64,000 nt of DNA, taken from Squalus acanthias. Taxonomy: Eukaryota. How positions within the stretch are numbered: the first letter of the stretch is position 1; every line of letters begins with the position of its first letter. Made by a program: the position numbers and the translations under genes. Under the pieces are notes generated by a model that saw only the letters and a program-made list of their open reading frames with translations, was not told the origin of the DNA and searched no databases. The DNA is taken from positions 62,001 through 126,000 of the forward strand of contig JASTWF010000334.1 of the NCBI GenBank assembly GCA_030390025.1. The letters are read 5' to 3'. This document shows, piece after piece, positions 1 through 64,000 of the stretch.

Positions 1-606
1 CCTCACGGACGCACTGCAGTGACACCAGCCGCTGCTCAACCTCTGAAACTCGGAGCTCGAGCTCCTCCAGCTGACGACACTTCCTGCACATGTGGTTGTC
101 CAGGACACGAGAAGCATCCTGGACTTCCCACATGGCACATGATGGCCAGATAAATCTGTCAGTGTGGGCGTGGTCACTTTGCAGTGATGTGGACTGCAAC
201 ATCTGTATTGACAGCAGCTGTATGGATAAAGATTGGGGAGAAGAGGGGAAACAATGCCAGATAGCCCACAGAACATTCAACCACAATACCAGCCCAGTGT
301 CAGCTGATGCACAGAAGCTGCTGAAACTTCAATCTGGTGGTTTGAAGCCATTGAACCCCCATGAGATTGTTTCCCAGTAATCAGTGCCAGCGTCCCACTA
401 TTCACTTAATCCACAGTGAAGTTTGGAGTCAGTCCATATTGGGACGACATGGACTTATAACAGCAGGTTGTATGTTTTATTGTTCACCTTTAGCAAAAGA
501 ATAGAATGTTTCAACATTAAACATATTACATGGAGCGACAGAACTGAATATAATCAATGTAACAAGGTGAAAAACAACAAATGGTCTGTTTTATTTTTTA
601 TTAAAG

Positions 607-747
607 CTGCACTGCCGAGCACTGGCTCCAGGCGGCCATCTTGCCTCCATACACTCGCAGGAACAGAACGAGTTCATTCGACGGGTGATTCATGAAAAAG
701 ACGCATTAGATCCTTATACTTGGCTCGGTTTGAATGACATCTACAAG
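607..747 (+). CDS. C-type lectin A, internal exon (LHCRALAPGGHLASIHSQEQNEFIRRVIHEKDALDPYTWLGLNDIYK)
   Basis: ttaaAG acceptor at 605-606 and GT donor at 748; 141 nt, phase 0. Contains the CTLD motifs C..GGHLASI and WLGL. Upstream exons were not found in the window. Confidence 0.92.
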
Positions 748-832
748 GTAATGTTGTCTGAGAGGTTATATCATAAATTGTTTATTGTAACAGAAATATA
801 CATGTTTAAATTATGATTTTATATTTCCACAG

Positions 833-941
833 GAGGGGGCTTTCCTTTGGACTGATGGATCGGCAACAGATTTTACAAACTGGGGTGCGGGTCAACCCGA
901 TAATTATCACGGAAAAGAGAACTGTCTGCATTTAAATTACC
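833..941 (+). CDS. C-type lectin A, exon carrying QPD (EGAFLWTDGSATDFTNWGAGQPDNYHGKENCLHLNY)
   Basis: ttccacAG acceptor and GTaagt donor; 109 nt. F.WTDGS, NW..GQPD and ENC motifs. Confidence 0.93.
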
Positions 942-1114
942 GTAAGTTGATGCTGCAAAGTGTGACAGTGTTTTTATTGGAACTTAAATCCAGACAACTG
1001 GATAGATCGACTGAGATTAATGAGCTTCTAACTGGACTCAGTGTGGTTGAGTTTTAGACTTCGGCAGGGCTCAACTTCTGCATCTTTTGCAGCCACCTTC
1101 CAAGTAAAGCTGTT

Positions 1115-1705
1115 TAATAGAGGAATGAACACGGGTCACACACTGTCGATAGAGGAATGTACACTGGGTGTAACACTGTCGATAGAGGAACGTACACTGG
1201 GTGTAACATTGTAGATAGAGGATCGTACACTGGGTGTAACACTGTCGATAGAGGAATGTACACTGGGTGTAACGCTCTAGATAGAGGATCGTACACTGGG
1301 TGTAACACTGTCGATAGAGGAACGTACACTGGGTATAACACTGTCGATAGAGGAACGTACTCTGGGTGTAGCATTGCAGATAGAGGAACGTACACTGGGT
1401 GTAGCACTGTAGATAGTGGAATGTACACTGGGTGTAACACTGCAGATAGAGGAACGTACACTGGGTGTAACATTGTAGACAGAGGAACGTACACTGGGTG
1501 TAGCACTGCAGATAGAGGAACGTACACTGGGTGTAACACTGCAGATAGAGGAACGTACACTGGGTGTAACATTGTAGACAGAGGAACGTACACTGGGTGT
1601 AACACTGTCGATAGAGGAACATACACTGGGTGTAACACTGCAGATAGAGGAACGTACACTGGGTGTAACATTGTAGATAGAGGAACGTACTCTGGGTGTA
1701 AAACT
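1115..1705. repeat. 33-bp minisatellite (gtaacactgtcgatagaggaacgtacactgggt), about 17 copies, intronic
   Basis: Visible tandem array; ORFs on both strands show 11-aa periodicity. Confidence 0.95.
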
Positions 1706-2299
1706 GCAGTTTCTCCCTCCACTCAATTGACTATCTCTTTGGATTCTGCAGTGTTGAGGCTAAAGTGAGACCAACCTTATAATTGGCCCACATTGAATGA
1801 GCTGTTCCTGACATGGCTGGAGCCGTACTCCCATTGGACAGGATTCCACTCTGTGTTTACACAGCGTTCTCAGAAAATTATTCAACCTTCCTGTATCCGG
1901 CCCTCACTTTACTGATACACCAAACACCCCGCCCCCTTTCCACAGGGGGTTCAATTCCCAGATTTAAAATGATATAATCCGGACACAGAGATTCTAACTC
2001 CAGAAATCACAGCCTTTGCTCCAATCGTGTGAAGTCCGTGCAGTGGGGTAGGTGACTGTTTAGCCCTGGTGGTGAGGCCTTGCTGTCCACCCCACACTGG
2101 GAAACCCAGCCCAGGGTGAGCTCAGCATCTTCAGTCAGGAACTGTCCAAACCCCACTGAATATTGTGAGGTTTCCAGATTTCAGTGAGACACACACTGAC
2201 TGAGTGCACACGGCAACACAACAGGAAGTGCCTCACTTTATTTACAAGGTGAATTCATGGATCAAAAGACGGGTAAAATTAGAGGATCACAGACACTGA

Positions 2300-3946
2300 G
2301 AGGGGAGTTTTCCGGGGGGTCAGCGGGCGGGATTGGTGGTGGGTCGGGTGGGAAAGTTTTTTCTACAGCAGGTCGGGACCCCGCTGTCAACCCGTGCCAC
2401 ATGCCTTTACCAAATGTCGGGTCTGTCAGCGCTGAGCAGACCCGACCTGCAGCGGCGAGGAAGGCAATTCAGGTCATTATGACCTTGCTAACTGAGGATT
2501 AACAATAATTTCGAGCTCACCTTTATAATTTACCAGCTCGCCCACGAGGTCCACGCTTCTCATGGATCACATCTGTTAAGCTGGGCTGGAGTTGAATGAC
2601 CATGGAATCATCTCATTACTTGACAGCTTGAAATGTGCTATTAAAGCTCCCATCTCACAGCTGTTCACTTTCCAAGCTCAGAAGCTGTTGCTTACTGCAT
2701 TTGGAAGACAGATTGTGCTTTATGCAGGTTGCAAGTGTTTGGAGCAAACTCTCTATCCAGCGTCACCTCACTGGAACAACCTCTCTCACCACTGACAGAT
2801 CGCTTCTGTCATCTCCAGTTCACCTGCCATCTATTCCATCAACATTGGTACGGTTTATACTCTCTCACCTTGGTCTTCAGAATCTCACCACGATCAGCTG
2901 CAACATCAACATCGCCAGGCACACCAGCAGGACGAACAACCACACCAACCTTCTCCGCAATCACCTGATGCTGCACAGGACAGAAGGCATAAGCACCCGA
3001 CACCAGGGAAGGCCTCACCATGGCCAGATTTACTTCACTTGATGTTGCACACCCTGGCTGCCACATGATGTGCCAGGTTGGCACCACCCCACACCAACAC
3101 CATAAATCATCCCTACAATGCTCAAGCCATTCCTTTCACACTCATCAGCATTGCAGGGGGTACCGTTATGTCTCACCATTCAATGCAACTCACAAAGCCA
3201 CTTCCAAAGGTGCACACAAATCTGTTCACAAACAGAAAGTGTTGAAAATAAAGATTTCAATGTTTGACACCACATTAACAGAAACTTCACATGAACATTA
3301 GCTAAAACACACAACTGCCTACCCTTGTGTGTTGTCAGTTGGTATGACTGCACTAGGATGAGGGTGCGATGGGGAAGTGATAATGTAGATAGAGAGGGAT
3401 GGGTGGAGGTGCAAGGAATGTTGGTGTGAGTAAGGATGTGCAGGAGTAGGGAGGGAAGGCAGAGTGATGGGGATGTGATGAGAGATCTACTGAGATCATT
3501 GAAAGGTTTGTGCCACTGCAGCCTGACCCTCCTGATGACATCCCTGCTTGTGCCCTCCTGTGCAATGTGCAACCAGGCTGTGTTGATCTCCTGGGGAGGT
3601 CTCTTCCACCCATTGGAAGGGAAGAGAACCTCCCTGTGTGCTGTGAGAGTTGGAGAGCCTGGGTGTAGCCGTGCACCTCTCTGCAATGCTTGTCAGTGTT
3701 TGCAGCACCTCAATGCTGTAGAACACAGACAGCACAAATGTCAATGTAAATTTGCGTATGGTCCCTTTAAGGAACACGGCTGATGATGGTCATCAAATGA
3801 CGTCATCAGACCCACTTCCGTTAATTGGCCGGGAAACTCACTGGGCGGGGCTTAACAAGGCCAATCGGGGAAAGTCATTTCGGAGGCCGTGACCCGCCAC
3901 CAACCGCACCGACCACCCACCCGCCCAGGTCGGGGAAATCGCGGCC
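2300..3946 (-). mobile_element. Degraded PIF/Harbinger-type element with Myb/SANT (MADF-like) exon remnant, inside lectin A intron
   Basis: ORF 3180-3686 contains REVLFPSNGWKRPPQEINTAWLHIAQE, homologous to the Myb-like exon at 58378-58617. GC-rich terminal inverted-repeat-like ends. Confidence 0.7.
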
Positions 3947-4025
3947 TGACTCTCCCAAAAGAGAAAGTATGAAACAGTTCGATTCACTGATGGGTAAATG
4001 TTAGTTTCAATTTTTCTTTCTCCAG

Positions 4026-4105
4026 CTACTCGAGGTCTTTGGAATGATGCGCCCTGTAATTTACAATATCCTTTCGTTTGCTCCTACAAACTGGGCTGCA
4101 GTTAG
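4026..4105 (+). CDS. C-type lectin A, last coding exon (PTRGLWNDAPCNLQYPFVCSYKLGCS*)
   Basis: Polypyrimidine tract and CAG acceptor at 4023-4025; phase matches the previous exon. WND..C....FVC motif, TAG at 4103-4105, AATAAA at 4217-4222. Confidence 0.9.
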
Positions 4106-4865
4106 ACTCTGGCGATGCTCCACGGATCCTTTCCAGGAGTGGATTCAGTGCCTCGATTTGTTTGTAGCCGCAGTCACTGCCTGTGGTGACTGGACTGACT
4201 TAGTCTCTCAGCCAATAATAAATGTAATTGCATCTTGAGCTGTGTGTTTGATGCTGTGTGAGTCTAGTTTATAGCAGCCTTCCTGTCCCACTGTAGCTTC
4301 CGACCCACCTCTTCACTCAACACTGCATCGGGGAGAAGGCGGCACAGACTTTGTAAAATTAACTTTCAATATCTGTGCCTTTTTGTTTTAAGAAGACAAC
4401 CTTTAAAGGGATGAGATGAACGGAAAGAAATGAACTGGGAAATATTACTGAAAGGAATCTGTGAAAGGAAATTGGATCTGATTTAAACCTGCACTAATGT
4501 AGATTATTGAAGATAAATATTGATTCCCAAAAATAACTGTAAACTAAACAAAGTCCCAGAATGAGTCAATGGGGCAATGAAAATGGGAATAAGAAATATC
4601 AACAAACCGTACAGGAATGCAGGGAAAAGGGAGCCCTGGGAGTAGAGGAATTTACTGAAACAGATATTAGAGGGAAAAAGAGATACAGCAAAAGCTGTTA
4701 ATAACACAACATTCATCCAGTGTTAACCACATCGGGAATATATTCAAAGTCTTCCATATACACACACTTCCTGTAAGTATTACTCTTGCTTCCTGTCACA
4801 CAATTCCTGTCACGCTTCAATCTTCCTATTTATTGCACTGAGCCATGATTCAGTTTTCAAGCTGA

Positions 4866-4879
4866 CAACTAGGTGGCGC
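4866..4879 (+). promoter_or_regulatory. CTCF-like core motif CAACTAGGTGGCGC
   Basis: Close match to the CTCF core consensus; sequence evidence only. Confidence 0.5.
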
Positions 4880-5409
4880 TGCAGTATTCATTATACTCAT
4901 TGCTGATTGGCTGACTGGGTCACGTGATCAACTCCAGCCTTGGTGCTCCCAGTTCCCAGGAAGGACAACAGGCCGAACTCCACCAGCAGGTCTCACCAGC
5001 TACATTTTGCTCCTTCCCCATTTCCTGCTCCAATGTGCCCAGGTAGTCCCACTCTCACTGGGTCTTGTATAAGGCCCAGGCCCTGCCTGCTGCACCCCCT
5101 GACACTGACAGCAAACCAGATCCACGCCAACCTGCCCACAATGATCCCAGCCACAGTCCCTGTATCCCGGAACTTACACTACCGAAGCTGGGCTCCTGCT
5201 GAGCGGGAATGGGAATGGGAAGAGACTTTGGGTTTCTTAAGCGCTTTGAGCCCTTTGAACACAAATATTAACATGGAGAAGAGCTTCAGAACCTTAGAGC
5301 CCATTCCTGCTTGTGGGAAATGGCTTTTGGTGAAGTGGGATGGGATTCCCCACAGGGTTTATCCAGAAAGGAAACCTCTGTATTGTTCACTGTTTCAATC
5401 ATATTGGGT

Positions 5410-5670
5410 GTCAGTCGTCATTCAGTGGTCGCACTCTCACCTCTGAGTTAGAAGGTCATAGGTTCAAGTCCCACACCAGAGACTTGAGCACAAAATCCAT
5501 GCTGAGACATCAGTGCAGTACAGAGGGAGTACTGCACTGTCAGAGGTGCCGTCTTTTAGACAAGATGTTCAAACCGAGGTCTTACCTGCCTCGTCGGGTG
5601 GGCGTAAAAGATCATATGGGAGAACTCAAAGAAGAGCAGGGAGTTCTCCTGGCCAACATTTATCTCTCAA
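5410..5670 (+). mobile_element. tRNA-derived Deu-domain SINE; a second copy lies at about 26200-26410
   Basis: A-box/B-box-like head (cagtggtcgcac...ggttcaagtccc) followed by the Deu-like core gtgcagtacagagggagtactgcactgtcagaggtgccgtc. Confidence 0.7.
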
Positions 5671-5671
5671 C

Positions 5672-6200
5672 TGTGCGCAGGAGGCCATACCCCGTACACA
5701 GAGTCTACAGACCGAGTCAGCTTCTTGGGTCTATTTGCACAACAGTGCAGGAGGAGGCTGCGTTTCTCCGGCCAGGCTGTCTCAGACCTCTGCAGCTTCC
5801 TGCAACACAACCTGCTGCCTGCTGGACCAGGGGGACATACCATGTCAGTGGCCCTCAAAGTCACCACAGCCTGGAATTTTTAAACCACTGGCTCCTTTCA
5901 TGCTGCTAGACAGGACATCAGTCATGTTTCACAGTCTGCAGTTCACAGCTGCATTCAGCAGGTGACTGACAGCCTCTTTGCCGAGCAGTACAGCCCCTTC
6001 CCCACTGACCTCAGCAGTCACCAGGACAGTGCTCGGGGCTTTGCAGCAGGGGCTGGCTTCCCTCATGTGCAGGGCGTGATTGACTGTCCACATGTGGCCA
6101 TTAGGTCACCGGAACATGAGGGAATGATATCGTCAACAGAGACGTCAGCATCAGAAAGGCAGGGAGCCACCCTTCTACTCATGTCTGCAGCCAGCAAGTC
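5672..6200 (+). mobile_element. Harbinger (HARBI1-like) transposase fragments, frameshifted
   Basis: RRRPYPVHRVYR and GFAAGAGFPHVQGVIDCPHVAIR match the transposase at 61496-62164 (GVIDCTHVALR). Confidence 0.75.
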
Positions 6201-6974
6201 TTCCAGCATTGTTCACTGAAAATCACAAGTAGGGATGCAACCTCGCTTTAAGAGGTCCATCTCCACTTTAAGTAGTCGGGGAATGTGCTGTAAATTGTGC
6301 AGGTCACGTGGACGGGCTGCCTAATTGTTCAAATATTAATGAGCTGAGTGTCTATTGATAAAACTGTGACAGCCAATGAGTTGCACTGTGCCAGCCAACG
6401 TGTTGGAGGTGGGGCGGGACTTACGGGACGACTTACAGCAAACAGGATATTTTACAGTAAACAAAGTCTGTTTACTCAGCAAACAGAGTCTATTTAAACA
6501 GCGCACCACAGCAAACAGTCTACAGAATCTATTTAAAAAGAGTCCCGACAAACTACAGCAAACAGAACTCATGACGAAAACTGCAGCAAAGTCTCCCGAT
6601 AAAAGCAGGATAATTTCTCCAGTAAATTGCAGTGAGTGGAGGATAGTTACAGTCAAATGCTGTGCATAACATGAATTCAATCACTTACAGCAGTGCGGTC
6701 TCCAGGCGTGATTGACGGGGGAATTACCCAATCATCTCCATTCTGGCCGGGAATAGAAGTGACACTATATGCAGACATTAATGAGGCCTGGGAATTAAAA
6801 TGGCTACAGGGGCTTCAAGTCGACATCGTCACGGGGACTGCTGCCCGCCCTGCTGCCCGCCCCACCCCCGTCACTACACACGCACAATCAGTTCAAATTA
6901 ACACTACTTATGAGGCAGGCCTCGAGCGACAGTCTCATTGAACACAAGGTTTCACCTGACTGATCCATTCCATC

Positions 6975-7355
6975 ACCTGATAATCCTCAATCTGTGCCCC
7001 TGATCATCTTCAATCACTGCCCTGATAATCTTCAATATTTTCCTCGGATAATCCTCAATCTGTGTCCCTGATAATCCTCAATCTGTGTCCCTGATAATCC
7101 TCAATCTGTGTCCCTGATAATCCTCAATCTGTGTCCCTGATAATCCTCAATCTGTGTCCCTGATAATCCTCAATCTGTGTCCCTGATAATCCTCAATGTG
7201 TCCCTGATAATCCTCAATCTGTGTCCCTGATAATCCTCAATCTGTGTCCCTGATAATCCTCAATCTGTGTCCCTGATAATCCTCAATCTGTGTCCCTGAT
7301 AATCCTCAATCTGTGTCCCTGATAATCCTCAATCTGCGTCCCTGATAATCCTCAA
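6975..7355 (-). repeat. 23-bp minisatellite (gattgaggattatcagggacaca), reverse orientation
   Basis: Tandem copies of ctgataatcctcaatctgtgtcc. Confidence 0.95.
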
Positions 7356-7838
7356 GGGGTGGGGCCTCGTGCTGCACACGGGGCCCTGCTGAACCACCGG
7401 GGAGTGGGGTGCGGGGAAAGCAGCTGAGCACTCAAGAGCAGCGCCGGGCTGAGCGATCACGGCCGGCACCCTGAATAAAAAAGGGGAAGGGGGCAGGTGC
7501 TGGCAGGGGCCCAAAAAGAGATGGCCGCCCGACTCCTGCCCCTTTAAATAGCGCTGCCACGGCTGCAAAAACCCCATCCTGACCCTGTCGGACATATCGT
7601 CCAGCGATAGGTCAGGGGGCACACCCGAAGTTTGCGGCCGGGGCGCTGCACACGGCGATGACGTCATCGCCAGAGGCGCAGCACCGCAGGGCGCTACCGG
7701 CTACCGCCGCCGCTAATCTCACGCTGAATTTCAGCAGGAGGCGTTACCAGCACCACGCCCGGGCGCTAGGGGCTTTGTGCCCCGTTAGCGACCCCTGGGG
7801 GACTAACAGGAGGCGCAAAGCAAACCAATTTTCCCCCA
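7355..7838. mobile_element. GC-rich non-autonomous DNA transposon, partial copy of the family at 38470-39177
   Basis: Extensive similarity to 38690-39177, ending in gcgcaaagcaaaccaattttcccc. Confidence 0.7.
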
Positions 7839-8311
7839 TAGAGATTAAAATGAAACATAAAAAGGTGGTTTATGATAAATGTTGTGTTCCTAATTCAGTA
7901 GAGAACCAAGATGAATACAAAATGTACAGAGGAGAACCTAAAAAGGAAGTAAGAGGGGCAAAGAGAGTGTATGAGAATAGATTAGAGGGCAACATAAAAG
8001 GGAATCCAACTGTTTTATAAACATATCAATAGCAAAAGTGCAGTCAAAGGAAGGGTGGGACCGATTAGGGACCAAAACGTAGATCTTGTGGAGACAGAGG
8101 GCTTGGCTGAGCTACTAAATGAGTACTTTGCATCTAAAAGGGATGCTGCCAATGTCGCAGTAAAGGAGCACAGATTGAGGATCATCAGCGACACAGATTG
8201 AGGGTTCTCAGAACAATAATGCTCCTGTGAAGCTCCTGGGACATTTTTACTATGTTAAAGGCGGTATACAAATGCAAGTTGTTGTGTGGTGAGCTCACTC
8301 ACTTATAGCGG

Positions 8312-11300
8312 TGTAAGATTTGCAATATTTACAATATCCGAAATGTATATTTAAATTGTCCGTGACTATAACAGACCACTCCTGGTGCAGGTATATTGTG
8401 TTTAAGTAAACCCTCTATCTTACTTTGAGACTTCACTAATGTTTTGTTCTTCACTGGCTTCTTGTTTTTAACATAACAGAACGTCGATCTACTTTAGCAC
8501 GATTCTCACAGTTAACATAATGTTGGCTTAATTTTACCATCATGCTTTGCTTCTCAGCCTTGTGTCTTTTTAACTAAGGTTATACATATTGCAACAAAGG
8601 TTTTATACTTCTAACATGCATTATTAAATATCATAGTAATTTAAAGAAAAGCATTACATTTAAACATTATCCAATCCTACATAGAAGCTCTATTCTACAA
8701 TATCCCCACCTTGAGGCCGAGGCATTTTTGCCGACCCCTCAATTTTAAATTCTTTTTTATGAGTTTGCTCTCCCACATTTGCTTCGTTCCAAGAGGTTCT
8801 GCGCTGGGATTATGTCCAATTGTGATCTTGTCTTGCACATTAGGTGCCTTAAATAGCAGGTGTAGAGCAGTAAGCACAGTAATACCATAAGTTGGGTTAT
8901 GACCAGTACGTGTGAAATTATTCTAATCCAAGGGGGAATTTCTTTTCGCCACTCCTATATTTTCTGCTCTAAACAGAGGGTTAGGTCTGGTTCGATTCAT
9001 TAGACTCGGAATTTGTATTATTAGTCCTAACAATTTTTGACTCCCTACCTTGTGGCATTCGTGTTTAACTGGGTAGATCTTAATCAAACTTCTGATCTTA
9101 CATAGTTCAAAGTCTTACTACACGGGTTACATATATCAAATACACTATCATTACAAGTTGGAGACTACCAGAGCGTGTGAAATAATACGAACCTAAGGGT
9201 GTGCTGATGTATTAAGCCCAATATCCCACCAGTGTGAGTTGTCCCCTATGCTGTCAATTTCAATATCTATTCTCGAGTTGTCTTGCTCCAAAACATAAAA
9301 ATGCTTTAGGGAGGAGTTCAGTCACATCACGAGCTCACTGAAGCCCTTAGACAACAGGGGAATGTAGTATCCGAATTCTGCCACATAATTGTGCAGCTCA
9401 TACTTAAGTATCTCATTTACTGTCAGTTTCACTTGAGCATTGGTTTTGATATTGAGTAAAATGTGTTGGTTGATGAGACAGGTCCTGTTAGACCCATAAA
9501 GCATGGTAGTTGCGGTAGTAGTGACACAGGAGGCACCACCAAAATCACCTCATACTGGATTCGTACTGGCTTTTCCCACGCTCTGTTATCTACAAAACAC
9601 AATTATTACAGTTACAAGTTATAATTCAGTCTCACAATCATTTCATGTGACATTACAGTTTAACATCTAATCAACAAATCATGGACTTAAAAGATTCTCC
9701 AGATCTCTTTTACTCGTATCCATCTTGTGGATAATTCTTGCTAAACACGATTTCTCCTTAGCTTCAATTGTCGCAATCCAAATTCCATGTAACTCTCCAC
9801 TTAAACTTCAATTTCAATCCCTCTAACAGGTACCAATGTGTTTAACTCTATTCTGATTGTTTCATTAATTAGATAGTTTCTCGATGAGTTTGTGTCAATG
9901 CTTTAAAAGTTGTCTCGCGCTCCTGAGCCACATTAACCATTTCATGTCTTGCTGTTGTCAAGTAACTGAGCATGTCTGAGACCCGTTCTTCAGTGCAAAT
10001 TCACCATGCATTTCCAGATGGTAATTGCTTCACACGTAACAAATCACATTTGCACACTCATATCGGTATCTCAACATCATGCCACACGTGCCATCCGATA
10101 CAAGCCATTCTCGGGCTTTCAGGTATCTTATCAAAAGATTGCAGTCGTCTGGAGATCTTTGCCCATCTTCCTCTGCTTGGTCCCGATGTCTTGGGTAGTG
10201 GTCAGACTATCAAATTCAGTTTTTTTAAAAGGTTCATTATAGGCAGGGACACAAATGTCTCCAACAGAAAGCTATCAATTTACTATTCGTAGCTACACTT
10301 TCCTGACTTTCACTCAAAAGTTTAGAAAATTCCCATTTGATGGTGTAATTCTCCTGTTTCTATCTTCCACCCTCAATCACTTCCCCTCTCCATTTTACAC
10401 ATCCCATTAATTACCATTCATATCACATTCATGAACCCTGGAGGAACTTTACTGTCCAATACAATATTTAAGATTGAAAACATAGATCAAACATTCTCAC
10501 TTGGTCCAAGTTATTAACACTTTTTGTTTATCATTATTTTAGAGGATCTTTTATTTTAGAGTCATAGAGTCATAGAGTTATACAGCACAGAAAGAGACCC
10601 TTCGGCCCATCGTGTCCACGCTGGCCATCAAGCCCTGTCTATTCTAATCCCATTTTCCAGCACTTGGTCCGTAGCCTTGTATGATATGGCGTTTCAAGTG
10701 CTCACCTAAATGCTTCTTGAATGTTGTGAGGGTTCCTGCCTCTACCACCCTTTCAGGCAGTGAGTTCCAGATTCCAACCACCCTCTGGGTGAAAAAGTTT
10801 TTCCTCAAATCCCCACTAAACCTCCTGCCCCTTACCTTGAAACTATGCCCCCTGGTTATTGACCCCTCTACTAAGGAGAAAAGTTCCTTTCTATCTACCC
10901 TATCTATGCCCCTCATAATTGTGTACACCTCAATCAGGTCCCCCCTCAGCCTTCTCTGTTCTAAGGAAAACAACCCCAGCCTGTCCAGTCTCTCTTCATA
11001 GCTGAAGCGCTCCAGCCCAGCTAACATCCTGGTGAATCTCCTCTGCACCCTCTCCAATGCAATCACATCCCTCCTATAGTGTGGCGATCAGAACTGCACA
11101 CAGTATTCCAGCTGTGGCCTAACTAGCATTTTGTACAGCTCCATCATAACCTCCCTGCTCTTATATTCTATGCCTCGGCTAATGAAGGCAAGTATCCCAT
11201 ATGCCTTTTTAACCACCTTATCTACCTGTCCTGCTGCCTTCAGGGATCTATGTACATGCACACCAAGGTCCCTCTGATCCTCTGTCCTTCCTAGGGTCCT

Positions 11301-12834
11301 ACCATTCATTGTGTATTCCCTTGCCTTGTTAGTCCTCTCAAAATGCATCACCTCACACTTTTCAGGGTTAAATTCCATTTGCCACTGTTCTGCCCATCTA
11401 ACCAACCCGTCTATATCGTCCTGTAGCCTGAGGCTTCCCTCCTCGCTATTTACCACTCCACCAATTTTCGTGTCATCTGCGAACTTACAGATCTTACCTC
11501 CGACATTCATATCTAAATCATTAATGTACACTACAAACAGCAAAGGACCCAGCACCGATCCCTGCGGTACACCACTGGACACAGGCTTCCAGTCACAAAA
11601 ACAACCTTTGACCATCACCCTCTGCCGTCTGCCACTAAGCCAATTTTGGATCCAATGTGCCAAATTGCCCTGGATCCCATGGGCTCTTACCTTCTTGACT
11701 AGTCTCCCATGCGGGACTTTCCCAAAAGTAACCCAATATATAGTGCCTGAGTCCATTTTGTCATTTCAAAATTATCACAAAATCCAAACAGCAGTATTGT
11801 TGAACTGACAGGTTTTGTCAATGTTCAATTTCATTTCTATCAAGTTATCTTATCATTCAGAAACAAGTGATTCCCAGGCTAGGTGGTTTACACAGTGTTT
11901 TAACATTAGAGACAGAAGAGCTGCAATTAGTTTACAAGGTAACTTCCATATAACAAAAGAAAGAAGAGAATCCATTGTGGCTCTGCTTAAGAGCCCAAGG
12001 GGTTAATTTATCAAATCATCATTTTCCTTCTGTCACTGTGGGGAAATATTAACTTAAAATTAAGAAACTTAAATTTAATAATGTCCAATATCTTTAAATG
12101 TCATTCAGTAATACTAAAGTTGTTGCTTGGTGAACTTAAACAGCTGTCAGTGGAAAGGGTTAACTCCTTTGCAGGTTTTAAGAAGGCGGAGCGAAACATT
12201 GTCAGACGCACGCAATTGCGTCACTTCACGTAAATTTAAAAAAAACTTTCCCGATCAAAAAAGACAGTTGTGTTTTCACAATTTAATAGGTTAGTTACCT
12301 TTAATAATTCCAATCTAATTCAGATCAATATTTTATTAACTAAACACGAACCGAACAGATAAAACAAAACAAAATAGCACATGCTTGCAGCAAACAGTAA
12401 ATTACATCATATTTCTTATTGTCTTTTCTTTGGATGCCTTTCCAAATAACTATAAAAACATTGAATATAACTGCAGAAAAATTAGTTTTTCACATTTAAA
12501 CAAATCAAATCAAACTGCTTTGGAAAATTTCACCATGGCAACCACAACTCCAAGGTTAAATCTTAGACTGGAATTTAATCTTTTGTTCACAAACTTTTTG
12601 TTTTTCTCAATTTTTCCACACCAGCTTAACTTAAATTGTAGTTCAAAGTTTTTTTTCATTCTGGGTGCACAATCTTTGCTTTGCTTCTCAGCCTTGCGTC
12701 TTTTTAACTAAGGTTATACATATTGCAACAAAGGTTTTATGCTTCTAACATGCATTATTATATATCATAGTAATTTTAAGAAAAGCATTACATTTAAAAC
12801 ATTATCAAATCCTACATATAAGCTCTATTCTACA
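8312..12834 (-). mobile_element. Decayed endogenous retrovirus related to the 45518-58126 provirus (env remnants, partial LTRs, CR1 insertion)
   Basis: GCGG target-site duplication at 8308-8311 and 12835-12838. Minus-strand termini TGTAGAAT...CTTACA. Direct repeat at about 8546-8699 and 12680-12834. Purine tract aaggtgggg before the 3' LTR. Env-homologous peptides VKLTVNEILKYELHNYVAEFGYYIPLL and VRIISHALVV. Confidence 0.85.
10555..11722 (-). mobile_element. CR1 LINE 3' portion (RT C-terminal half and tail), inserted in the decayed ERV
   Basis: [14 protein letters not shown] and VRPQLEYCVQF motifs; (ctatgact)-type tail. Confidence 0.92.
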
Positions 12835-12896
12835 GCGGTAATAGTGAACCAATTTCACAATTTTACAAGAACTTACAATGTTGTGAATTAAGGCGC

Positions 12897-12988
12897 TGCA
12901 GTTCCAGTATAGTCCTCCTGGTGGCACTGCTGAGCACAGTGTTCCTGTAGCTCACCACCACCACCTGTAGGCCTCTAGTGGAACTGCA
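12897..12988. promoter_or_regulatory. Convergent pair of CTCF-like sites, each with the upstream TGCAG motif
   Basis: Plus strand TGCAGTTCC-N8-CCTCCTGGTGGCAC; minus strand TGCAGTTCC-N8-CCTACAGGTGGTGG. Confidence 0.55.
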
Positions 12989-14219
12989 AGTGCTTTGAAT
13001 GAGAATCAGACACGATTACAGCACCGAAGGAGACCATTCGGCCCATTGTGACTGTGGCATCTCTCAGAAAGAGCCATACATAGAATTTTATTCCTCTGTC
13101 CTTTTCCCCATACAACCGTGTGCTGGCTCCATAAAGGAGCTGTCACCTTGTTTCAGTGGTAAGTTTGCCAAATCTAGTTGGAGTCATGCTTGGAGATTTG
13201 ATCACGTGACATTCTCACCACATGACATTTGACCATGTGATGAATGATCATGTTACATTTTGTCATAAAGCTTCGACCCCTGCAGTTGAGTCATTTTTCT
13301 CGTGGTTTCGTGGCAGCAGCTGTTGTGGGACAAGTTCCATGAACCAGGAGGCCTCCAGTGAGCAGATGAAGAGGGGACACCGAGGGCGGGGACATCAAAG
13401 GCAGGGAAGAAAGCAAGTTGTGGGTGGGGAAGAGGGGAAACCGCGGAACCCCCCATTTCAGAGACACCCACCTCATTCTGGAGCCCAAGTGACACCAGGG
13501 GCATATCAGGATATCACAGGAAGAGCCACCAGGATATATCAGGATATCACATTAAGCGGTGACCCTATTGGTGTCTGATTTACATTTTAGACAATTCTAA
13601 GAAGTGCTCACAAAAACCAGAATGTCCGGTCCAGAAGCTGACAGTTGCTAACCTGAGCTGATAGGAGAGTTCAGAGAGCAGAGCCTGATGTCTAAATCTC
13701 AGTGATTGAATCAACACCCGGCAGCCTGCTCTTGCTCTTGCCTCTGATCACAGCTCTATATAACGTTGCTTTAGCGGGAGGCAGCTGTACAAGTCCCATA
13801 AGTACAATGTTAAGTCCAGAAGGCTGTAAAGTACCTAATCGATTGCTTTGCGGAACACCTCCGTTCAGTCCGCAAGTGTGACCCCAAGCTTTCAGTCGCC
13901 TGTCACTTTAATTCTCTGACCCACTCACTCTGATCTCTCTTGTCATTGGCCTCCTACACTGTTCCAATGAAGCTCAACATAACCTTGAGGAACCTCATCT
14001 TTCGATTAGGCACATTACAGCCTTCCAGACTCAACATTCAGGTCATAACCACTGCCCCCATTTTAGCAGATGGCAGCAGTTGGTAATGATATTGCCATTC
14101 CCATTTACACCTACTCCAGACCCATATTTTGTTTCTTTACTTTTGCCTTGCACCATCATCCCTTTTGTCATTTAATCTCTCTTGCCTTCCACCCAATCAC
14201 AGACCTTCTGTTTTGTTTA

Positions 14220-14662
14220 GAACATAAGAACATAAAAAGTAGGGCATTTGGCCCTTCGAGCCTGCTCCGCCATTCAATAAGACCATGGCTGATCTGATCT
14301 TGGCCTCAACACGACTTTCCCACCGCTCCCCATAACCCCCGACTCCCCTGTAGCTCAAATATTTGTCTATTTCAGAAAAAGGGGGCACCCATTTGAGACG
14401 GAGATGAGGAGGAATTTCTTCTCTCAGAAGGTCGTGAATCTTTGGAATTCTCTTCCCCAGAGAGCTGTGGAGACTGGGTCATTGAATATATTTAAGGTGG
14501 AGATAGACAGATTTTTGAATGGTAAGGGAGTCAAGGGTTATGGGGAGCGGGCAGGGAAATAGAGTTGAGGCCAAGATCAGATCAGCATGATCTTATTGAA
14601 TGGCGGAGCAGGCTCGAGGGGCCAAATGACCTACTCCTGTTCCCACCTCTTATGTTCTTATG
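14220..14662. mobile_element. Two CR1 3' tail fragments in opposite orientations
   Basis: (aacataag)n and (ttatgttc)n tails plus CR1 3' UTR on opposite strands. Confidence 0.8.
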
Positions 14663-14919
14663 TATGAATATTGTAACACTGTCATGGTAAACTTGACTGA
14701 ATCTCCATTTGACTGAATCTAAAAGTGACCAAATGCACCGACAAGCTTTGAGGGCAAGAGACTGCTTGGCTAAAAACATTTGTTAAATAAGTTATGTGTT
14801 GGTACCTGTTCCTTCAAAAGATAAGATCTTGAAAATTCTGCGAGTCAACAACCCAGCAGATGTGAAAAACAACGACTCTCTCCAATCCTTGGATATCTGG
14901 CCTTGGTTAACGAAGTGTC

Positions 14920-14959
<40 letters not shown>

Positions 14960-15204
14960 CAACAATACCCACAGTGTCAAACATGAATGCTGGGGGCCAG
15001 TTGCCAAGTTTTGGGGTATAAGTGTTTTTGGACACTGACATTCGGGGCTATAGTCGATGGTGACCTGGTCAGTTGCCAGTCAAAGTTAGTCACACGTCTA
15101 GTCATCGTTGAACTGACCTCTCATCTGGGGAATAGTATGTATGTGGTTTTGCTTATAATCACCTGAGCTTAAAGTCAATGATTTTAGATGCTTGCTTGTA
15201 ATAA

Positions 15205-17352
15205 TGATGCGGAGATGCCGGTGTTGGACTGGGGTGGACAAAAGTGAGAAGTCGCACAATACCAGGTTATAGTTCAACAGTTTTATTTGAAATCACAAGC
15301 TTTCGGAGCTGCTGCTCCTTCGTCAGGTGAAGTGAAGGAATACGAATCGGCAAAGTATATATAGACAGAGAACAATGCCTGTGCAGCGTACAATGTCAGA
15401 CGACTACAGTTAATCTTTCTGACTGCTTCTCTCTGCCGAGGTGAGAAAGGCAATCAGGTCAGTCAGGAAGACATTATATCAAAGACATAGCAAAATACAA
15501 CTAAGACAATGAGGTGGGGTCACAGGGGGTCTAATGTGTCAAATGCTGCAGTCTGTATGGAAAACCATAAACTTTAAACTTTTTACTTTTTTTACTGGAA
15601 ATCACATCTGTGAACAAGCCAACGACGACTCGAGTCTGGATGACTCTACGTCATGTAGCGTGACATGAACCCAAGATCCCGGTTGAGGCCGTCCTCATGG
15701 GTGCGGAACTTGGCTATCAGTTTCTGCTCGATGATTTTGCGTTGTCGTGTGTCTCGAAGGCCGCCTTGGAGAACGCTTACCCGCAGATCTGAGGCTGAAT
15801 GTCCTTGACTGCTGAAGTGTTCCCCGACTGGGAGGTAACAATCCTGCCTGGCGATTGTTGCGTGGTGTCCGTTCATACATTGTCGCAGTGTCTGCATGGT
15901 CTCGCCGATGTACCATGCTCCGGTGCATCCTTTCCTTCAACGTATGAGGTAGACAACATTGGCCGAGTCACATGAGTATGTACCATGTACCTGGTGGGTA
16001 GTGTCCTCATGTGTGATGATGGTATCTGTGTTGATGATCTGGCATGTCTTGCAGAGGTTGCCATGGCAGGGTTGTGTGGTGTCGTGGTCGCTGTTCTCCT
16101 GAAAGCTGGGTAATTTGCTGCGAACTATGGTACTTTTGAGGTTAGGCGGCTGTTTGAAGGCGAGTAATGGAGGCGTGGGGATGGCCTTAGCGAGGTGTTC
16201 GTCGTCATCGATGACATGTTGAAGGCTGCGAAGAACATGGTGTAGTTTCTCCGCTCCGGGGAAGTACTGGACGACGTAGGGTACCCTGTTGGTTGTGTCC
16301 CGTGTTCGCCTTCTGAGGAGGTCTATGCGATTTTTCGCTGTGGCCCGTCGGAACTGTCGATCGACAAGTCGAGCGTCATATCCCGTTCTTACGAGGGCGT
16401 CTTTCAGTGTCCGTAGGTGTCCATCGCGTTCCTCCTCGTCTGAGCAGATCCTGTGTATTCGCAGGGCTTGTCCATAGGGGATGGCTTCTTTAACGCGGTT
16501 AGGGTGGAAGCTGGAGAAGTGGAGCATCGTGAGGTTGTCCGTGGGCTTGCGGTAGAGTGAAGTGCTGAGGTGTCCGCCTTTGATGGAGATTCGTGTGTCC
16601 AGGAATGAAACCGATTCTGAGGAGTAGTCCATGGTGAGTTTGATGGTGGGATGGAACTTGTTGATGTTATTGTGTAGTCTTTTCAGTGATCCTTCGCCGT
16701 GGGTCCAAAGGAAGAAAATGTCGTCGATGTATCTGGTGTACAGCGTTGGTTGGAGGTCCTGTGCAGCGAAGAAGTCTTGCTCGAACTTGTGCATGAAGAT
16801 GTTGGCGTATTGGGGTGCGAATTTGGTCCCCATGGCTGTTCCGTGTGTTTGGGTAAAAAACTGGTTGTCGAAGGTGAAGACATTGTGGTCAAGGATGAAG
16901 CGGATGAGTTGTAGGATGGCGTCTGGAGATTGGCTGTTGTTGGTGTTGAGTACTGAGGCTGTCGCAGCGATGCCATCATCGTGGGGGATACTGGTGTAGA
17001 GTGCCGATACGTCCATCGTGGCGAGGAGTGTTCCTGGTTCAACTGGTCCATGGGTGCTGAGTTTCTGTAAGAAGTCTGTAGTGTCGCGACAGAAGCTAGG
17101 GGTTCCCTGTATGATGGGTTTCAGGATGCCCTCGACGTATCCAGAGAGGTTCTCACACAGGGTTCCGTTGGTGATACGATAGGACGTCCGGGTGTGTTGG
17201 CTTTGTGTATCTTTGGGAGGCAGTAGAAGTCTCCCACGCGGGGAGTACGTGGGATGAGAGCGCGTAGGATGCTTTGAAGGTCTGGATCGAAGGTCTTGAT
17301 CAGTCTATTGAGTTGGCGGGTGTGTTCTTTGGTCGGATCTGCGGGTAACTGT
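15205..17352 (-). mobile_element. Penelope-like retroelement (RT plus GIY-YIG endonuclease), 5'-truncated, one premature stop
   Basis: DVSALYTSIP, GTAMG and RYIDD RT motifs. The endonuclease SCDSANVVYLIR*...YIGET...LRQCMNGH is interrupted by TGA at 15937-15939. Confidence 0.93.
15293..15330 (-). ncRNA. Minimal type I hammerhead ribozyme motif at the Penelope terminus
   Basis: UCAC-CUGACGA-a-GGAGC agca GCUCC-GAAA-GCUU-GUGA: catalytic core, stem I, stem II and a palindromic stem III. Confidence 0.75.
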
Positions 17353-17514
17353 CTTGTAATAAGTACATGAATTGAGCACAGTTTGTATTCTGGGAATTAC
17401 TTGTAACCTCTTGTTGATTTTTAAGTAAAAGAAGTTTCACAGATTCATTGGGTTTTGTGTTGTCTGTTCCACGGGTCTGAACTCTATAAACTGTCAGACA
17501 ATCAGAACGTCTTA

Positions 17515-18365
17515 CAATATATTCAATGTCTCCGCCTCCACAGCTCTCTGGGGTAGAGAATTCCAAAGATTCACGACACTCAGAGAGGAAATTCCTCCTT
17601 ATCTCCGTTTTAAATGAGCGACCCCTTATTCTGAAACGATGCCCCCTAGTTCTAGATTCCCCCACGAGGGGAAACATCCTCCCTGCATCTACCCTGTCAA
17701 GCCCCCTCAGAATCTTAAATGTTTCAATAAGATCACCTCTCATTCTTCTAAACTCCAATGAGTATAGACTCAACCTGTTCAACCTTCCCTCATAAGACAA
17801 CACCTTCATCTCAGGAATCAACCTAGTGAACCTTCTCTGAACTGCCTCAAAAGTAAGTATATCCCTCCTTAAATAAGGAGACCAAAACTGCACGCAGTAC
17901 TCCAGGTGTGGCCTCACCAGCGCCCTGTACAGTTGTAGCATGACTTCCCTACTTTTATACTCCATCTCCCTTGCGATAAGGGCCAGCATTTAATTTGCCT
18001 TCCTAATTATTTGCTTTACCTGCATGCTAACTTTTTGTGTTTCATGTACGAGGACCCCCGAGATCCCTCCGTACCGCAGTATTTTGTAGACTCTCTTCAT
18101 TTAAATAATAATTTGCTATTTTATTCTTCCTACCAAAGTGGATAACCTCACATTTTCCCAAATTATACTCCATCTGCCAAATGTTTGCCCACTCACTTAA
18201 CCTATCTATATCCCTTTGCAGACTTTTTGTGTCCTCCTCACAACTTGCTTTCCCACCTATCTTTGTATCATCAGCAAATTTGGCTACAATGCACTCAGTC
18301 TGTTCATCCAATTCATGAATACAGATTGTAAATAGTTGAGACCCCAGCACTGATCCCTGTGGCAA
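17515..18365 (-). mobile_element. CR1 LINE RT fragment
   Basis: PQGSVLG, FADD and VRPHLEYCVQFWSP motifs with frameshifts. Confidence 0.9.
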
Positions 18366-19072
18366 CATCTCCTCTTCCTCCCCTCCCCCACTTTCGCTGG
18401 CTCTGTACTTGCTTAAAACCTGTTACAATCCTAGCTGGAGGCCAACATTGGGTGTGAACAAAAACAGAAAATGCTGGAAATACTCAGCAGGTCAGGCAGC
18501 ATCTGTGGAGAGAGAAACAGAGTTAAGGTTTCAGCTCGATGACCTTTCACCAGAAGAGTTCTGACCTGCTGAGTATTTCCAGCATTTTCTGTGTTTATTT
18601 CAGATTTCCAGCATCTGCTGTATTTTGCTTTTTGTGTTGGGTGTGAACAATCTGGCCTGCCTGTGATGTCCTCCTTGGCAGAGCAAGACTGCTGACACTC
18701 AAGGTATAGGCTTGCAGTGGAAGAATGGATGAGGTTGGGCACCAAAGGGCAACTAGCAGCCTTGTAACTATACCACAGTGTGAGTCAACACTTTGAAGGC
18801 AGCAAGAGAGAAAATTGGGGGCGGGGGAATTAGAGAGTGCAGAATATTTAACGGAGTTTACAAACTGTTTCAGTTTTGCTGGTAATAAGTGTCAATCCTA
18901 ATAATTTCCTAATATCGACATATTCCGCTCTTCTTCCTCCACGAAGACAGCGACTCACTGTTTGACCCCAGCAGCTCCTTTCCTCTTTCCAGCTGCCGTC
19001 TATTTCCTTGCCCTTATTTCATTTGATTGACAATCGTGAGCGCGCGAATAACAAAAATAGGACAAAAACAAG

Positions 19073-19833
19073 GGCCCAAAAATTCGGCTGAATACAGGAG
19101 AGTACGAACCGTGCACTCTCGCATATTCAGTCCCGAAGTGCCGGTTTCCTGCATGCACTGCGCATGCGTGGGAAACCGGCACTTTGGGTATGGCGAAGGG
19201 GGCGGTTCCTAAGTGAACCGCGTGCGCAATACAGGCTGTGCGCACGCAGCACACTTAGGTTTTTTTTCAGGTTTCAACGCGAAGGTAGGTATGGAAGATT
19301 TTACACATGAAGAAAGGAGGCGTAAGACCCCCTTTTAACAAGGTAAGTAGTTAATTAAGTATTATTTTAATTTTTTTCCAACAGGTTTATCTTTTTTAGA
19401 GACTTTAAAGAAAGGTAAGTTTATTTTTATAACTTTTAAAAAGAATTTAATTTTTTCAAAAATTTTAATTTTTGTTTAAATGGTTAATTTATTTAACTAT
19501 AGTTATTTTATTAATGTGATGGGTTTTTTTTAATTTATTTGAGGTTTAGCTGTTCTTTTGGGGGCAAGTTGTATTCATAGTTTTGACAGTTCTCCTGTCA
19601 AAGCTATGAATGAAAGATGGTGTGCTGCCATTGGCTCTCCATGCCCCACGTGATCCCAGAGGTCGCATCGAACTAACTGCGCCTCTGGGACACGCACACA
19701 CTGCGCACCGGCACCAGGGAGAGGCCCAGGAGCTGAAGTTCGTGTGGGCCCGAACCATAAAGGCAGGCGCGGAGTGCGATATCGCGGGGGATCCTTACCC
19801 CCGCGGCAAGACTCCGAGTCAAATTTCTGGGCC
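19073..19833. mobile_element. Non-autonomous DNA transposon (MITE); same family as 35614-36369 in the opposite orientation
   Basis: TIRs ggcccaaaaatt...aatttctgggcc, AT-rich centre, internal similarity to the second copy. Confidence 0.75.
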
Positions 19834-19849
19834 ATCAAATCTGAAAGGG

Positions 19850-21040
19850 AACCGACGGAAGCGAGCGCGCAGGCTGATTTCAGTAGTGGCGGGATACGTG
19901 AACTGAATGGGTTCCCGTTGCCGCTGGTGATGTTGGGCAGAGCGAGGATTCAGGGAGCGAGGGGTGAAAGGAGAAGATCAACTGGCCCAATTAGCCCGGG
20001 GGAGGGAACAACAACCCACGCAGCGTGGCCTTAGGTCTAGTGTAGGGGGACAAAATATACAGCGAGACCTGGCGAGAGGAGAGCGGAGGACGGAGAGCTT
20101 GAGGCAGGGGATCTGCGCTCAACCACCGGCGCCTCTCTCCCTTCTCAGTGAGCGGGGGCCGGGGCTCAGCGGCAGCTGCCGCCCTCATCGCACAGATGTT
20201 CGGGAGAGGGGAAACGGATCTCCGAGACTGGGCCGGAGCCACCAGTAGGGGGCGGCGGAACCCCGGGTGAGAACCCCTGCCTAAAGGACATCAGTCAACC
20301 AGTTGGGTTTTTCCAACAGTCCGACAGCTTGATGGCCACTTTTACTGGTTCAAATTCTCAAACTCGCTCTCTCTGGATTATTAGTCCAGTAGCAGAACCA
20401 CTACACCACTGTAAACTACCGGACACAGTCCAATAGTCAATAGCATAGTACTGAGTGTCATTGAATTAGTGAAAAGTAAATTTCAAGCATATATCAGAAA
20501 ATATTTCTTCTCAAAGGGTAAGAAACATTTTTTCGCACATGCGCAAAACGGCGCAACCCCGAGATTTCGGCGTTCCATGGCGAGATCACGAGTGATCATC
20601 ATTTCACTGCGAAATTGTGTTTGGCGAGAGTCGGCAATACTGCTTTCACCCGCCGTTCAACCTGGGGAATCAGATGCTGTCTCCGAGCCCTGTTGCTTGA
20701 TCGGGACGATCCACACACGGTTCCACGCGGCTCTGCCAGCTCTTCCTAATGAGCCAGGCCCGGAGGAAATTGGCCACAGCTCACCAGAGAGAGAAGCCTC
20801 CAGCCGGGGAGCCCAGCAGTGGGACCTGGTTCACTGGAAATCAGTAACCCGGGTAATTCCAGGGTCCGCCCGCAGAGGGCAGCATCTCAGCCCCGGGGCC
20901 AGGAGGCGGAGAGCGCTCTGGATCAAAGCGCTGCAGCTCCGCTCTCAGCATCGCAGAGCCTCCACTCCCGCACCGCTCGGCGCCTCTCCTCCAGCTCCCT
21001 CGCCTCACCTTATACGCCAAGAGAGCGGAGGCTGAAAATG
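19850..21040. promoter_or_regulatory. CpG-rich non-coding segment, possible promoter or CpG island
   Basis: High CpG density. ETS-like CGGAAG, NRF1-like GCACATGCGCA, and CTCF-like CCAGTAGGGGGCGG at 20242-20255. No convincing ORF. Confidence 0.4.
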
Positions 21041-21615
21041 ATCAGGGGCTCAGATTGAGGATTATCAGGGACACAGATTAAGGATTATCAGGGACACAGA
21101 TTGAGGATTATCAGGGACACAGATTGAGGATTATCAGGGACACAGATTGAGAATTATCAGGACAGAGATTGAGGATTATCAGGACACAGATTGAGAATTA
21201 TCAGGACACAGATTGAGAATTATCAGGGCAGAGATTGAGGATTATCAGGGGCACAGATGAAGGATTATCAGGACAGAGATTGAGGATTATCAGGACAGAG
21301 ATTGAGGATTATCAGGAACACAGATTGAGGATTATCAGGGACACAGATTGAGGATTATCAGGGACCCAGATTGAGGATGATCAGGGACCCAGATTGAGGA
21401 TGATCAGGGACCCAGATTGAGGATGATCAGGGACCCAGATTGAGGATGATCAGGGACCCAGATTGAGGATTATCAGGGACCCAGATTGAGGATTATCAGG
21501 GACCCAGATTGAGGATTATCAGGGACCCAGATTGAGGATTATCGGGGACACAAATTGAGGATTATCAGGGACACAGATTGAGGATTATCAGGGACACAGA
21601 TTGAGGAGTTTTAGG
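21040..21615 (+). repeat. 23-bp minisatellite (gattgaggattatcagggacaca)
   Basis: Visible tandem array of about 25 units. Confidence 0.95.
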
Positions 21616-21994
21616 ACAGTTTGCCTGATAACGCTCCTGTGAAGCAGTTGGGACATTTTAAGGTATTAAAGCGCTATATAAATTGTTGTTGCTGTGTGGT
21701 GAGGTCACTCTCTTAACATGCTAATAGTGCACCAAATTCTCGGTTTTTACAAAATGCCCGTATATCCCCCAGACCAGTGAATGCATTTCAACACTTTGCT
21801 GTGCCCCCTGTGCAGTCCTTTGCCCCACGGTGCCGTGGGTTTCCTCTACACTGCACTACTTTGAGGTGTCGTCACCCACACCGGTATTCAGCACTGAAAA
21901 CCGATTGGTCAGCGCCGCACTCCCGGAGGATTCCTGGTGAGTGATAAATATTTGTCCCGACACCAGGAGAACTTTTACATAGAATTTTTTTTTT

Positions 21995-24900
21995 CAATTC
22001 GTTTTTATGGGATGTGGGCATCGCTGGCAAGGCCAGCATTTATTGCCCATCCCTAGTTGCCCTTGAGAAGGTGGTGGTGAGCCGCTTTCTTGAACCGCTG
22101 CAGTCCGTGTGCTGAAGGTACTCCCACAGTGCTGTTAGGGAGGGAGTTCCAGGATTTTGACCCAGCGACGATGAAGGATCGGCGATATACTTCTAAGTCA
22201 GGATGGTGTGTGACTTAGAGGGGAACTTGGAGGTGGTGGTGTTCCCATGCGTCTGCTGCCCTTGTCCTTCTAGGTGGAAGAGGTCGCGGGTTTGGGAGGT
22301 ACTGCCGAAGAAACTTTGGCGAGTTGCTGCAGTGCATCTTGTAGATGGTACACACTGCAGCCACGTTACGCCAGTGGTGGAGGGAGTGAATGGTTAAGGT
22401 GGTGGATGGGGTGCCAATCAAATGGGATGCTTTGTCCTGGATGGTGTCGAGCTTCTGGAGTGTTATTGGAGCTGCACTCATCCAGGCAAGTGGAGAGTAT
22501 TCCATCACATTCCTTACTTGTACCTTGCAGATGGTAGAAAGGCTTTGGGGAGTCAGGAGGTGAGACACTCGCCGCAGAATCCCTAGCCTCTGACCTGCTC
22601 TTGTTGCCACAGTATTTATGTGGCTGGTCCAGTTATGGTTCTGGTCAATGGTGACCCCCAGGATGTTGGTGGTGGGGGATTTAGCGATGATAATGCCATT
22701 GAATGTCAAGGGGCGGTGTTTAGACTCTTGCTTGTTGGAGATAGTCATTGCCTGGCACTTCTGTGGCACGAATGTTACCTGCCACTTATCAGCCCAAGCC
22801 TGAACGTTGTTCAGGTCTTGTTGCATGCGGGCATGGACTGCTTCATTATCTGAGGAGTTGTGAATGGCACTGAACACTGTGCAGTCATCAGCGAACATCC
22901 CCATTTCTGACCTTATGTTGGAGGGAAGGTCATTGATGAAGCAGCTGAAGATGATTGGGCCTAGGACACTGCCCTGAGGAACTCCTGCAGCGATGTCCTG
23001 GGCCAGTGATGATTGACCTTCAATCACCACAACCATCTTCCTTTGTGCTCGGTATGACTCCAGCCAGTGGAGAGTTTTCCCCCCTTTAATCCCGTTGACT
23101 TCAGTTTTACCAGGGCTCTTTCATGCCACACTCGGTCAAATGCTGCCTTGATGTCAAGGGCAGTCACTCACACCTCACCTCTGGAATTCAGCTCCTTTGT
23201 CCATGTTTGGACCAAGGCTGTAATGAGATCGGGAGCCGAGTGGTCTTGGTGGAACCCAAACTGGGAATCAGTGAGCAAGTTATTGGTGAGTAAGTGCCGC
23301 TTGATAGCACTGTCGATGACACCTTCCATCACTTTGCAGATGATTCAGAGTAGACTGATGGGGCGGTAATTGGCCGGATTGGATTTGCCCTGCTTTTTGT
23401 GGACAGGACATACCTGGGCAGTTTTCCACATTGTTGGATAGATGCCAGTGTTGTAGCTGTACTGGAACAGCTTGGCTAGAGGTGCGGCTAGTTCTGGAGC
23501 ACAAGTCTTCAGCACGATAGCATGATGCCAGGGCCCATAGCCTTTGCTGTATCCAGTGCGCTCAGTCGTTTCTTGATATCACGTGGCGTGAATCGAATTG
23601 ACTGAAAACTGGCTTCTGTGATGGTGGGGACCTCAGGATTAGGCCGATATGGATCATCCACTCGGCACTTCTGGCTGAAGATGGTTGCAAACGCTTCAGC
23701 CTTGTCTTTTGCACTCACGTGCTGGGCTCCACCATCACTGAGGATGGGCATATTCATGAAGCCTCCTCCTCCCCCATTAGTTGTTTAATGGTCCACCACC
23801 ATTCACGACTGGATGTGGCAAGGCTGCAGAGCATTGATCTGATCCATTGATTGTGGGATCGCTTAGCCCTGTCTAGAGCATGCTGCTTCTGTTTTTTAGC
23901 ATGCATGTAGTCCTGTGTTGTAGCTTCCCCAGGCTGGCACCTCCTTTTTAGGTACACCTGGTGCTGCTTCTGGCATGCTCTTCTACACTCCTTATTGAAC
24001 CAGGGTTGGTCCCCTGGCTTGATGGTAATGGTAGAGTGAGGGATATGCCGGGCCATGAGGTTACAGACTGTGGTGGAATACTATTCTGCGGCTGCTGCTG
24101 GCCCACAGCGCCTCATGGATGCCCAGTTTTGAGCTGCTAGATCTGTTCTGAATCTATCCCATTTAGCACGGTGGTAGTGCCACACAAGACGATGGAGGGT
24201 GTCCTCAGTGTGAAGACGGGACCGTCTCCACAATGACTGTGCAGTGGTCACTGCTGCCATGAACAGATGCATCTGCGACAGGTACATTGGTGAGGATGAG
24301 GACAAATAAGTTTTCCCCTCTTTCTTGTTAGAAACATAGAAACATAGAAACTAGGAGCAGGAGTAGGCCATTCGGCCCGTCGAGCCTGCTCCACCATTCA
24401 ATACGATCATGGCTGATCATCCAAATCCAGTACCGTGTCCCTGCTTTCTCACACAAAATCCCCATCGAGCCTGCACCGGCACATATCCCACCCTATCCCC
24501 GTAACCCCACGTATTTAATTCCCCCTAACATATCCCTTCCTATCCTATCCCCGTAACCCGACATATTTAATCTCCCCCTAACACTAAGGGTCAATTTATC
24601 ATAGCCAAATCAACCTAACCCGCACATTTTTGGACTGTGGGAGGAAACCGGAGCACCCGGAGGAAACCCACGCAGACACGGGGAGAATGTGCAAACTCCA
24701 CACAGACAGTCACCCGAGGCCAGATTCGAACCCGGGTCCCTGGCGCTGTGAGGCACCAGTGCTAACCACTATGCCACCGTGTTGCCCTTGTTGGTTCTCT
24801 CATGACTTGTCGCAGGCCCAGACTGGCAGCTATGTCCTTCAGTAAGTGGTGCTCCCGAGCCACTCTTGGTGATGGACATTGAAGTACATTCTGCGCCCTT

Positions 24901-25500
24901 GCTACTCTCAGTGCTTCTTCCAAGTGGTGTTCAACATGGAGGAGTACTGATTCATCAGCTGAGGGAGGGCGGTAGGTGGTAATCAGCAGGAGATTTCCTT
25001 GCCCATGCTTGACCTGCAGCCATGAGACTTCATGGGGTCCAGAGTCAATGTTGAGGACTCCAAGGGCCACTCCTTCCTGACTGTACCGCCACCCCTGGAC
25101 GGTGATGGAGGAGTTTGGATCATGGTGGAGAGGTATGATTCTGTCAGGCTGAGGCTTGGTGTCATCGACAGTGCTATCAAGCGGCACTTACTCACCAATA
25201 ACCTGCTCACTGATGCCCAGTTTGGGTTCCGCCAAGACCACTCGGATCCCGACCTCATTACAGCCTTGGTCCAAACATGGACAAAGGAGCTGAATTCCAG
25301 AGGTGAGGTGAGAGTGACTGCCCTTGACATCAAGGCAGCATTTGACTGAGTGTGGCATCAAGGAGCCCTAATAAAACTGAAGTCAATGGGAATCGGGGGA
25401 AAATGCTCCACTGGCTGGAGTCATACCTAGCACAAAGTAAGATGGTTGTGGTGGTTGAAGGTCAATCATCACAGCCCCAGGACATCGCGGCAGGAGTTGA
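21995..25500 (-). mobile_element. Second CR1/L2-superfamily LINE family (APE plus RT), degraded, with an inverted internal piece
   Basis: [24 protein letters not shown] and the endonuclease motif TYRPPS; multiple frameshifts. Confidence 0.88.
24330..24787 (-). mobile_element. V-SINE (HE1-like) with CR1-derived tail
   Basis: tRNA head ggcaacacggtggcatagtggttagcac...ggttcgaatc and the V-domain gtgggtttcctccgggtgctccggtttcctcccaca. Confidence 0.85.
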
Positions 25501-25785
25501 GGATTGAGGATTATCAGTGACACAGATTGATGATTATGAGGGACACAGATTGAGGATTATGAGGGACACAGATTGAGGATCATCAGGGACACAGATTGAG
25601 GATTATTGAGGATTATCAGGGACACAGATGGAGGATTATCAGGGACACAGATTGAGGATTATCAGGGACACAGATTGAGGATTATCAGGGACACAGATTG
25701 AGGATTATCAGGGACACAGATTGAGGATTATCAGGGACACAGATTGAGGATTATCAGGGACACAGATTGAGGATTACCAGGACAT
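25500..25785 (+). repeat. 23-bp minisatellite, third array
   Basis: Same unit as 21040-21615. Confidence 0.95.
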
Positions 25786-25945
25786 TTTGTCTGATAACGC
25801 TGCTGTGAAGCACCTTAGAGATTTTTTTTAAAGGACTACATAAATGTAAGTTGTTGTTGGGTGGTGAGGTCACTCACTCAGCGAGGTAATAGTTGCACCA
25901 ATTTCACGATGTTACAAAAATGTGCAATGCATGAAGTGAAGGTGC

Positions 25946-26037
25946 TGCAGTTCCAGTGTAGGCCTCCTGGTGGCACTGCTGAGATCAGTGTTCCTGTAGC
26001 TCACCACCACCACCTGTAGGCCTCTTGCGGTACTGCA
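25946..26037. promoter_or_regulatory. Second copy of the convergent CTCF-like site pair
   Basis: Plus strand TGCAGTTCC-N8-CCTCCTGGTGGCAC; minus strand TGCAGTACC-N8-CCTACAGGTGGTGG. Confidence 0.55.
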
Positions 26038-26419
26038 GCTGATTTGAATCAGAATCATACCAGTTTATGGCACGGCAGGAGACAATTCGGCCCATTGTGC
26101 CTGTGGCAGCTCACAGAAAGAGCCAGACAGATAATCACATTCCCCTGTTCTTTGCTCCATTCAACCCATGTGGCCTGTGCTGGCAGCGTGAAGGAGCTGT
26201 CACCTTGGTTTAGTGGTAGCACTCTTGTCACTGAGTCAGAACGTCGTGTATTCAAGGCCCACTCCAGAGACTCGAACCCGTAATCCAGCCCGACACTTCA
26301 GTGCAGCACTGAGGGAGTGCTGCATTATGGCAGGTTCTGTCTTTTGGATGAGACATGAAATTAAGGCCCTCTCAGATGGATGTAAAATATCACATCACAC
26401 TATTCAAAGAAAAACAGAA

Positions 26420-27070
26420 CAGTTGTGACGCAGGTCAATAAGGCCATAACAAACGCAAAGCCAGCACTAGGGTTCATTTCTAGAGGGATAGAAGTGAAAA
26501 GTAGAGAAGTTATGCTAAACTTGTATCGAACCTTGGTTAAACCACAGTACTCCAAGTGCTCTGGTCGCCATATTATAAAAAGGATAAAGAGGCTCTTGAG
26601 AGGGTGCAAACTGATTTACAAGAACTGCGAGATTATACCGATCAGGAAAGGATGAACAGACTGGGTCTCTTTTCTCTTGAAAAGAGGTTGAGGGATGACT
26701 TAATAGAGGCCTTTACAATTATGAAAGGTTTTCATAGCTGAGACACAGAGAGTGTTTCCACTTGTGGGGAAGAGCAAAACTAGAGGCCATCAATATAAGA
26801 TAGTCACCAAGAGATCAAATAGGGAATTCAGAAGAAACTTCTTTACCCAGGGAGTGGTGATAATGTGGAACTCGCTACCACAGGGAGTGGTTGAGGTGAA
26901 CAGTACAGATGCATTTAAGGGGAAGCTAGATAAGCATATGAGGGAGAAGGGAATAGAGGGTTATGCTGATAGAGTTAGATCAGGAAGGATGGGAAGAAGC
27001 TGGATTGGAGCATAAATGCTGGCATGGACTGCTTGGGCCGAATGGCCTGTTTCTGTGTTGTATATCTGAT
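26420..27070 (+). mobile_element. CR1 LINE 3' fragment
   Basis: Peptides LGFISRGIE and RRNFFTQGVV. Confidence 0.85.
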
Positions 27071-27589
27071 GTAATGGGAACGGTAGCGTAGTGGTAATGT
27101 CACTGGGCTAATAATCCAGAGGCCTGGACTAATGATCCAGAGACATGAGCTCAAATCCCACCACGGCAACTGGGGAATTTAAATTCAGTTATTTAACTAA
27201 ATCTGGAATAATTACTAGTAATGGTAACCATGGAACTATCAGATTGTTGTAAAAACCCATCTGGTTCACTAATGTCCTTTAGTGAAGGAAATCTGCTGGT
27301 CTGGCCAATATGTGACTCTTAATTGCTGTGACTCTTAATTGCTCTCTGAAATGGCCTAGCAAGCTGCTCAGTTGCAACAAATCGCTACAAAACAAAACAA
27401 TAAAAATGAAACCAGATCAACCTCAGCACCGGCTAAGGACACAGCAACGGCACACCCAGCCCAGTCGACCCTGCAAAGTCCTCCTCACACCAACATCTGG
27501 GGACTTGTGCCAAAATTGGGAGAGCTGTCCCACAGACTATGACACCTTCCATCACTTTGCTGACGGGGCATAGTCTCAGGGTAAGACGA

Positions 27590-29855
27590 TACATGATCAG
27601 TGGTGTACATTTAAGGAGTTACTTTACAACTTCCAAAAATATATATTCCACTGAGAAGAAAAGGGTGTAAAAGAAAAGACAGTCATCCGTGGCTAAGTAA
27701 AGAAATTAAGGATAGTATTCGACTAAAAACAAGGGCTTATAAAGGTAGCCAAATCTAGTGGGAGGATAGAGGGTTGGGAAAACTTTAAAAGACAGCAAAA
27801 AATAACAAAAAGATTGATTAAGAAAGGGAAGATAGATTATGAAAGTAAATTAGCAAAAAATATAAAAACAGATAGTAAGAGTTTTTATAGTTATATAAAA
27901 AGAAAAAGGGTGGCTAAAGTAAATGTTGGTCCCTTAGAGGATGAGACCAGGAAATATGGAGATGGCAAATACACTGAATGAATATTTTGTATCAGTCTTT
28001 ACAGTAGAGGACACCAAGAATATCCCAACACTGGACAAACAGGGGGCTATAGGGGTGGGGGGGGGGTGGGGAGGAACTAAACACGATCAAAATCACTAAG
28101 GAAGTGGTGCTCCATAAAATAATGGGACTCAAGGCGGTTAAATCACCTGGACCTGATGGCTTACATCCTAGGGTCTTGAGGGAAGTGGCGGTAGGGATTG
28201 TGGATGCATTGGTAATAATTTTCCAAAACTCCCTGGACTCAGCAAAGATCCCGGCAGACTGGAAAACTGCTAATGTAACACCCTTATTTAAAAAGGGCAG
28301 TAGACAGAAGGCTGAAAACTATAGACCGGTTAGCCTAACATCTGTGGTAGGTAAAATTTTGGAGTCCATTATTAAGGAGACAGTAATGGGACATTTGGAT
28401 AATCATAATTTAATAGGACAAAGTCAGCATGGTTTTATGAAGGGGAAGTCATGTTTGACAAATTTGCTGGAGTTCTTTGAGGAAGTAACATACAGGGTGG
28501 ATAAAGGGGAACCAGTGGATGTGGTGTATTTAGACTTCCAAAAGGCATTTGATAAGGTGCCACACAAGATTATTGCTTAAGATAAAAAAATCACGGGATT
28601 GGGGGTAATATTCTGGCATGGATAGAGGATTGGCTATCTAACAGAAGGCAGAGAGTTGGGATAAATGGTTCATTCTCAGACTGGCAATCAGTAACTAGTG
28701 GTGTTCCGCAGGGGTCAGTGCTGGGTCCCCAACTCTTTACAATCTATATTAACGATTTGGAGGAGGGGACCGAGTGTAACATATCAAAGTTTGCAGATGA
28801 TACTAAGATGGGAAGGAAAGTAGTGAGTGAGGAGGACATAAAAAATCTGCAAGGGGACATAGACAGGCTAAGTAAGTGGGCAGAGATTTGGCAGATGGAA
28901 TACAATACTGGAAAGTGTGAGGTTGTGCACTTTGGCAGGAAAAATAGTAGAGCAAGTTATTATCTTAATGGCAAGAAACTGGAAAGTACTGAAGTACAAA
29001 GGGATCTGGGGGTCCTGGTGCACGAAACTCAAAAGGTTAATATGCAGGTGCAGCAAGTGATTAAGAAGGCCAATGGAATGTTGGCTTTCATTGCTCGGGG
29101 GATGGAATATAAAAATAGGGAGGTATTGCTTCAGTTGTACAAGGTATTGGTGAGACCGCACCTGGAATACTGCATACAGTTTTGGTGTCCATACTTAAGA
29201 AAAGACATACTTGCTCTCGAGTCAGTACAAAGAAGGTTCACTCGGTTAATCCCGGGGATGAGGGGATGGACATATGAGGAGAGGTTGGGTAGATTGGGAC
29301 TCTACTCATTGGAGTTCAGAAGAATGAGAGGCGATCTTATTGAAACATATAAGATTGTGAAGGGGTTGGATCGGGTGGATGCGGGGACGATATTCCCAAT
29401 GATGGGTGAAACTAGAACTAGGGGGCATAGTCTTAGAATAAGGGGCTGCTCTTTCAAAACTGAGATGAGAAGGAACTACTTCACTCAGAGGGTGGTAGGT
29501 CCATGGAATATGCTGCCCCAAAAAGCTGTAGAAGCTACATCATTACATAAATTTAAAACAGAAATAGACAGTTTCCTAGAAGTAAAGGGAATTAAGGGTT
29601 ACGGGGAGCGGGCAGGAATTTGGACATGAGCCTAGGTTCGGATCGGTCATGGCCCTGTGGGTAGCGTAGCGGGCCCAGGGGCCGTGTAGCCTGATCCTGC
29701 TCCTATTTCGTGTGTCCAATTCTGTTAGGTTCAGGAGATGGTTCTGTGATAGTAGATTGGCGGTTAGGATCAGATCAGCCATGATCTTATTGAATGGCGG
29801 AGCAGGCTCAAGGGGCCGATTGGCCTACTCCTGCTCCTATTTCTTATGTTCTTAT
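27590..29855 (+). mobile_element. CR1 LINE ORF2 (RT), 5'-truncated and frameshifted
   Basis: KSPGPDG, NYRPVSLTS, QHGF, DFQKAFD and FADD motifs; (ttatgttc) tail. Confidence 0.93.
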
Positions 29856-29859
29856 GGCC

Positions 29860-32565
29860 TATCCCTAATTGCCCTGCAGAAGGTGGTGAGCTGCCTTCTT
29901 GAATCACTGCAGTCTGTGTGCTGGTGGTACTCCCACAGTGCTGTTAGGGAAGATTTCCAGGATTATGACCCAGTGACAATGAAGGAATGGCGATATATTT
30001 TCAAGTCAGGATGGTGTGTGACTTGGAGAGGAACTTGCACGTGTTGGTGTTCTCATGTACCTGCTGCCCTTGTCCTTCTAGGTGGTAGAGTTCACAGGTT
30101 TGGAAGGTGCTGCTGAAGAAGCCTCGGCGAGTTGCTGCAGTGTATTGTATAGATGGTACACACTGCAGCGACGGTGCGCCAGTGGTGGAGGGAGTGAATG
30201 TTTAAGGTGGTGGATGGGGAGCAAATCAAGCGGATTGCTTTGTCCTGTATGGTGTCGAGCTTCTTGAGTGTAGTTGCAACTGCACTCATCCAGGCAAGTG
30301 GAGACTATTTTGTCACACTCCTGACTTGTGCCTTATAGATAATGGAAAGGTTTGGGGGAGTCAGGATGTGAGTCACTTGCTGCAGAATACCCAGCCTCTG
30401 AACTGTACTTGAAGCCACAGTATTTATGTGGCTGGTCCAGTTAAGTTGTTGATCAATGGTGACTCCCAGGATGTTGATGCTAGGGGAGTCGGTGATGGTA
30501 ATACCGTTGAATGTCAAGGGGCGGTGGTTAGACTCACTCTTCTTGGAGATGGTCATTATCTGGCACTTGTGTGGTACAAATATTAATTGCCACTTATCAG
30601 CCCAAGCCTGAACGTCGTCAAGGTCTTGCAGCATGCGGGCATGGACTGCTTCATTATCTGAGGAGTTGCGAATGGAACCGAACACTGTGCAATCATCAGC
30701 GAACATCCCCACTTTTGACCTTATGATGGAGGGAAGGTCATTGATGAAGCAGCTGAAGATGGTTGGCCTAGGACACTGCCCTGAGGAATTCCTGCAGCGA
30801 TGTCCTGGGGCTGAGATGATTGACCTCCAACAACCACAAACATCTTCCTTTGTGCTAGGTATGACTCCATCAAGTGGAGAGTTTTCCCCCTGATTTCAAT
30901 TTTACTAGGGCTCCTTGATGCCACACTCAGTCAAATGCTGCCTTGATGTCAAGGGCAGTCATGAACAGTAGCATAGTGGTTATGTTACTGGACTAGTAAT
31001 CCAGAGGCCTGGATTAATGACCGGAGACGTGAGTTCATAATCCCACCACGGCAGCTGGGGAATTTGAATTCAGTTAATTAAATAAATCTGGAATAAAATG
31101 CTAGTATCAGTAATGATAACCATGAAGCTGTCGGATTGTCGTAAATACCCATCTGTTTCACTAATGTCCTTTAGGGAAGGAAATCTGCCATCCTTACCTG
31201 GTCTGGCCTATATGTGACTCCAGACCCACAGCAATGTGGTTGACTTAACTGCCCGCTGAAACGGCCAAGCATGCCACTCAGTTGTAACAAACCGCTACGA
31301 GAAGCAATAATGAGAATAAAACCAGACGGACCACCTGGCATCGACCTGGCACCAGATTCGAACATGAAAATGATACACCCAGCCCAGTCGATAATCTGGG
31401 GACTTGTGCCAAAATTGGGAGAGCTGTCCCACAGACTAGTCACGCAACTGCCTGACATAGTTATACCCACAGATACATACCTTTCAGCCAATGTCCCCGG
31501 GATGTTGTTGCTGTATCCAGTGCGCTCAGCCGTTTCTTGATATCACGTGGAGTGAATTGAATTGGCTGAAGGCGGCTTCTGTGATGGTGGGAAACCTCAG
31601 GAGGAGGCTAAGATGGATCATCCACTCGACACTTGTGGCTGAAGATGGTTGCAAACGCTTCAGCCTTGTCTTTTGCGCTCGCATGTTGGGCTCCGCCATC
31701 ATTGAGGATGGGGATATTCATGGAGGCTCCTCCTCCCGTTAGATGTTTAATTCTCCACCACCATTCACGACTGGATGTGGCAGGACTGCAGAGCTTTGAT
31801 CTGATCTGTTGATTGTGGAATCGCGTAGCTCTGCCTATAGCATGCTGCTTTCACTGTTTAGCATGCATCTAGTCTTGGGTTGCAGCTTCCCCAGGTTGGC
31901 ACCTCATTTTTAGATACGCTTGGTGCTGCTCCTGGCATGCTCTTCTACACTCCTCTTTGAACCAGGGTTGGTCCCCTGGCTTGATGGTAATGGTAGAGTG
32001 AGGGATGTGCCAGGCCATGAGGTGCCACACAACACGATGGAGGGTGTACTCGGTGTGAAGACGGGGCTTTGTCTCCACAAGGACTGTGCGGTGGTCACTC
32101 CTACCAATACTGTCATGAACAGATGCATCTGCGACACATAAATTGGTGAGAATGAGGTCAAGTAGGTATTTCCCTCATGTTGATTCTCTCACCACCTGCT
32201 GCAGGCCCAGTCTGGCAGCTATGTCCTTCAGGACTTAGCCAGCTCGGTCAGTATAGGTGCTACCGAGCCACTCTTGGTGATGGATATTGATGTCCCCCAC
32301 CCAGAGTACATTCTGTGTTCTTGCTACCCTTCGTGCTTCTTCCAAGTGGTGTTCAACATGGAGGAGTACTGATTCAGCAGCTGAGGGAGGGTGGTAGATG
32401 TTAATCAGCAGGAGGTTCCCTTGCCCATGTTTGGCCTGATGTCATGAGCCTTCATGGGGTCCGGAGTCAATGTTGAGAACTCCCAGAGCCACTCCTGACT
32501 GTATACCACTGTGCTGCCACATCTGGTGGGTCTGTCCTGCTGGTGGGACAGGGCATACCCAGGGA
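29860..32565 (-). mobile_element. Second-family LINE, rearranged, with its 5' end inverted at 30965-31500
   Basis: Homologous to 21995-25500. The inverted part has a tRNA-like head and IWGLVPKLGELSHRLV. Confidence 0.82.
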
Positions 32566-32876
32566 GTGCTAATAGGACAAGTAAAGAAACAAAAAATGGT
32601 TCTAGAGGAGCTATAAATGGCAACAGCAAAATCATTACCAGCAGCGAATACAGTATGCTAAATTTTCACCAAAATGTTCTTTTCACCATGGATGACCAGT
32701 CCCTCTACACCTCCATTCCCTACCAGGAGGGCCTGTGGGCCCTCGCTTCATCCTGGAATGGAGGCCCAATCAATCCCTATCCACCACTACAGTCCTCCTC
32801 CTGGCTGAACTTGTTCTTACATTGAACAACTTCTCCTTTGACTTGCTTAAAACCTGTTACATCTCGAACCTTTGCC

Positions 32877-32913
32877 AGTTCTGATGAAAGGTCAATGACC
32901 TGAAACATTAACT
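32877..32913 (+). ncRNA. Minimal hammerhead ribozyme motif in a Penelope-derived remnant
   Basis: AGUU-CUGAUGA-a-AGGUCA a UGACCU-GAAA-CAUU-AACU, next to the Penelope RT remnant FTMDDQSLYTSIP. Confidence 0.65.
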
Positions 32914-33104
32914 CTGTTTCTCTCCCCACAGATGCTGCCTGACCTCTGAGTATTTCCAGCAATTTCCATTTTTATAAGTAAATATTTAAACGAACTTATT
33001 ATCAATTACCAAATCCACTTCATAAATATCTATCTGTAATTTTCGGGCTGCACCCTCCACGCTGCTTGTGACATCACTGCTTCACTTTTTCACTCTGTGT
33101 TTGT

Positions 33105-33900
33105 TTGCGACGCTCTCTGTCGCTCTCTCTCTGCGCCTGCGCTGTATTTATGTTCCTCCATCTCCCACAATGCTCTCTGTCGCTCTCTCTGCGCCTGCGC
33201 TGTATTTATGTTCCTCCATCTCCCACAATGCTCTCTGTCGCTCTCACTCCGCGCCTGCGCTGTATTTATGTTCCTCCATCTCCCACAATGCTCTCTGTCG
33301 CTCTCACTCCGCGCCTGCGCTGTATTTATGTTCCTCCATCTCCCACAATGCCCTCTGTCGCTCTCTCTCCGCGCCTGCGCTGTATTTATGTTCCTCCATC
33401 TCCCACAATGCTCTCTGTCGCTCTCACTCCGCGCCTGCGTTGTATTTAGGGGCCTCCATCTCCCACAATGCTCTCTGTCGCTCTCCCTACGCGCCTGCGC
33501 AGTACTTATGTTCCTCCATCTCCCACAATGCTCTCTGTCGCACTCTCTCCGCGCCTGCGCTGTATTTAGGGGCCTCCATCTCCCACAATGCTCTCTGTCG
33601 CTCTCTCTCTGCGCCTGCGCTGTATTTATGTTCCTCCATCTCCCACAATGCTCTCTGTCGCTCCCTCTCCGCGCCTGCGCTGTATTTATGTTCCTCCATC
33701 TCCCACAATGCTCTCTGTCGCTCTCTCTCTGCGCCTGCGCTGTATTTATGTTCCTCCATCTCCCACAATGCTCTCTGTCGCTCTCTCTCTGCGCCTGCGC
33801 TGTATTTATGTTCCTCCATCTCCCACAATGCTCTCTGTCGCTCTCTCTCCGCGCTTGCGCTGTATTTGTGTTCCTCAATCTTCCTGCGATGCTCTCTGCC
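33105..33900. repeat. 60-bp minisatellite, about 13 copies
   Basis: Unit ctctctctccgcgcctgcgctgtatttatgttcctccatctcccacaatgctctctgtcg repeats in register on consecutive 60-nt lines. Confidence 0.97.
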
Positions 33901-33972
33901 TCTCTGATCTATCCTTTTTCTGGAATTAATTTCCAATAAAATACTGTTTCCATAACACTTGTATCAACTTAC

Positions 33973-34081
33973 CGTAATTAATTTGCACACAGTTCTCCAT
34001 CACCTGACGATTCTCGGGCTGATCCACATACCATTTTGTGAAATCAAATGAAGATCCATCAGTCCAAAGAAAAGTCCACAG
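33973..34081 (-). CDS. C-type lectin B, exon with QPE (LWTFLWTDGSSFDFTKWYVDQPENRQVMENCVQINY)
   Basis: tctttcAG acceptor and GTaagt donor; 109 nt, same size and phase as 833-941. Confidence 0.85.
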
Positions 34082-34169
34082 CTGAAAGACAGAAATAAAG
34101 TCATCATTTCAAAATGAATATTTCTCTTCCAATTAACAATTTGTGATATAGTAACTCAGACAATGTTAC

Positions 34170-34310
34170 CTTGTGGATGTCACTCAAACCGATCCAAGTC
34201 AAAGGAGATGATCTGTCTTTTGCCTTTATCACCTGCTTAATGAACTCGTTCTGTTTATTCCAGTGTATGGAGGCAAGATGGCCGCCTGGAGCCAATGCTT
34301 GGCAGTACAG
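34170..34310 (-). CDS. C-type lectin B, exon (LYCQALAPGGHLASIHWNKQNEFIKQVIKAKDRSSPLTWIGLSDIHK)
   Basis: 141 nt with intact AG/GT, WIGL motif. Flanking intron sequence is similar to that of lectin A. Confidence 0.87.
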
Positions 34311-34714
34311 CTTTAAATAAAAATAAAACAGACCATTTGTTGTTTATCACCTTTTTGTATTGACCATATACAGTTCCGTTTTTTTAATTCATTCATAGGA
34401 TGTGGGCATCGCTGGCAAGGCCAGCATTTATTGGCCATCCCTAATTGCCCTTGACAAGGTGGTGGTGAGCCACCTTCTTGAACCGCTACAGTCCATGTGG
34501 TGAAGGTACTCCCACAGTGCTGTTAGGGAGGGAGTTCCAGGATTTTGACCCTGCGGCGAGGAAGGAACGGCAATATATTTCAAAGTCAGGAAGGTGTGTG
34601 CTTGGAGGGCAACTTGCAGGTGATGGTGTTCCCATGGGCTTGCTGCCCTTGTCCTTCTAGGTGGTAGAGGTCATGGATTTGGGAGGTGCTGCCAAAGAAG
34701 CCTTGGCGAGTTGA

Positions 34715-36950
34715 AGCAGGAGTCGGCCATTCGGCCCTTTGAGCCTGCTCCGCCATTCAATATGATCATGGCTGAACTCAATACCACATTCCGCGCTCTC
34801 CCCACACCCCTTGTTGCCTTTTGTGTCTAGAAATCTATCTATCTCCTTCTTAAATTTCTTCAGTGACTTGGCCTCCACTGCCTTCTGTGGTAGAGAATTC
34901 CACAGGTTCACCACCCTCTGAGTGAAGAAACTTCTCCTCATCTCAGTCCTAAATGTGCTACCCCGTATCTTGAGACTGTGACCCCCCAGCCAGGGGAAAC
35001 ATCCTCCCTGCATCCAGTCTGTCTAGCCCTGCCAGAATTTCATATGTTTCAATGAGATGCCCTCTCATTCTTCTAAACTCTAGTGAATACAGGCCTAGTC
35101 GACCCAATCTCTCCTCATACGACAATCCTACCATCCCAGGAATCAGTCTGGTGAACCTTCGCTGCACTCCCTCTATGGCAAGTATATCCTTTCTTAGGTA
35201 AGGAGACCAAAACTGCACACAGTACTCCAGATGTGGTCTCACCAAGGCCCTGTACAACTGTAGTAAGACATTGTTGCTCCTGTACTCAAATCCACTTGCA
35301 ATGAAGGCCAACATACCATTTGCCTTCCACCTGCTTGTTGCACCTGCATGTTTGCTTTCAGTGTCTGGTGTACAAGGACACCCAGGTCCCTTTGTACATC
35401 AACATTTCCCAATCTATCACCATTTAAATAGTACTCTACCTTTCTGTTTTTCCTACTGAAGTGGATAACTTCATATTTATCCACGTTATACTGCATCTGC
35501 CATGTATTTGCCCACTCACTCAACTTGTCTAAGTCACCTTGAAGCCTCTTTGCACCCTCCTCACAACTCACAATCCCACCTAGTTTCGAGTCGTCAACAA
35601 ACTTGGAAATAATGGCCCAGAAATTCCGTTCGCAGCCCTCCCGCGGGCGGAGGGCTGCGATCTGGAAAGATATGCGCCTGGACCGGAGGGCTCCCGGGAG
35701 GTGCAGAATTCCGTTGCTGTGCCTCTTCAAACTGCCGGTGTGCAGGGCACGCATATCCCAGGGCGCAGGCGGATCGCAGCGTCCCTGGGATCACGTGGGC
35801 CATGGGGAGCCAATCAGAGCAGGGAATCTCCATTCATAGATTTGACAGGAAGACCTGTCAAATCTATGAATAGAGAACAGCCCCAAAACATAAGTAAAAC
35901 TTCAAATAATTTTTTTTTAAAAATAACATTTTTAAAATGACGATAAATTACATAAATTAACTATTTTAAACAAAAATTTAAATTTTTGAAAAAAATAATT
36001 AAAGTTTTTAACACGGCTAAAAATAAACTTACCTTTCTTTAAAGTATTTTAAAATGATAAATCAGTGGAAACATTTTTTTTTTACTTTCTTAAACTATTA
36101 GCCTGGTAAAAGCAGGCCTTGCGCCTGCTTTTCTAGGCGCAGCTATTCCCGACTTACCTGGACTGATAAAACTGTGAAAAAAACGGAAGTTTCTGACGTA
36201 CGCGCTGCCTATCCGGCGCAGCCGTTTGTCCAGTCAAGCCCTTTCTGCAGAGAACGGAAGTTCCGGTTTCCAGCGCATGCACAGTGCATGCGTAAAACCA
36301 GCACTTCCATTGGCCCTACGGGTGAGTACACAGCACGTACACACCCGTAGGGAACGGAATTTCGAGGCCATTACATTTGGTTCCCTCATCCAAATCATTG
36401 ATATATATTGTGAATAGCTGGTGCCCAAGCACTGATCCCTGCGGTACCCCACTAGTCACCGCCTGCCACCGCGAAAAAGACCCATTTATTCCTACTCTCT
36501 GTTTCCTGTCTGTTAACCAATTTTCAATCCATGCCAGTATATTATCCCAATCCCATGTGCTTTAATTTTGCACACTAACCTCTTCTGTGGGACTTTATCA
36601 AAGGCCTTCTGAAAATCCAAATACGCCACATCCACTGGTTCTCCCTTATCTATTCTACCAGTTACATCCTCAAAAAACTCCAGTAGGTTTGTTAAACATG
36701 ATTTCCCTTTCATAAATCCATGTTGACTTTGTCTAATCCCGTTGATATTTTCTAAGTGTCCTGTTATCACATCCTTTATAATAGACTCTAGCATTTTCCC
36801 TACTACTGATGTTAGGCTAACCAGTCTGTAGTTCCCTGTTTTCTCTCTCCCTCCTTTTTTAAATAGTGGGGTTACATTTGCCACCTTCCAATCTGCAGGA
36901 AATGTTCCATAATCTATAGAATTTTGGAAGATGACAACCAATGCATCCAC
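34715..36950 (-). mobile_element. CR1 LINE RT interrupted by a MITE, flanked by second-family LINE pieces (34385-34710, 36955-37780)
   Basis: QHGFMKGKSCLTNL, DFQKAFD and VRPHLEYC; the reading frame is split by the MITE. Confidence 0.88.
35614..36369. mobile_element. MITE with TIRs ggcccagaaattccgttc...gaacggaatttcgaggcc
   Basis: Inverted termini; clean insertion in CR1. Confidence 0.82.
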
Positions 36951-37784
36951 TATTGAGAGTGGACTGATGGGCCGGTAATTGGCCGGATTGGATTTGTCCT
37001 GCTTTTTGTGGACAGGACATATCTGGGGAGTTGCCAGATTGTCGGGCGGATTCCAGTGTTGTAGCTGTACTGGAACAGCTTGGTTAGAGGCACAGCTAGT
37101 TCTGGAGAACAAGTCTTCAGCACAACAGCCGGGATGTTTTCGGGGCGCATATCTTTTTCTGTATCCAGTGCATTCAGCCTTTTCTTGATATCACGTGGAG
37201 TGAATCAAATTGGCTGAAGACTGGCTTCTGTGATGGTGGGGACCTCAGGAGGAGGCTAAGATGGATCAACCACTCGGCACTTCTTGCTGAAGATGTTTGC
37301 AAATGCGTCATCTTGTCTTTTACACTTATGTGCTGGGCTCCACCATGATTGAGAATAGGGATTTTCATGGAGCCTCCGCCTCCCATTAGTTTAATCATCC
37401 ACCACCAGCCATGACTGGATGTGGCAGGACTGCAGAGGTTTGACCTGATCCATTGATAGTGCGATCACTTGGCTCTGTCTATAGCATGCTGCTGCCACTG
37501 TTTAGCATGTATGCCGTCCTGTGTTCTAGCTTCACCAGATTGGCACCTCATTTTCAGGAATGTCAGATGCTGCTCCTGGCATGCTCTTCTACACTTCTCA
37601 TTGAACCAGGGTTGGTCCCTTGGCTTGGTGGTAATGGTAGAGTGAAGGATATTGCGGGCCATCAGGTTACAGATTGTGGTGGAATACAATTCTCCTGCTG
37701 CTGATGGTGCACAGCACCTCATGGATGCCCAGTTTTGAGCTGCTTGATGTGTTCTGAATCTATCCCATTTAGCACGGTCGAATA

Positions 37785-39344
37785 TAAGAACATAAGAACA
37801 TAAGAAGTAGGAGCAGGTGGAGGCCATATGGGCTTTGAGCCTGCTCCACCATTCAATAAGATCATGAGAGATCTTCGACCTCAACTACACTTTCTCACCC
37901 AATCTGCATATCCCTTGATTCCAAAAATGTATCGATCTCAACCTTGAATATACTCAACGACTCAGCATCCACAGCCCTTTGGGGTAGAGAAGTCCAAAGA
38001 TCCACAACCCTCTGAGTGAAGAAATTCCTCCTCACCTCAGTCTCAAATGGCGACCCCTTATCCTGAGACTATACCCCCTAGTTCTAGACAGTCCAGCCAG
38101 GGGAAACAACCTCGCAGCATCTATCCTGTCAATCCCCCTCAGAATCTTATATGCTTCAATGAGATCACCTCTCATTCTTCTAAACGTGAAGAGTATAGGC
38201 CCAATCTACTCAATCTCTTCTCATAGGACAACCCTCTCTTCCCAGCAATCAATCTAGTGGACCATTGTTGCAGTGTCTCAGATAAGGAGACTAAAACTGT
38301 GCACATTTCTCCAGGTGTGGTCTCACCAAAGCCCTGCACAACTGTAGCAAGACTTCCTTACTCTTGTACTCCAACCCCCTTGCAATAAAGGATAACATGC
38401 CATTTGCCTTCCTATTGCTTGCTGTACCTGCGTGCTAACTCTTTGTGTTTCCTGTCCGAGGACACCAAGGGGGAAAAATTCAGTCGCGCCCCCTTTGGGT
38501 CGCTAACCCAAAAAAGTTGGCGCCCCCGCGCCGTAAATTCAGTGATAGCGCCCCAAGCAGGAGGCGGGGCGCTACTGGAAGTGCTCCCCCTCCTTCCTGG
38601 GGCGCTACCATTCAATATTGTTACGTGCAACAGCTCCAAGTGCGTCAGCATGTAGCGTTGCGGTATCGCAGGCCTCCCTCCCCTGATTAAAGGGGAGGGG
38701 CCTAGCGCAGCGCACACCGGGGCCCTGTTGGATTACTGGGGAGCGGGGTGCTGGGAAAACAGCCCAGCACTCAAGGGGAGTCCCGGGCTGACCAATTGCG
38801 GCCATCACCCCGCATGAGGACGCGAAAGGGGGCAGGTGCTGGCAGGTGGCTCACAAAAAAAATGGCCGTCCGACACCTGTCCTTTAATTAGCGCCTCCGC
38901 GGCTGCAAAAACACCAGCCTGACCCTATCGGACATATTGTCCAGCAATAGGTCAGTTGGTGCAACTGAAGTTTGCGGTCGGGGAGCGAGCAGGATGCTGC
39001 GCGCGGCGATTACATCATCACCGGAGACGCAGTGCCGCGGGGCGCTACTGGCTACCGCCGCTGCTAACCTCGCGGGAGGCGTTAGCGGCACCACGCCCAG
39101 ACGCTAGGGGCTTTGCGCCCCGTTCGCGCCCCCCCGGGCGCTAGCGGAAGGCGCAAAGCAACCCAATTTTTCACCCCAAATCTCTCTGAATTCCAACATT
39201 TAATAATTTCTTGCCATTTAAAACGTATTCTGTTTTTCTATTCTTCCTACCAAAGTGAATAACCTAACGTTCCCCACATGATATTCCATCTGCCACCTTA
39301 CTGCCCAATCACTTAACCTGTCTATATTCCATTACAGACTCTTT
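37785..39344 (-). mobile_element. CR1 LINE 3' part; continues at 63575-64000
   Basis: Breaks at ...acagactcttt and resumes as tttgtgttctcctcac at 63575, matching the continuous CR1 sequence at 18220-18245. Confidence 0.82.
38470..39177. mobile_element. GC-rich MITE inserted in CR1
   Basis: Termini gggggaaaaatt...aatttttcacccc; CR1 sequence is contiguous across it. Confidence 0.78.
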
Positions 39345-39574
39345 GGGCTGGATTTTGTCAATGGAAAGCTTTTGGAGGTGGGACTGCTGCTTGCCAGCTT
39401 TCAATCCCGCCTCCATCAGCTTCTAGCCAACCAGCGGGGTTTTCCCCTGATTGACCTTGTTATGCCCACCCAGCGGGTTCCAAAGGCCAATTAGGGGGAA
39501 GTCAGTGACAGAGCACGACAACGTATGACGTGCCATCTGTCAAGATTTTTTGAAAGAAGAAGCTCTCTGCCTTC

Positions 39575-41044
39575 AGGTGTGGTGCCGGAGGACTGGGGAA
39601 CTGCTAATGTGGTACCCTTGTTTAAAAAGGGAGAAAAGGATAGACCGAGTAATTACAGGCCAGTCAGCCTAACTTTGGTGGTGTGAAAATTATTGGAAAG
39701 GATTCTGAAGGACAGGATAAATCTTCATTTAGAAAGACGCGGATTAATCAAGGATAGTCAGCACGGATTTGTTAAGGGAAGGTCGTGTCTGACAAACTTG
39801 ATTGAATTTTTTGAGGAGGTAACAAGGAGGGTAGATGAGGGTAGTGCATTTGATGTAGTGTATATGGACTTTAGCAAGGCTTTTGATAAGGTTCCACATG
39901 GCAGACTGGTCATGAAGTTAAAAGCCCATGGGATCCAGGGCAAAGTGTCAAGTTGGATTTAAAACTGGCTTGGAGACAGGAAGCAGAGGGTAATGGTTGA
40001 TGGGTGTTTTTGTCACTGGAAGGCTGTTTCCAGTGGGGTTCTGCAGGGTCAGTACTAGGTCCCTTGCTTTTGTGGTATATATCAACGATCTTGACTTGAA
40101 TATAGGGGGTATAATGAAGAAGTTTGCAGATGATACTAAAATTGGCTGTGTGGTTGATAGTGAAGAAGGAAGCTGTAGACTGCAGGAAGATATCAATAAA
40201 TTGGTCAGGTGGGCAGAACAGTGGCAAATGGAATTCAATCCGGAGAAGTGTGAGGTAATGCATTTGTGGAGGGCTAACAAGGAAAGGGAATACACATTAA
40301 ATGGTAGGACACTGAGTAGTGTAGAGGAACAAAGGGACCTTGGAGTGCATGTCCACAGATCCCTGAAGGTAGCAGGCCAAGTAGATAAGGTGGTTAAGAA
40401 GGCATACGGAATGCTTGCCTTTATTAGCCGGGGCATAGAATACAAGAGCAGGGGGGTTATACTTCAACTGTATAAAACACTAGTTAGGCCTCAGCTAGAG
40501 TACTGCATGCAGTTCTGGTCACCACATTACAGGAAAGATGTGATTGCAGTAGAGAGGGTACAGAGGAGATTTACAAGGATGTTGCCGAGAGTAGAGAATC
40601 TTAGCTATGAGAAAAGACTGGATAGGCTGGGTCTGTTTTCCTTGGAACAGAGGAGGCTGAGGGGAGACCTTATTGAGGTGTATAAAATTATGAGGGGCAT
40701 AGATAAAGTGGATAGAAAGGACCTATTTCCCTGAGCAGAGGGGTCAAAAGCCAGGGGGCACATATTTAAAGTAATTGGGGGAGGGTTTAGAGGGGATTTG
40801 ATGGGAAATTTCTTCACCCAGAGGGTTGTGGGGGTCTGGAACTCACTGCCTGAAAGGGTGGTAGTGGCAGAAACCTGAACCACATTTAAAAAGTACTTGG
40901 ATGTGCACTTGGGATGCTGTAACCTGCAGGGCTACGGACCAAGAGCTGGGAAGTGGGATTAGGCTGGATAGCTCTTTGCTGGCCGGCGCAGACACGATGG
41001 GCCGAAATGGCCTTCTTCCATGCTGTAACTTTCTATGATTGTAT
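39575..41044 (+). mobile_element. CR1 LINE RT, 5'-truncated; tail microsatellite resumes at 58898
   Basis: QHGFVKGRSCLTNL and FADD; ttctatgatt tail split by Harbinger B. Confidence 0.9.
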
Positions 41045-42146
41045 GGGCTCGATTTTGCCAGACCTGAGGAGGCAGGATTGGAGGCGTGTGAGGTGGTAAA
41101 ATCGGAAAAACCGATCCCGCCTCCATCCCGCCTCCGAGCAAATTTCCCAAATGTGTGTTTTTTGACCCCGTTTACATCCCGCCTCCAAGAGGCGGGATAG
41201 GCCCTTAAGGCCCTTAACAACCAGTTAAGTGCCTCTATAATCCCATTTTGAGAGGCCTATCTGATTTTCCCACTTTTCCCACGTCCTGCACGTCTCCTCT
41301 GGAACACGCCAGTGAATCCTGGCGGCCTCACAAGTGGATTGCTTACTAACAGCTGCAGTTCCACCATTAAAAAGGAGTTTTCAGCAATCATCATTTGCAG
41401 GTGGCAGAACTTTGTTGTCTAAGGTCTGGGGGAACTTTTAGCAGGCATACCCATTGTTGTGGAAGTTTGGAGCCTGACACCCATCTCCAGTGTGACCTCC
41501 TGGGAAACCCCTCTCGCCACCTTGACTGAGCGCTTCCTCAACTGAGGCATATACCAGAAGCATGGAAACCATTTATTTCCTTTCCTCCTGGACATCAGAT
41601 TCGGACGAAGACCAACCATGGCAGTAGCTGAACCATGAACAACAGCACCACCAACAGCAGCAGCAACAACAGGAGCGCCAAGCTGCTGCTCACCCACCTG
41701 TAGCTGCACAGGCCAGAGGGCGCCAGCGTGTGACCACACTGCTGCCCGGGATGCAAGGGACGCATTCATCTTGGCCAGATTTGCTTAGCCTGCACAAACA
41801 AACACTTTTGCCTCGCACCTTCTTAGCAGACCATTGACAATGGCCAAGAACCTACGGATTCCTATCACTCTGACCACCATACTGACAATTGTAAGTCGCC
41901 CTAAGCCCTCAATGTGGAAGTCCCATTAGCGAAATGACACACGCCACAACTGCAACAGTTTGCCATCAGAATTTTTTATGACAATAAGCAACTGATGGCT
42001 TTTCAAAATTAAACACAACATTACACTCAAGTGACTACCCTTGTGATTACTTGTGCATTATCTTCCTCTTACGTGTGCTCCTACGTGGTGCTTCCCCTGT
42101 GGCTTCAGCAGATGTGGAGGCCCCTTGCTCACTTTCTTGCTGCTCC

Positions 42147-44145
42147 TGTGGCTAACAAGGGAAATTAGGGATAGCATAAGATCCAAGGAGAGGGCATATA
42201 AATTGGGCAGAAAAAGCGGCAGCCCTGAGGATTGGGAGCAGTTTAGGATTCAACAAAGGAGGACAAAGGGATTAATTAAGAAGGGGAAAATAGAATATGA
42301 AAGTAAGCTTGCTGGGAACATAAACACTGACTGTAAGAGCTTTTATAGATATGTGAAGAGAAAAAGATTAGTGAAATCAAGTGTAGGTCCCTTGCAGTCA
42401 GAAGCAGGGGAAGTTATAATGGGGAACAAAGAAATGGCAGACCAATTAAATGCATATTTTGGTTCTGTCTTCACAAAGGAGGACACAAATAACCTCCCAG
42501 AGATGTTGGAGAACATACGGTCTGATGAAAGGGAGGAACTGAAAGAAATCAGTATTTGCAGGGAAATGGTGTTAGGGAAATTGACGGGATTGAAGGCCGA
42601 TAAATCCCCAGGGCCTGATAATCTACATCCTAGGGTACTTAAGGAAGTGGCCCTAGAAATAGTAGATGCATTGCTGATCATCTTCCAACATTCGATGGAA
42701 TCTGGAACTGTAACCATGGATTGGAGGGTAGCTAATGTTACCCCACTATTCAAAAAGGGTGGTAGAGAGAAAGCGGGGAATTACAGACCGGTAAGCCTGA
42801 CATCGGTATTGGGGAAAATGCTAGAGTCCATTATAAAGGATGTAATAGCTGAGCACTTGAAAAACAGTGACAGGATCGGACAAAGTCAACATGGATTTAC
42901 AAAAGGCAAATCGTGCTTGACTAATCTACTGGAATTTTTTGAGGATGTAACTGGGAAAATAGATAAGGGAGAACCAGTAGATGTGGTGTATTTGGACTTT
43001 CAAAAGGCTTTTGATAAGGTCCCGCATAAGAGATTAGCGTGTAAATTTAAGGCACATGGGATTGGGGGCAAGGTATTGACTTGGATAGAGAACTGGTTGG
43101 TGGACAGAAAGCAGAGAGTAGGAATTAATGGGTCTTTTTCCGAGTGGCAAGCAGTGACTAGTGGGGTACCGCAGGAATCGGTCCTTGGACCCCAGCTATT
43201 CACAATATACATTAATGATCTAGATAAGGGAACTAGATGTAATATCTCCAAGTTTGCAGATGACACAAAGCTGGGTGGGAGTGTGTGCTGCGAGGAGGAT
43301 ACCGAGAAACTCCAGGATGATTTGGACAGGTTGGGTGAGTGGGCAGAAGCGTGGCAGATGCAATATAACGTGGATAAGTGCGAGGTCATCCACTTTGGTG
43401 TCAAAAACAGAAAGGCAGACTATTATCTGAATGGCAATAGATTGGGAGAAGGGGAAGTGCAACGAGACCTGGGTGTCCTTGTGCACCAGTCGCTGAAAAT
43501 AAGCATGCAGGTGCAGCAGGCGGTAAAGAAGGCAAATGGTATGTTGGCCTTCATAGCGAAAGGGTTTGAGTATAGGAACAGGGATGTCCTGCTGCAGTTG
43601 TACAGGGTCTTGGTGAGACCACACCTTGAGTACTGTGTGCAGTTTTGGTCGCCTTATCTGAGGAAGGATGTTCTTGCCATGGAAGGAGTTCAGCGAAGAT
43701 TCACAAAGCTGATACTCGCTGGAGTATAGAAGAATGAGAGGGGATCTCATCGAAACATATAAAATTCTGACAGGTCTGGACAAACTAGGTGCAGGAAGAA
43801 TGTTCCCGATGGTCGGAGAGTCCAGAACCAGGGGTCAGAATCTAAGGATAAGGGGTAAGCCATTTAGGACAGAAATGAGGAAGAATTTCTTCACCCAGAG
43901 AGTGGTGAACCTGTGGAATTCTCTACCACAGAAGGTAGTTGAGGCCAAGTCATTAAATATATTCAAGAATGAGTTAGATATATTTCTTATTTCTTAAAGC
44001 TAAAGGTATCAAGGGATATGGGGAGAAGGCAGGTACAGGGTACTGAGTTTGGATGATCAGCCATGATCTCATCGAATGGCGGAGCAGGCTCGAGGGGCCG
44101 AATGGCCTACTCCTGCTCCTATCTTCTATGTTTCTATGTTTCTAT
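42147..44145 (+). mobile_element. Young CR1 LINE with a long open ORF2 segment
   Basis: 558-aa ORF with full RT motifs, a small internal deletion near 43715, and a (tttctatg)n tail. Confidence 0.95.
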
Positions 44146-45517
44146 GACACCTTTGGCGGGCGTCCTCTGGGGTTGCGAACCTGTGAGGGCTCGGCAACAG
44201 TCTGCTGCTACTGCAGCTGTGCAGGGGTTAAGACGCCGATCTCAGTTGGGTGGGGAACCTGGTGTGGGGCTCTGACCGAGGGCTATGCAGTGGCATGGTC
44301 GTGTGAGCGCTTGGAGAGGAGCCCCCACTTCCTTGTTGTATGCCACCAACATCCCTCTCATGGGTCAGCCCCACTTCAGAGCTAGCAAGGGGCTGGACAG
44401 CACCTTGCTGCACTGCAGGTGGGCCATGAGGACCCGTTTCTGCACTGGAAGTCCTACTCCAGAGGACTTGCATGAAGGTCTGGTTTGTTTGCTCAATAGC
44501 TGACCATCGCTCCTCAAGAGATGTCAGTCTATTCTGAACAATTACCATGTTTTCCATACCCTGGCGACTAAGCTCTTCCATGGACATAGCCATCCTCTCC
44601 TCTACCGTAGCCATTCCCTACTCTACGGTAGCTAGCCTTACCAAGGAGGTTTCCATCCTTTCCGTGGTGATGCGTTCATGCGCCAATGCCTTTACAAAGG
44701 CTTTGCTCATGTTAGCGATGGACTCCTCCATTCGCTCCACACTCGCAGCGACCCTGGAGACAAAACCTGCCAGAGACTCCTGCACCTGTTCCTGGAGTTC
44801 CAGCACCGCTCTCCTTCTGGATGGACCCGGAGGCACAGGGTCGACATGCAGCGGAGCTGAGCTGGGAGTGTCCTCTCCACTGCGATGAGGACTCTCCACT
44901 GCTGTTCCTGTCTCCACCATCTGCTGATGCTCACTTGTGAGCTGTGATACACCAGGTGATAACTCTACTCTATGTCCCGAAGGTCCCACCGAGGTGTGAG
45001 TGTCTGCGCTGGTGCTGGGTGCGCTGAATTCTGCTGACGGAGCGCACTCAGAGGTTGCAGCTTCCTCTGAGGAGTCTTGAAGCTCAGGCTCTTCCTCCTG
45101 GACAGTGGGGATGGGGGCTCTCGATGGTCCTGTGGGGGAGTAAAGGAAAGAGTTAGAGATTTGAGGTAAAGGTTGCATGCACATTGAATTGTGCAGATGA
45201 CCATAAGTCAATCTGTTAGAGCATCAGAATCATTATCAGTCACTCATGCAAAGTCAATGAGAGAGATGCCAAACTATTCTGTCACCAGCTTGCTGTGATG
45301 CGCCCCCGTGTCCATCCCCCACTTGGGAATCCTCCTCGATCCCAGCAATTTCCAGGGCCGCCTCCTCCGAGGTGGTGAGCTGGGCTACTGAGGGTGGCGC
45401 TCCTCCTGTCCTCGCTCTTTCCCTCTTATTGTGGGCTCTCTTTTCCTGTAATGAGGGACACAAGTGGAGTTTGAGTGAGAATGAAAGAGTGAGTGTAGAG
45501 AATCCATAGCATAGATG

Positions 45518-47133
45518 TGTAGAATTCGCAATTATCGCGATTTCATTTTATTAAGGAGAAAACACAAGTTTCATTCAAAACAGCTTTTATTTCAGCGGAA
45601 TGCTGTCAGGTTTAAATTGGACACAAGCAGCCTGTAAAATGGCCGCCGCACCGCGTGACAGAACATTCGAGACTTTTCGGCAGGCAGACAAGATGGCGTT
45701 CCAATAAACATTTTTTTTTTGCAGGATCGATAACGATTCAGCACAGTGAAGACAATACACAGGACATTATGGGTTTACAGTATAAACATCGATACTGGGA
45801 TCGGTCTCCCAGGTACAAAGGAAAGCCATCAAGGGCCCATCCAAAGGACATTAATATGTAAACTCCCAACGGCTCTACGATGAGAGAGCCGTTAGCAGGT
45901 AGTTATACAGGACATTTGGAAGCCCCAAACCCCTCCAGGGGGAACACCGACCGATTTAACAATGGGAGAAGTATTAGCAGGTACTCAAACATTCAGGAGT
46001 AGCCCCGAAACCCATTAAAGACAGAGATCACCCATACAGGACTTTTTGGGCGCCAAACCTTAAACAAAAGAATGGACATTATAGTTGGGCGGGAAACGGA
46101 AGAACTGTGCACTATAATTGCAGGCCCAAACCGTCCATTCGCTCTCTTGCTCTTTTGCTCTTGACTCTTGCCGCTTGCTGCTGTTATCATCGTGGCTGCT
46201 CCTGTGTTTTATCCGGTCGATTCGTAACCTCGTGGCTGCTCCTGGGTAAAAGACTGTTGCAAAGACCTATGTTGGTAGCTGGCAGCGGAACCGAAGGCCC
46301 GGGATGAGATGAGATGAGATGAGAGGAGAAGAGAAGAAGACCTTATCCATCGCCACGGTCAGTAAATCCCGACCGCGCCTGTAGGTCGATCAGCCAAGTC
46401 TTCTTGACAACGAAGTTTTCTTCTTTAACAAGACATATTGCATCGACGATAACTGGACTGTGCAAACACATCGTATCAATGATATTGACAACGGTGCTCC
46501 ACCATACCCTGTATCCAACCAACAGAGGTCTTCACTACAGCGGACGGTCCAGCCGACTGACCGAGCAGCAGAAGCAGTAAACAAGTGGGACCAGGAGATC
46601 TCCTGACCAACACGTGGGTGCTGAGGTGGAAAACATCCGATCAGCTATTCGGGATTTCTCCGAGTTATTACGAGTGGTGAGCATGAGTCTCGGGATCCTA
46701 CGAAGCTAGTTTTAGGATAGTTATTGATAGGGGAGGGTTTAAAGTAAGGATATTTGTAATGTGTGCCCTATTTACGTTGTGCTGGTCGTTCCTCGTTTCC
46801 CTAAGAGTGATTATAACTGTTTGTAAGATTGTACTGTCATTCATCTGTGCATATGACATGTATTTCATAATTTTAAGTATCATGCAATAAAGATTTTCCA
46901 TTTCGTACCGTTCAAACCAAGTCTACATGAGTTTTATCTCCATTGCTGCTCTCGCATCTAAGTCCAGTGTCTAGAACCGTAAGGGAGAGTGATTCGAACC
47001 ACTCACAGGGGTGTCTAGTGTTCCCAGACTGGCTGGAGACCAGGCCTAGACCCGCACTGACATACAGGCTGCACAGAGCCGCGTGAACCTCACAGGTTAC
47101 GAGACACGCAGGGTCAGGAGAGTATCCCTTACA
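45518..47133 (+). repeat. 5' LTR (1616 bp)
   Basis: Repeated at a constant offset of 10993. GC box 46087, CGGAAG 46097, TATAAT 46113, AATAAA 46886, YY1-like AAAATGGCCGCC at about 45636. Confidence 0.97.
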
Positions 47134-47137
47134 GAAA

Positions 47138-48949
47138 ATGGCGACCGCGGCAGGACATTGGCAGCGAGAGGGTGGTGTGTTGGATTTTGGAATGACTGTA
47201 CGAAATGTGATGCAGGAAAAGATAGCGGATTACGTGTTTGGAAAGGTTAATCTAACGAAAAAGTGGATAAGCGAACTGTTAGCGGATAAGAGTCCACTAG
47301 AGGCAGCTGAAAGATGGACGGATAGTAAGGAGCATAAAAAGGCAGTTGAGAAAGCAGTCTGGCTTATGTGCTACAAAAGGCAGGTCCAGATTTCTAACCA
47401 GACCAATACAGCGCTAACCGCTCGAATCAAGCAGTTAGAGGAGGAAATGGAGGAGAAGGTTTCTGGAGGGGAGGTGCTCATTAAGAGTTTAAATGAGTTA
47501 CGCCAGGAAAGCCAGGAAGTCTCCAGCTACCTTAAAACAAGGGTAGAGTATCTCGAGTGCCAGATCACTGAAGCAAAATTAAACGAGAATAGGATGAAGG
47601 AAAGATGTAACCGTCAAGCTGCCCAGATAAGAACTCAAGAAGAGAGCTTAATGGGGGTTAGGTCGGCGTATAAGTTGGCCCTTGAGGATAAGTTTCAGGG
47701 AGCCGACCATAGCGCCTGCGAAAAAGAGATAGAGAGCCTCAAAAGGGCCGTGAATAATGCGAACGGCATGGTGTGCCTTATTAATCCGTCGGCACGCCAG
47801 CCGCTAGTAAATGAGAGATTTAGAAATTCCCCACCAAGTAAAGCAGAAGAAGTAGTAGCCACTGCGCCCTCCGCGCCACCCAGCTATTCAGAAACCTGGG
47901 TTAGGGAGGAAGCAACGGAAGAAACAAAAGAGCCCGTTGAAAAGGAAGTAGAAAAGGGATCGTTGTATCCAGTAACGGGGATTAAAAGGGGCCCAAGCAG
48001 AAACGGTGGGGAAGAACCGGGGGATCTCCTCGGACAGCTGGTGTTGCCTCACAGTTCACATCAGCTGAGGGCTATGATAAACCACGTAAGGAAGCTGACC
48101 GAGATAGACGACCCTTCCGTACATTTTAGGGAAGTTGAGCAAGCCGCAGCCATCAACGGCTGCGATGATGGGGAGACAGCAAAAATGCTGCTGTTCTCTT
48201 TAGATAGCTCGGTCCTTCAGTGTCTCTCAGGCGATAGCAAGAGGGGTAATAAAAGTTATGAGGAATTGAAAAATGAGGTCCTAGAAGTAGTGGGAGCGAA
48301 CGACGGAGGTCCGTTTGCTAGAGTGGGACAGACAGTGCAGATGGAGGGAGAACCCCCGAAGGTCTTTGCCGACAGGCTGTGGCCAGTATATGAGCGCAGC
48401 TGTCTAGGTGCGCCCGAGCGCGAAGATGTGGAAGGCGCCGCTTTAATTCATTGGCTTAGGTGCATAATAGCCAACAGTTTACCAGCCGTTAGAGAGCAGG
48501 CAAAAGCCTGGTTCGATCCCAATGACCTCAACCTTACGGAAGAGTCGGTCTTGAATCGACTCACGTTAGGTTACCGTAACATAAGGGGTATGGCAACACG
48601 TCCCTTTAAGGGAAGAGTACATGAGGTACGACCCGCAGCCCCGGCTCAAAGAGAGTGGCATCAGGAGGGTAATCGCGCCCCACAGGCAAGTAATGCCTGT
48701 TACGGGTGTGGGAAGACAGGGCACTGGCGCAAGCACTGCAGGAACCCTTGGAAGGATTCCAAGGATAAGAATCCCGCGGTCCGAGCCCAGGCGCCTGTCC
48801 CGGCTAAGGAAGCAAAGGTACCCACCTCTCCCGAAGACCTCGAAGCAGTGTTAGGAGTCATGCGCAAGATGGTTTTAAATGCGCGTGGACAGGTGGCGGT
48901 CGCAACCGGCCCCGTAGGTGCCGCAGGACCGTCTAATAGTGCCCCATGA
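47138..48949 (+). CDS. gag: Gag (603 aa): coiled coil, PSAPPSY late domain, capsid-like region, one CCHC knuckle
   Basis: CYGCGKTGHWRKHC at 48698-48739; PSAPPSY at 47867-47887; position directly after the LTR/PBS. Confidence 0.92.
   Translation: MATAAGHWQREGGVLDFGMTVRNVMQEKIADYVFGKVNLTKKWISELLADKSPLEAAERWTDSKEHKKAVEKAVWLMCYKRQVQISNQTNTALTARIKQLEEEMEEKVSGGEVLIKSLNELRQESQEVSSYLKTRVEYLECQITEAKLNENRMKERCNRQAAQIRTQEESLMGVRSAYKLALEDKFQGADHSACEKEIESLKRAVNNANGMVCLINPSARQPLVNERFRNSPPSKAEEVVATAPSAPPSYSETWVREEATEETKEPVEKEVEKGSLYPVTGIKRGPSRNGGEEPGDLLGQLVLPHSSHQLRAMINHVRKLTEIDDPSVHFREVEQAAAINGCDDGETAKMLLFSLDSSVLQCLSGDSKRGNKSYEELKNEVLEVVGANDGGPFARVGQTVQMEGEPPKVFADRLWPVYERSCLGAPEREDVEGAALIHWLRCIIANSLPAVREQAKAWFDPNDLNLTEESVLNRLTLGYRNIRGMATRPFKGRVHEVRPAAPAQREWHQEGNRAPQASNACYGCGKTGHWRKHCRNPWKDSKDKNPAVRAQAPVPAKEAKVPTSPEDLEAVLGVMRKMVLNARGQVAVATGPVGAAGPSNSAP
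47139..47156 (+). promoter_or_regulatory. Primer-binding site, tRNA-Arg(UCG)-like
   Basis: TGGCGACCGCGGCAGGAC is complementary to the 3' end of vertebrate tRNA-Arg(UCG) (...GTCCTGCCGCGGTCG-CCA, recalled from memory). Confidence 0.85.
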
Positions 48950-51900
48950 CTAGAACCAGCACAGCCCGTCTACCTGTGTCCGCTCAGCTATGATGCGTGG
49001 AGGCGACCTGTGGTGGAGATGGAGGTAGAGAAACAAAAGGGCAGTTATCTGTTGGACACGGGAGCTTCTTGCACCATAATCCATACAGATGACCCTTTTG
49101 ACTCGCCGCTATCTACCAAGGTCCCATTCACGCTAGCAGGGTTCACAGGGAAAGAACAGGCTGGCACGTTTTCCCTCCCGCTATCCATTCGTTTAGGAAC
49201 ACTTCGCTTTAAGTGGAAGTGTATACTGATGGCATGGCAAAAGGGGGGTGGAAGAGGTATTCTCGGGTCCGATCTGTTAGCGGGACACGGGATCCTCGTG
49301 GACCTCAGAAATCACTGTCTCTGGGGGGCTAAAGGGGAAAAAGGCGAAGTAATGGTGATTCAAGGGGAGGAAGAAACAGGGGTCCTGTGTACCGTACAGC
49401 CATCCGGAGGCTACGACCTCAGGCTTATGGTCGCAGATGTCCCAACGGACATGCAAACGTACGTGACAGATAATATGCACGCGTTTGCAACCCACAAGCA
49501 CGATTGTGGGAGGGTGGTCGGGTTTGAGGTCAGCGTAGATGGGGACCCCATGACCCGACCCCAAAAGCAGTATAACTTCCCCAAAGAAGCAGAACCCGAT
49601 ATGGAGGCAGCAATGTCTTCCTTGGTGCAGCAGGGCGTGTTGAGGCCGATAGCCACACACGTGAACTCCCCATTATGGCCGGTTAGGAAGCCGGATAATT
49701 CGTGGAGAGCCACGGTGGACTACAGAGTCCTTAACAGTAACATCCCCGCCTGCGCGCCCACAGTAGCAGCAGTTGCTGACCTAATAGGGAGCATCCCAGC
49801 GTCCGCGACCACGTTCACGGTGCTGGATATCTCGAACGGTTTTTGGTCCATCCCGCTGCGGCGAGAGGACCAGTACAAGTTTGCCTTTACGTTTAAAGGG
49901 CAACAGTACACGTGGAACTGCTTGCCACAAGGTTTCCACAATAGCCCCAGTATTTTTCACCAGTGTATGGCAGGGAGTTTAAAGGAGTTTAGTCAGCCCA
50001 ATCAGATAGTACAGTATGTGGATGATTTGCTCCTATTTACGGACTCAAGGGAGGAGCACGGACCACTGCTGGACGAGTTATTGGAGCTGTTAGCGAGAAA
50101 GGGTTTTAAAGTAAACCCAAAGAAAGCACGTATCGGTCAGCAGGAAGTAAAATTCCTGGGACTGACCCTACGCGCTGGGGAAAGAGCCATAGACAAAGCA
50201 AGGAGGGAGTCGGTGCAAGAATTACCGATTCCCAACAACGTAAGGGGTGTGAGGTCCTTCTTGGGACTGACCGGTTACTGCAGGGATTTTATCGAGGATT
50301 ATGCGGCCACAGCGGCGCCGCTCCTCCGACTCCTCCATAAGGGAGTAGAGTGGCTTTGGGACGAGGGCTGCCAAGCAGCCTTCGAGAAGTTAAAAAGGGA
50401 TCTGCAGACCGCGCCAGCCTTAGGGGCCATAGATGGGGGGAAGGAGTTTTTCCTGGAGGTAGCTGCCAGCGGAGACAGTTTAAGTGCCGTGCTGCTCCAA
50501 GAGCGTCACGGCAAGCTGAGGCCGGTTGTCTATTCATCCAGGGTATTAACGGATGTGGAGAGGAGTTTTTCCAATTGCGAAAGGCACCTTTTAGCCACGC
50601 ATTGGGCTGTGAAAAGATCAGCGATCTTCACAGGGCTCTCTCCCATCACTCTCCTCACACATCACACACCAACTAAGATGCTTCTGGATGGGAGGATTAA
50701 AGACGGGACCGTAAGCAGCGCACGCATTGCGCGTTGGACCCTTCTTCTCTCCCAGTTGGACATCAGAGTAAAAGGTCTTTGCGAGCCCAGGCTTGCGGCC
50801 AATTTGGTATACCCCGGTACAGCCCACCGGTGTTCGGTGGAGGGGGTGTGGGACGTCAACATAGGTTTACGGGCCGGGATACATCCCAATGGGCGCGAGA
50901 TTTATGTTGATGGGTCTAGCACAGTATCTGCTGGCGAGCGACTCACAGGGTGTGGAGTTTATGACCCTGCGGCAGACCTTGCCCTGGCGATCAAGCTCCC
51001 TAGCACCATGAGCGCGCAGCAGGCTGAGCTGTCTGCCGTGGTGTACGTGGTAACCCACCCAGACATTTTCCCAACCCCATACACGATTTGCTCGGACAGT
51101 ATGTTCACCTGCAATTCGTGTACGGAATACCTGGCCATCTGGTCCCGCCGTGGATACACCTCCGCGGACGGGCGACCTTTAACGGTAAAGCCCTTGCTGG
51201 AAAAGATCTTAGCAGCAGCAGTAGGGGAGGAAGGGGAGATTTTCATCCATAAGGTGAAAGCTCACTCCTCCACAGAGCCCCGTGGGGAGGGCAACCGGCA
51301 GGCGGATGCGCTAGCCAGGGAGGGTGCCCGCGACGGTACTTTCTGGAACCCCTATAGAACCGGACCCATAGCAGCGGTCCGAGGTGGGGACGGGAATACC
51401 GGGAACACCAGGGTAGCATTGCCCCTAGACCTTAAGACCGTCCAAGCCCAGGATCCCGCCCTAAAAGCAGTCCTAAAAACGATTGCTGAGGGGAGGCAGG
51501 TAGAAGGTCCGTACAGTACGGCAACCCTCTCAGTTAAGGAAGGCATGCTGTTCCGCGAGGAGCAGTGGGTTGTGCCGCAGCAGCACAGGAGGGAATTCCT
51601 CCAGTTGGCTCACGAGGGACCAGGGGCAGGGCACCCCGGGCCCGAGGTTACCTGGCAACGGGTAGAGCAAGCGGGATGGTGGCCAGGGCTCAGGGAACAA
51701 GTCCGCGAGTTCTGTGCAAACTGTCTTGTGTGCGCTGCAAACAACCCAGACCCCCAGAAAAGGAAGGTGCCCATGGGACACGTAAGAAGGGTAGAGGGAC
51801 CATGGCAGTCGATACAGATCGACTATATAGGACCCCTGCCCACCACCCAGGGAGGTTATAAGTACTGCCTCGTCCTGGTGGATGTGTTTTCCAAGTGGGT

Positions 51901-53452
51901 GGAAGCCTTCCCTTGTCGAACAGCTACGGCACTGGGTACAGCAAAAATCTTGGTCCGGGAAGTGTTCTCGCGGTGGGGACTCCCCCGTTTCGTGGAGTCA
52001 GACCAAGGGAGTCATTTCACCGGCCAGGTGATGCAGAACACCCTCATGCTTTTGGGCATTGAAGGGAAGTGGCACGTAGCACACAATCCCCAGTCATCCG
52101 GGATTGTTGAACGTATGAACCGGACCCTGAAGGAGAAATTGAGGAAAGAGACTAGGAACTCGCCCCAAAAATGGGCGGAAGTTCTGCCTTTAGTCCTCAT
52201 GGGGGTCCGGGCCAGTCAGTCAAAAAGTACGGGGTACTCCCCGCACGAGGTAATGACCGGCAGGCTCATGCGAACCCCCACCCATGTGCTAGCCCCGGTG
52301 CTCACTGAGGGTCAGCTTCAAGAGATCAGCAGGGACAAGTTCGCCCAAACTCTCTTGGAGCGCCTGAAGCAAGTTTATGAGCAGGCGGCTGGGAACATGG
52401 GAAGGCAGCACCAGGGCAATCGCTTGTTGCTGGAACCCCGCAAAACGCGGGAGTGGGAAGTAGGAGACCAGGTCATGGTCAGAAACTACGCCAGAGTAGG
52501 GAGTCTGGAACCACTGTATATGGGACCCTACAACATTGTAGACAAGGCAAGTCCCATGGTTTACGCCGTAAAAGTACCTCGGCGCACTAAGTGGTTCCAC
52601 ATAAACCAATGTAAACTGTACCAGCCGGGTGCGCAAGGGAAAACTACAGGGGTAAATCCCGCCAACGGGAAAACACAGCCCCAGGTAGGACCACAAGGCA
52701 CACAGGCAGGCGTAGCAGCTTGCATCAGGGGAAGGGACATCCCGGACGATCATGCAGCGTTTTTCTGGAGTTGGGGGTTAGATGACGAGGACCCCAGGGT
52801 ACCCTGGTCAGATGAGGATAGTGCAGATGAGCATAGTGATGATGACGGGTGGTTTCACAGGAACGGTCTGGAAGGATTGGGGCCGCTAGGTAGAGATCCA
52901 TACGGGGTGGACACACAAGCTGCAGGTCCCGACAGCAGGAGGAAGGAGCTAGAGGAGGCCGGGCCAGCCGCTATGTGGTTCCCAGAGGTGTGGCCGCCCG
53001 CTGTAAACGTCCAGTCCTCAGGGGAGGCAGAGTTCGCGAGTGAAGGGCCGCCTGCTGGGCCGAGCAGGGCGGGGCCCCGAACTGCCAGCCCCGAGGTTAG
53101 GGAGGCGGAGTCAGCGGAGGCGGGGCTGGCGCCTGTGATGGAACCCCAGGTCATCCCGTTGAAGGTCTCGGGACCCGGTCCGTCCGTCACGGAGCCCCCG
53201 CCCATAGCAGTTCCCCGTAGGTCAAGCAGAGCACCCCAGCCCAGGAAGACGTGGTCAGGTCCACAGGATGCCCCAGGGCGTAAGTTTCAGATTAAGATAA
53301 CCCGGGTAGAGACAGGCCACATCGAAGCAGTAACAGGCTGCGGCAGATCAGAGGAAAGGGTCAGCGCAGCAACAGGCTGCGGCAGATCAGAAGGAAGGGT
53401 CAGTGCCCTCCCACCGTCGGGAAGAGCTCGCAGCAGCCTTCTCAGGATTTAA
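48950..53452 (+). CDS. pol: Pol (PR-RT-tether-RNase H-IN plus long C-terminal tail), in frame with gag
   Basis: LLDTGA protease; LPQGFHNSP and YVDD RT; degenerate RH then IYVDGS/AELSA/SDS/ADALA RH; HHCC, DDE and GPY integrase. Confidence 0.96.
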   Translation, partial: LEPAQPVYLCPLSYDAWRRPVVEMEVEKQKGSYLLDTGASCTIIHTDDPFDSPLSTKVPFTLAGFTGKEQAGTFSLPLSIRLGTLRFKWKCILMAWQKGGGRGILGSDLLAGHGILVDLRNHCLWGAKGEKGEVMVIQGEEETGVLCTVQPSGGYDLRLMVADVPTDMQTYVTDNMHAFATHKHDCGRVVGFEVSVDGDPMTRPQKQYNFPKEAEPDMEAAMSSLVQQGVLRPIATHVNSPLWPVRKPDNSWRATVDYRVLNSNIPACAPTVAAVADLIGSIPASATTFTVLDISNGFWSIPLRREDQYKFAFTFKGQQYTWNCLPQGFHNSPSIFHQCMAGSLKEFSQPNQIVQYVDDLLLFTDSREEHGPLLDELLELLARKGFKVNPKKARIGQQEVKFLGLTLRAGERAIDKARRESVQELPIPNNVRGVRSFLGLTGYCRDFIEDYAATAAPLLRLLHKGVEWLWDEGCQAAFEKLKRDLQTAPALGAIDGGKEFFLEVAASGDSLSAVLLQERHGKLRPVVYSSRVLTDVERSFSNCERHLLATHWAVKRSAIFTGLSPITLLTHHTPTKMLLDGRIKDGTVSSARIARWTLLLSQLDIRVKGLCEPRLAANLVYPGTAHRCSVEGVWDVNIGLRAGIHPNGREIYVDGSSTVSAGERLTGCGVYDPAADLALAIKLPSTMSAQQAELSAVVYVVTHPDIFPTPYTICSDSMFTCNSCTEYLAIWSRRGYTSADGRPLTVKPLLEKILAAAVGEEGEIFIHKVKAHSSTEPRGEGNRQADALAREGARDGTFWNPYRTGPIAAVRGGDGNTGNTRVALPLDLKTVQAQDPALKAVLKTIAEGRQVEGPYSTATLSVKEGMLFREEQWVVPQQHRREFLQLAHEGPGAGHPGPEVTWQRVEQAGWWPGLREQVREFCANCLVCAANNPDPQKRKVPMGHVRRVEGPWQSIQIDYIGPLPTTQGGYKYCLVLVDVFSKWVEAFPCRTATALGTAKILVREVFSRWGLPRFVESDQGSHFTGQVMQNTLMLLGIEGKWHVAHNPQSSGIVERMNRTLKEKLRKETRNSPQKWAEVLPLVLMGVRASQSKSTGYSPHEVMTGRLMRTPTHVLAPVLTEGQLQEISRDKFAQTLLERLKQVYEQAAGNMGRQHQGNRLLLEPRKTREWEVGDQVMVRNYARVGSLEPLYMGPYNIVDKASPMVYAVKVPRRTKWFHINQCKLYQPGAQGKTTGVNPANGKTQPQVGPQGTQAGVAACIRGRDIPDDHAAFFWSWGLDDEDPRVPWSDEDSADEHSDDDGWFHRNGLEGLGPLGRDPYGVDTQAAGPDSRRKELEEAGPAAMWFPEVWPPAVNVQSSGEAEFASEGPPAGPSRAGPRTASPEVREAESAEAGLAPVMEPQVIPLKVSGPGPSVTEPPPIAVPRRSSRAPQPRKTWSGPQDAPGRKFQIKITRVETGHIEAVTGCGRSEERVSAATGCGRSEGRVSALPPSGRARSSLLRI

Positions 53453-53735
53453 AGGGGCCGCCCTGAGAACGGGCGGCATTGTAAAGTTATTAGTTTAAGG
53501 TTTTAAGTTTTAGTTTAAAGTTTTAAGTAGTTTTAATAAGTTTAAGTTTGTAGTGGTTTTAACAGATAACGACAAATGATGGGAGTTTTAAGGCTAGGTT
53601 TAGAGGAAGTCTGTTCAGCAAACGTTGAAGTTTACGTGAGGCGAGGTCAGGGGACCCGCTCACCCTTCACAAAAGCCAGAGACTTTTTGCGAGGCTGGCT
53701 ACCTCATTCTATCTGATCACAGGAACCAAGGAAGG

Positions 53736-56087
53736 ATGGAACGACTCATAGTATTGCTCGTGGCAATCGGATGTGGATTGGCCTATCGGGGCCTCACCAA
53801 GGATGTCGTGGTGTTTGGATGTTCCGGGGACACGGCCCCCATCGCGGTGGATGGGACCGGGAGACGGAAGGCAGAAGGGACCAGCACCTATTTCCACAAG
53901 GGAAGGTGGCCAGGATGGCTGGGAACGAACTCAACGGAGTATTCCAGCACATCGGGGTTCGCCTACAAAGAGACTTCTTTAATGTGCCCCAAAGTACGGA
54001 TCATCGCACCCAGGATCAGCGTCACCGTCGGCAAACGGATTTGTTTGACTTGCAGTGGGAATGTCCCATTGAGCCGATGGTGGTGGCTGCGAAAGCTGAG
54101 CAAAACTATGAGGAACTCTTCGGTTGAGTGGGAGCGACTGGGTAATAATACCCATCGGACAATTACGGGGACTGATGGACAAGTGAAAGTCTGTTGGGAC
54201 AAATGGTGGGAACCAGATGAGGGGATTTATGTTTGTATGTGGGGGTCAAAGTACGTTTGCCCCAAAGGCATCTCCATATTCTTTATTAACCAGTGGCAGG
54301 ATAACGGACAGGGGATGAGGTGGGATGCGAGCACCAGGGGGTGCGGAGCCCCATTCTCCCCGATCCCAGTAAATGCCACTGAGCTCATTACGCGCCCACG
54401 CAAAGCCCCGCCCACGATTCCGGTAGTTCTAACTGAGGAAGAAGGGTGCCCTAAAACTAGTAAGGGACCCGGGAACGGTTTGGTACTGGTCCCCACAGAC
54501 CAGATACTATTTCAGGGGGTGCATTACGCGGTGGCCTCGGTGATTTTAAATCTCACTGAGGTACGGTTACCAGAGTGGTGCCCCAAAAAGACGGAACAGT
54601 TGTACCAGGTCCTGTTGACCAAGATGTTCAGGCAGTTTTACGAGTTCGATTTCGCGGAAATTGATAAGACAAGTTTATACACCGCACCGCAGGAAGTTTT
54701 GGACCAAGTTGGGAGGCAAAGAAGGGGTTTGGTGAACGATGCGTTCACTGCTTTTAACACAGGGACATCTGTGGTCAACGCTCTAGACAGTGTGGAGCTG
54801 CAGACCCAGATTAATGGTTTAAAAACACAGTTAAAGGATATTCTCACAGATGAGAATAAAGTGGTAGGGTCGGGTCTGCACGAGGACCAAGCCATGACAC
54901 TACACTTAAAAGAGATTATAGCAGAGCTGGAGAAACATGCGCGTACGGTAAATGCCCTGATTAGGGAAGATCGGAATGCATCCGATCAAGCTGCGCAGAA
55001 CGAGGTGTGCGTGCTTTACGGGGCGTGGTTACTGGGCGAGGGCCGCAGTAATTTGGAGGATTTAAAACAAGGTTTGGTCCCGTCCTGGATAAGTAACAAA
55101 CACCTGCGGGCGCTCCACCCTTTTCAGAATGCATTAAGTCCGTGCCAGCTCAGGCTAGCTTCAGAAGCTTACCCAGTCCCCGTGGACTGCGGACGTTCAA
55201 ACCATACTATTATGGGAATAGTATTACGCATGCCGGTTTTGGGCAACACAGCAAAGCCCGCCCCGGTGTATCGGGTAGAGAACATTGGTGTCATTCAGGG
55301 GGGAGCCCACATTCGTTATGCAGCGGTTCCACCTTACGTCATCCGCTGGGAGCAAACGATGACAGGTACAGATCTCTCTGGTTGTCGTGGCAGGGGAGCA
55401 CACATAATACTGTGCCCCCAGCACTTGAATGCCTTTTTAACACCACAGTGCGGGTTCAGAACGGCTGGCGCCAAGTCCATGAATTGCACCATGGAGGCAA
55501 TGGCACAAGATCATGTGCCTCCGCAGGTAGCATACATCGGGGGTGGAACATATTGTGTTACCACTGCAGCGCAACACTACCAGCATGGAAACCGTAGCCG
55601 GTGTCCGGTGAGTGACAGCAGTTTCTGTTTTAAACCCAGGGCTGAAGTTCAAGTAGCACAACAGCGAATTATCCCAATCCCTGAACCATCCACTGTTCAT
55701 CTCACAGTAAAAGAGAATTTTACCGACTTGCAGCGATTTGTCGCACATTTTGGGTACCTCATTCCCCCTCTCCCTGAGCATTTAACCAAACTTCTGAAGG
55801 CCGTCGCGGTGTCACAAAAGCATTTCTATACTTTAGAACAGAAAACCGTCGAGATAGGTACAGACATTTTGGACATAGTGGTTCCACCGTGGTGGAATCT
55901 GTTCACGAATATTGAAGTGCCCTCATGGGTCAGAATAGCCTCCCACATTTTAGTCGTATGTCAAGTGTTTATTGTAGTATACCTTTTGTTTATACATTGT
56001 AAAAGAGACAAGCGCCTCACCAAGCATGAGAACACGGGAGAGTGGCGAGAACGTTACGTGCGCGTGCACGATGAGAGCGCAGTGTAA
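53736..56087 (+). CDS. env: Env-like glycoprotein (783 aa): signal peptide, Ig-like domain, RQRR furin site, fusion peptide/heptad, Cys-rich region, TM anchor
   Basis: Hydrophobic N-terminus; acceptor ...atcacAG at 53721-53722; RQRR|GLVNDAF at 54714-54725; several N-X-S/T sequons; TM IASHILVVCQVFIVVYLLFI. Confidence 0.92.
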   Translation: MERLIVLLVAIGCGLAYRGLTKDVVVFGCSGDTAPIAVDGTGRRKAEGTSTYFHKGRWPGWLGTNSTEYSSTSGFAYKETSLMCPKVRIIAPRISVTVGKRICLTCSGNVPLSRWWWLRKLSKTMRNSSVEWERLGNNTHRTITGTDGQVKVCWDKWWEPDEGIYVCMWGSKYVCPKGISIFFINQWQDNGQGMRWDASTRGCGAPFSPIPVNATELITRPRKAPPTIPVVLTEEEGCPKTSKGPGNGLVLVPTDQILFQGVHYAVASVILNLTEVRLPEWCPKKTEQLYQVLLTKMFRQFYEFDFAEIDKTSLYTAPQEVLDQVGRQRRGLVNDAFTAFNTGTSVVNALDSVELQTQINGLKTQLKDILTDENKVVGSGLHEDQAMTLHLKEIIAELEKHARTVNALIREDRNASDQAAQNEVCVLYGAWLLGEGRSNLEDLKQGLVPSWISNKHLRALHPFQNALSPCQLRLASEAYPVPVDCGRSNHTIMGIVLRMPVLGNTAKPAPVYRVENIGVIQGGAHIRYAAVPPYVIRWEQTMTGTDLSGCRGRGAHIILCPQHLNAFLTPQCGFRTAGAKSMNCTMEAMAQDHVPPQVAYIGGGTYCVTTAAQHYQHGNRSRCPVSDSSFCFKPRAEVQVAQQRIIPIPEPSTVHLTVKENFTDLQRFVAHFGYLIPPLPEHLTKLLKAVAVSQKHFYTLEQKTVEIGTDILDIVVPPWWNLFTNIEVPSWVRIASHILVVCQVFIVVYLLFIHCKRDKRLTKHENTGEWRERYVRVHDESAV

Positions 56088-56498
56088 TGAGAAGATGGCG
56101 TCACTCCCGCTCGCCACGTGCGCCGCGGAAGTTTGTACTCAGTGTAAATACGTTGGAAACTCGACATGTTTAAGAGTCGGGATTTGTTTATTTCGGTGAT
56201 GGTGTTGATTGTTTGGTTTTTTGGGTTTTGTTTTTCCTTTCCCTGAATAAAAGATAAATATACAGGTGATGCGTGAGGTATCGGCCTGGTTACGCCGGGA
56301 AGGAAAACAAGTGGTGTAAGTTTAAGGGCAAATGATGCCTATGGTGATATAAAGTGTGATTTTCTTGGGAAATAAGGACGACACAGAGACCCTAGTGAAG
56401 TTAAAATTTTATGGGATTAATTTACTGGATTCGGAGTGAAATCGAGATAAGATTGCTCACCACTGAGTTTTGATACGATAAGCGGAGTTATTCGCATC

Positions 56499-56510
56499 AA
56501 CAGGAGGGAC
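56499..56510 (+). promoter_or_regulatory. Polypurine tract
   Basis: aacaggagggac immediately before the 3' LTR. Confidence 0.7.
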
Positions 56511-58126
56511 TGTAGAATTCGCAATTATCGCGATTTCATTTTATTAAGGAGAAAACACAAGTTTCATTCAAAACAGCTTTTATTTCAGCGGAATGCTGTC
56601 AGGTTTAAATTGGACACAAGCAGCCTGTAAAATGGCCGCCGCACCGCGTGACAGAACATTCGAGACTTTTCGGCAGGCAGACAAGATGGCGTTCCAATAA
56701 ACATTTTTTTTTTGCAGGATCGATAACGATTCAGCACAGTGAAGACAATACACAGGACATTATGGGTTTACAGTATAAACATCGATACTGGGATCGGTCT
56801 CCCAGGTACAAAGGAAAGCCATCAAGGGCCCATCCAAAGGACATTAATATGTAAACTCCCAACGGCTCTACGATGAGAGAGCCGTTAGCAGGTAGTTATA
56901 CAGGACATTTGGAAGCCCCAAACCCCTCCAGGGGGAACACCGACCGATTTAACAATGGGAGAAGTATTAGCAGGTACTCAAACATTCAGGAGTAGCCCCG
57001 AAACCCATTAAAGACAGAGATCACCCATACAGGACTTTTTGGGCGCCAAACCTTAAACAAAAGAATGGACATTATAGTTGGGCGGGAAACGGAAGAACTG
57101 TGCACTATAATTGCAGGCCCAAACCGTCCATTCGCTCTCTTGCTCTTTTGCTCTTGACTCTTGCCGCTTGCTGCTGTTATCATCGTGGCTGCTCCTGTGT
57201 TTTATCCGGTCGATTCGTAACCTCGTGGCTGCTCCTGGGTAAAAGACTGTTGCAAAGACCTATGTTGGTAGCTGGCAGCGGAACCGAAGGCCCGGGATGA
57301 GATGAGATGAGATGAGAGGAGAAGAGAAGAAGACCTTATCCATCGCCACGGTCAGTAAATCCCGACCGCGCCTGTAGGTCGATCAGCCAAGTCTTCTTGA
57401 CAACGAAGTTTTCTTCTTTAACAAGACATATTGCATCGACGATAACTGGACTGTGCAAACACATCGTATCAATGATATTGACAACGGTGCTCCACCATAC
57501 CCTGTATCCAACCAACAGAGGTCTTCACTACAGCGGACGGTCCAGCCGACTGACCGAGCAGCAGAAGCAGTAAACAAGTGGGACCAGGAGATCTCCTGAC
57601 CAACACGTGGGTGCTGAGGTGGAAAACATCCGATCAGCTATTCGGGATTTCTCCGAGTTATTACGAGTGGTGAGCATGAGTCTCGGGATCCTACGAAGCT
57701 AGTTTTAGGATAGTTATTGATAGGGGAGGGTTTAAAGTAAGGATATTTGTAATGTGTGCCCTATTTACGTTGTGCTGGTCGTTCCTCGTTTCCCTAAGAG
57801 TGATTATAACTGTTTGTAAGATTGTACTGTCATTCATCTGTGCATATGACATGTATTTCATAATTTTAAGTATCATGCAATAAAGATTTTCCATTTCGTA
57901 CCGTTCAAACCAAGTCTACATGAGTTTTATCTCCATTGCTGCTCTCGCATCTAAGTCCAGTGTCTAGAACCGTAAGGGAGAGTGATTCGAACCACTCACA
58001 GGGGTGTCTAGTGTTCCCAGACTGGCTGGAGACCAGGCCTAGACCCGCACTGACATACAGGCTGCACAGAGCCGCGTGAACCTCACAGGTTACGAGACAC
58101 GCAGGGTCAGGAGAGTATCCCTTACA
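56511..58126 (+). repeat. 3' LTR (1616 bp)
   Basis: All five small ORF translations and the T10 run match the 5' LTR. Confidence 0.97.
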
Positions 58127-58950
58127 GATGTTTAGAAGGAGACAAAGGGCCCTCCCTGTGTGTTGTAAGTTGTTGTCATTGTGTCACAGTGATAGGGAGT
58201 GTGAGGGCTGTATGGTCGAATAGTTAAGTGAATGTGACCATAGAGAGAGAGGGAATGGGTAAGGGTGCAGGGATGTCAGTGTCAAGTGGGATGTGGAGGA
58301 AGAGGTTGGCAAAGCTGAGTGCTGGTGAAGAGAGGCGCTGGGGATCAGATTGAGGGTGATGGGAAAGTCATACTCACTTTTCCTGCGCAGAGAAGTTCAT
58401 GAAACCTCTTCCTGCACTGCAGCCAGGTTCTGCGGCTCATTGATATGGAGTTGACCTCCTGGGCCACTTGCAGCCACACAGCTTTAGTCTGTTGTGGTGG
58501 CTTTTTTCTCCCTGAGGAAGGGAAGAGCACCTCGTTATTAGATCTTGCTCCCTGCACCAGAGCTTGGAGGGAGGGCTCATCAAAGCGAGGTGCACACTTT
58601 TGCTTGCTGGTGGACATGGTCGGTAAATGAAGTCCTTCATACAATGTCCAAAGCGTTTCCAGTCTCCAGAAGAATCAAGGCTGCTTGCAGGCCTTAAATC
58701 CAACAGCATTGATGAGGTCATCGGAAGCGACTTTCAGGATGGAAAGACTCATTGGGCTAGTGGTTCCCACACGCAGGAAATCAATTTCCCAATTAGGGGA
58801 AAATCCCACTTTTCCAACACATCACTTAGGAGTCGGGGTCCTGACACGATTTCCACCTGACACGCCCCAGCCCGCCCACACTGACAAAATCCAGCCCTAT
58901 GATTCTATATTGTCATCGTTTGACAGCTCTGTGAAGCTGTCAAACACTGA

Positions 58951-59590
58951 GGGCAGAATTTTCATTGACCCGTGGAGGCGGGTTTGGAGGCATGTGGGGT
59001 GGGAAAATAGCAGATTCGGGGGTCCCGAACCCATCCCGCCCCCAACCCGCCTCCATGCCAGTTTCGCTGGAGGTGGGTACCCGACCTGTGCTGGGACCCG
59101 CTTCCCCGAGGTGAGAAGGGGATTAGTGCCAATAAACTGCCTGTTAACAGGTAGTTAACAGGCAGTTTTTTGCCTAATCCCTATTTTTGGCCCTGAAGTG
59201 TGGGCTTCCCGACAGGTCCGAACCACGCCGATTTAGCGATGCGGACCGTCGGTCTGGAGGGCTTGGAGGGGTCGAGATGTCCGATGTGCAGGTGAGTGAT
59301 GGGTGCATGAGTGCAGAGGTAAGTGTGTTTGGTGTGTGTAAAGTGTTTTAAGAACTTGTACTTATCTTAACTTTGTCCTGCAGGCTAAGGTGTCGGGAGT
59401 CCCTCACATCCACAGCACCGAAAGCAGAATGGCCGCGGAGCTGTCAAAAGCTGCAGTCTCTGCTTTCTGTGCTGGATGGATTTCTAACTGAGTCCAAGTA
59501 CAGGGACTCACGTTAGAAATCATATTGTCAGTGTTTGACAGCTTCACAGAGCTGTCAAACGCTGAAATTTCATCTGACAAAATCCAGCCC
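58951..59590. mobile_element. Harbinger-type MITE with TGA target-site duplication; a related copy follows at 59621-60287
   Basis: tga|gggcagaatttt...aaaatccagccc|tga; internal similarity between the copies. Confidence 0.72.
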
Positions 59591-60855
59591 TGACATTCTG
59601 TGTAGTTTGATCAGACCTTAGGGGCCCAATTTTCCAAGCCCCGTGGAGGCGGGTTTGGAGGCGGGAGTGGTGGGAAAATTGCAGATTCGGGGGGCACGTA
59701 CCCATCCCGCCCCAAACCACGTCAAGTTAGCGAGGTGGACCGTCAGTCTGGAGGGCTTGGAGGAGTCGAGATTACCGGTGTACAGGTGAGTGATGGGTGC
59801 ATGAGTGCAGAGGTAAGTGTATTTGGTGTGTGTAAAGTGTTTTAATAAGTTTTACTTACCTTTACTTTCTCCTCCAGGCTTCCTCCCTTCAGTTCTCGGG
59901 AGGCCCTCAGCTCACCGGCACAGAAAGCAGAATGGCCGCGGAGCTGTCAAAAGCTGCAGCCTCTGCTTTCTGGTCTGGAGAGCTCTCTAACTGAGTCTGA
60001 GTAGAAGGACTCAAGTTAGAAGACAGATTGTCAGTGTTTGACAGCTTCACAGAGCTGTCAAACGCTGATATTTCATCTGTCAAAAGCTCTTGACAGATGA
60101 AATGTCAATCGCTTACGTCACCAGTATCCAGGTGTCCCTTAATTGACCTGCTAAGCCCGCTGGGCGGGCTTAACAAGGTCAATCAAGGGAAAGTAGCGTG
60201 GGTTGGCCACAAATCGATGGAGGCGGGACTGCAACCCAAAAAGTGGGAGTCCCGCCTCCATCACGTCCCCATTGACAAAATCGAGCCCTTTGTGTTCAGG
60301 ACTCATCAAACCTTTCAACTTGGCAGAAATCACCTGGCTGTTGGTGCGGAGGATCCAACAGCCAATCTGTGAAATCTACAATGGAGATGTCGGGACTCCA
60401 GCTCCACAGTGGCTGAAGGCTGTAGGCAGAAACAAAGGTAAGTAAACATTTTATAACACTTTACACTCACCTCACATACTTACCACTCCACACTTGCACC
60501 CATCACTCACCTCTACATTGCACTTTCAGACCCCTCCGAACCCTGCAGACCTCCTACTGATCTCCTACACCCTGGTGGGGTTCCCCGAGGTCGGAAAGCC
60601 TGCACGTCGGAAGGAAAAATGGGTATAATCCTATTTTCTGCCTGTTAACTACCTGTTAACAGGCAGTTAATAGGCTTTAATCCCTTTCCCGCCTCAAGGA
60701 GACGGGACCCAGGGCAGGACAGCTTCTCGCCTCCTGGCAAGAAGGCACGGAGGCGGGATGGGGGTGGGTTTGCCACCCGCCCCAAATTCTGCAACTTTAC
60801 CAGCAGTCCCGCCTCCATACCCGCCTCCTTGGTGCTGACAAAATCCAGCCCTTTT

Positions 60856-63574
60856 GGCCGCGATTTTCACAGCCCCGAGGAGGGGGGTTTGGAGGCGGGA
60901 CTGTTGGGAAAATCGCAAAAAGTGAGCCCGGGTTCGGAACCCGCCTCCAACCTGCCTCTGCGCAATTATGCCGGAAGCGGGTTTGACGGGTGCAATTCGG
61001 TCCCGCCTCCATCAGTCAAGAGAGGTAGTTAAGACCCTTAAATAGTCGTTAAGGACCTCTATAATCCTATTTCGACAGGCCTTTGTTATTTTGCCACATT
61101 TTGCACGTGTTGTACGACCCTCCTAAACCACACCAGTTGATCCTGGCGGGTTGACAAGTGGATGGCCTCCTCACAGCTGCAGCTCCACCATTAAAACGGA
61201 GCTTTCATCAGGGAGCAGTTGCAGGTGGCAGAACTTTTGTTCCACAGGTCTTTCAGCACTTTTAGCAGGCCTACCGAAGTCGGAGATGCTGCAGCTTCTA
61301 TCTCTCAACTGTGTGACCTCCTTGGAAAACCCTCTCCCCGCTTGGAGTGAGCGCTTCCCCAACGAAGGTATCTGCCAGCAGCATGGGAACCATTTATTTC
61401 CTTTCATCATGGACCTCAGATTCGGATGAGGAGCAGCCACGGCAGCAGGAGCGCCAACCTCCTGCTCACCCACCTGATGCTGCACAGGGCAGAAGGTGCC
61501 AGCACATGGCAGCACGTCGCCGCAGGAGATACCCCCTCTCAGGGTTTACAGACAGAGGATGAGCTACCTCAACATGAGTGAGCAGCAGTACCAAAGGAGG
61601 CTGAGGGTTTCACGAGAGGTTGTCGGAGACACCTGCGCACTGCTGCAACCAAACCTGGAGCCCAGAGGAACGGCTGGACACCCCTTACCAGTGGCTGTCA
61701 AAGTCACCACCGCACTCAACCTTTTTGCCTCAGGCTCCTTCCAGGGATCATCAGCAGACATCAGCGGCATCTCCCAGTCGGCCGCCCACAGTTGCATCAC
61801 GCAGGTTATCGATGCCCTTTTCGCAAAGGCGTACATTTACATGCACTTCTCAAGGGATCAAGCAAGTAGAACCGCGTGTTCAGTTGGCTTTGCAAATATG
61901 GCAGGCTTGCCAATGGTGCAGGGTGTCATAGACTGCACACATGTGGCCCTTAGGGTACCACATCACAACCCAGCTATCTTTCTCAACCACAAGGGCTTCC
62001 ACTCCCTCAACGTACAGCTGGTGTGTAACCACAAGAAGGAGATTTTGCATTTTTGCGCCAAGTTCTGTGGTAGTTGCCATGACTCGTTCATCCTGCGGAG
62101 CTCCAGTGTTCCTATGCTCTTCAATCCGCCAAACCAACTTAATGGATGGCTTCTTGGTGACTGAAGAAGTGGCTAATGACGGCGATCAAGAGGCCAGCTA
62201 ACGAGGCTGAGGTGCGCTACAACGACAGCCACATATCGACCAGGTCCATCATCGAGCAGACCATTGGTTTGCTGAAGATGCGATTCTGATGCCTTGACAG
62301 AGCAGGTGGAGCCCTGCAGTATTCAGCAGCCCGGGTCTCCAGAATGGTCGTGGTCTGCTGTGCACTGCACAACATGGCACAGCATCGTGGCTTACAGCTT
62401 CCTGATGAGCAAATGGTTTAGTTCATAGCCTCCTCAGATGAGGATGAGGATGAGGAGGAGGAGGATGAGGATGACCGAGTGGCGGCGTATCTACCAGGAG
62501 CAGTGGCAGCGCGCGAGCACATGGCTGCCCGTGATGCAAGGGAAGCACTCATCCTGGCCTGATTTGCATAGGTTGCCCATTGTGGCACATGTGACTGGCT
62601 CCTTCTTAACACATGATAGACAATGGACATGACTTTCTGGCCTCCTTTCACTCTGACCACTAACCTGACCATGCAAGTGTCGCGGAGCCCGCAATGTGGA
62701 GCTGCCTAAGCCGAAATAACAGATGTCATCACGCCAACAGTTTGCCATCACCTCATTTTAATACATTCACACAGGGATGGCATTTCATCAATAAACAGAA
62801 ACAATCACCAAAGAGCCTACCCCTGTGACTAATAGTGCTTTATTTTTCTCTTACGCGTGCTCCTACATGGTGCTCCCCCTGTGGCTTCAGCAGATGTGGA
62901 GGCACCTTGCTCACTTTCATGCTGCTCCTGCTTCGACACCTTTGGCGGGCGTCCTCTAGGTTTCCGAGCCTGTGAGGACTCACCAAATGTCTGCTCATCC
63001 TGCGGCAGTGCAGGGGCTGAGATGCCCATCTCAGTTGGGTGCGGACTCTGGTGGGGCTTTGACCGAGGGCTACGCAGTGGCATGGAAGTGTGAGTGCTTG
63101 GAGAGGAGCCCCCACTTCCTTGTTCTCTGCCAAGGGTTATATCCCTTGCCAGCTGGACCCACACAGCCTTGGTTTCTTTGGGAGGCCTCTTCCTCCGAGA
63201 AGAAGGGAAAAGCACCTCCCTGCTAGCTCTCGCCCCCTCAACCAGGATACCCAGCGCCTCATCCAAGAACCTCGGGAGGCCCTTGCCTTGGAGCTGGTCA
63301 TTCTACAATGAGATAAAAGTTTGGAGGTGGTGCAGCATCGACCAAAAACCAGTGGAATGAGCCAAGGCAGCAAGCAGCCCTTAAATGAAGCTGGATAAGT
63401 GACATCAGCAGAGGCGAGTTTCAGTCCCAAAAGACTAATTGGCCCAGGGGAACCCACACCTCTGAAATCAACTGGCCAATTAGGGGAAAATCACAAATTT
63501 TTCCCACCTCTCAGTGGAGGCGGGTTTGGAACCCGCCCAAACCGAAACCCGCCTCCAATGTGAAAATCGCCCCC
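60856..63574. mobile_element. Harbinger C: transposase pseudogene (+, about 61400-62560) and deleted Myb/SANT gene (-, 62829-63300)
   Basis: TIRs ggccgcgattttcaca / tgtgaaaatcgccccc with TTT flanks. HARBI1-like motifs GVIDCTHV, NHKGFHSLNVQLVC, HDSFIL and WLLGD. Confidence 0.88.
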
Positions 63575-64000
63575 TTTGTGTTCTCCTCACAGCTTACTGT
63601 CCCACCTAGCCTTGTATCATCAGCAAACTTGGATACATTACACTCGATCCCTTCATCTAAGTCATTGATATCGATTGTGAATAGCTGAGGCCCAAGTACC
63701 GATCCTTGCAGCACCCCACTAGTAACAGCCTGCCAACCTGAAAATGACCCGTTTATTCCTACTCTCTGTTTTCTATCCATTAACCAATCCTTTATCCATG
63801 CTAATATATTACCCACAACCCCATGAGCTCTTATCTTGTGTAACAACGTTTTATGCGGCACCTTATTGCACGCCTTTTGGAAATCCAAATATACTGCATC
63901 CACTGGTTTCCCTTTATCTACCCTGCTAGTAACATTCTCAAAAATCTCTAAAAAATTGGCAAAACACGATTTCCCTTTCATAAAACCGTGTTGATGCTAA
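63575..64000 (-). mobile_element. CR1 LINE RT (continuation of 37785-39344)
   Basis: KGKSC, DFQKA, QGSVLGP and FADD motifs. Confidence 0.9.

Follow-up and report, generated by a model that had tools for sequence, protein, structure and literature searches.

The 64,000-nucleotide stretch of Squalus acanthias DNA analysed here (the window) carries, at positions 45518-58126, a provirus that is a complete, very recent insertion. On balance, we judge it probable that this provirus represents a young, possibly still active elasmobranch endogenous retrovirus (ERV) family, which belongs to a distinct shark-frog lineage and bears a lokiretrovirus-type F-like Env extended by an extra region at the N-terminus. 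The two LTRs, each 1616 bp long with TG at the start and CA at the end, show 0 differences when aligned with one another. The other hallmarks on which an earlier note had based its description of an intact, very young provirus are likewise in place, namely a GATG duplication, an 18-nt primer-binding site (PBS), a polypurine tract and open reading frames for gag, pol and env, none of which requires a frameshift (Table 1). The reverse complement of the PBS corresponds to the final 15 nt of a host gene for tRNA-Arg(TCG) followed by CCA, as determined by a pattern search and by ARAGORN on locus L057. The note also considered the element possibly replication-competent, a status that nothing in our analysis demonstrates.

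Table 1. Features of the provirus, in window coordinates.
Feature	Position	Strand	Remarks
Target-site duplication, left copy	45514..45517	+	GATG, 4 bp
5' LTR	45518..47133	+	1616 bp, TG...CA; AATAAA at 46886, TATAAA-like at 45781
gag	47138..48949	+	603 aa, terminates at TGA
PBS	47139..47156	+	18 nt, five bases past 5' LTR, over first gag codons
Gag long helical, coiled-coil-like part	47328..47773	+	aa 64-212; weak Pfam coiled-coil matches; low-confidence model
Gag zinc knuckle CX2CX4HX4C	48698..48739	+	motif; Pfam zf-CCHC only E 0.31
gag stop TGA then CTAG	48947..48953	+	putative read-through site to Gag-Pol
pol frame	48950..53452	+	shares the gag frame; 1500 codons between stops
Protease active-site DTGA	49055..49066	+	motif; weak Pfam gag-asp_proteas match
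Reverse transcriptase (RVT_1)	49682..50170	+	Pfam
Tether, degenerate first RNase H (RT_RNaseH)	50357..50755	+	Pfam
Second RNase H	50897..51328	+	Pfam
Integrase: zinc domain, core, SH3-like C-terminal part	51572..52621	+	Pfam
Pol tail	52622..53449	+	276 aa, P/G/A/R/S/E-rich, without known domain
env	53736..56087	+	783 aa, frame differs from gag/pol
Possible Ig-like region of surface subunit	53997..54236	+	aa 88-167; Pfam Ig_3 only E 0.43
Conserved CP...GP..G motif	54447..54479	+	start of F-like core
RQRR	54714..54725	+	putative furin-type cleavage site
Fusion-peptide-like hydrophobic stretch	54726..54788	+	putative
Long heptad-repeat helix behind fusion peptide	54789..55067	+	aa 352-444; predicted structure
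Env membrane anchor	55929..55997	+	aa 732-754
Polypurine tract	56499..56510	+	short purine-rich run adjoining 3' LTR
3' LTR	56511..58126	+	identical to 5' LTR
Target-site duplication, right copy	58127..58130	+	GATG, 4 bp

The window provirus is one among many copies. An LTR query yielded 43 matches at 95-100% identity when 40 of 3303 first-look candidates were scored. A comparison set was formed from the window provirus and 11 others on other contigs, which are the best LTR matches and thus biased to young copies. LTR-LTR substitutions number 0 in seven of these 12 proviruses (one of which carries three indels between its LTRs), 1 in four and 6 in one; for the 11 others, the corresponding counts are six, four and one. 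The LTRs of the latter are 95.8-98.3% identical to the window LTR, and an exact 4-bp duplication of their own flanks 9 of the 11 (10 of 12 counting the window copy), leaving two without one. Three long open frames are retained in 7 of the 12. Because 11 proviruses on other contigs also show near-identical LTRs, it is unlikely that the LTR identity of the window copy is an assembly artefact. The family is possibly still active, although we only infer its present activity and any exogenous form.

The gag and pol genes occupy one frame and are split by a single TGA only. This stop codon is kept in 10 of 10 family copies that share the exact upstream context, with the two copies of the 12 that lack this context left unscored. 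The coiled-coil Gag described previously is reflected in a long helical, coiled-coil-like N-terminal region (weak Pfam matches, and long helices over aa 64-212 in a predicted model of low confidence), which also matches the coiled-coil region in the Gag of snakehead retrovirus (SnRV; BLASTP E 2e-4). Tether, second RNase H (both by Pfam) and a 783-aa env frame are all present, in agreement with the dual RNase H plus env that had been used to place the element with retroviruses rather than with ordinary Ty3/Gypsy elements. The closest solved structure for the integrase is PFV integrase (E 1.4e-33).

An AlphaFold model of Env has a mean pLDDT of 53.5; residues 236-310 and 410-650 make up a core with pLDDT 70-88, and residues 1-235 are unmodelled. 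Comparison of this model with the PDB using Foldseek yields 226 matches at E<=0.001, headed by the F proteins of hPIV3, RSV, NDV, Nipah and Hendra viruses (8.6e-10 to about 1e-6). The Env of foamy virus (8rm0_A) is matched at E 3.1e-6, with an rmsd of 6.8 over 286 columns. As modelled, Env has a paramyxovirus/pneumovirus F-like fold, and the Mononegavirales-F-like Env proposed in the earlier note is borne out at this level. Profile comparison by hhalign indicates that Env is homologous to the lokiretrovirus-type Env of locus L059 (Env profile A1; 98.3% probability, E 2.6e-14, 356 columns). The same profile also marks SnRV Env as a probable homologue of the window Env (79.4% probability, E 1.5e-5), and the two are not significantly similar by BLASTP (E 0.053). 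Searches with PF00523 found nothing at E<=10 in the window Env or in P0004, nor at E<=1 in 16 relatives. All relatives of Env that were recovered come from sharks, skates and frogs, which fits the probable cartilaginous-fish host of the earlier note. The added N-terminal region may include an Ig-like domain, given a V-set match in Env relative P0123 (E 0.045) and the annotation of relative P0101 as 'Ig-like domain-containing'; model confidence is low across this putative domain.

Pol was placed by careful tree searches with an RT+tether alignment (37 rows, with three proxies as the lokiretrovirus rows) and an RT-to-IN alignment (32 rows x 993 columns, with one proxy). These proxies are metagenome records recognised by a motif from PMC7947760, by weak PF00523 matches (E 0.0022 and 1.2e-5, both below the Pfam cut-off) and by Env text that resembles that of the paper by eye; none of the trees includes a published lokiretrovirus consensus. 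The canonical side comprises foamy, SnRV and gamma/epsilon-like rows only, without alpha, beta, delta, lenti or ERV-L references. In the RT+tether tree, the proxies and gypsy rows split from all other rows with support of 100/99. Support for the non-loki clade in the RT-to-IN tree (window element, frogs, foamy, SnRV and gamma/epsilon-like ERVs) is also 100/99, and four lineages diverge at the root of the canonical clade in unresolved order. Frog Pol relatives are 41-43% identical to the window Pol over 93-95% of the query, and the C-terminus of one of these (P0009) continues into a frog Env-type start. Constraining shark and frog to a single group improves the Pol likelihood slightly (AU p 0.58). 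The p values obtained on Pol for two other unions, 0.017 and 0.012, are not far under 0.05. The trees suggest that Pol groups with the frog elements in a deep-branching lineage of their own, which falls on the canonical-retrovirus side of the split from lokiretroviruses and apparently outside the latter. In both RT and whole-Pol trees, Pol is placed outside foamy viruses, SnRV and the gamma/epsilon-like groups.

The lokiretrovirus-like signature reported for this element stands in part: the Env fold, Env homology and coiled-coil-like Gag agree with it, but Pol lies outside the loki proxies, and membership of the lokiretrovirus lineage itself is not upheld. It is quite unlikely that the element is a divergent lokiretrovirus whose Pol placement reflects thin sampling (between one and three proxies, all drawn from a single part of the loki tree). 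Lokiretroviruses, in the accessible portion of their description (Wang and Han, Mol Biol Evol 2021, PMC7947760), have the same LTR-gag-pol-env layout with dual RNase H, a helical, coiled-coil-like N-terminal Gag region, an Env with furin site, fusion peptide and long F-like membrane subunit, and some copies with identical LTRs. Proxy L059 has the same TGA-CTAG sequence at its gag stop, the integrase C-terminus is SH3_Tf2-1-like in both elements, and a loki proxy has the highest RT-to-IN BLAST score among non-family sequences (542 bits, followed by P0164 at 502, P0011 at 484, SnRV at 457 and foamy at about 320). Joining the window element with the proxies costs 23 lnL and is not rejected on RT (p 0.058), but is disfavoured on Pol (p 0.017), and the separating branch has 100/99 support in two alignments. 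Moreover, over the first 109 aligned residues, counted by hand and by eye, the window RT is ~34% identical to Loki-Xtr and Loki-Pfl but ~48% to SnRV. The window Env has an extra N-terminal part of ~235 aa and lacks the PF00523 match, and the frog relatives are distinct from the frog lokis already published (by eye, P0010 from Aquarana catesbeiana has an RT unlike that of Loki-Rca). The host class also differs, since supplementary Fig. S1 of PMC7947760 shows loki elements for none of the 6 chondrichthyan genomes, consistent with the view that a cartilaginous host was unreported. The different nearest groups of Pol and Env could also reflect recombination, in which a canonical-type gag-pol backbone acquired a lokiretrovirus env. 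We regard this as unlikely: the frog relatives share both the Pol type and the Env type, so any swap would be old, and the Envs of SnRV and foamy viruses, too, are F-like or probably F-like, such that inheritance of an F-type Env fits equally with capture.

A possible, if rather unlikely, alternative is a further young member of the SnRV-related group, which includes 'clade Huo' (Xu et al. 2018) and CmiERV lineage I of elephant shark (Han 2015). In the accessible portions of these papers, elephant-shark ERVs cluster with SnRV (Han 2015) and the broadest range of hosts is ascribed to the SnRV-related clade (Xu 2018). SnRV (locus L056, identified by an exact RT string labelled SnRV in the PMC7947760 supplement) has a fish host, a pol that follows gag in frame after a single stop, a coiled-coil N-terminal Gag with a CCHC knuckle, and long motifs identical to the window RT in fingers and palm; in the RT trees, no other non-family row lies closer by path. 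Its PBS is immediately downstream of U5. The SnRV primer is tRNA-Arg. A shark-frog-SnRV union is not rejected on RT (p 0.056), and the Env proteins are probably homologous. However, the AU test on Pol rejects this union (p 0.012, 26 lnL), Pol identity is just 29-32% overall (32% and 29%), and the Env BLASTP value is that given above. SnRV groups with gamma/epsilon-like rows in the Pol tree (85/73), although as a single long branch (1.6) its position is unsure. The SnRV gag stop is TAG rather than TGA-CTAG, and its Env has 1134 aa, with further ORFs downstream, compared with 783 aa. A foamy-like ERV of the shark-frog FLERV clade (CmiFLERV/XtrFLERV; Aiewsakun and Katzourakis 2017) is very improbable. 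The same host pattern, sharks and a frog, and a shared F-like Env fold occur in foamy viruses and FLERVs, as far as the accessible text goes (PMC5512871; Fernandez et al. 2024, PMC11468914); 8rm0 has the lowest rmsd among the Env matches, and the window integrase is PFV-like by sequence score. In contrast, the foamy clade (SFV/HSRV plus foamy-like ERVs of the same genome; 100/100) excludes the window element in all three careful trees. Pfam Spuma protease and Foamy_virus_ENV have no match in the window proteins, yet give 49 and 11 matches, respectively, elsewhere in this genome. A CCHC knuckle in Gag, pol in frame with gag, and no space for accessory genes past env also argue against the foamy-like reading.

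On the reading that we favour, transcription would start in the long LTR, and minus-strand DNA synthesis would be primed at the PBS by host tRNA-Arg(TCG). Gag would be translated from the ATG overlapping the PBS, and occasional read-through of the gag TGA (TGA-CTAG) may yield a Gag-Pol with protease, RT, tether, RNase H and integrase, the last of which would generate the 4-bp target duplications. Env, from a presumably spliced mRNA, would act as a class I fusion protein with a putative cleavage site at the furin-type RQRR, a fusion peptide and a membrane subunit of roughly 450 aa with the paramyxovirus/pneumovirus F fold. The extra N-terminal region, possibly Ig-like, may serve as receptor binder.

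ERVi (Nat Commun 2023, PMC10435555) likewise combine identical LTRs with open gag, pol and env. In the accessible text, ERVi is defined by identical LTRs, intact genes and insertional polymorphism, and the window element is likened to it on LTRs and open genes alone. The Fig. 2 legends of that paper name no cartilaginous-fish order, with 13 such genomes screened. The provirus would represent a little-known shark-and-frog retrovirus lineage, near lokiretroviruses though apparently not among them, with an Env predicted to resemble the measles-type fusion protein.

The order of parts in the provirus, LTR-PBS-gag-pol-env-PPT-LTR, is that of Retroviridae, as are its tRNA primer site and short target duplication (see the table of features). 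A direct-repeat search and a base-by-base comparison of the two LTRs revealed 0 differences, and the 4-bp target duplication, 18-nt PBS, PPT and open gag, pol and env frames listed in the earlier note were each recovered. Pfam searches with Pol detected RT, the tether (RT_RNaseH), a second RNase H and the integrase zinc and core domains, plus weak matches to SH3_Tf2-1 and protease. The dual RNase H that had been read from the sequence is a trait of all retroviruses. The C-terminal tail of Pol is rich in P, G, A, R, S and E and has no domain match. Judging from these parts, the element would propagate by the standard retroviral cycle.

Features of the provirus and its surroundings, in window coordinates unless residues are indicated
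Feature	Position	Remarks
Upstream flank	44300-45517	within very high-copy repeat
Target duplication, left	45514-45517	GATG
Provirus	45518-58126	
5' LTR	45518-47133	1616 bp; TG...CA
gag	47138-48949	603 aa
First gag ATG and PBS, overlapping	47138-47156	
PBS	47139-47156	18 nt; starts five bases past 5' LTR
gag stop and context	48947-48953	TGA then CTAG
pol	48950-53452	same frame as gag behind single TGA; 1500 codons stop to stop
RT_RNaseH (tether)	Pol residues 474-579	
RNase_H (second)	Pol residues 627-770	
Pol C-terminal tail	52622-53449	276 aa
env	53736-56087	783 aa; frame other than gag/pol
Env cleavage site, putative	Env residues 327-330	RQRR
Short purine run (PPT)	56499-56510	abuts 3' LTR
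3' LTR	56511-58126	1616 bp; identical to 5' LTR
Target duplication, right	58127-58130	GATG
Downstream flank	58131-59400	within very high-copy repeat
Direct repeats	58940-59997	period ~500 bp

The likely source of the primer could be located in the host genome. A locus called tRNA-Arg(TCG) by ARAGORN (L057, G000:C23:51291270-51291420) ends in 15 nt that, together with CCA, are exactly complementary to the PBS. A pattern search for the predicted T-arm and acceptor end of the priming tRNA returned 424 occurrences, mostly in tandem arrays. Most of these copies of the tRNA-Arg(TCG) 3' end lie on contig C26 at ~38.99-42.21 Mb with a period of ~1623 bp, forming a very large cluster of tRNA genes in tandem. 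A shorter pattern derived from the PBS gave 561 matches, six loci of which yielded no tRNA and no Rfam family. Proviral junctions with an altered PBS are also among these matches, which indicates that the genome also carries older strata of this family or of its relatives. One such locus (L010:1400-1560) is an older relative of the family LTR-PBS junction, with one altered letter in its PBS. Because the first gag ATG overlaps the PBS, there is no leader between the two, and any packaging signal or splice donor would thus reside in the long LTR or within gag.

The 3.7-Gb genome assembly (3882 contigs) carries many close relatives of this provirus. With the LTR as query, 3303 first-look candidates were obtained, 40 of which were scored; these yielded at least 43 matches of 95-100% identity, and many of the matches form pairs spaced ~10.99 kb apart. 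We compared 12 proviruses, comprising the window copy and 11 others chosen as the best LTR matches, so that the sample leans young. Substitutions within an LTR pair number 0 in seven proviruses (one of these with 3 indels), 1 in four and 6 in the remaining one, and 10 of the 12 have their own matching 4-bp duplications. The LTRs of the other copies are 95.8-98.3% identical to the window LTR. Three long open frames are kept in 7 of the 12, 11 share one start position of the gag frame just past the 5' LTR, and in 2 the pol frame is 13 codons shorter. An assembly artefact is an unlikely cause of the LTR identity, because identical LTRs recur across the family on chromosome-scale contigs; with 0 or 1 substitution in 11 of 12 pairs, this part of the earlier note can be retained. 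Since the copies differ from one another by 2-4%, yet have near-zero differences within their own LTR pairs, these findings point to several lineages of the family all integrating recently. If the catshark rate assumed in PMC10699275 applies (0.5e-9 per site per year), the absence of differences in 2 x 1616 sites would make the insertion in the window younger than ~1.9 million years at the 95% level.

Two of the 12 proviruses, L033 (G000:C11:75311564-75320912) and L034 (G000:C603:733754-743033), have a ~3.4-kb pol deletion in common. They occupy different loci with different target duplications, have open gag and env frames, and carry 1 substitution per LTR pair. This looks like a deleted derivative that was mobilised by the family's own proteins.

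The window provirus lies within a very high-copy repeat, for which the summed contig depth reaches hundreds of thousands in two organisms. Contigs assembled from public sequencing runs X1, X2, X6 and X17 join positions 45512-45524 to 58126-58145. An empty allele was considered as their source and set aside, as uninterrupted copies of the flanking repeat provide a simpler explanation. Run X6, from another organism, leaves most of the LTR without cover, which for assembled contigs is no proof of absence. Run X17, guessed to be RNA, contains 258-398-nt contigs on pol, env and LTR with 0-5 differences, and these are at most a weak hint of transcription.

The gag and pol genes are arranged in one frame behind one stop codon in the window element, in the loki-type metagenome element L059 and in snakehead retrovirus (SnRV). 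The stop is TGA followed by CTAG both in the window and in L059 (L059:3736-3742), and TAG followed by GGC in SnRV. The TGA-CTAG context favours read-through. The TGA is kept in 10 of 10 family copies with the exact upstream context. Gag itself contains the motif CX2CX4HX4C, and its single-sequence AlphaFold model (mean pLDDT 40.8) is too poor to judge a capsid fold. Of the coiled-coil Gag proposed in the earlier note, what stands is a set of weak coiled-coil Pfam matches (E 0.08-4) and a weak match of the N-terminal and coiled-coil part to SnRV Gag (E 2e-4), whereas BLASTP against the gag-like ORF of L059 gave nothing significant. An SMC/Spc7-like coiled-coil gene or region is found in some lokiretroviruses only (PMC7947760).

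An alignment of 13 Envs contains five invariant cysteines. It also has a putative basic cleavage site, a hydrophobic stretch behind it and, further downstream, a long helix and an anchor at the C-terminus. For the window Env, the AlphaFold model has a mean pLDDT of 53.5, rising to 70-88 in residues 236-310 and 410-650. A Foldseek search of the PDB with this model produced 226 matches at E<=0.001, topped by the F proteins of parainfluenza, RSV, Newcastle disease, Nipah and Hendra viruses (8.6e-10 to ~1e-6); the lowest rmsd is that of foamy virus Env (8rm0, E 3.1e-6). The predicted Env is therefore Mononegavirales-F-like at the level of fold, as had been proposed, but this likeness does not extend to sequence comparisons. 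Neither the window Env nor the related protein P0004 matches PF00523, the Mononegavirales fusion glycoprotein F0 (E<=10), none of 16 Env relatives does so at E<=1, and a profile of the 13 Envs finds only chance-level matches among PDB sequences (best E 0.14). Pfam searches with Env and Gag gave nothing usable. A search of the ESM Atlas with Env returned a single chordate cluster (0.84), which is a lead only. An Ig-like domain is hinted at in the first ~235 residues, a part without a model.

A profile of the shark-frog Envs aligns with the loki-type Env of L059 over 356 columns (98.3% probability, E 2.6e-14). This loki-type Env itself matches PF00523 weakly, and two of the three loki proxies carry an Env with such a match (E 0.0022 and 1.2e-5). 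The same profile aligns with SnRV Env (L056:6131-9535) over 358 columns (79.4%, E 1.5e-5), an alignment that takes in a CP..GP..G motif and also a furin site with GLG... after it. On the basis of this alignment, SnRV may also carry an F-type Env, for which no statement was found in the literature consulted on these viruses.

Relatives of this Env were found only in elasmobranchs and frogs, in agreement with the cartilaginous-fish host that had been suspected. Those of Rhinoraja, Pristiophorus and Scyliorhinus torazame are 62-75% identical, and those of Mustelus, Chiloscyllium and Heterodontus ~28-32%; the frog Envs are from Pelodytes, Mantella and Xenopus tropicalis. Beyond the family itself, the closest Pol sequences are 'NYNRIN-like' models from frogs (41-43% identity), which differ from published frog lokiretroviruses in a by-eye comparison. 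One frog Pol model runs into a frog Env-type start, which indicates that Pol and Env in frogs are parts of a single element. The same shark genome also contains foamy-like ERVs (49 Spuma protease matches and 11 Foamy_virus_ENV matches, at L047-L055 and other loci), and a foamy-like PR-RT-RNase H frame from these shares 40-41% identity with the Pol of simian and human foamy viruses. A PF00523 scan of this genome, with a strict first look in which the controls also went undetected, gave no match, which is no proof that lokiretroviruses are absent from it.

Pol trees were built from several sources. Foamy-like ERV rows were found in the shark's own genome through Pfam Spuma protease and Foamy Env matches, and one of these ERVs served as the query for exogenous foamy virus Pol (40-41% identity). 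Gamma/epsilon-like and gypsy rows came from a Pol protein search. A single-protein scan of viral contigs found nothing; SnRV was recovered when these contigs were scanned with the shark-frog Pol alignment, and was named by an exact RT string labelled SnRV in PMC7947760. Lokiretroviruses are represented by three metagenome elements (L058-L060), located with a degenerate pattern for the loki RT motif in the PMC7947760 alignment, and by no published consensus. Near-duplicates, short fragments and some long-branch rows (P0188; later eight, then thirteen rows) were dropped beforehand. The trees contain no alpha, beta, delta, lenti or ERV-L rows.

In an RT+tether tree of 41 rows without lokiretroviruses, foamy and gamma/epsilon-like rows form a clade with 98/96 support that excludes both the element and the frogs; SnRV joins this clade once added. 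When loki proxies are included (37 rows, careful search), a 100/99 branch separates these proxies and the gypsy outgroup from the element, frogs, SnRV, foamy and gamma/epsilon-like rows, and the element and frogs group at 77/57. An RT-to-IN tree (32 rows x 993 columns, careful search) places a single loki proxy as sister to a 100/99 clade, at the base of which is a four-way fork of the element's family, the frogs, the foamy viruses, and SnRV with the gamma/epsilon-like rows. Holding shark and frog together is not rejected in AU tests with RT+tether (p 0.129) and with Pol from RT to IN (p 0.58, the held tree being 1.07 lnL better).

We conclude that the element's family is most likely young and part of a separate shark-frog lineage of retroviruses. 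Judged by Pol, this lineage most likely falls on the canonical side, near the split between lokiretroviruses and canonical retroviruses, and its Env is F-like and of loki type. Three traits define lokiretroviruses: an RT that branches as sister to all known retroviruses, a dual RNase H (the tether and a newly acquired RNase H), and an Env similar to PF00523 (PMC7947760). Membership of the lokiretrovirus lineage, as suggested in the earlier note, does not agree with the 100/99 split or with AU tests uniting shark, frog and loki (p 0.058 for RT+tether, 0.017 for Pol), which pertain to proxies only. A divergent lokiretrovirus nevertheless retains some weight: the RT-only test rejects neither this union nor that with SnRV, the Pol p values are only moderately small, and in an RT-to-IN BLAST search a loki proxy tops all non-family sequences at 542 bits, which counts against placement on the canonical side.

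Some weight is likewise given to membership of the SnRV-related 'Huo' clade. The available part of Xu 2018 describes an SnRV-related clade with a wide host range, and that of Han 2015 reports elephant-shark ERVs near SnRV with an estimated age of > 50 million years. Uniting shark and frog with SnRV gives p 0.056 for RT+tether and 0.012 for Pol, in a test where only SnRV itself, a long branch, was sampled, without Huo-clade ERVs or CmiERVs. Two other assignments were rejected. The foamy clade (100/100) forms without the element, and the Pfam families PF03539 (Spuma protease) and PF03408 (Foamy_virus_ENV) match other loci of the genome and not this one. A class I (gamma/epsilon-like) identity is countered by the position of the element outside a 98/96 clade of class I-like rows in the RT-to-IN tree, the lack of a match to PF18697 (MLV-type integrase C-terminus) and the F-like Env, which is not of gamma type. 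The shark-frog lineage is the preferred assignment.

Cartilaginous fishes are the deepest jawed vertebrates. Recent retroviral activity in this group is almost unrecorded in the consulted literature. Lokiretroviruses were found in 0 of 6 chondrichthyan genomes (PMC7947760, supplementary Fig. S1), the figure legend of a 2023 ERVi survey covers 37 orders, none chondrichthyan (PMC10435555), and the available part of a foamy Env structure paper (PMC11468914) makes no mention of lokiretroviruses. Our literature search turned up no chondrichthyan retrovirus described as having an F-like Env, and supplements may hold related sequences. In the family described here, many LTR pairs are near-identical, gag, pol and env frames are open, and a canonical-side Pol is joined to a loki-type F-like Env. 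Its Env offers a natural class I fusion protein with an extra N-terminal module that is suited to structural study. With existing sequences, the family also allows a test between two origins of the paramyxovirus-like fusion protein: descent from an ancestor shared by lokiretroviruses, SnRV, foamy viruses and the shark-frog lineage, or several separate captures.

A broader proposal, which we hold only tentatively and regard as somewhat improbable, is that the shark-frog elements constitute an unnamed major lineage beside the loki/canonical split and share an F-type fusion protein with lokiretroviruses, probably with SnRV, and by fold with foamy viruses. If true, the ancestor of all retroviruses would have had an F-type Env, which was later replaced in orthoretroviruses, and the many copies with almost no divergence between their LTRs would imply a virus of this lineage that circulates in elasmobranchs or did so very recently.

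Follow-up and report, generated by a model that had tools for sequence, protein, structure and literature searches.

A provirus with gag, pol, and env all open lies within the window, which here means the whole 64,000-nucleotide stretch of Squalus acanthias DNA that was analyzed. All the features of a Retroviridae provirus are present, namely TG...CA long terminal repeats (LTRs), a target-site duplication (TSD), a primer-binding site (PBS), a polypurine tract, and gag-pol-env. Because the LTRs are identical, the TSD, PBS, and purine tract are in place, and env is open, the provirus is judged to be a recent insertion. Its features are as follows.

45514..45517, no strand: left 4-bp target-site duplication, four identical bases beside both LTRs
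45518..47133, + strand: 5' LTR of 1,616 bp, TG...CA, matching the 3' LTR at every position
47139..47156, + strand: primer-binding site, beginning with TGG, 5 nt past the LTR and overlapping the first gag ATG at 47138; presumably a match to tRNA-Arg
47138..48949, + strand: gag ORF, 603 aa, with a single CCHC knuckle and relatives at 46% and 39% identity
48947..48953, + strand: candidate readthrough site, UGA plus CUAG, with zero variants listed there in 4 runs
48952..49172, + strand: predicted rod-like RNA stem-loop of 84 pairs, with strong basal helices from 48959
48950..53452, + strand: pol frame of 1,500 codons, with protease, RT, tether, RNase H, integrase, and a long C-terminal tail
49055..49063, + strand: protease active-site DTG
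53736..56087, + strand: env ORF, 783 aa, with a weak Ig-like stretch, a furin-type site, an F-type-like ectodomain, and TM
56499..56510, + strand: purine-rich tract ahead of the 3' LTR
56511..58126, + strand: 3' LTR; the right target-site copy comes next, at 58127-58130

Judged by its RT sequence, the element is a true retrovirus. In an RT tree of 103 rows (a quick tree with few named references), it falls inside the retrovirus clade (43 rows, SH-aLRT 98), and the nearest Pols are those of coelacanth and frog endogenous retroviruses (ERVs) at 38-46% identity. The RT-tether-RNase H arrangement (dual RNase H) is present, with the RT grouping with retroviruses. The three Env relatives that were found all come from cartilaginous fish, which makes such a fish the probable host. 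Env has no Pfam match, including to PF00523, and no PDB sequence match, and its structure model (pLDDT 34) is unusable. Language-model (Atlas) features of the Env ectodomain score 0.91-0.92 to the Baculo_F and Fusion_gly clusters, and by these features Env looks F-type, like that of lokiretroviruses.

Several more specific assignments were considered. Membership in the lokiretroviruses was rejected, as the RT carrying LPQGFHNS sits among the retroviral rows and the Loki-like P0025, a single proxy row so named from motifs in excerpts of the lokiretrovirus paper's supplement (PMC7947760), falls outside them. ERV4, which has no zinc finger, no GPY/F, and a 5-bp TSD (Chong et al. 2014), was rejected because the element has one knuckle, GPY in the integrase tail, and a 4-bp TSD. 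An SnRV-like placement is plausible, with no SnRV row among the matches compared: the SnRV-like clade, which includes some shark ERVs, shares one zinc knuckle and in-frame gag-pol readthrough, although SnRV itself has UAG-GGC at the stop (PMC13517186; this and the other PMC sources below are cited from excerpts). No relatives were found in viral-contig scans, and 80 distant loci retained from a metagenome scan (23-40% identity) were left out of the analysis. The junction motifs had no match in the elephant-shark ERV supplement, and neither did three RT peptides in one of the 14 supplementary files of PMC10435555, where a match could have been masked by line breaks or by gaps in the alignment.

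The gag-pol junction and its conservation

A sequence-only reading of this DNA had described gag as ending in CCA-TGA-CTA-G at 48944-48953, with the same frame open into the protease and no ATG until just before the active site. All of this is borne out by the coordinates: CCA occupies 48944-48946, TGA 48947-48949, and CTAG 48950-48953; the reading frames of gag (47087-48949) and pol (48950-53452) coincide; and the first in-frame ATG, at 49019 (residue 24), lies 12 codons ahead of the codon for the catalytic Asp (49055, residue 36). The pol frame opens with LEPAQPVYLCPL, and the Pfam protease match begins at residue 17, 7 residues upstream of Met24. Between 48600 and 49200, the TGA at 48947 is the only in-frame stop, against 8 and 11 stops in the two remaining frames. 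With gag and pol in one frame, Pol could be reached without frameshifting, and the junction has no slippery site in a usable place. The probability that CTAG follows a given stop by chance is 0.002-0.004, given the provirus's own composition. Of the in-frame UGA contexts that mark a type II readthrough signal, with CUA or CGG next, the CUA form is present at 48947. The gamma/epsilon-type signal (UAG-G plus a compact pseudoknot) is not seen, as UGA-C stands here; the folding method is blind to pseudoknots.

Conservation in other copies had been proposed as a check, with a sense codon at this position in those copies as the outcome that would count against readthrough. Half or more of the junction words were present in 19 of the 24 listed runs, from 12 studies; none of these 24 was an RNA run with the junction, an absence from which nothing is concluded. 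Variants were compared in contigs of four runs (four studies, four organism labels), one of which may be the source of the window. No variant is listed at 48947-48953 in these runs among 40 of the 54 variant rows, in contig-based lists from which rare variants get dropped. Unlike the stop and CTAG, the neighboring positions 48945 and 48961 are variable in all four runs. Among 32 of 481 pieces listed, the stop is spanned without a difference, and with at least 35 letters on either side, by one contig in X2 and one in X7, which are two other organisms. In several runs, contigs have loose ends at 48945/48946 and at 48981, which points to a divergent family that aligns only over the stop and the next 30 nt.

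In more distant relatives, Gag ends at the same place. The Gag relatives P0109 (46% identity) and P0110 (39%) end 68 and 64 residues past the knuckle, compared with 69 here, and the longest of 31 Gag matches is 628 aa. A search for longer Gag-containing (fused Gag-Pol) proteins yielded none among 3,037 candidates, which is weak evidence. The stop is not universal among relatives, because the coelacanth relative P0003 (Pol 40% identical) is annotated as fused, with Gln at the position homologous to the stop, and 8 of the 22 lokiretrovirus entries listed are likewise annotated as fused gag-pol (PMC7947760). The other copies compared retain the stop rather than a sense codon, and from the sequences compared the UGA is judged to be a lineage feature, not damage.

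A predicted RNA rod downstream of the stop

Folding of the downstream 100 nt, as the sequence-only reading had suggested, gave nothing significant (z -0.42), nor did any of five folds covering 76-131 nt close to the stop (z -0.83 to +0.59). Structure emerges only at about 230 nt. When 234 nt from the stop are folded, an 84-pair rod spanning 48952-49172 is predicted (-99.7 kcal/mol, z -6.36, matched by 0 of 200 shuffles), consisting of a short outer helix and then a main stem beginning 9 nt from the stop. In a scan of gag-pol-env with 88 windows of 225 nt (25 shuffles per window), the lowest z (-6.2) belongs to the window starting exactly at the stop; the next value is -4.3 and the median -1.25. 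With z at or below -4 in four further windows, stable folds are no rarity in this genome.

For a type II signal, a 3' stem backed by covariation is expected after a spacer of 7-12 nt, and here the predicted fold is strong. Of 14 listed variants inside the rod, 2 disrupt a pair, 7 preserve one, and 5 fall at unpaired positions, which leans towards pairing (35% pair-breaking expected) but is not significant (P 0.086); none of the 14 is part of a two-sided compensatory change. Thus, the rod is well predicted, not proven. Its basal 5' arm carries 1 listed variant in 56 nt versus 4.4 expected (P 0.066). As separate observations not counted as evidence, one contig (depth 3.45) joins 48979 on one arm of the basal stem to 49139 on the other, and each arm shows a bump in depth.

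Probable readthrough and competing explanations

The stop, its conservation, its context, and the predicted fold together argue for programmed UGA readthrough at 48947, yielding Pol as a Gag-Pol fusion, with a probability of roughly 0.87. The proposal that Pol is made by UGA suppression, already put forward from the sequence alone, draws its support from the conserved in-frame stop and the CUAG context; we infer that readthrough occurs, and likewise its level and the residue inserted. The majority of ribosomes would halt at the UGA and release Gag, and a minority would insert an amino acid and continue through protease, RT, and integrase, such that the leak fraction would set the Gag:Gag-Pol ratio. 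The residues usually inserted at UGA are Trp, Arg, or Cys. The CUAG that directly follows the stop would determine how leaky it is, and the rod-like stem, beginning 9 nt from the stop, would probably increase that leak in the manner of alphaviruses. Taken alone, stimulation by the rod is somewhat favored.

There is precedent for both elements. In reporters, readthrough was about 7-31% for four mammalian UGA-CUAG genes and 1.5% for UGA-CUA alone (PMC4132726). For alphavirus UGA-CUA, a 3' stem past a spacer of 8-12 nt lifts readthrough 3- to 14-fold (PMC3159437). A gag-UGA-pol arrangement does not guarantee context-driven readthrough, because the junction of Candida Tca2, which has this arrangement, directed none in a yeast reporter (PMC2194720).

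A compatible variant of the readthrough explanation, less favored but quite possible, is that CUAG alone suffices and the rod serves packaging, dimerisation, or protection from nonsense-mediated decay, or is incidental. In the four mammalian genes, 12 nt past the stop gave full readthrough (PMC4132726), and covariation proof of the rod is absent. Furthermore, packaging signals may sit in coding sequence, given that the PBS abuts gag. Yet the lowest-z window of the 88 begins exactly at the stop, the 9-nt spacer fits known stimulators (PMC3159437), and the basal 5' arm is variant-poor.

The remaining alternatives are weaker. Pol might be made separately from ATG 49019 through a spliced mRNA or an internal promoter, in a foamy-virus-like or Tca2-like manner. 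In its favor are the G at both -3 and +4 of this ATG, the pyrimidine-rich AG at 48987, the Met at the same place in an 82%-identical relative, and the minor junction promoter of Tca2 (PMC2194720). Against this, out-of-frame ATGs at 48990 and 48993 intervene between the AG and 49019, a protein begun there would miss the first part of the protease domain, four frog relatives have their first Met only two residues ahead of the active site, and nothing in this scheme accounts for the CUAG and the 23 open codons that follow the stop; such a route is improbable.

More doubtful still is editing by ADAR, attracted by the rod, that would convert the A of UGA to inosine in some RNAs and let the codon be read as Trp. 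A precedent is the hepatitis delta amber/W site, a long imperfect duplex adjoins the stop, and folding a wider region pairs the UGA with 48858-48860 (probability 0.66). But a 5' G is the least favored ADAR neighbor, the stop sits outside the rod, and the conservation of CUA is explained by readthrough, not by editing. A nonsense mutation private to one copy of a fused gag-pol, for which fused forms in distant relatives could speak, is already largely refuted by the identical LTRs, the retention of the stop in contigs from other organisms, the shared end point of the Gag relatives, and a CTAG chance under 0.4%. Selenocysteine is the least credible reading: a UGA with a stem downstream would fit it, but the position is a linker and no SECIS family is among the four Rfam matches (E up to 1) over 45400-58300.

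Relation to other signals and what the junction would mean

Programmed UGA readthrough at this junction would resemble several known systems in part. The gammaretrovirus MoMLV also places one in-frame stop after NC and ahead of the protease active site and has a 3' RNA structure past a spacer of about 8 nt, but combines UAG-G with a 50-nt pseudoknot in place of UGA-CUAG with a 220-nt predicted rod (PMC13517186, PMC3159437). The sequence-only reading had contrasted a leaky UGA-CUAG known from vertebrate genes with the UAG of gamma- and epsilonretroviruses. The leakiness of UGA-CUAG stands (PMC4132726), but the stop codon contrast does not, as UGA at gag-pol is on record: a 2026 review assigns UGA to SSSV, ZFERV, and a frog ERV, and UAG to the gamma-, epsilon-, and snakehead retroviruses (PMC13517186). 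UGA instead of UAG is therefore not itself unusual. SSSV, ZFERV, and the Rhinella marina ERV are, like the present element, retroviruses of aquatic hosts with UGA at gag-pol, but they are epsilon-related and have UGAAGA, UGACGA, and UGAAGU without CUAG and with no described cis-elements (PMC13517186). The unusual part is the CUAG context together with the 3' rod.

The closest parallels lie elsewhere. The nsP3-nsP4 opal site of alphaviruses (type II), which are unrelated viruses, shares UGA-CUA(G), a spacer of 8-12 nt, a long-range 3' stem, and a polymerase downstream; its stem consists of 10-12 bp closing a large loop and has been tested experimentally, whereas here a near-continuous 84-pair rod is predicted (PMC3159437). 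The vertebrate genes OPRL1, OPRK1, MAPK10, and AQP4 carry the same UGA-CUAG heptanucleotide, and the AQP4 extension is conserved back to cartilaginous fish, but these are short C-terminal extensions of host proteins for which structure is not required (PMC4132726).

Lokiretroviruses (Wang and Han 2021) share gag-pol-env, dual RNase H, an in-frame UGA-CUA at gag ends, and possibly, judging by the language-model features, an F-type-like Env; the element here differs in its RT within the retrovirus clade, its compact protease-RT, and the lack of a visible separate smc gene. In the supplement to PMC7947760, with frames read by eye, six of seven lokiretroviruses with a separate gag have an in-frame UGA-CUA, the seventh having TGN-CTAA, and Loki-Cne is one further UGA-CUA case. 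Of the 17 TGACTAG matches there, 13 lie away from the junction, and the Loki-Lch match is out of frame. The terms "readthrough" and "stop codon" are absent from PMC7947760 and PMC9040795, as is "lokiretro" from the review PMC13517186. A literature search outside subscription journals and Repbase found neither a link between lokiretroviruses and readthrough nor a report of retroviral UGA-CUAG.

It is conceivable, although unlikely, that retroviruses have a third, overlooked gag-pol signal in UGA-CUA(G) with a long 3' stem, common to lokiretroviruses and the cartilaginous-fish lineage with F-type Env by descent or by ancient recombination at the gag-protease junction, and possibly older than the UAG-pseudoknot and frameshift signals. 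Convergence is the more likely basis of the parallel, because UGA-CUA recurs among unrelated viruses and host genes.

Readthrough of a gag-pol stop is already known; what is new is a probable alphavirus-type signal in a retrovirus. Retroviral control of Gag:Pol has so far comprised frameshifting, UAG-pseudoknot readthrough, and splicing, and UGA-CUAG with a long stem, along with the lokiretrovirus UGA-CUA, would add a further route. The short junction cassette is suited to asking how a 3' structure and CUAG combine, and the annotation of such elements, whose pol ORFs are now called from internal start codons, would be corrected. Overall, virus and host genes in vertebrates would converge on one leaky-stop code.

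Stop codons at the gag-pol junction

The in-frame UGA-CUAG at which the provirus gag ends (window 48947-48949 for the stop), a proposed readthrough site, has counterparts in the PMC7947760 supplement, among the entries for Loki-Ofa, -Pyo, -Sau, -Bsp, -Dcl, -Lro, -Tfu and -Cne. Among the seven of these lokiretroviruses with a separately annotated gag, six carry UGA-CUA in frame at the gag end, divided equally between CUAG (n=3) and CUAA (n=3), and the seventh has TGN-CTAA. Beyond these seven, UGA-CUAG is also present in Loki-Cne. Neither readthrough nor stop codons are mentioned in that paper's text.

At the exact position of the provirus stop, the coelacanth Pol relative (P0003), known here from protein alone, has Gln-Gly, as would be expected if a UAG-G site is in use, or was lost, in the coelacanth lineage.

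LTR, gag start and pol tail

The LTR (45518-47133) is unusually long at 1,616 bp, carries AATAAA at 45703 and 46886, and showed no accessory ORF longer than 65 aa. The first gag ATG, 5 nt downstream, overlaps the primer-binding site, both lying within 47134-47160. The true start may be a conserved Met about 24 codons further on; the first six Gag residues are those of a 39%-identical Gag. Past the integrase core, pol ends in an acidic, Pro-rich tail of about 270 residues (52630-53452) containing a short C-terminal repeat.

Other elements in the window

Six RT-domain ORFs (11088-43729) are probably LINE fragments, and tandem arrays have units of 33, 23 and 60 nt. The window also holds:
61478-62164, DDE_Tnp_4 transposase piece

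Env affinities

The provirus Env (53736-56087) resembles F-type fusion proteins in language-model features (Atlas, 0.91-0.92 to the Baculo_F and Fusion_gly clusters) and weakly matches an Ig domain (E 0.03). The Env looks F-type, as in lokiretroviruses, but the provirus RT is not Loki-like. All Env relatives found came from cartilaginous fish.

Follow-up and report, generated by a model that had tools for sequence, protein, structure and literature searches.

Viruses that enter cells by means of a paramyxovirus- or pneumovirus-type F protein have their receptor bound by a second, separate protein. F-type scaffolds that carry a binding module of their own are already known from the foamy-virus Env and the coronavirus spike, as described in the sections of PMC11468914 drawn on here. 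Among retroviruses, the Env of the lokiretroviruses has been reported to resemble the paramyxo/pneumovirus F protein (PF00523; Wang & Han 2020, PMC7947760); the terms immunoglobulin, shark, Chondrichthyes, skate and cartilaginous are absent from that paper. A review (PMC9967133) does not mention Ig folds in SU, and our literature search found no report of a retroviral envelope with an IgSF head on an F-type core and none linking lokiretroviruses with immunoglobulin.

The locus considered here lies in a window of 64,000 nucleotides (the whole stretch of DNA that was analyzed, contig JASTWF010000334.1 of the shark Squalus acanthias), which contains an intact endogenous retrovirus (ERV) at 45518-58128 (Table 1). 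Its pol is recognized by RVT_1 (9.8e-36), RT_RNaseH_2, RNase_H, Integrase_H2C2, rve and RVP, and the Pfam support for gag consists of a weak zf-CCHC match. A GT..AG joint from 46675 to 53722, seen in one contig of the run X3, whose type (RNA) is a guess, offers a weak hint of a spliced env message. The genome holds at least 150 near-identical copies of env: all 150 scored matches are 99-100% identical and free of stops, and by hand count, in 127 of them the reading frame stays open over 815 aa or more. The element is very young: it is intact, very recently integrated and present in many copies, and among high-copy ERVs whose env is intact it ranks with the youngest. Given this youth and the intact env, the entry route and receptor of such a virus in a cartilaginous fish should be accessible to experiment.

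Table 1. Features of the provirus and its Env; positions are those of the window, and residue numbers (aa) are those of Env.
Feature	Position	Strand	Basis or remark
5' LTR, 1618 bp, TG...CA, target-site duplication GATG on flanks	45518..47135	+	exact identity with 3' LTR
Candidate splice donor G/GTGAGC within 5' LTR	46676..46677	+	one contig, weak hint
gag, first in-frame ATG 47192, TGA stop 48947-48949 in frame with pol	47192..48949	+	
pol: protease, RT, tether RNase H-like domain, RNase H, integrase, long low-complexity C-terminal tail	48950..53452	+	Pfam
Candidate splice acceptor ..tgatcacag/G, 13 nt 5' of env ATG	53722..53723	+	contig joint and sequence
env ORF, 783 aa and stop	53736..56087	+	
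Signal peptide, aa 1-16, MERLIVLLVAIGCGLA	53736..53783	+	hydrophobic N-terminus; predicted cleavage point
N-terminal module, aa 17-237	53784..54446	+	absent in relatives P0037 and P0048; alignment of distant relatives starts at ~aa 221-237
Ig-like core, aa 85-185: B-strand C106, C-strand W116, F-strand D161-x-G-x-Y-x-C167, extra pair C103/C153	53988..54290	+	
Pro-rich linker, aa 205-236, N-glycosylation sequon at N213	54348..54443	+	
F2-like segment, aa 238-330, from conserved C-P...G-L...Y-x-x-V motif to furin-type R327-Q-R-R330	54447..54725	+	
Furin-type site RQRR, aa 327-330	54714-54725	+	sequence
F1-like ectodomain, aa 331-733: fusion peptide GLVNDAFTAFNTGTSVVNAL, helical heptad region, Cys-rich head, membrane-proximal helical region	54726..55934	+	sequence, family conservation, language-model neighbors
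Transmembrane anchor, ~aa 734-756, then 27-aa tail	55935..56003	+	most hydrophobic 19-mers begin at aa 732-738
3' LTR	56511..58128	+	100% identity to 5' LTR

The layout of an F-type fusogen can be read along the Env: a signal peptide, a short F2-like part (~93 aa) opening with a motif common to the members of the family, a basic cleavage site adjoining the fusion peptide, a heptad region, a Cys-rich F1-like part (~450 aa), a second helical region and an anchor. An earlier, sequence-only reading of this DNA had spoken of an F-like fusogen, and both the layout and the language-model neighbors of the fusion core (Baculo_F/Gypsy 0.95, Fusion_gly 0.93) agree with it; a Pfam match to match the name was not obtained, as neither PF00523 nor PF12259 hits the shark Env (E<=1) or nine of its relatives (E<=0.5), and the family profile found no F protein in the PDB. 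From the layout, these neighbors and the lokiretrovirus literature we infer that the core probably has an F-like fold. The same reading had held that no separate attachment protein is encoded, and indeed there is no second glycoprotein gene within the provirus. A gamma-type Env was also considered and is ruled out: the protein has no CWLC, no CX6CC and no two adjacent cysteines anywhere along its length.

The N-terminal part of Env carries cysteines at positions 84, 103, 106, 153, 167, 175 and 203, and the module bears four N-glycosylation sequons (N65, N127, N137 and N213), with prolines making up 8 of the 36 residues of aa 205-240. The flanks of the module (aa 17-84 and 186-237) are like nothing known. 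Between them, the Ig motifs that had been pointed out are found in the ORF exactly as claimed (C103, C106, W115-117, D161-E-G-I-Y-V-C167, with a C106-C167 spacing of 61), and so are the cysteines at 103 and 153, which had been proposed as an extra pair, and the Pro-rich linker said to separate the domain from the fusion module. In a profile alignment C106 falls on the B-strand Cys, W116 on the C-strand Trp and C167 on the F-strand Cys, just as had been assigned.

We lean towards an explanation in which this Ig-like module serves as the receptor-binding head on the F-like core of a young ERV envelope. The region aa 85-185 would be the core of a ~220-aa module and would adopt an I-set/V-like immunoglobulin fold, with C106-C167 as its canonical disulfide, W116 in its hydrophobic core and C103-C153 as a probable second disulfide joining the neighboring B and E strands. 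The Pro-rich, glycosylated linker would join the module to a paramyxovirus-F-like class I fusion protein, and, upon furin cleavage at RQRR330, the Ig module would remain with the F2-like subunit. As the receptor-binding head, it would, on engaging a receptor, free the metastable fusion core, and it would in this manner replace the separate attachment protein that the virus does not encode.

Related Envs from sharks and frogs either bear Ig-like modules of other kinds or a Cys-rich one, or lack a module entirely. In P0037 and P0048 the signal peptide leads directly into the conserved C-P motif, and the distant relatives become alignable only where the module ends. Hence, the core may be self-sufficient, and one can conceive of a true Ig-like domain that does not bind a receptor: it might act as a glycan-bearing cap, as its four sequons would allow, shielding or clamping the core in its prefusion state, or might modulate immunity by mimicking a host IgSF protein, with attachment and triggering seated in the F-like core or dependent on low pH. 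The fusion of the foamy-virus Env, which according to the pertinent sections of PMC11468914 occurs in acidic endosomes, offers a precedent for the latter. We nevertheless consider such a role unlikely: in the class I cases documented in those same sections, modules at the tip, whether N-terminal or inserted, bind receptors, and across the lineages studied here it is the module that diverges widely, whereas the core is conserved, a pattern fitting a surface in contact with the host.

The receptor-binding reading presupposes an Ig fold, and several profile comparisons suggest that aa 85-185 very probably adopt one. The profile searched against the PDB came from the family alignment A3, which took the place of a whole-protein alignment (A2) with misaligned distant relatives; it gave 31 matches at E<=10, every one of them an IgSF chain and the best contactin-3 (E 0.0024). 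With the single sequence, the PDB search gave five matches, of which the three best, lying over aa 80-175, were JAM and two VL chains of antibodies. When compared with 30 host Ig_3 exons by hhalign, the 11-sequence profile yielded P 1.3e-4 (probability 53%) and the close clade alone P 1.1e-3 (probability 20%), the close-clade alignment staying in register over its 74 columns, which run from strand A' to strand F. The score of the close-clade profile against these exons (25.7) was reached by 0 of 150 column shuffles, with a maximum of 21.3, and that of the 11-sequence profile (31.1) by 0 of 60, with a maximum of 14.7, the reversed profile scoring 13.2; as controls, fn3 gave P 0.33 and host Ig against host V-set 2.7e-11. 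A host-Ig HMM run on single N-termini returned P 8e-4 for P0001 (1/100 shuffles), 1.3e-4 for P0010, 6e-5 for P0013 and 2.7e-7 for P0035, and an fn3 HMM had no match on such N-termini. The Env domain shares with host I-set/Ig_3 domains, such as those of contactin-3 and JAM, the A'-F register including the B-strand Cys, the C-strand Trp and the D-x-G-x-Y-x-C motif; the likeness extends no further than the fold (16 bits with Pfam Ig_3), and the Env domain differs in its extra cysteines, its Trp triplet and its flanks.

The Ig-like domain of the sequence-only reading is upheld as probable by the profile tests against the PDB and the host exons; it does not pass the curated Pfam thresholds. This leaves room for a view in which the module is a Cys-/Trp-rich β domain of a viral glycoprotein with chance Ig-like motifs. 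In the shark Env and the family members, every Pfam Ig model stays short of its gathering score (best 16-17 bits versus 30): the isolated domain (aa 84-190) matches Ig_3 with E 0.014 and 16.3 bits (cutoff 30), Ig_3 is matched at E<=1 by 5 of 11 family N-termini (best 0.0085), and V-set (0.0031), I-set (0.049) and Ig_2 (0.049) are matched by one family member each, as are the non-Ig families fn1 (0.021), DUF3809 (0.061) and ORF68_C (0.08). The motif by itself, relaxed to C-x8-14-W-x35-60-[DE]-x-[GA]-x-[YFVI]-x-C, recurs in 156 of 20,000 whole-Env shuffles (0.8%), and a language-model search with aa 17-237 returned values of 0.78-0.80, a range often attained by shuffled proteins.

Structure prediction could likewise be cited for a chance resemblance. 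AlphaFold2 gave mean pLDDT values of 31.4 for the single sequence (aa 1-275) and 35.9 for an 11-row alignment (aa 17-240), both of low confidence, and a Foldseek search of the PDB with the second model had nothing at E<=0.001, its top rows being mixed unrelated folds. Since both predictions are of low confidence, the three-dimensional β-sandwich is unproven; the models place strands at the expected B, C, C', D, E and F positions, but at a confidence too low to count for the fold, and their failure is no evidence against an Ig fold, the support for which is statistical and not structural. We regard a chance resemblance as quite unlikely, for the independent profile tests, with their shuffle, reversal and fn3 controls, agree on Ig in a single register, and divergent relatives give even stronger Ig signals than the module in question: the P0035 group attains P 4.7e-6, and the shark relative P0013 bears the UniRef name 'Ig-like domain-containing protein'.

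As to the origin of the module, the earlier suggestion of a captured host domain led to no donor: among 1.84 billion representative proteins, no host protein matched it at E<=0.001. That scan produced 49 matches, and all eight that cover the module are the same ERV-type N-terminus; further homologue searches with the module gave 2 and 4 matches, among which only P0066 and P0067 were new. The trait is not peculiar to this element either: shark and frog relatives also bear Ig-like N-terminal modules, which makes a fresh capture unlikely. The extreme N-terminal position behind a linker would suit a cassette-like gain, and by hhalign and HMM comparisons the module of each lineage is nearer to host Ig profiles than to the modules of other lineages, but a recent capture from an adhesion or immune gene of the same fish is very improbable in the face of the missing host match, of the module's presence, at 44-71% identity, in ERVs that other skates and sharks already carry, and of a similarity to the genome's own Ig exons that is confined to the fold (best P 0.002).

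With regard to a common origin of the modules, hmmsearch and hhalign detected no significant similarity between lineages (best hhalign P 0.035), a result compatible with a single acquisition as well as with repeated ones. One may speculate, with considerable doubt, that cartilaginous fishes and amphibians harbor a lineage of retroviruses, still active or active until very recently, which enters cells by an F-type fusion machine with exchangeable N-terminal heads: at least four unrelated-looking ones of the Ig superfamily, one that is Cys-rich, and a headless form. These heads would have been repeatedly taken from adhesion or immune genes of the host's IgSF, and with each capture the virus would be redirected to whatever partner the acquired domain binds.

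Set beside the described systems, the shark ERV recalls the lokiretroviruses, as portrayed in the sections of PMC7947760 drawn on, in the signal peptide, RX[KR]R site, fusion peptide, coiled coil and membrane anchor of its Env, in the PR-RT-tether-RH-IN order of its pol, and in the amphibian hosts that they share with two relatives of the shark Env. It departs from them in that their Env is reported to resemble PF00523, which has no match in the shark Env. With paramyxo/pneumovirus F it has in common the sizes of F2 and F1, a cleavage adjoining the fusion peptide and two helical repeats; unlike the viruses that encode F, it possesses a single glycoprotein gene with an added head. The coronavirus spike, too, carries its receptor-binding modules on the N-terminal side of a class I fusion core (PMC11468914, in the sections used). 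Coronaviruses are placed in another realm, and their spike is far larger and built of domains with other folds; the one sequence echo is an insignificant match (E 0.15) of the family profile to the membrane-proximal region of a spike in the PDB.

According to the same sections of PMC11468914, the foamy-virus Env is likewise retroviral, with an F-type scaffold of domains I-II-III, its own receptor-binding domain and no separate attachment protein; that domain is inserted within SU, has its own fold and follows a long leader peptide, whereas the module of the shark Env is N-terminal, looks Ig-like and is placed behind a short signal peptide. Membership in the foamy viruses is ruled out by this short signal peptide, by a gag and a pol that share their reading frame, with a TGA stop between them, and by the lack of a match to any foamy Env family in Pfam. 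The headless, Ig-headed and Cys-rich-headed forms of one scaffold could reveal how class I fusogens acquire receptor-binding modules. Should the fold and the function both be borne out, the shark Env would be, by sequence, the first retroviral envelope with a recognizable IgSF head on an F-type fusion core. Under that same proviso, the shark Env would belong to a known kind, the class I fusion scaffold with an appended binding module, and its Ig-like head would be the novel part.

The feature seen in the N-terminal module of Env (aa 17-237) is real and is probably an Ig-like head. Its reading frame is env, one of the genes of a complete provirus (see table), which bears a GATG target duplication on both sides of its LTR pair and holds three genes, gag, pol and env, between the LTRs. 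The gag stop codon is followed by pol without a change of frame, an arrangement suggesting that Gag-Pol is made by stop-codon read-through, which gamma- and epsilon-type retroviruses use and foamy viruses do not; pol codes for protease, RT, tether RNase H-like, RNase H and integrase domains. The pol frame also extends ~270 aa past the integrase SH3-like domain (52400-53452, pol aa ~1230-1500), and this acidic, Pro/Gly/Ser-rich tail gave no family match. Beyond gag, pol and env, the only plus-strand ORFs of at least 100 aa are the 109-aa frames in the LTRs; therefore, a second glycoprotein gene is absent. Several direct repeats of 75-83% identity (families D2, D3, D7 and D8; 41177-44267 versus 61001-63056, spacing ~19.8-20.8 kb) lie on either side of the provirus, which may have inserted into a repeat or duplicated stretch that predates it.

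Features of the provirus (window positions) and of its Env protein (aa positions)
Feature	Position	Strand	Details
Provirus	45518-58128		complete, 12.6 kb
5' LTR	45518-47135		1618 bp; TG start, CA end
3' LTR	56511-58128		1618 bp; 100% identity to 5' LTR
109-aa open frames	45978-46307 and 56971-57300		one per LTR
Candidate splice donor	46676/46677		G/GTGAGC; inside 5' LTR
Candidate primer-binding site	47138-47157		TGGCGACCGCGGCAGGAC; begins 5 nt past 5' LTR
gag, first in-frame ATG	47192
gag, stop TGA	48947-48949		pol in same frame
Candidate splice acceptor	53722/53723		cacag/G; 13 nt upstream of env ATG
env ORF	53736-56087	+	783 aa; contains 53988-54290 (aa 85-185)
Signal peptide	aa 1-16		short, hydrophobic
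N-terminal module	aa 17-237		sequons N65, N127, N137, N213
Cysteines	aa 84, 103, 106, 153, 167, 175, 203
WWWLRK	aa 115-120
DEGIYVC	aa 161-167
Pro-rich linker	aa 205-240		8 Pro/36 residues
Conserved motif C-P-x-G-L...Y-x-x-V	from C238		common to family
Basic cleavage site	aa 327-330		RQRR
Fusion-peptide-like stretch	from aa 331		GLVNDAFTAFNTGTSVVNAL; then long helical heptad region
Cys-rich region	C425-C631
Second helical region			ahead of anchor
Membrane anchor	aa ~734-756		then 27-aa tail

Leaving the module aside, Env has ~93 aa before the cleavage site and 453 aa after it, the proportions of a paramyxovirus F0. A gamma-type Env is ruled out, since both CWLC and CX6CC are absent. In a language-model comparison of aa 236-783, Gypsy/Baculo_F (0.95) and Fusion_gly, PF00523 (0.93), were the nearest clusters, and lokiretrovirus Env proteins are reported to be similar to PF00523 (PMC7947760). 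These neighbors and the lokiretrovirus literature point, indirectly, to an F-like fold of the Env core. The sequence-only reading had proposed an F-like fusogen that lacks a separate attachment protein; the layout and the single glycoprotein gene agree with this, but neither PF00523 nor PF12259 (the insect/baculovirus branch) was matched by Pfam in this Env or in 9 relatives, and a 26-sequence family profile found no F proteins in the PDB.

All the residues from which an Ig domain had been read are present, namely every Cys, both motifs and the 61-residue spacing of C106 and C167, as is the Pro-rich linker. Single-sequence tests of the domain are weak but consistent. Pfam Ig_3 matches the isolated aa 85-185 stretch with E 0.014 and 16.3 bits, below the cutoff of 30, and the top three of the five hits of a PDB search are the junction adhesion molecule plus a pair of antibody light chains (aa 80-175), in whose alignments C106 and C167 sit opposite the canonical cysteines. 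A host-Ig HMM scored the module itself at P 8e-4, with 1/100 shuffles equally good, and an fn3 HMM gave it no score.

Family-level tests are stronger. A profile of the 11-row alignment of N-terminal modules (A3) retrieved 31 PDB chains at E<=10, 31/31 of them IgSF, with contactin-3 on top (E 0.0024). Scanned singly, 5/11 A3 members matched Ig_3 at E<=1 (best E 0.0085), and V-set (0.0031), I-set and Ig_2 were matched by single members. Each of three unrelated Pfam families also came up once among the 11. In hhalign comparisons with reference sets from host genome exons (30 Ig_3, 30 V-set and 30 fn3), A3 scored 31.1 against Ig_3 (P 1.3e-4), 25.2 against V-set (P 3.1e-3) and 11.9 against fn3 (P 0.33), with 64.0 for host Ig against host V-set as the positive control (P 2.7e-11) and 14.0 for host Ig against host fn3 (P 0.063). 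Against the Ig set, 60 column shuffles of A3 reached at most 14.7 and the reversed profile 13.2. The close clade alone (seven sequences) scored 25.7 against host Ig_3 (P 1.1e-3), a value reached by 0/150 shuffles (max 21.3); its alignment spans 74 columns, from the A' strand through the F strand, and matches V-x-x-G-x-x-v-x-L-x-C, the Trp and D-x-G-x-Y-x-C. The proposed Ig domain is supported by profile, but falls short of the Pfam cutoff.

AlphaFold2 gave mean pLDDT values of 31.4 from the single sequence and 35.9 from A3, and Foldseek with the A3-based model returned no match at E<=0.001; the strands of the low-confidence single-sequence model (102-107, 115-121, 130-134, 141-146, 149-154 and 166-168) lie where B, C, C', D, E and F would be expected, which is only a hint. 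We consider it very probable that aa 85-185 adopts an Ig fold. By profile score it appears nearer I-set/Ig_3, with a V-like C-to-D spacing, and a second disulfide between C103 and C153, which would lie on the adjoining B and E strands, is plausible.

When the whole set of 1.84 billion representative proteins was scanned, 49 relatives were recovered, of which 8 cover the module, all 8 with the same ERV-type N-terminus and some within chimeric gene models (e.g., a zinc-finger fusion). Distant full-length relatives align solely from aa ~221-237 onward and have different N-termini. Surveying the related Envs, we found Ig-like modules in the Chiloscyllium protein P0013, named “Ig-like domain-containing protein” in UniRef (P 6e-5 with the Ig HMM, 2e-5 with the V HMM), and in P0035 and P0066 from sequencing-run assemblies, in which the two canonical cysteines are absent together (P 4.7e-6, hhalign probability 86%). 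Those of the frog proteins P0019, P0047 and P0067 are weakly Ig-like (P ~0.006), those of the shark proteins P0012, P0023 and P0031 are Cys-rich with no Ig signal, and the relatives P0037 and P0048 have no module, the signal peptide directly joining the C-P motif. Modules of different lineages show no significant likeness to one another (best P 0.035). Because the N-termini differ by lineage and are missing from these last two proteins, with the core conserved, the head is a variable, dispensable add-on. An earlier suggestion was that the domain had been captured from the host; no donor was detectable in the scan, and, as far as the sequences tell, the Ig-like head is a recurrent family trait rather than a fresh capture in this element. 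In other species, the gene models P0003, P0004 and P0016 join env-family fragments to Niban-like, C2H2 zinc-finger and repeat-protein genes; these are most likely annotation chimeras rather than co-opted genes.

A six-frame search of the 3.7 Gb host assembly with Env aa 1-235 gave 6078 first-look candidates, of which 150 were scored; all 150 are stop-free at 99-100% identity. By a hand count of the table, 127/150 lie in open frames of at least 815 aa, the complete stop-to-stop length of this env frame, and the remaining 23 in frames of 300-801 aa. Hence, the element is very young and abundant, with env mostly kept open, and the identical LTRs and near-identical env copies suggest a burst that is very recent or still under way. 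Relatives with a species name were found in cartilaginous fishes (Rhinoraja longicauda, Pristiophorus japonicus, Chiloscyllium punctatum, Mustelus asterias and Rhincodon typus) and frogs (Pelodytes ibericus and Mantella aurantiaca). At least half of the sampled 31-letter env words (53600-56100) occur in 14 public runs (50-73% per run), which cover 7 organism codes and 8 studies, none recorded as RNA. Several organism labels therefore include near-identical copies, which could reflect close relatives or between-species spread. Among 4 of these 14 runs examined, one contig of the run X3, whose type is only guessed as RNA, connects 46675 with 53722 with GT..AG ends, as a spliced env messenger would; this candidate splice, from a single contig with a 25-letter side, would put the start at M1.

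We propose that the Ig-like head would serve as a receptor-binding head at the N-terminus of mature Env, would remain joined to the F2-like subunit after cleavage and would trigger the fusion core. Its N-terminal position, flexible Pro-rich linker, glycans and variability against a conserved core fit such a role, as does the lack of any other glycoprotein gene.

In murine leukaemia virus, the SU receptor-binding domain is a β-sandwich whose topology is Ig-like, although its sequence has no IgSF motifs; hence, the statement that canonical SU proteins carry no IgSF domain holds for sequence, but not for topology. The terms immunoglobulin, shark, Chondrichthyes, skate and cartilaginous are absent from the lokiretrovirus paper (PMC7947760), and we found no report linking “lokiretrovirus” with “immunoglobulin” in the main texts searched. 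Among the systems described so far, those most similar are lokiretrovirus Env, foamy-virus Env, coronavirus spike and paramyxovirus F with its partner protein, and we found an IgSF head described for none of these Env, spike and F proteins. According to PMC11468914, class I fusion proteins on the F scaffold have gained binding modules N-terminally, as in coronavirus spike, or by insertion, as in foamy-virus Env; the putative Env head, with its inferred binding and triggering, parallels these.

Follow-up and report, generated by a model that had tools for sequence, protein, structure and literature searches.

The window, meaning the whole 64,000-nucleotide stretch of the Squalus acanthias genome analysed here (GCA_030390025.1, contig JASTWF010000334.1, positions 62,001 to 126,000), contains an intact, young, and recently multiplied endogenous retrovirus (ERV), all features of which lie on the forward (+) strand. 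Its 5' LTR (45518..47133) is 1616 bp long, begins with TG and ends with CA, carries an AATAAA at 46886, and has the 4-bp target-site duplication GATG in front of it. The 3' LTR (56511..58126) is identical to it (0 mismatches), adjoins a short polypurine tract (56500..56510), and is again followed by GATG. The primer-binding site (PBS, 47139..47156) is complementary to the 3' end of tRNA-Arg(TCG) and overlaps the start of gag, whose ATG lies at 47138; a pattern complementary to the PBS occurs 431 times in the genome, and ARAGORN reported tRNA-Arg(tcg) at both of the two loci scanned. A self-priming PBS was discarded after the true end of the LTR had been located. The gag gene (47138..48949) encodes a protein of 603 aa with a coiled coil in its N-terminal half and a CCHC knuckle (weak zf-CCHC match, E 0.31), and ends with a TGA followed by CTAG, which we take to be a leaky stop likely to permit readthrough into pol. 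The pol gene (48950..53452) is in the same frame as gag and encodes, in this order, PR, RT with a YVDD motif, a tether, RNase H, IN, and a long low-complexity tail, with the Pfam domains RVP, RVT_1, RT_RNaseH_2, RNase_H, Integrase_H2C2, and rve. It is followed by the env gene, with its ATG at 53736 and its stop at 56087, encoding an Env of 783 aa.

The element is abundant in its host: the 3.7-Gb genome contains 2,454 exact LTR-PBS junctions and 1,783 exact matches to a 28-mer at the env cleavage site, corresponding to about 1,800 env-bearing copies. At the protein level, Env aa 235-735 was 100% identical in 86/86 matches, with only the best candidates scored. Variation was assessed in 20 copies, chosen by taking one in five from the first 100 matches listed for the env 28-mer and therefore biased toward copies with an exact 28-mer; 16 of these 20 have an open, full-length env. 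Across this sample, the F module had 27 non-synonymous and 153 synonymous variants, giving a pN/pS of 0.052, compared with 0.157 for the N-terminal part of Env; env is under strong purifying selection across copies. Such selection among proliferating ERV copies is taken as a sign of Env-dependent spread, and its presence here suggests that the element spread by Env-dependent cell entry and not purely by intracellular retrotransposition.

The N-terminal part of Env comprises a signal peptide inferred from hydropathy (aa 1-16, 53736..53783), a possible Ig-like domain as candidate attachment module (aa 84-175, 53985..54260), and a Pro/Thr-rich linker (aa 205-237). From about aa 238 (54447) onward, Env forms an F-like module, with 220 further residues upstream of it; the sequence-only reading, which had likened this part of the gene to the paramyxo- and pneumovirus F protein rather than to retroviral SU/TM, had let it start near 54440, in good agreement with this boundary. 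The module opens with an F2-like segment of 89 aa (aa 238-326, 54447..54713) containing a CP-x-GP motif, a long beta strand, and an HRC-like helix, which was modelled by AF2 with a pLDDT of 82-92 over aa 235-304 and aligns with F2 of the hPIV3 and NDV F proteins. The furin-type site RQRR (aa 327-330, 54714..54725) follows, and most homologues spanning this position have likewise retained a basic site. Downstream lie a putative fusion peptide (aa 331-351) and the HRA/domain III helices (aa 352-445; together 54726..55070), the Cys-rich beta domains I and II (aa 470-650, 55143..55685; AF2 pLDDT mostly 77-97), and finally the HRB linker and helix (aa 661-714), the TM anchor (about aa 733-754), a 29-aa cytoplasmic tail, and the stop (55716..56087).

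The order of furin site, fusion peptide, HRA, long Cys-rich ectodomain, HRB, and TM is that of class Ib fusion proteins, with the fusion peptide assigned by position. Most of the features named in the sequence-only reading were recovered: the cleavage site stands where it was placed and is followed by an ectodomain of roughly the 400 aa given (402 aa between aa 331 and the beginning of the TM at about aa 733), and the seven Cys motifs are all present (C550 in LSGC, C560 in ILCP, C572 in CGF, C584 in CTM, C607 in YCVTT, C623 in CP, and C631 in FCF). A heptad pattern is likewise discernible after the cleavage site, and another before the TM, with a best-register hydrophobic fraction at a/d positions of 0.65-0.67 and 0.8, respectively. 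Searching the 783-aa Env for CX6CC and for a QNRxxLD-type motif, the pattern of the immunosuppressive domain, found neither, as had been claimed. Env thus has neither of these hallmarks of gamma-type orthoretroviral Env (TLV_coat), nor its short TM ectodomain. The fusion-peptide-like segment of small residues lies where the earlier description has it and is conserved among the homologues, and the putative fusion peptide is placed on these two grounds. Its supposed character fares less well, as the segment is only mildly hydrophobic and unusually polar (mean Kyte-Doolittle value of 0.42 over 22 aa) and has a pLDDT below 50.

Env was modelled by AF2 as a monomer from an alignment of 31 sequences (pLDDT 71.3, pTM 0.54; below 50 at the fusion peptide and in parts of HRA). 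In a Foldseek search against the PDB, hPIV3 F was the top match (E 1.4e-11), and all matches listed were paramyxo- or pneumovirus F proteins except for a foamy virus Env (8rm1, E 5.6e-6, rank 48), with TM-scores of only about 0.4 and large rmsd values. A VIA structure search of 48,161 PDB representatives yielded 17 chains with a Z of at least 5, 16 of which are paramyxo/pneumovirus F or foamy Env; unrelated rows reached a Z of at most 5.1. The comparison with F proposed in the sequence-only reading was thereby borne out for the monomer model, with hPIV3 F as the best match (Z 13.0, rmsd 6.0, 323 aligned residues, in a second VIA comparison), NDV F at Z 12.4 (rmsd 18.2, 347 aligned), and foamy Env at Z 8.6 (rmsd 8.4, 276 aligned) and Z 8.4 (rmsd 5.2, 271 aligned). 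In the predicted model, the nested domains I, II, and III (model residues 11-417) align across both F2 and F1 of hPIV3. Orthoretroviral Env was absent among the fold matches listed by Foldseek (PDB) and VIA. In the BFVD, the best matches were glycoproteins of lispi/xinmoviruses and of a fish filovirus (Wenling thamnaconus filovirus), baculovirus F, and paramyxovirus F, and retroviral matches were the Envs of WEHV1 (E 3.4e-9), WDSV (E 1.2e-5), and feline foamy virus (E 8e-4). ESM features pointed to the Baculo_F and Fusion_gly clusters (0.92 each). Env is accordingly presented here as a predicted class Ib, F-type fusogen.

The sequence-only reading had treated a best structural match to foamy Env as evidence against F kinship. 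Since foamy Env itself has an F core, termed class Ib (Fernandez et al., PMC11468914; PDB 8rm0, 8rm1, 8ozh), this opposition is a false dichotomy, and the F-like contrast is valid only against gamma/delta-type SU/TM. Moreover, the chains available for foamy Env have been cleaved or contain an insertion, so that the higher structural rank of F over foamy Env should not be read as a measure of kinship.

A profile search against the fusion glycoprotein F0 family, also suggested beforehand, failed to connect Env to it: Pfam Fusion_gly (PF00523) gave no match to Env at E<=1, nor to any of 29 homologues at E<=0.05, and identity between Env and F proteins is 7-17%. Together with the fact that F structures were part of the AF2 training, these results could be read as signs that the fold match arises from convergence or modelling, with a signal peptide, a furin site, coiled coils, and a TM assembled in an otherwise unrelated class I protein. 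We consider this highly improbable, because the match extends beyond the helices into the beta-rich domains, stands far above the unrelated rows, and agrees with tests that use no structural model, namely the ESM features, the profile search against the PDB, and HHalign.

A single-sequence search of the PDB with Env found no F match. When the Env family profile was searched against the PDB, the top three matches were foamy Envs (E 0.0017-0.0086), with no F at E<=10; the region matching the foamy Env TM (E 0.0017) is that of the Cys-rich domains (aa 470-650). The profile was further compared by HHalign with envelope ORFs of natural viral genomes from IMG/VR, which were labelled by a Pfam check in seven cases and otherwise by length and motif. 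Nine of 20 paramyxovirus-like loci passed the F-motif filter, and the rows omit the L036 and L057 Envs as well as pneumovirus, lispivirus, and Loki proteins. The highest score in this set was obtained for the Env of the epsilon-type L078 (58), while the Env of L035, which is called SnRV-type because its RT corresponds to the sequence given for SnRV in a published alignment, scored 54 over 288 collinear columns, whereas 100 shuffles of the L035 Env never scored above 25.5; a server run gave a probability of 93.9 for the same pair. Foamy Envs scored 25-48 (15/16 above 25.5), gamma/delta Envs 12-25 (0/18), and paramyxovirus F proteins 15-32 (2/9), and profile-versus-profile scores were 50 for foamy Env, 33 for F, and 25 for gamma/delta Env. 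By hmmsearch, the match to the L035 Env was borderline (7.2 bits, equalled by 1 of 200 shuffles), and pairwise BLAST between the two Envs was not significant. The closer relatives of Env in these sequence-profile comparisons are retroviral (epsilon-type, SnRV, and foamy) as opposed to paramyxovirus F. Homologues of Env, 20-74% identical to it, occur in sharks, in a skate, and in frogs. The nearest named ones, in Rhinoraja (74%) and Pristiophorus, point to a cartilaginous fish as host; for the distant homologues in other sharks and frogs, 14 of 44 matches were looked up.

Kinship with Mononegavirales fusion proteins, the main proposal of the sequence-only reading, therefore stands in part. The F-like layout and a shared ancestry by fold are retained, whereas a special link to paramyxo- and pneumoviruses is unsupported, as the fold is common to lispi/xinmovirus, fish-filovirus, baculovirus F, epsilon, and foamy proteins, and retroviral Envs score higher by profile. 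In its strongest form, such a link would mean that this lineage took its env straight from a mononegavirus of fish resembling paramyxo-, lispi-, or fish filoviruses, in an event separate from the origin of the loki, foamy, and SnRV Envs. Mononegavirales do provide the top structural matches, both in the PDB (hPIV3 F) and in the BFVD (lispi/xinmovirus and Wenling thamnaconus filovirus), and the sequence comparison set was without fish mononegavirus glycoproteins. Nevertheless, paramyxovirus F lies near the profile background, with the SnRV, epsilon, and foamy Envs above it, and the distribution and divergence of the homologues point to an old family. We thus regard direct capture as quite improbable; most likely, the F-type Env was inherited from older retroviral or LTR-element stock and not freshly captured from a paramyxovirus.

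As for the retrovirus carrying this Env, the nearest named Pol proteins are 'NYNRIN-like' proteins of frogs (44-45%). Among labelled sequences, RT identity is highest to the SnRV-type L035 (45%), followed by foamy viruses (33-39%), gamma/epsilonretroviruses (34-37%), and proteins with a loki signature (31-34%). The RT of the element has the signature LPQGFHNSP, whereas the published lokiretrovirus rows, as far as accessible, have PFGY[AS]NSP..FNIFL; in the accessible part of the loki supplement, PQGFHNSP has 0 and PFGY[AS]NSP 69 matches (PMC7947760). In the available rows of a published alignment, the element's RT also matches the SnRV row much better than loki. A maximum-likelihood tree of RT was calculated from 34 rows and 217 columns, in which the loki side consists of four unlabelled loki-motif proteins, with no published Loki, ERV-L, or CmiERV rows. 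In this tree, Loki and gypsy split from the rest at 96/99 and the element falls on the retrovirus side, where its group, whose own monophyly is weak (49/57), belongs to a basal polytomy close to SnRV and the foamy viruses. The foamy RT clade (100/100) excludes the element, and Env has no Pfam match to Foamy_virus_ENV (PF03408). A grouping of the element with loki, SnRV, or foamy viruses was in no case rejected by AU tests (p 0.148, 0.126, and 0.256, respectively). The tether and IN are 37-40% and 36-37% identical to loki-type proteins, compared with 28% and 31% for SnRV, and the IN tree does not separate the element's placement among the groups.

The sequence comparisons indicate that the element is probably an SnRV-related or still deeper retroviral lineage and not a lokiretrovirus. 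A lokiretrovirus, which would be the first in cartilaginous fish and whose F-like Env would simply be the known loki Env, had to be considered since the gag-pol-env layout and the combination of tether and RNase H are the same, the tether and IN are closer to loki-type proteins than to SnRV, and a clade with loki is compatible with the AU test. Lokiretroviruses also share the F-like Env, which was reported to resemble PF00523 (E 2.2e-7; Wang and Han, PMC7947760), the dual RNase H, and a comparable cleavage site (RXKR) (PMC7947760; PMC9040795), and the motif order of Env matches by eye that of the eight of 23 published Loki Envs compared. However, the RT motif and the tree position led us to downgrade this assignment, and we now view it as unlikely: the RT is far nearer the SnRV row and lies on the retrovirus side of the 96/99 branch, the eight Loki Envs compared begin directly with the F2-like segment and have no N-terminal extension, and the accessible survey data list loki in 0 of 6 chondrichthyan genomes (PMC7947760).

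SnRV, clade Huo, and the class III ERVs offer the closest labelled RT and likewise have gag and pol in frame with a stop between them, and the C-terminal half of the L035 Env is homologous to that of the element and collinear with it. SnRV-related ERVs have been described in the elephant shark (CmiERV lineage I, PMC4422223), and clade Huo across all vertebrates (PMC6001957). Still, SnRV differs in that its gag ends with TAG instead of TGA-CTAG and its Env ORF is 1134 aa long compared to 783 aa, while the element has a more loki-like tether and IN and forms no supported clade with SnRV. Foamy Envs share the class Ib core and are the only solved structures matched by sequence profile, through the Cys-rich domains; in contrast to them, Env has no internal RBD insertion or leader-peptide TM and carries its extra module N-terminal to the F scaffold, and the RT lies outside the foamy clade. 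The paramyxo/pneumovirus F proteins (PF00523; hPIV3 1ztm, NDV 3maw, RSV 3rki) are the best fold match and have the same compact succession of F2, furin site, fusion peptide, HRA, DI/DII, HRB, and TM without an insertion. Apart from the low identity and the lack of a Pfam match, Env differs from them by its 220-aa N-terminal extension, its more polar fusion peptide, and the fact that the element has no attachment gene apart from env. Baculovirus F, the F-type Env of errantiviruses, and the Env of walleye epsilonretroviruses belong to the same fold family, although their carriers are DNA viruses, Ty3/gypsy elements, and members of the epsilon RT clade, respectively.

An F-like retroviral Env is not new, as it has been published for loki- and foamy viruses, and F-type Envs are widespread among gypsy elements (bioRxiv 10.1101/2023.10.26.564294). 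The accessible text of the foamy Env study (PMC11468914) makes no mention of loki, and in the literature searched, with subscription papers outside its scope, we found no report of an F-like Env in SnRV or epsilon lineages, nor in an SnRV-related lineage of sharks. Our results suggest that F-type Env has a greater age and a wider distribution in fish retroviruses than has been described. Wang and Han did not decide among four scenarios for how retroviral Env arose, but favoured independent Env gains, since the loki Env seemed unrelated to canonical retroviral Env (PMC9040795). With the element, the canonical part of the RT tree gains an F-type lineage, and the Env family profile ties the SnRV, epsilon-type, and foamy Envs together by sequence; this new lineage and these profile links favour a single old F-type Env and make the question testable by phylogeny. 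Tentatively, and at somewhat less than even odds, we propose that F-type (class Ib) Env is ancestral in retroviruses and was kept in loki, foamy, SnRV-related, walleye epsilon, and the present shark lineages, with the gamma-type SU/TM being a later replacement. The element would then be a deep-branching lineage with a retrovirus-like RT and a loki-like tether and IN, spreading very recently by Env-dependent entry with an Ig-like head for attachment.

On the evidence combined, we are fairly confident that the gene is the env of an intact, recently multiplied ERV with an SnRV-related RT and encodes a predicted class Ib F-type fusogen that likely acts like paramyxovirus F. Env would be made from a spliced RNA and assemble into a metastable trimer, which furin may cut at RQRR, on the model of F and foamy Env (PMC11468914). 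The N-terminal product would retain the F2-like segment within the fusion scaffold and may carry the Ig-like domain for attachment, replacing a separate H/HN/G protein. Triggering would then extend HRA, insert the fusion peptide, and allow HRB to zipper into a six-helix bundle, as in F and foamy Env. The Ig-like domain at aa 84-175 is put forward as a lead only, as a possible attachment module: Pfam Ig_3 (E 0.43), ESM Ig leads (0.85-0.87), and PDB matches are all below threshold, and an AF2 model of the N-terminal 218 aa from four sequences (pLDDT 31) is unusable as fold evidence. Its C...W...DxGxYxC motif is kept in three homologues. The element provides an intact, high-copy, and strongly conserved case in which a compact F scaffold may come with an attachment domain of its own.

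Env at positions 5962-9648 of an epsilon-type viral genome (L078) and at 6131-9532 of the SnRV-type genome (L035) matches the F-type profile, a fold match is seen for the Env models of WDSV and WEHV1, and no Pfam family is assigned to the L078 or L035 Env. These epsilon-type and SnRV proteins appear to be unrecognised F-type Envs. Variability is found in the N-terminal part of the protein, where the window Env carries a candidate Ig-like domain (53985-54260), and the distant homologues have a weak V-set match (P0120), another Cys-rich module (P0099), or no such module (P0122). These differing modules suggest that attachment heads have been swapped among Env homologues.

The gag gene of the window provirus ends in a TGA stop followed by CTAG (48947-48953), with pol in the same frame. 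TGA-CTAG is a leaky-stop context, as in alphaviruses and some cellular genes, whereas gag ends in TAG in gamma- and epsilonretroviruses and in L035. Downstream of the integrase, the pol ORF continues into an acidic and Pro-rich tail of ~270 aa (52640-53452) containing a short internal repeat. On contig C1 of the searched genome, a subfamily retains gag and env and lacks the segment corresponding to window 48982-52666, with identical breakpoints in all three fetched loci (L116-L118). A short junction-to-env spacing of 4.2-4.3 kb occurs in 14 of 56 pairs in the first 144 Mb of C1. This pol-deleted subfamily is likely non-autonomous.

Within 47134-47156, the tRNA-Arg(TCG) PBS lies 5 nt past the LTR end and shares bases with the initiation codon of gag, which therefore starts within the PBS. 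A unit containing tRNA-Arg(TCG) is repeated in large tandem arrays (period about 1623 bp) at about 39.0-41.9 Mb of contig C26, and the majority of the listed matches, out of 431, fall in these arrays.

The provirus adjoins, or sits within, a Harbinger-like DNA transposon remnant (58345-58674, minus strand, and 61478-62164, plus strand) with Myb/SANT (E 7e-9) and DDE_Tnp_4 (E 8e-13) matches. On visual inspection of its ORFs, the 1-45500 flank is typical vertebrate repeat DNA, with fragments of LINE-like RT, part of a Penelope-like RT (15937-17304, minus strand), and minisatellites near 1071-1768 and 33026-33939.
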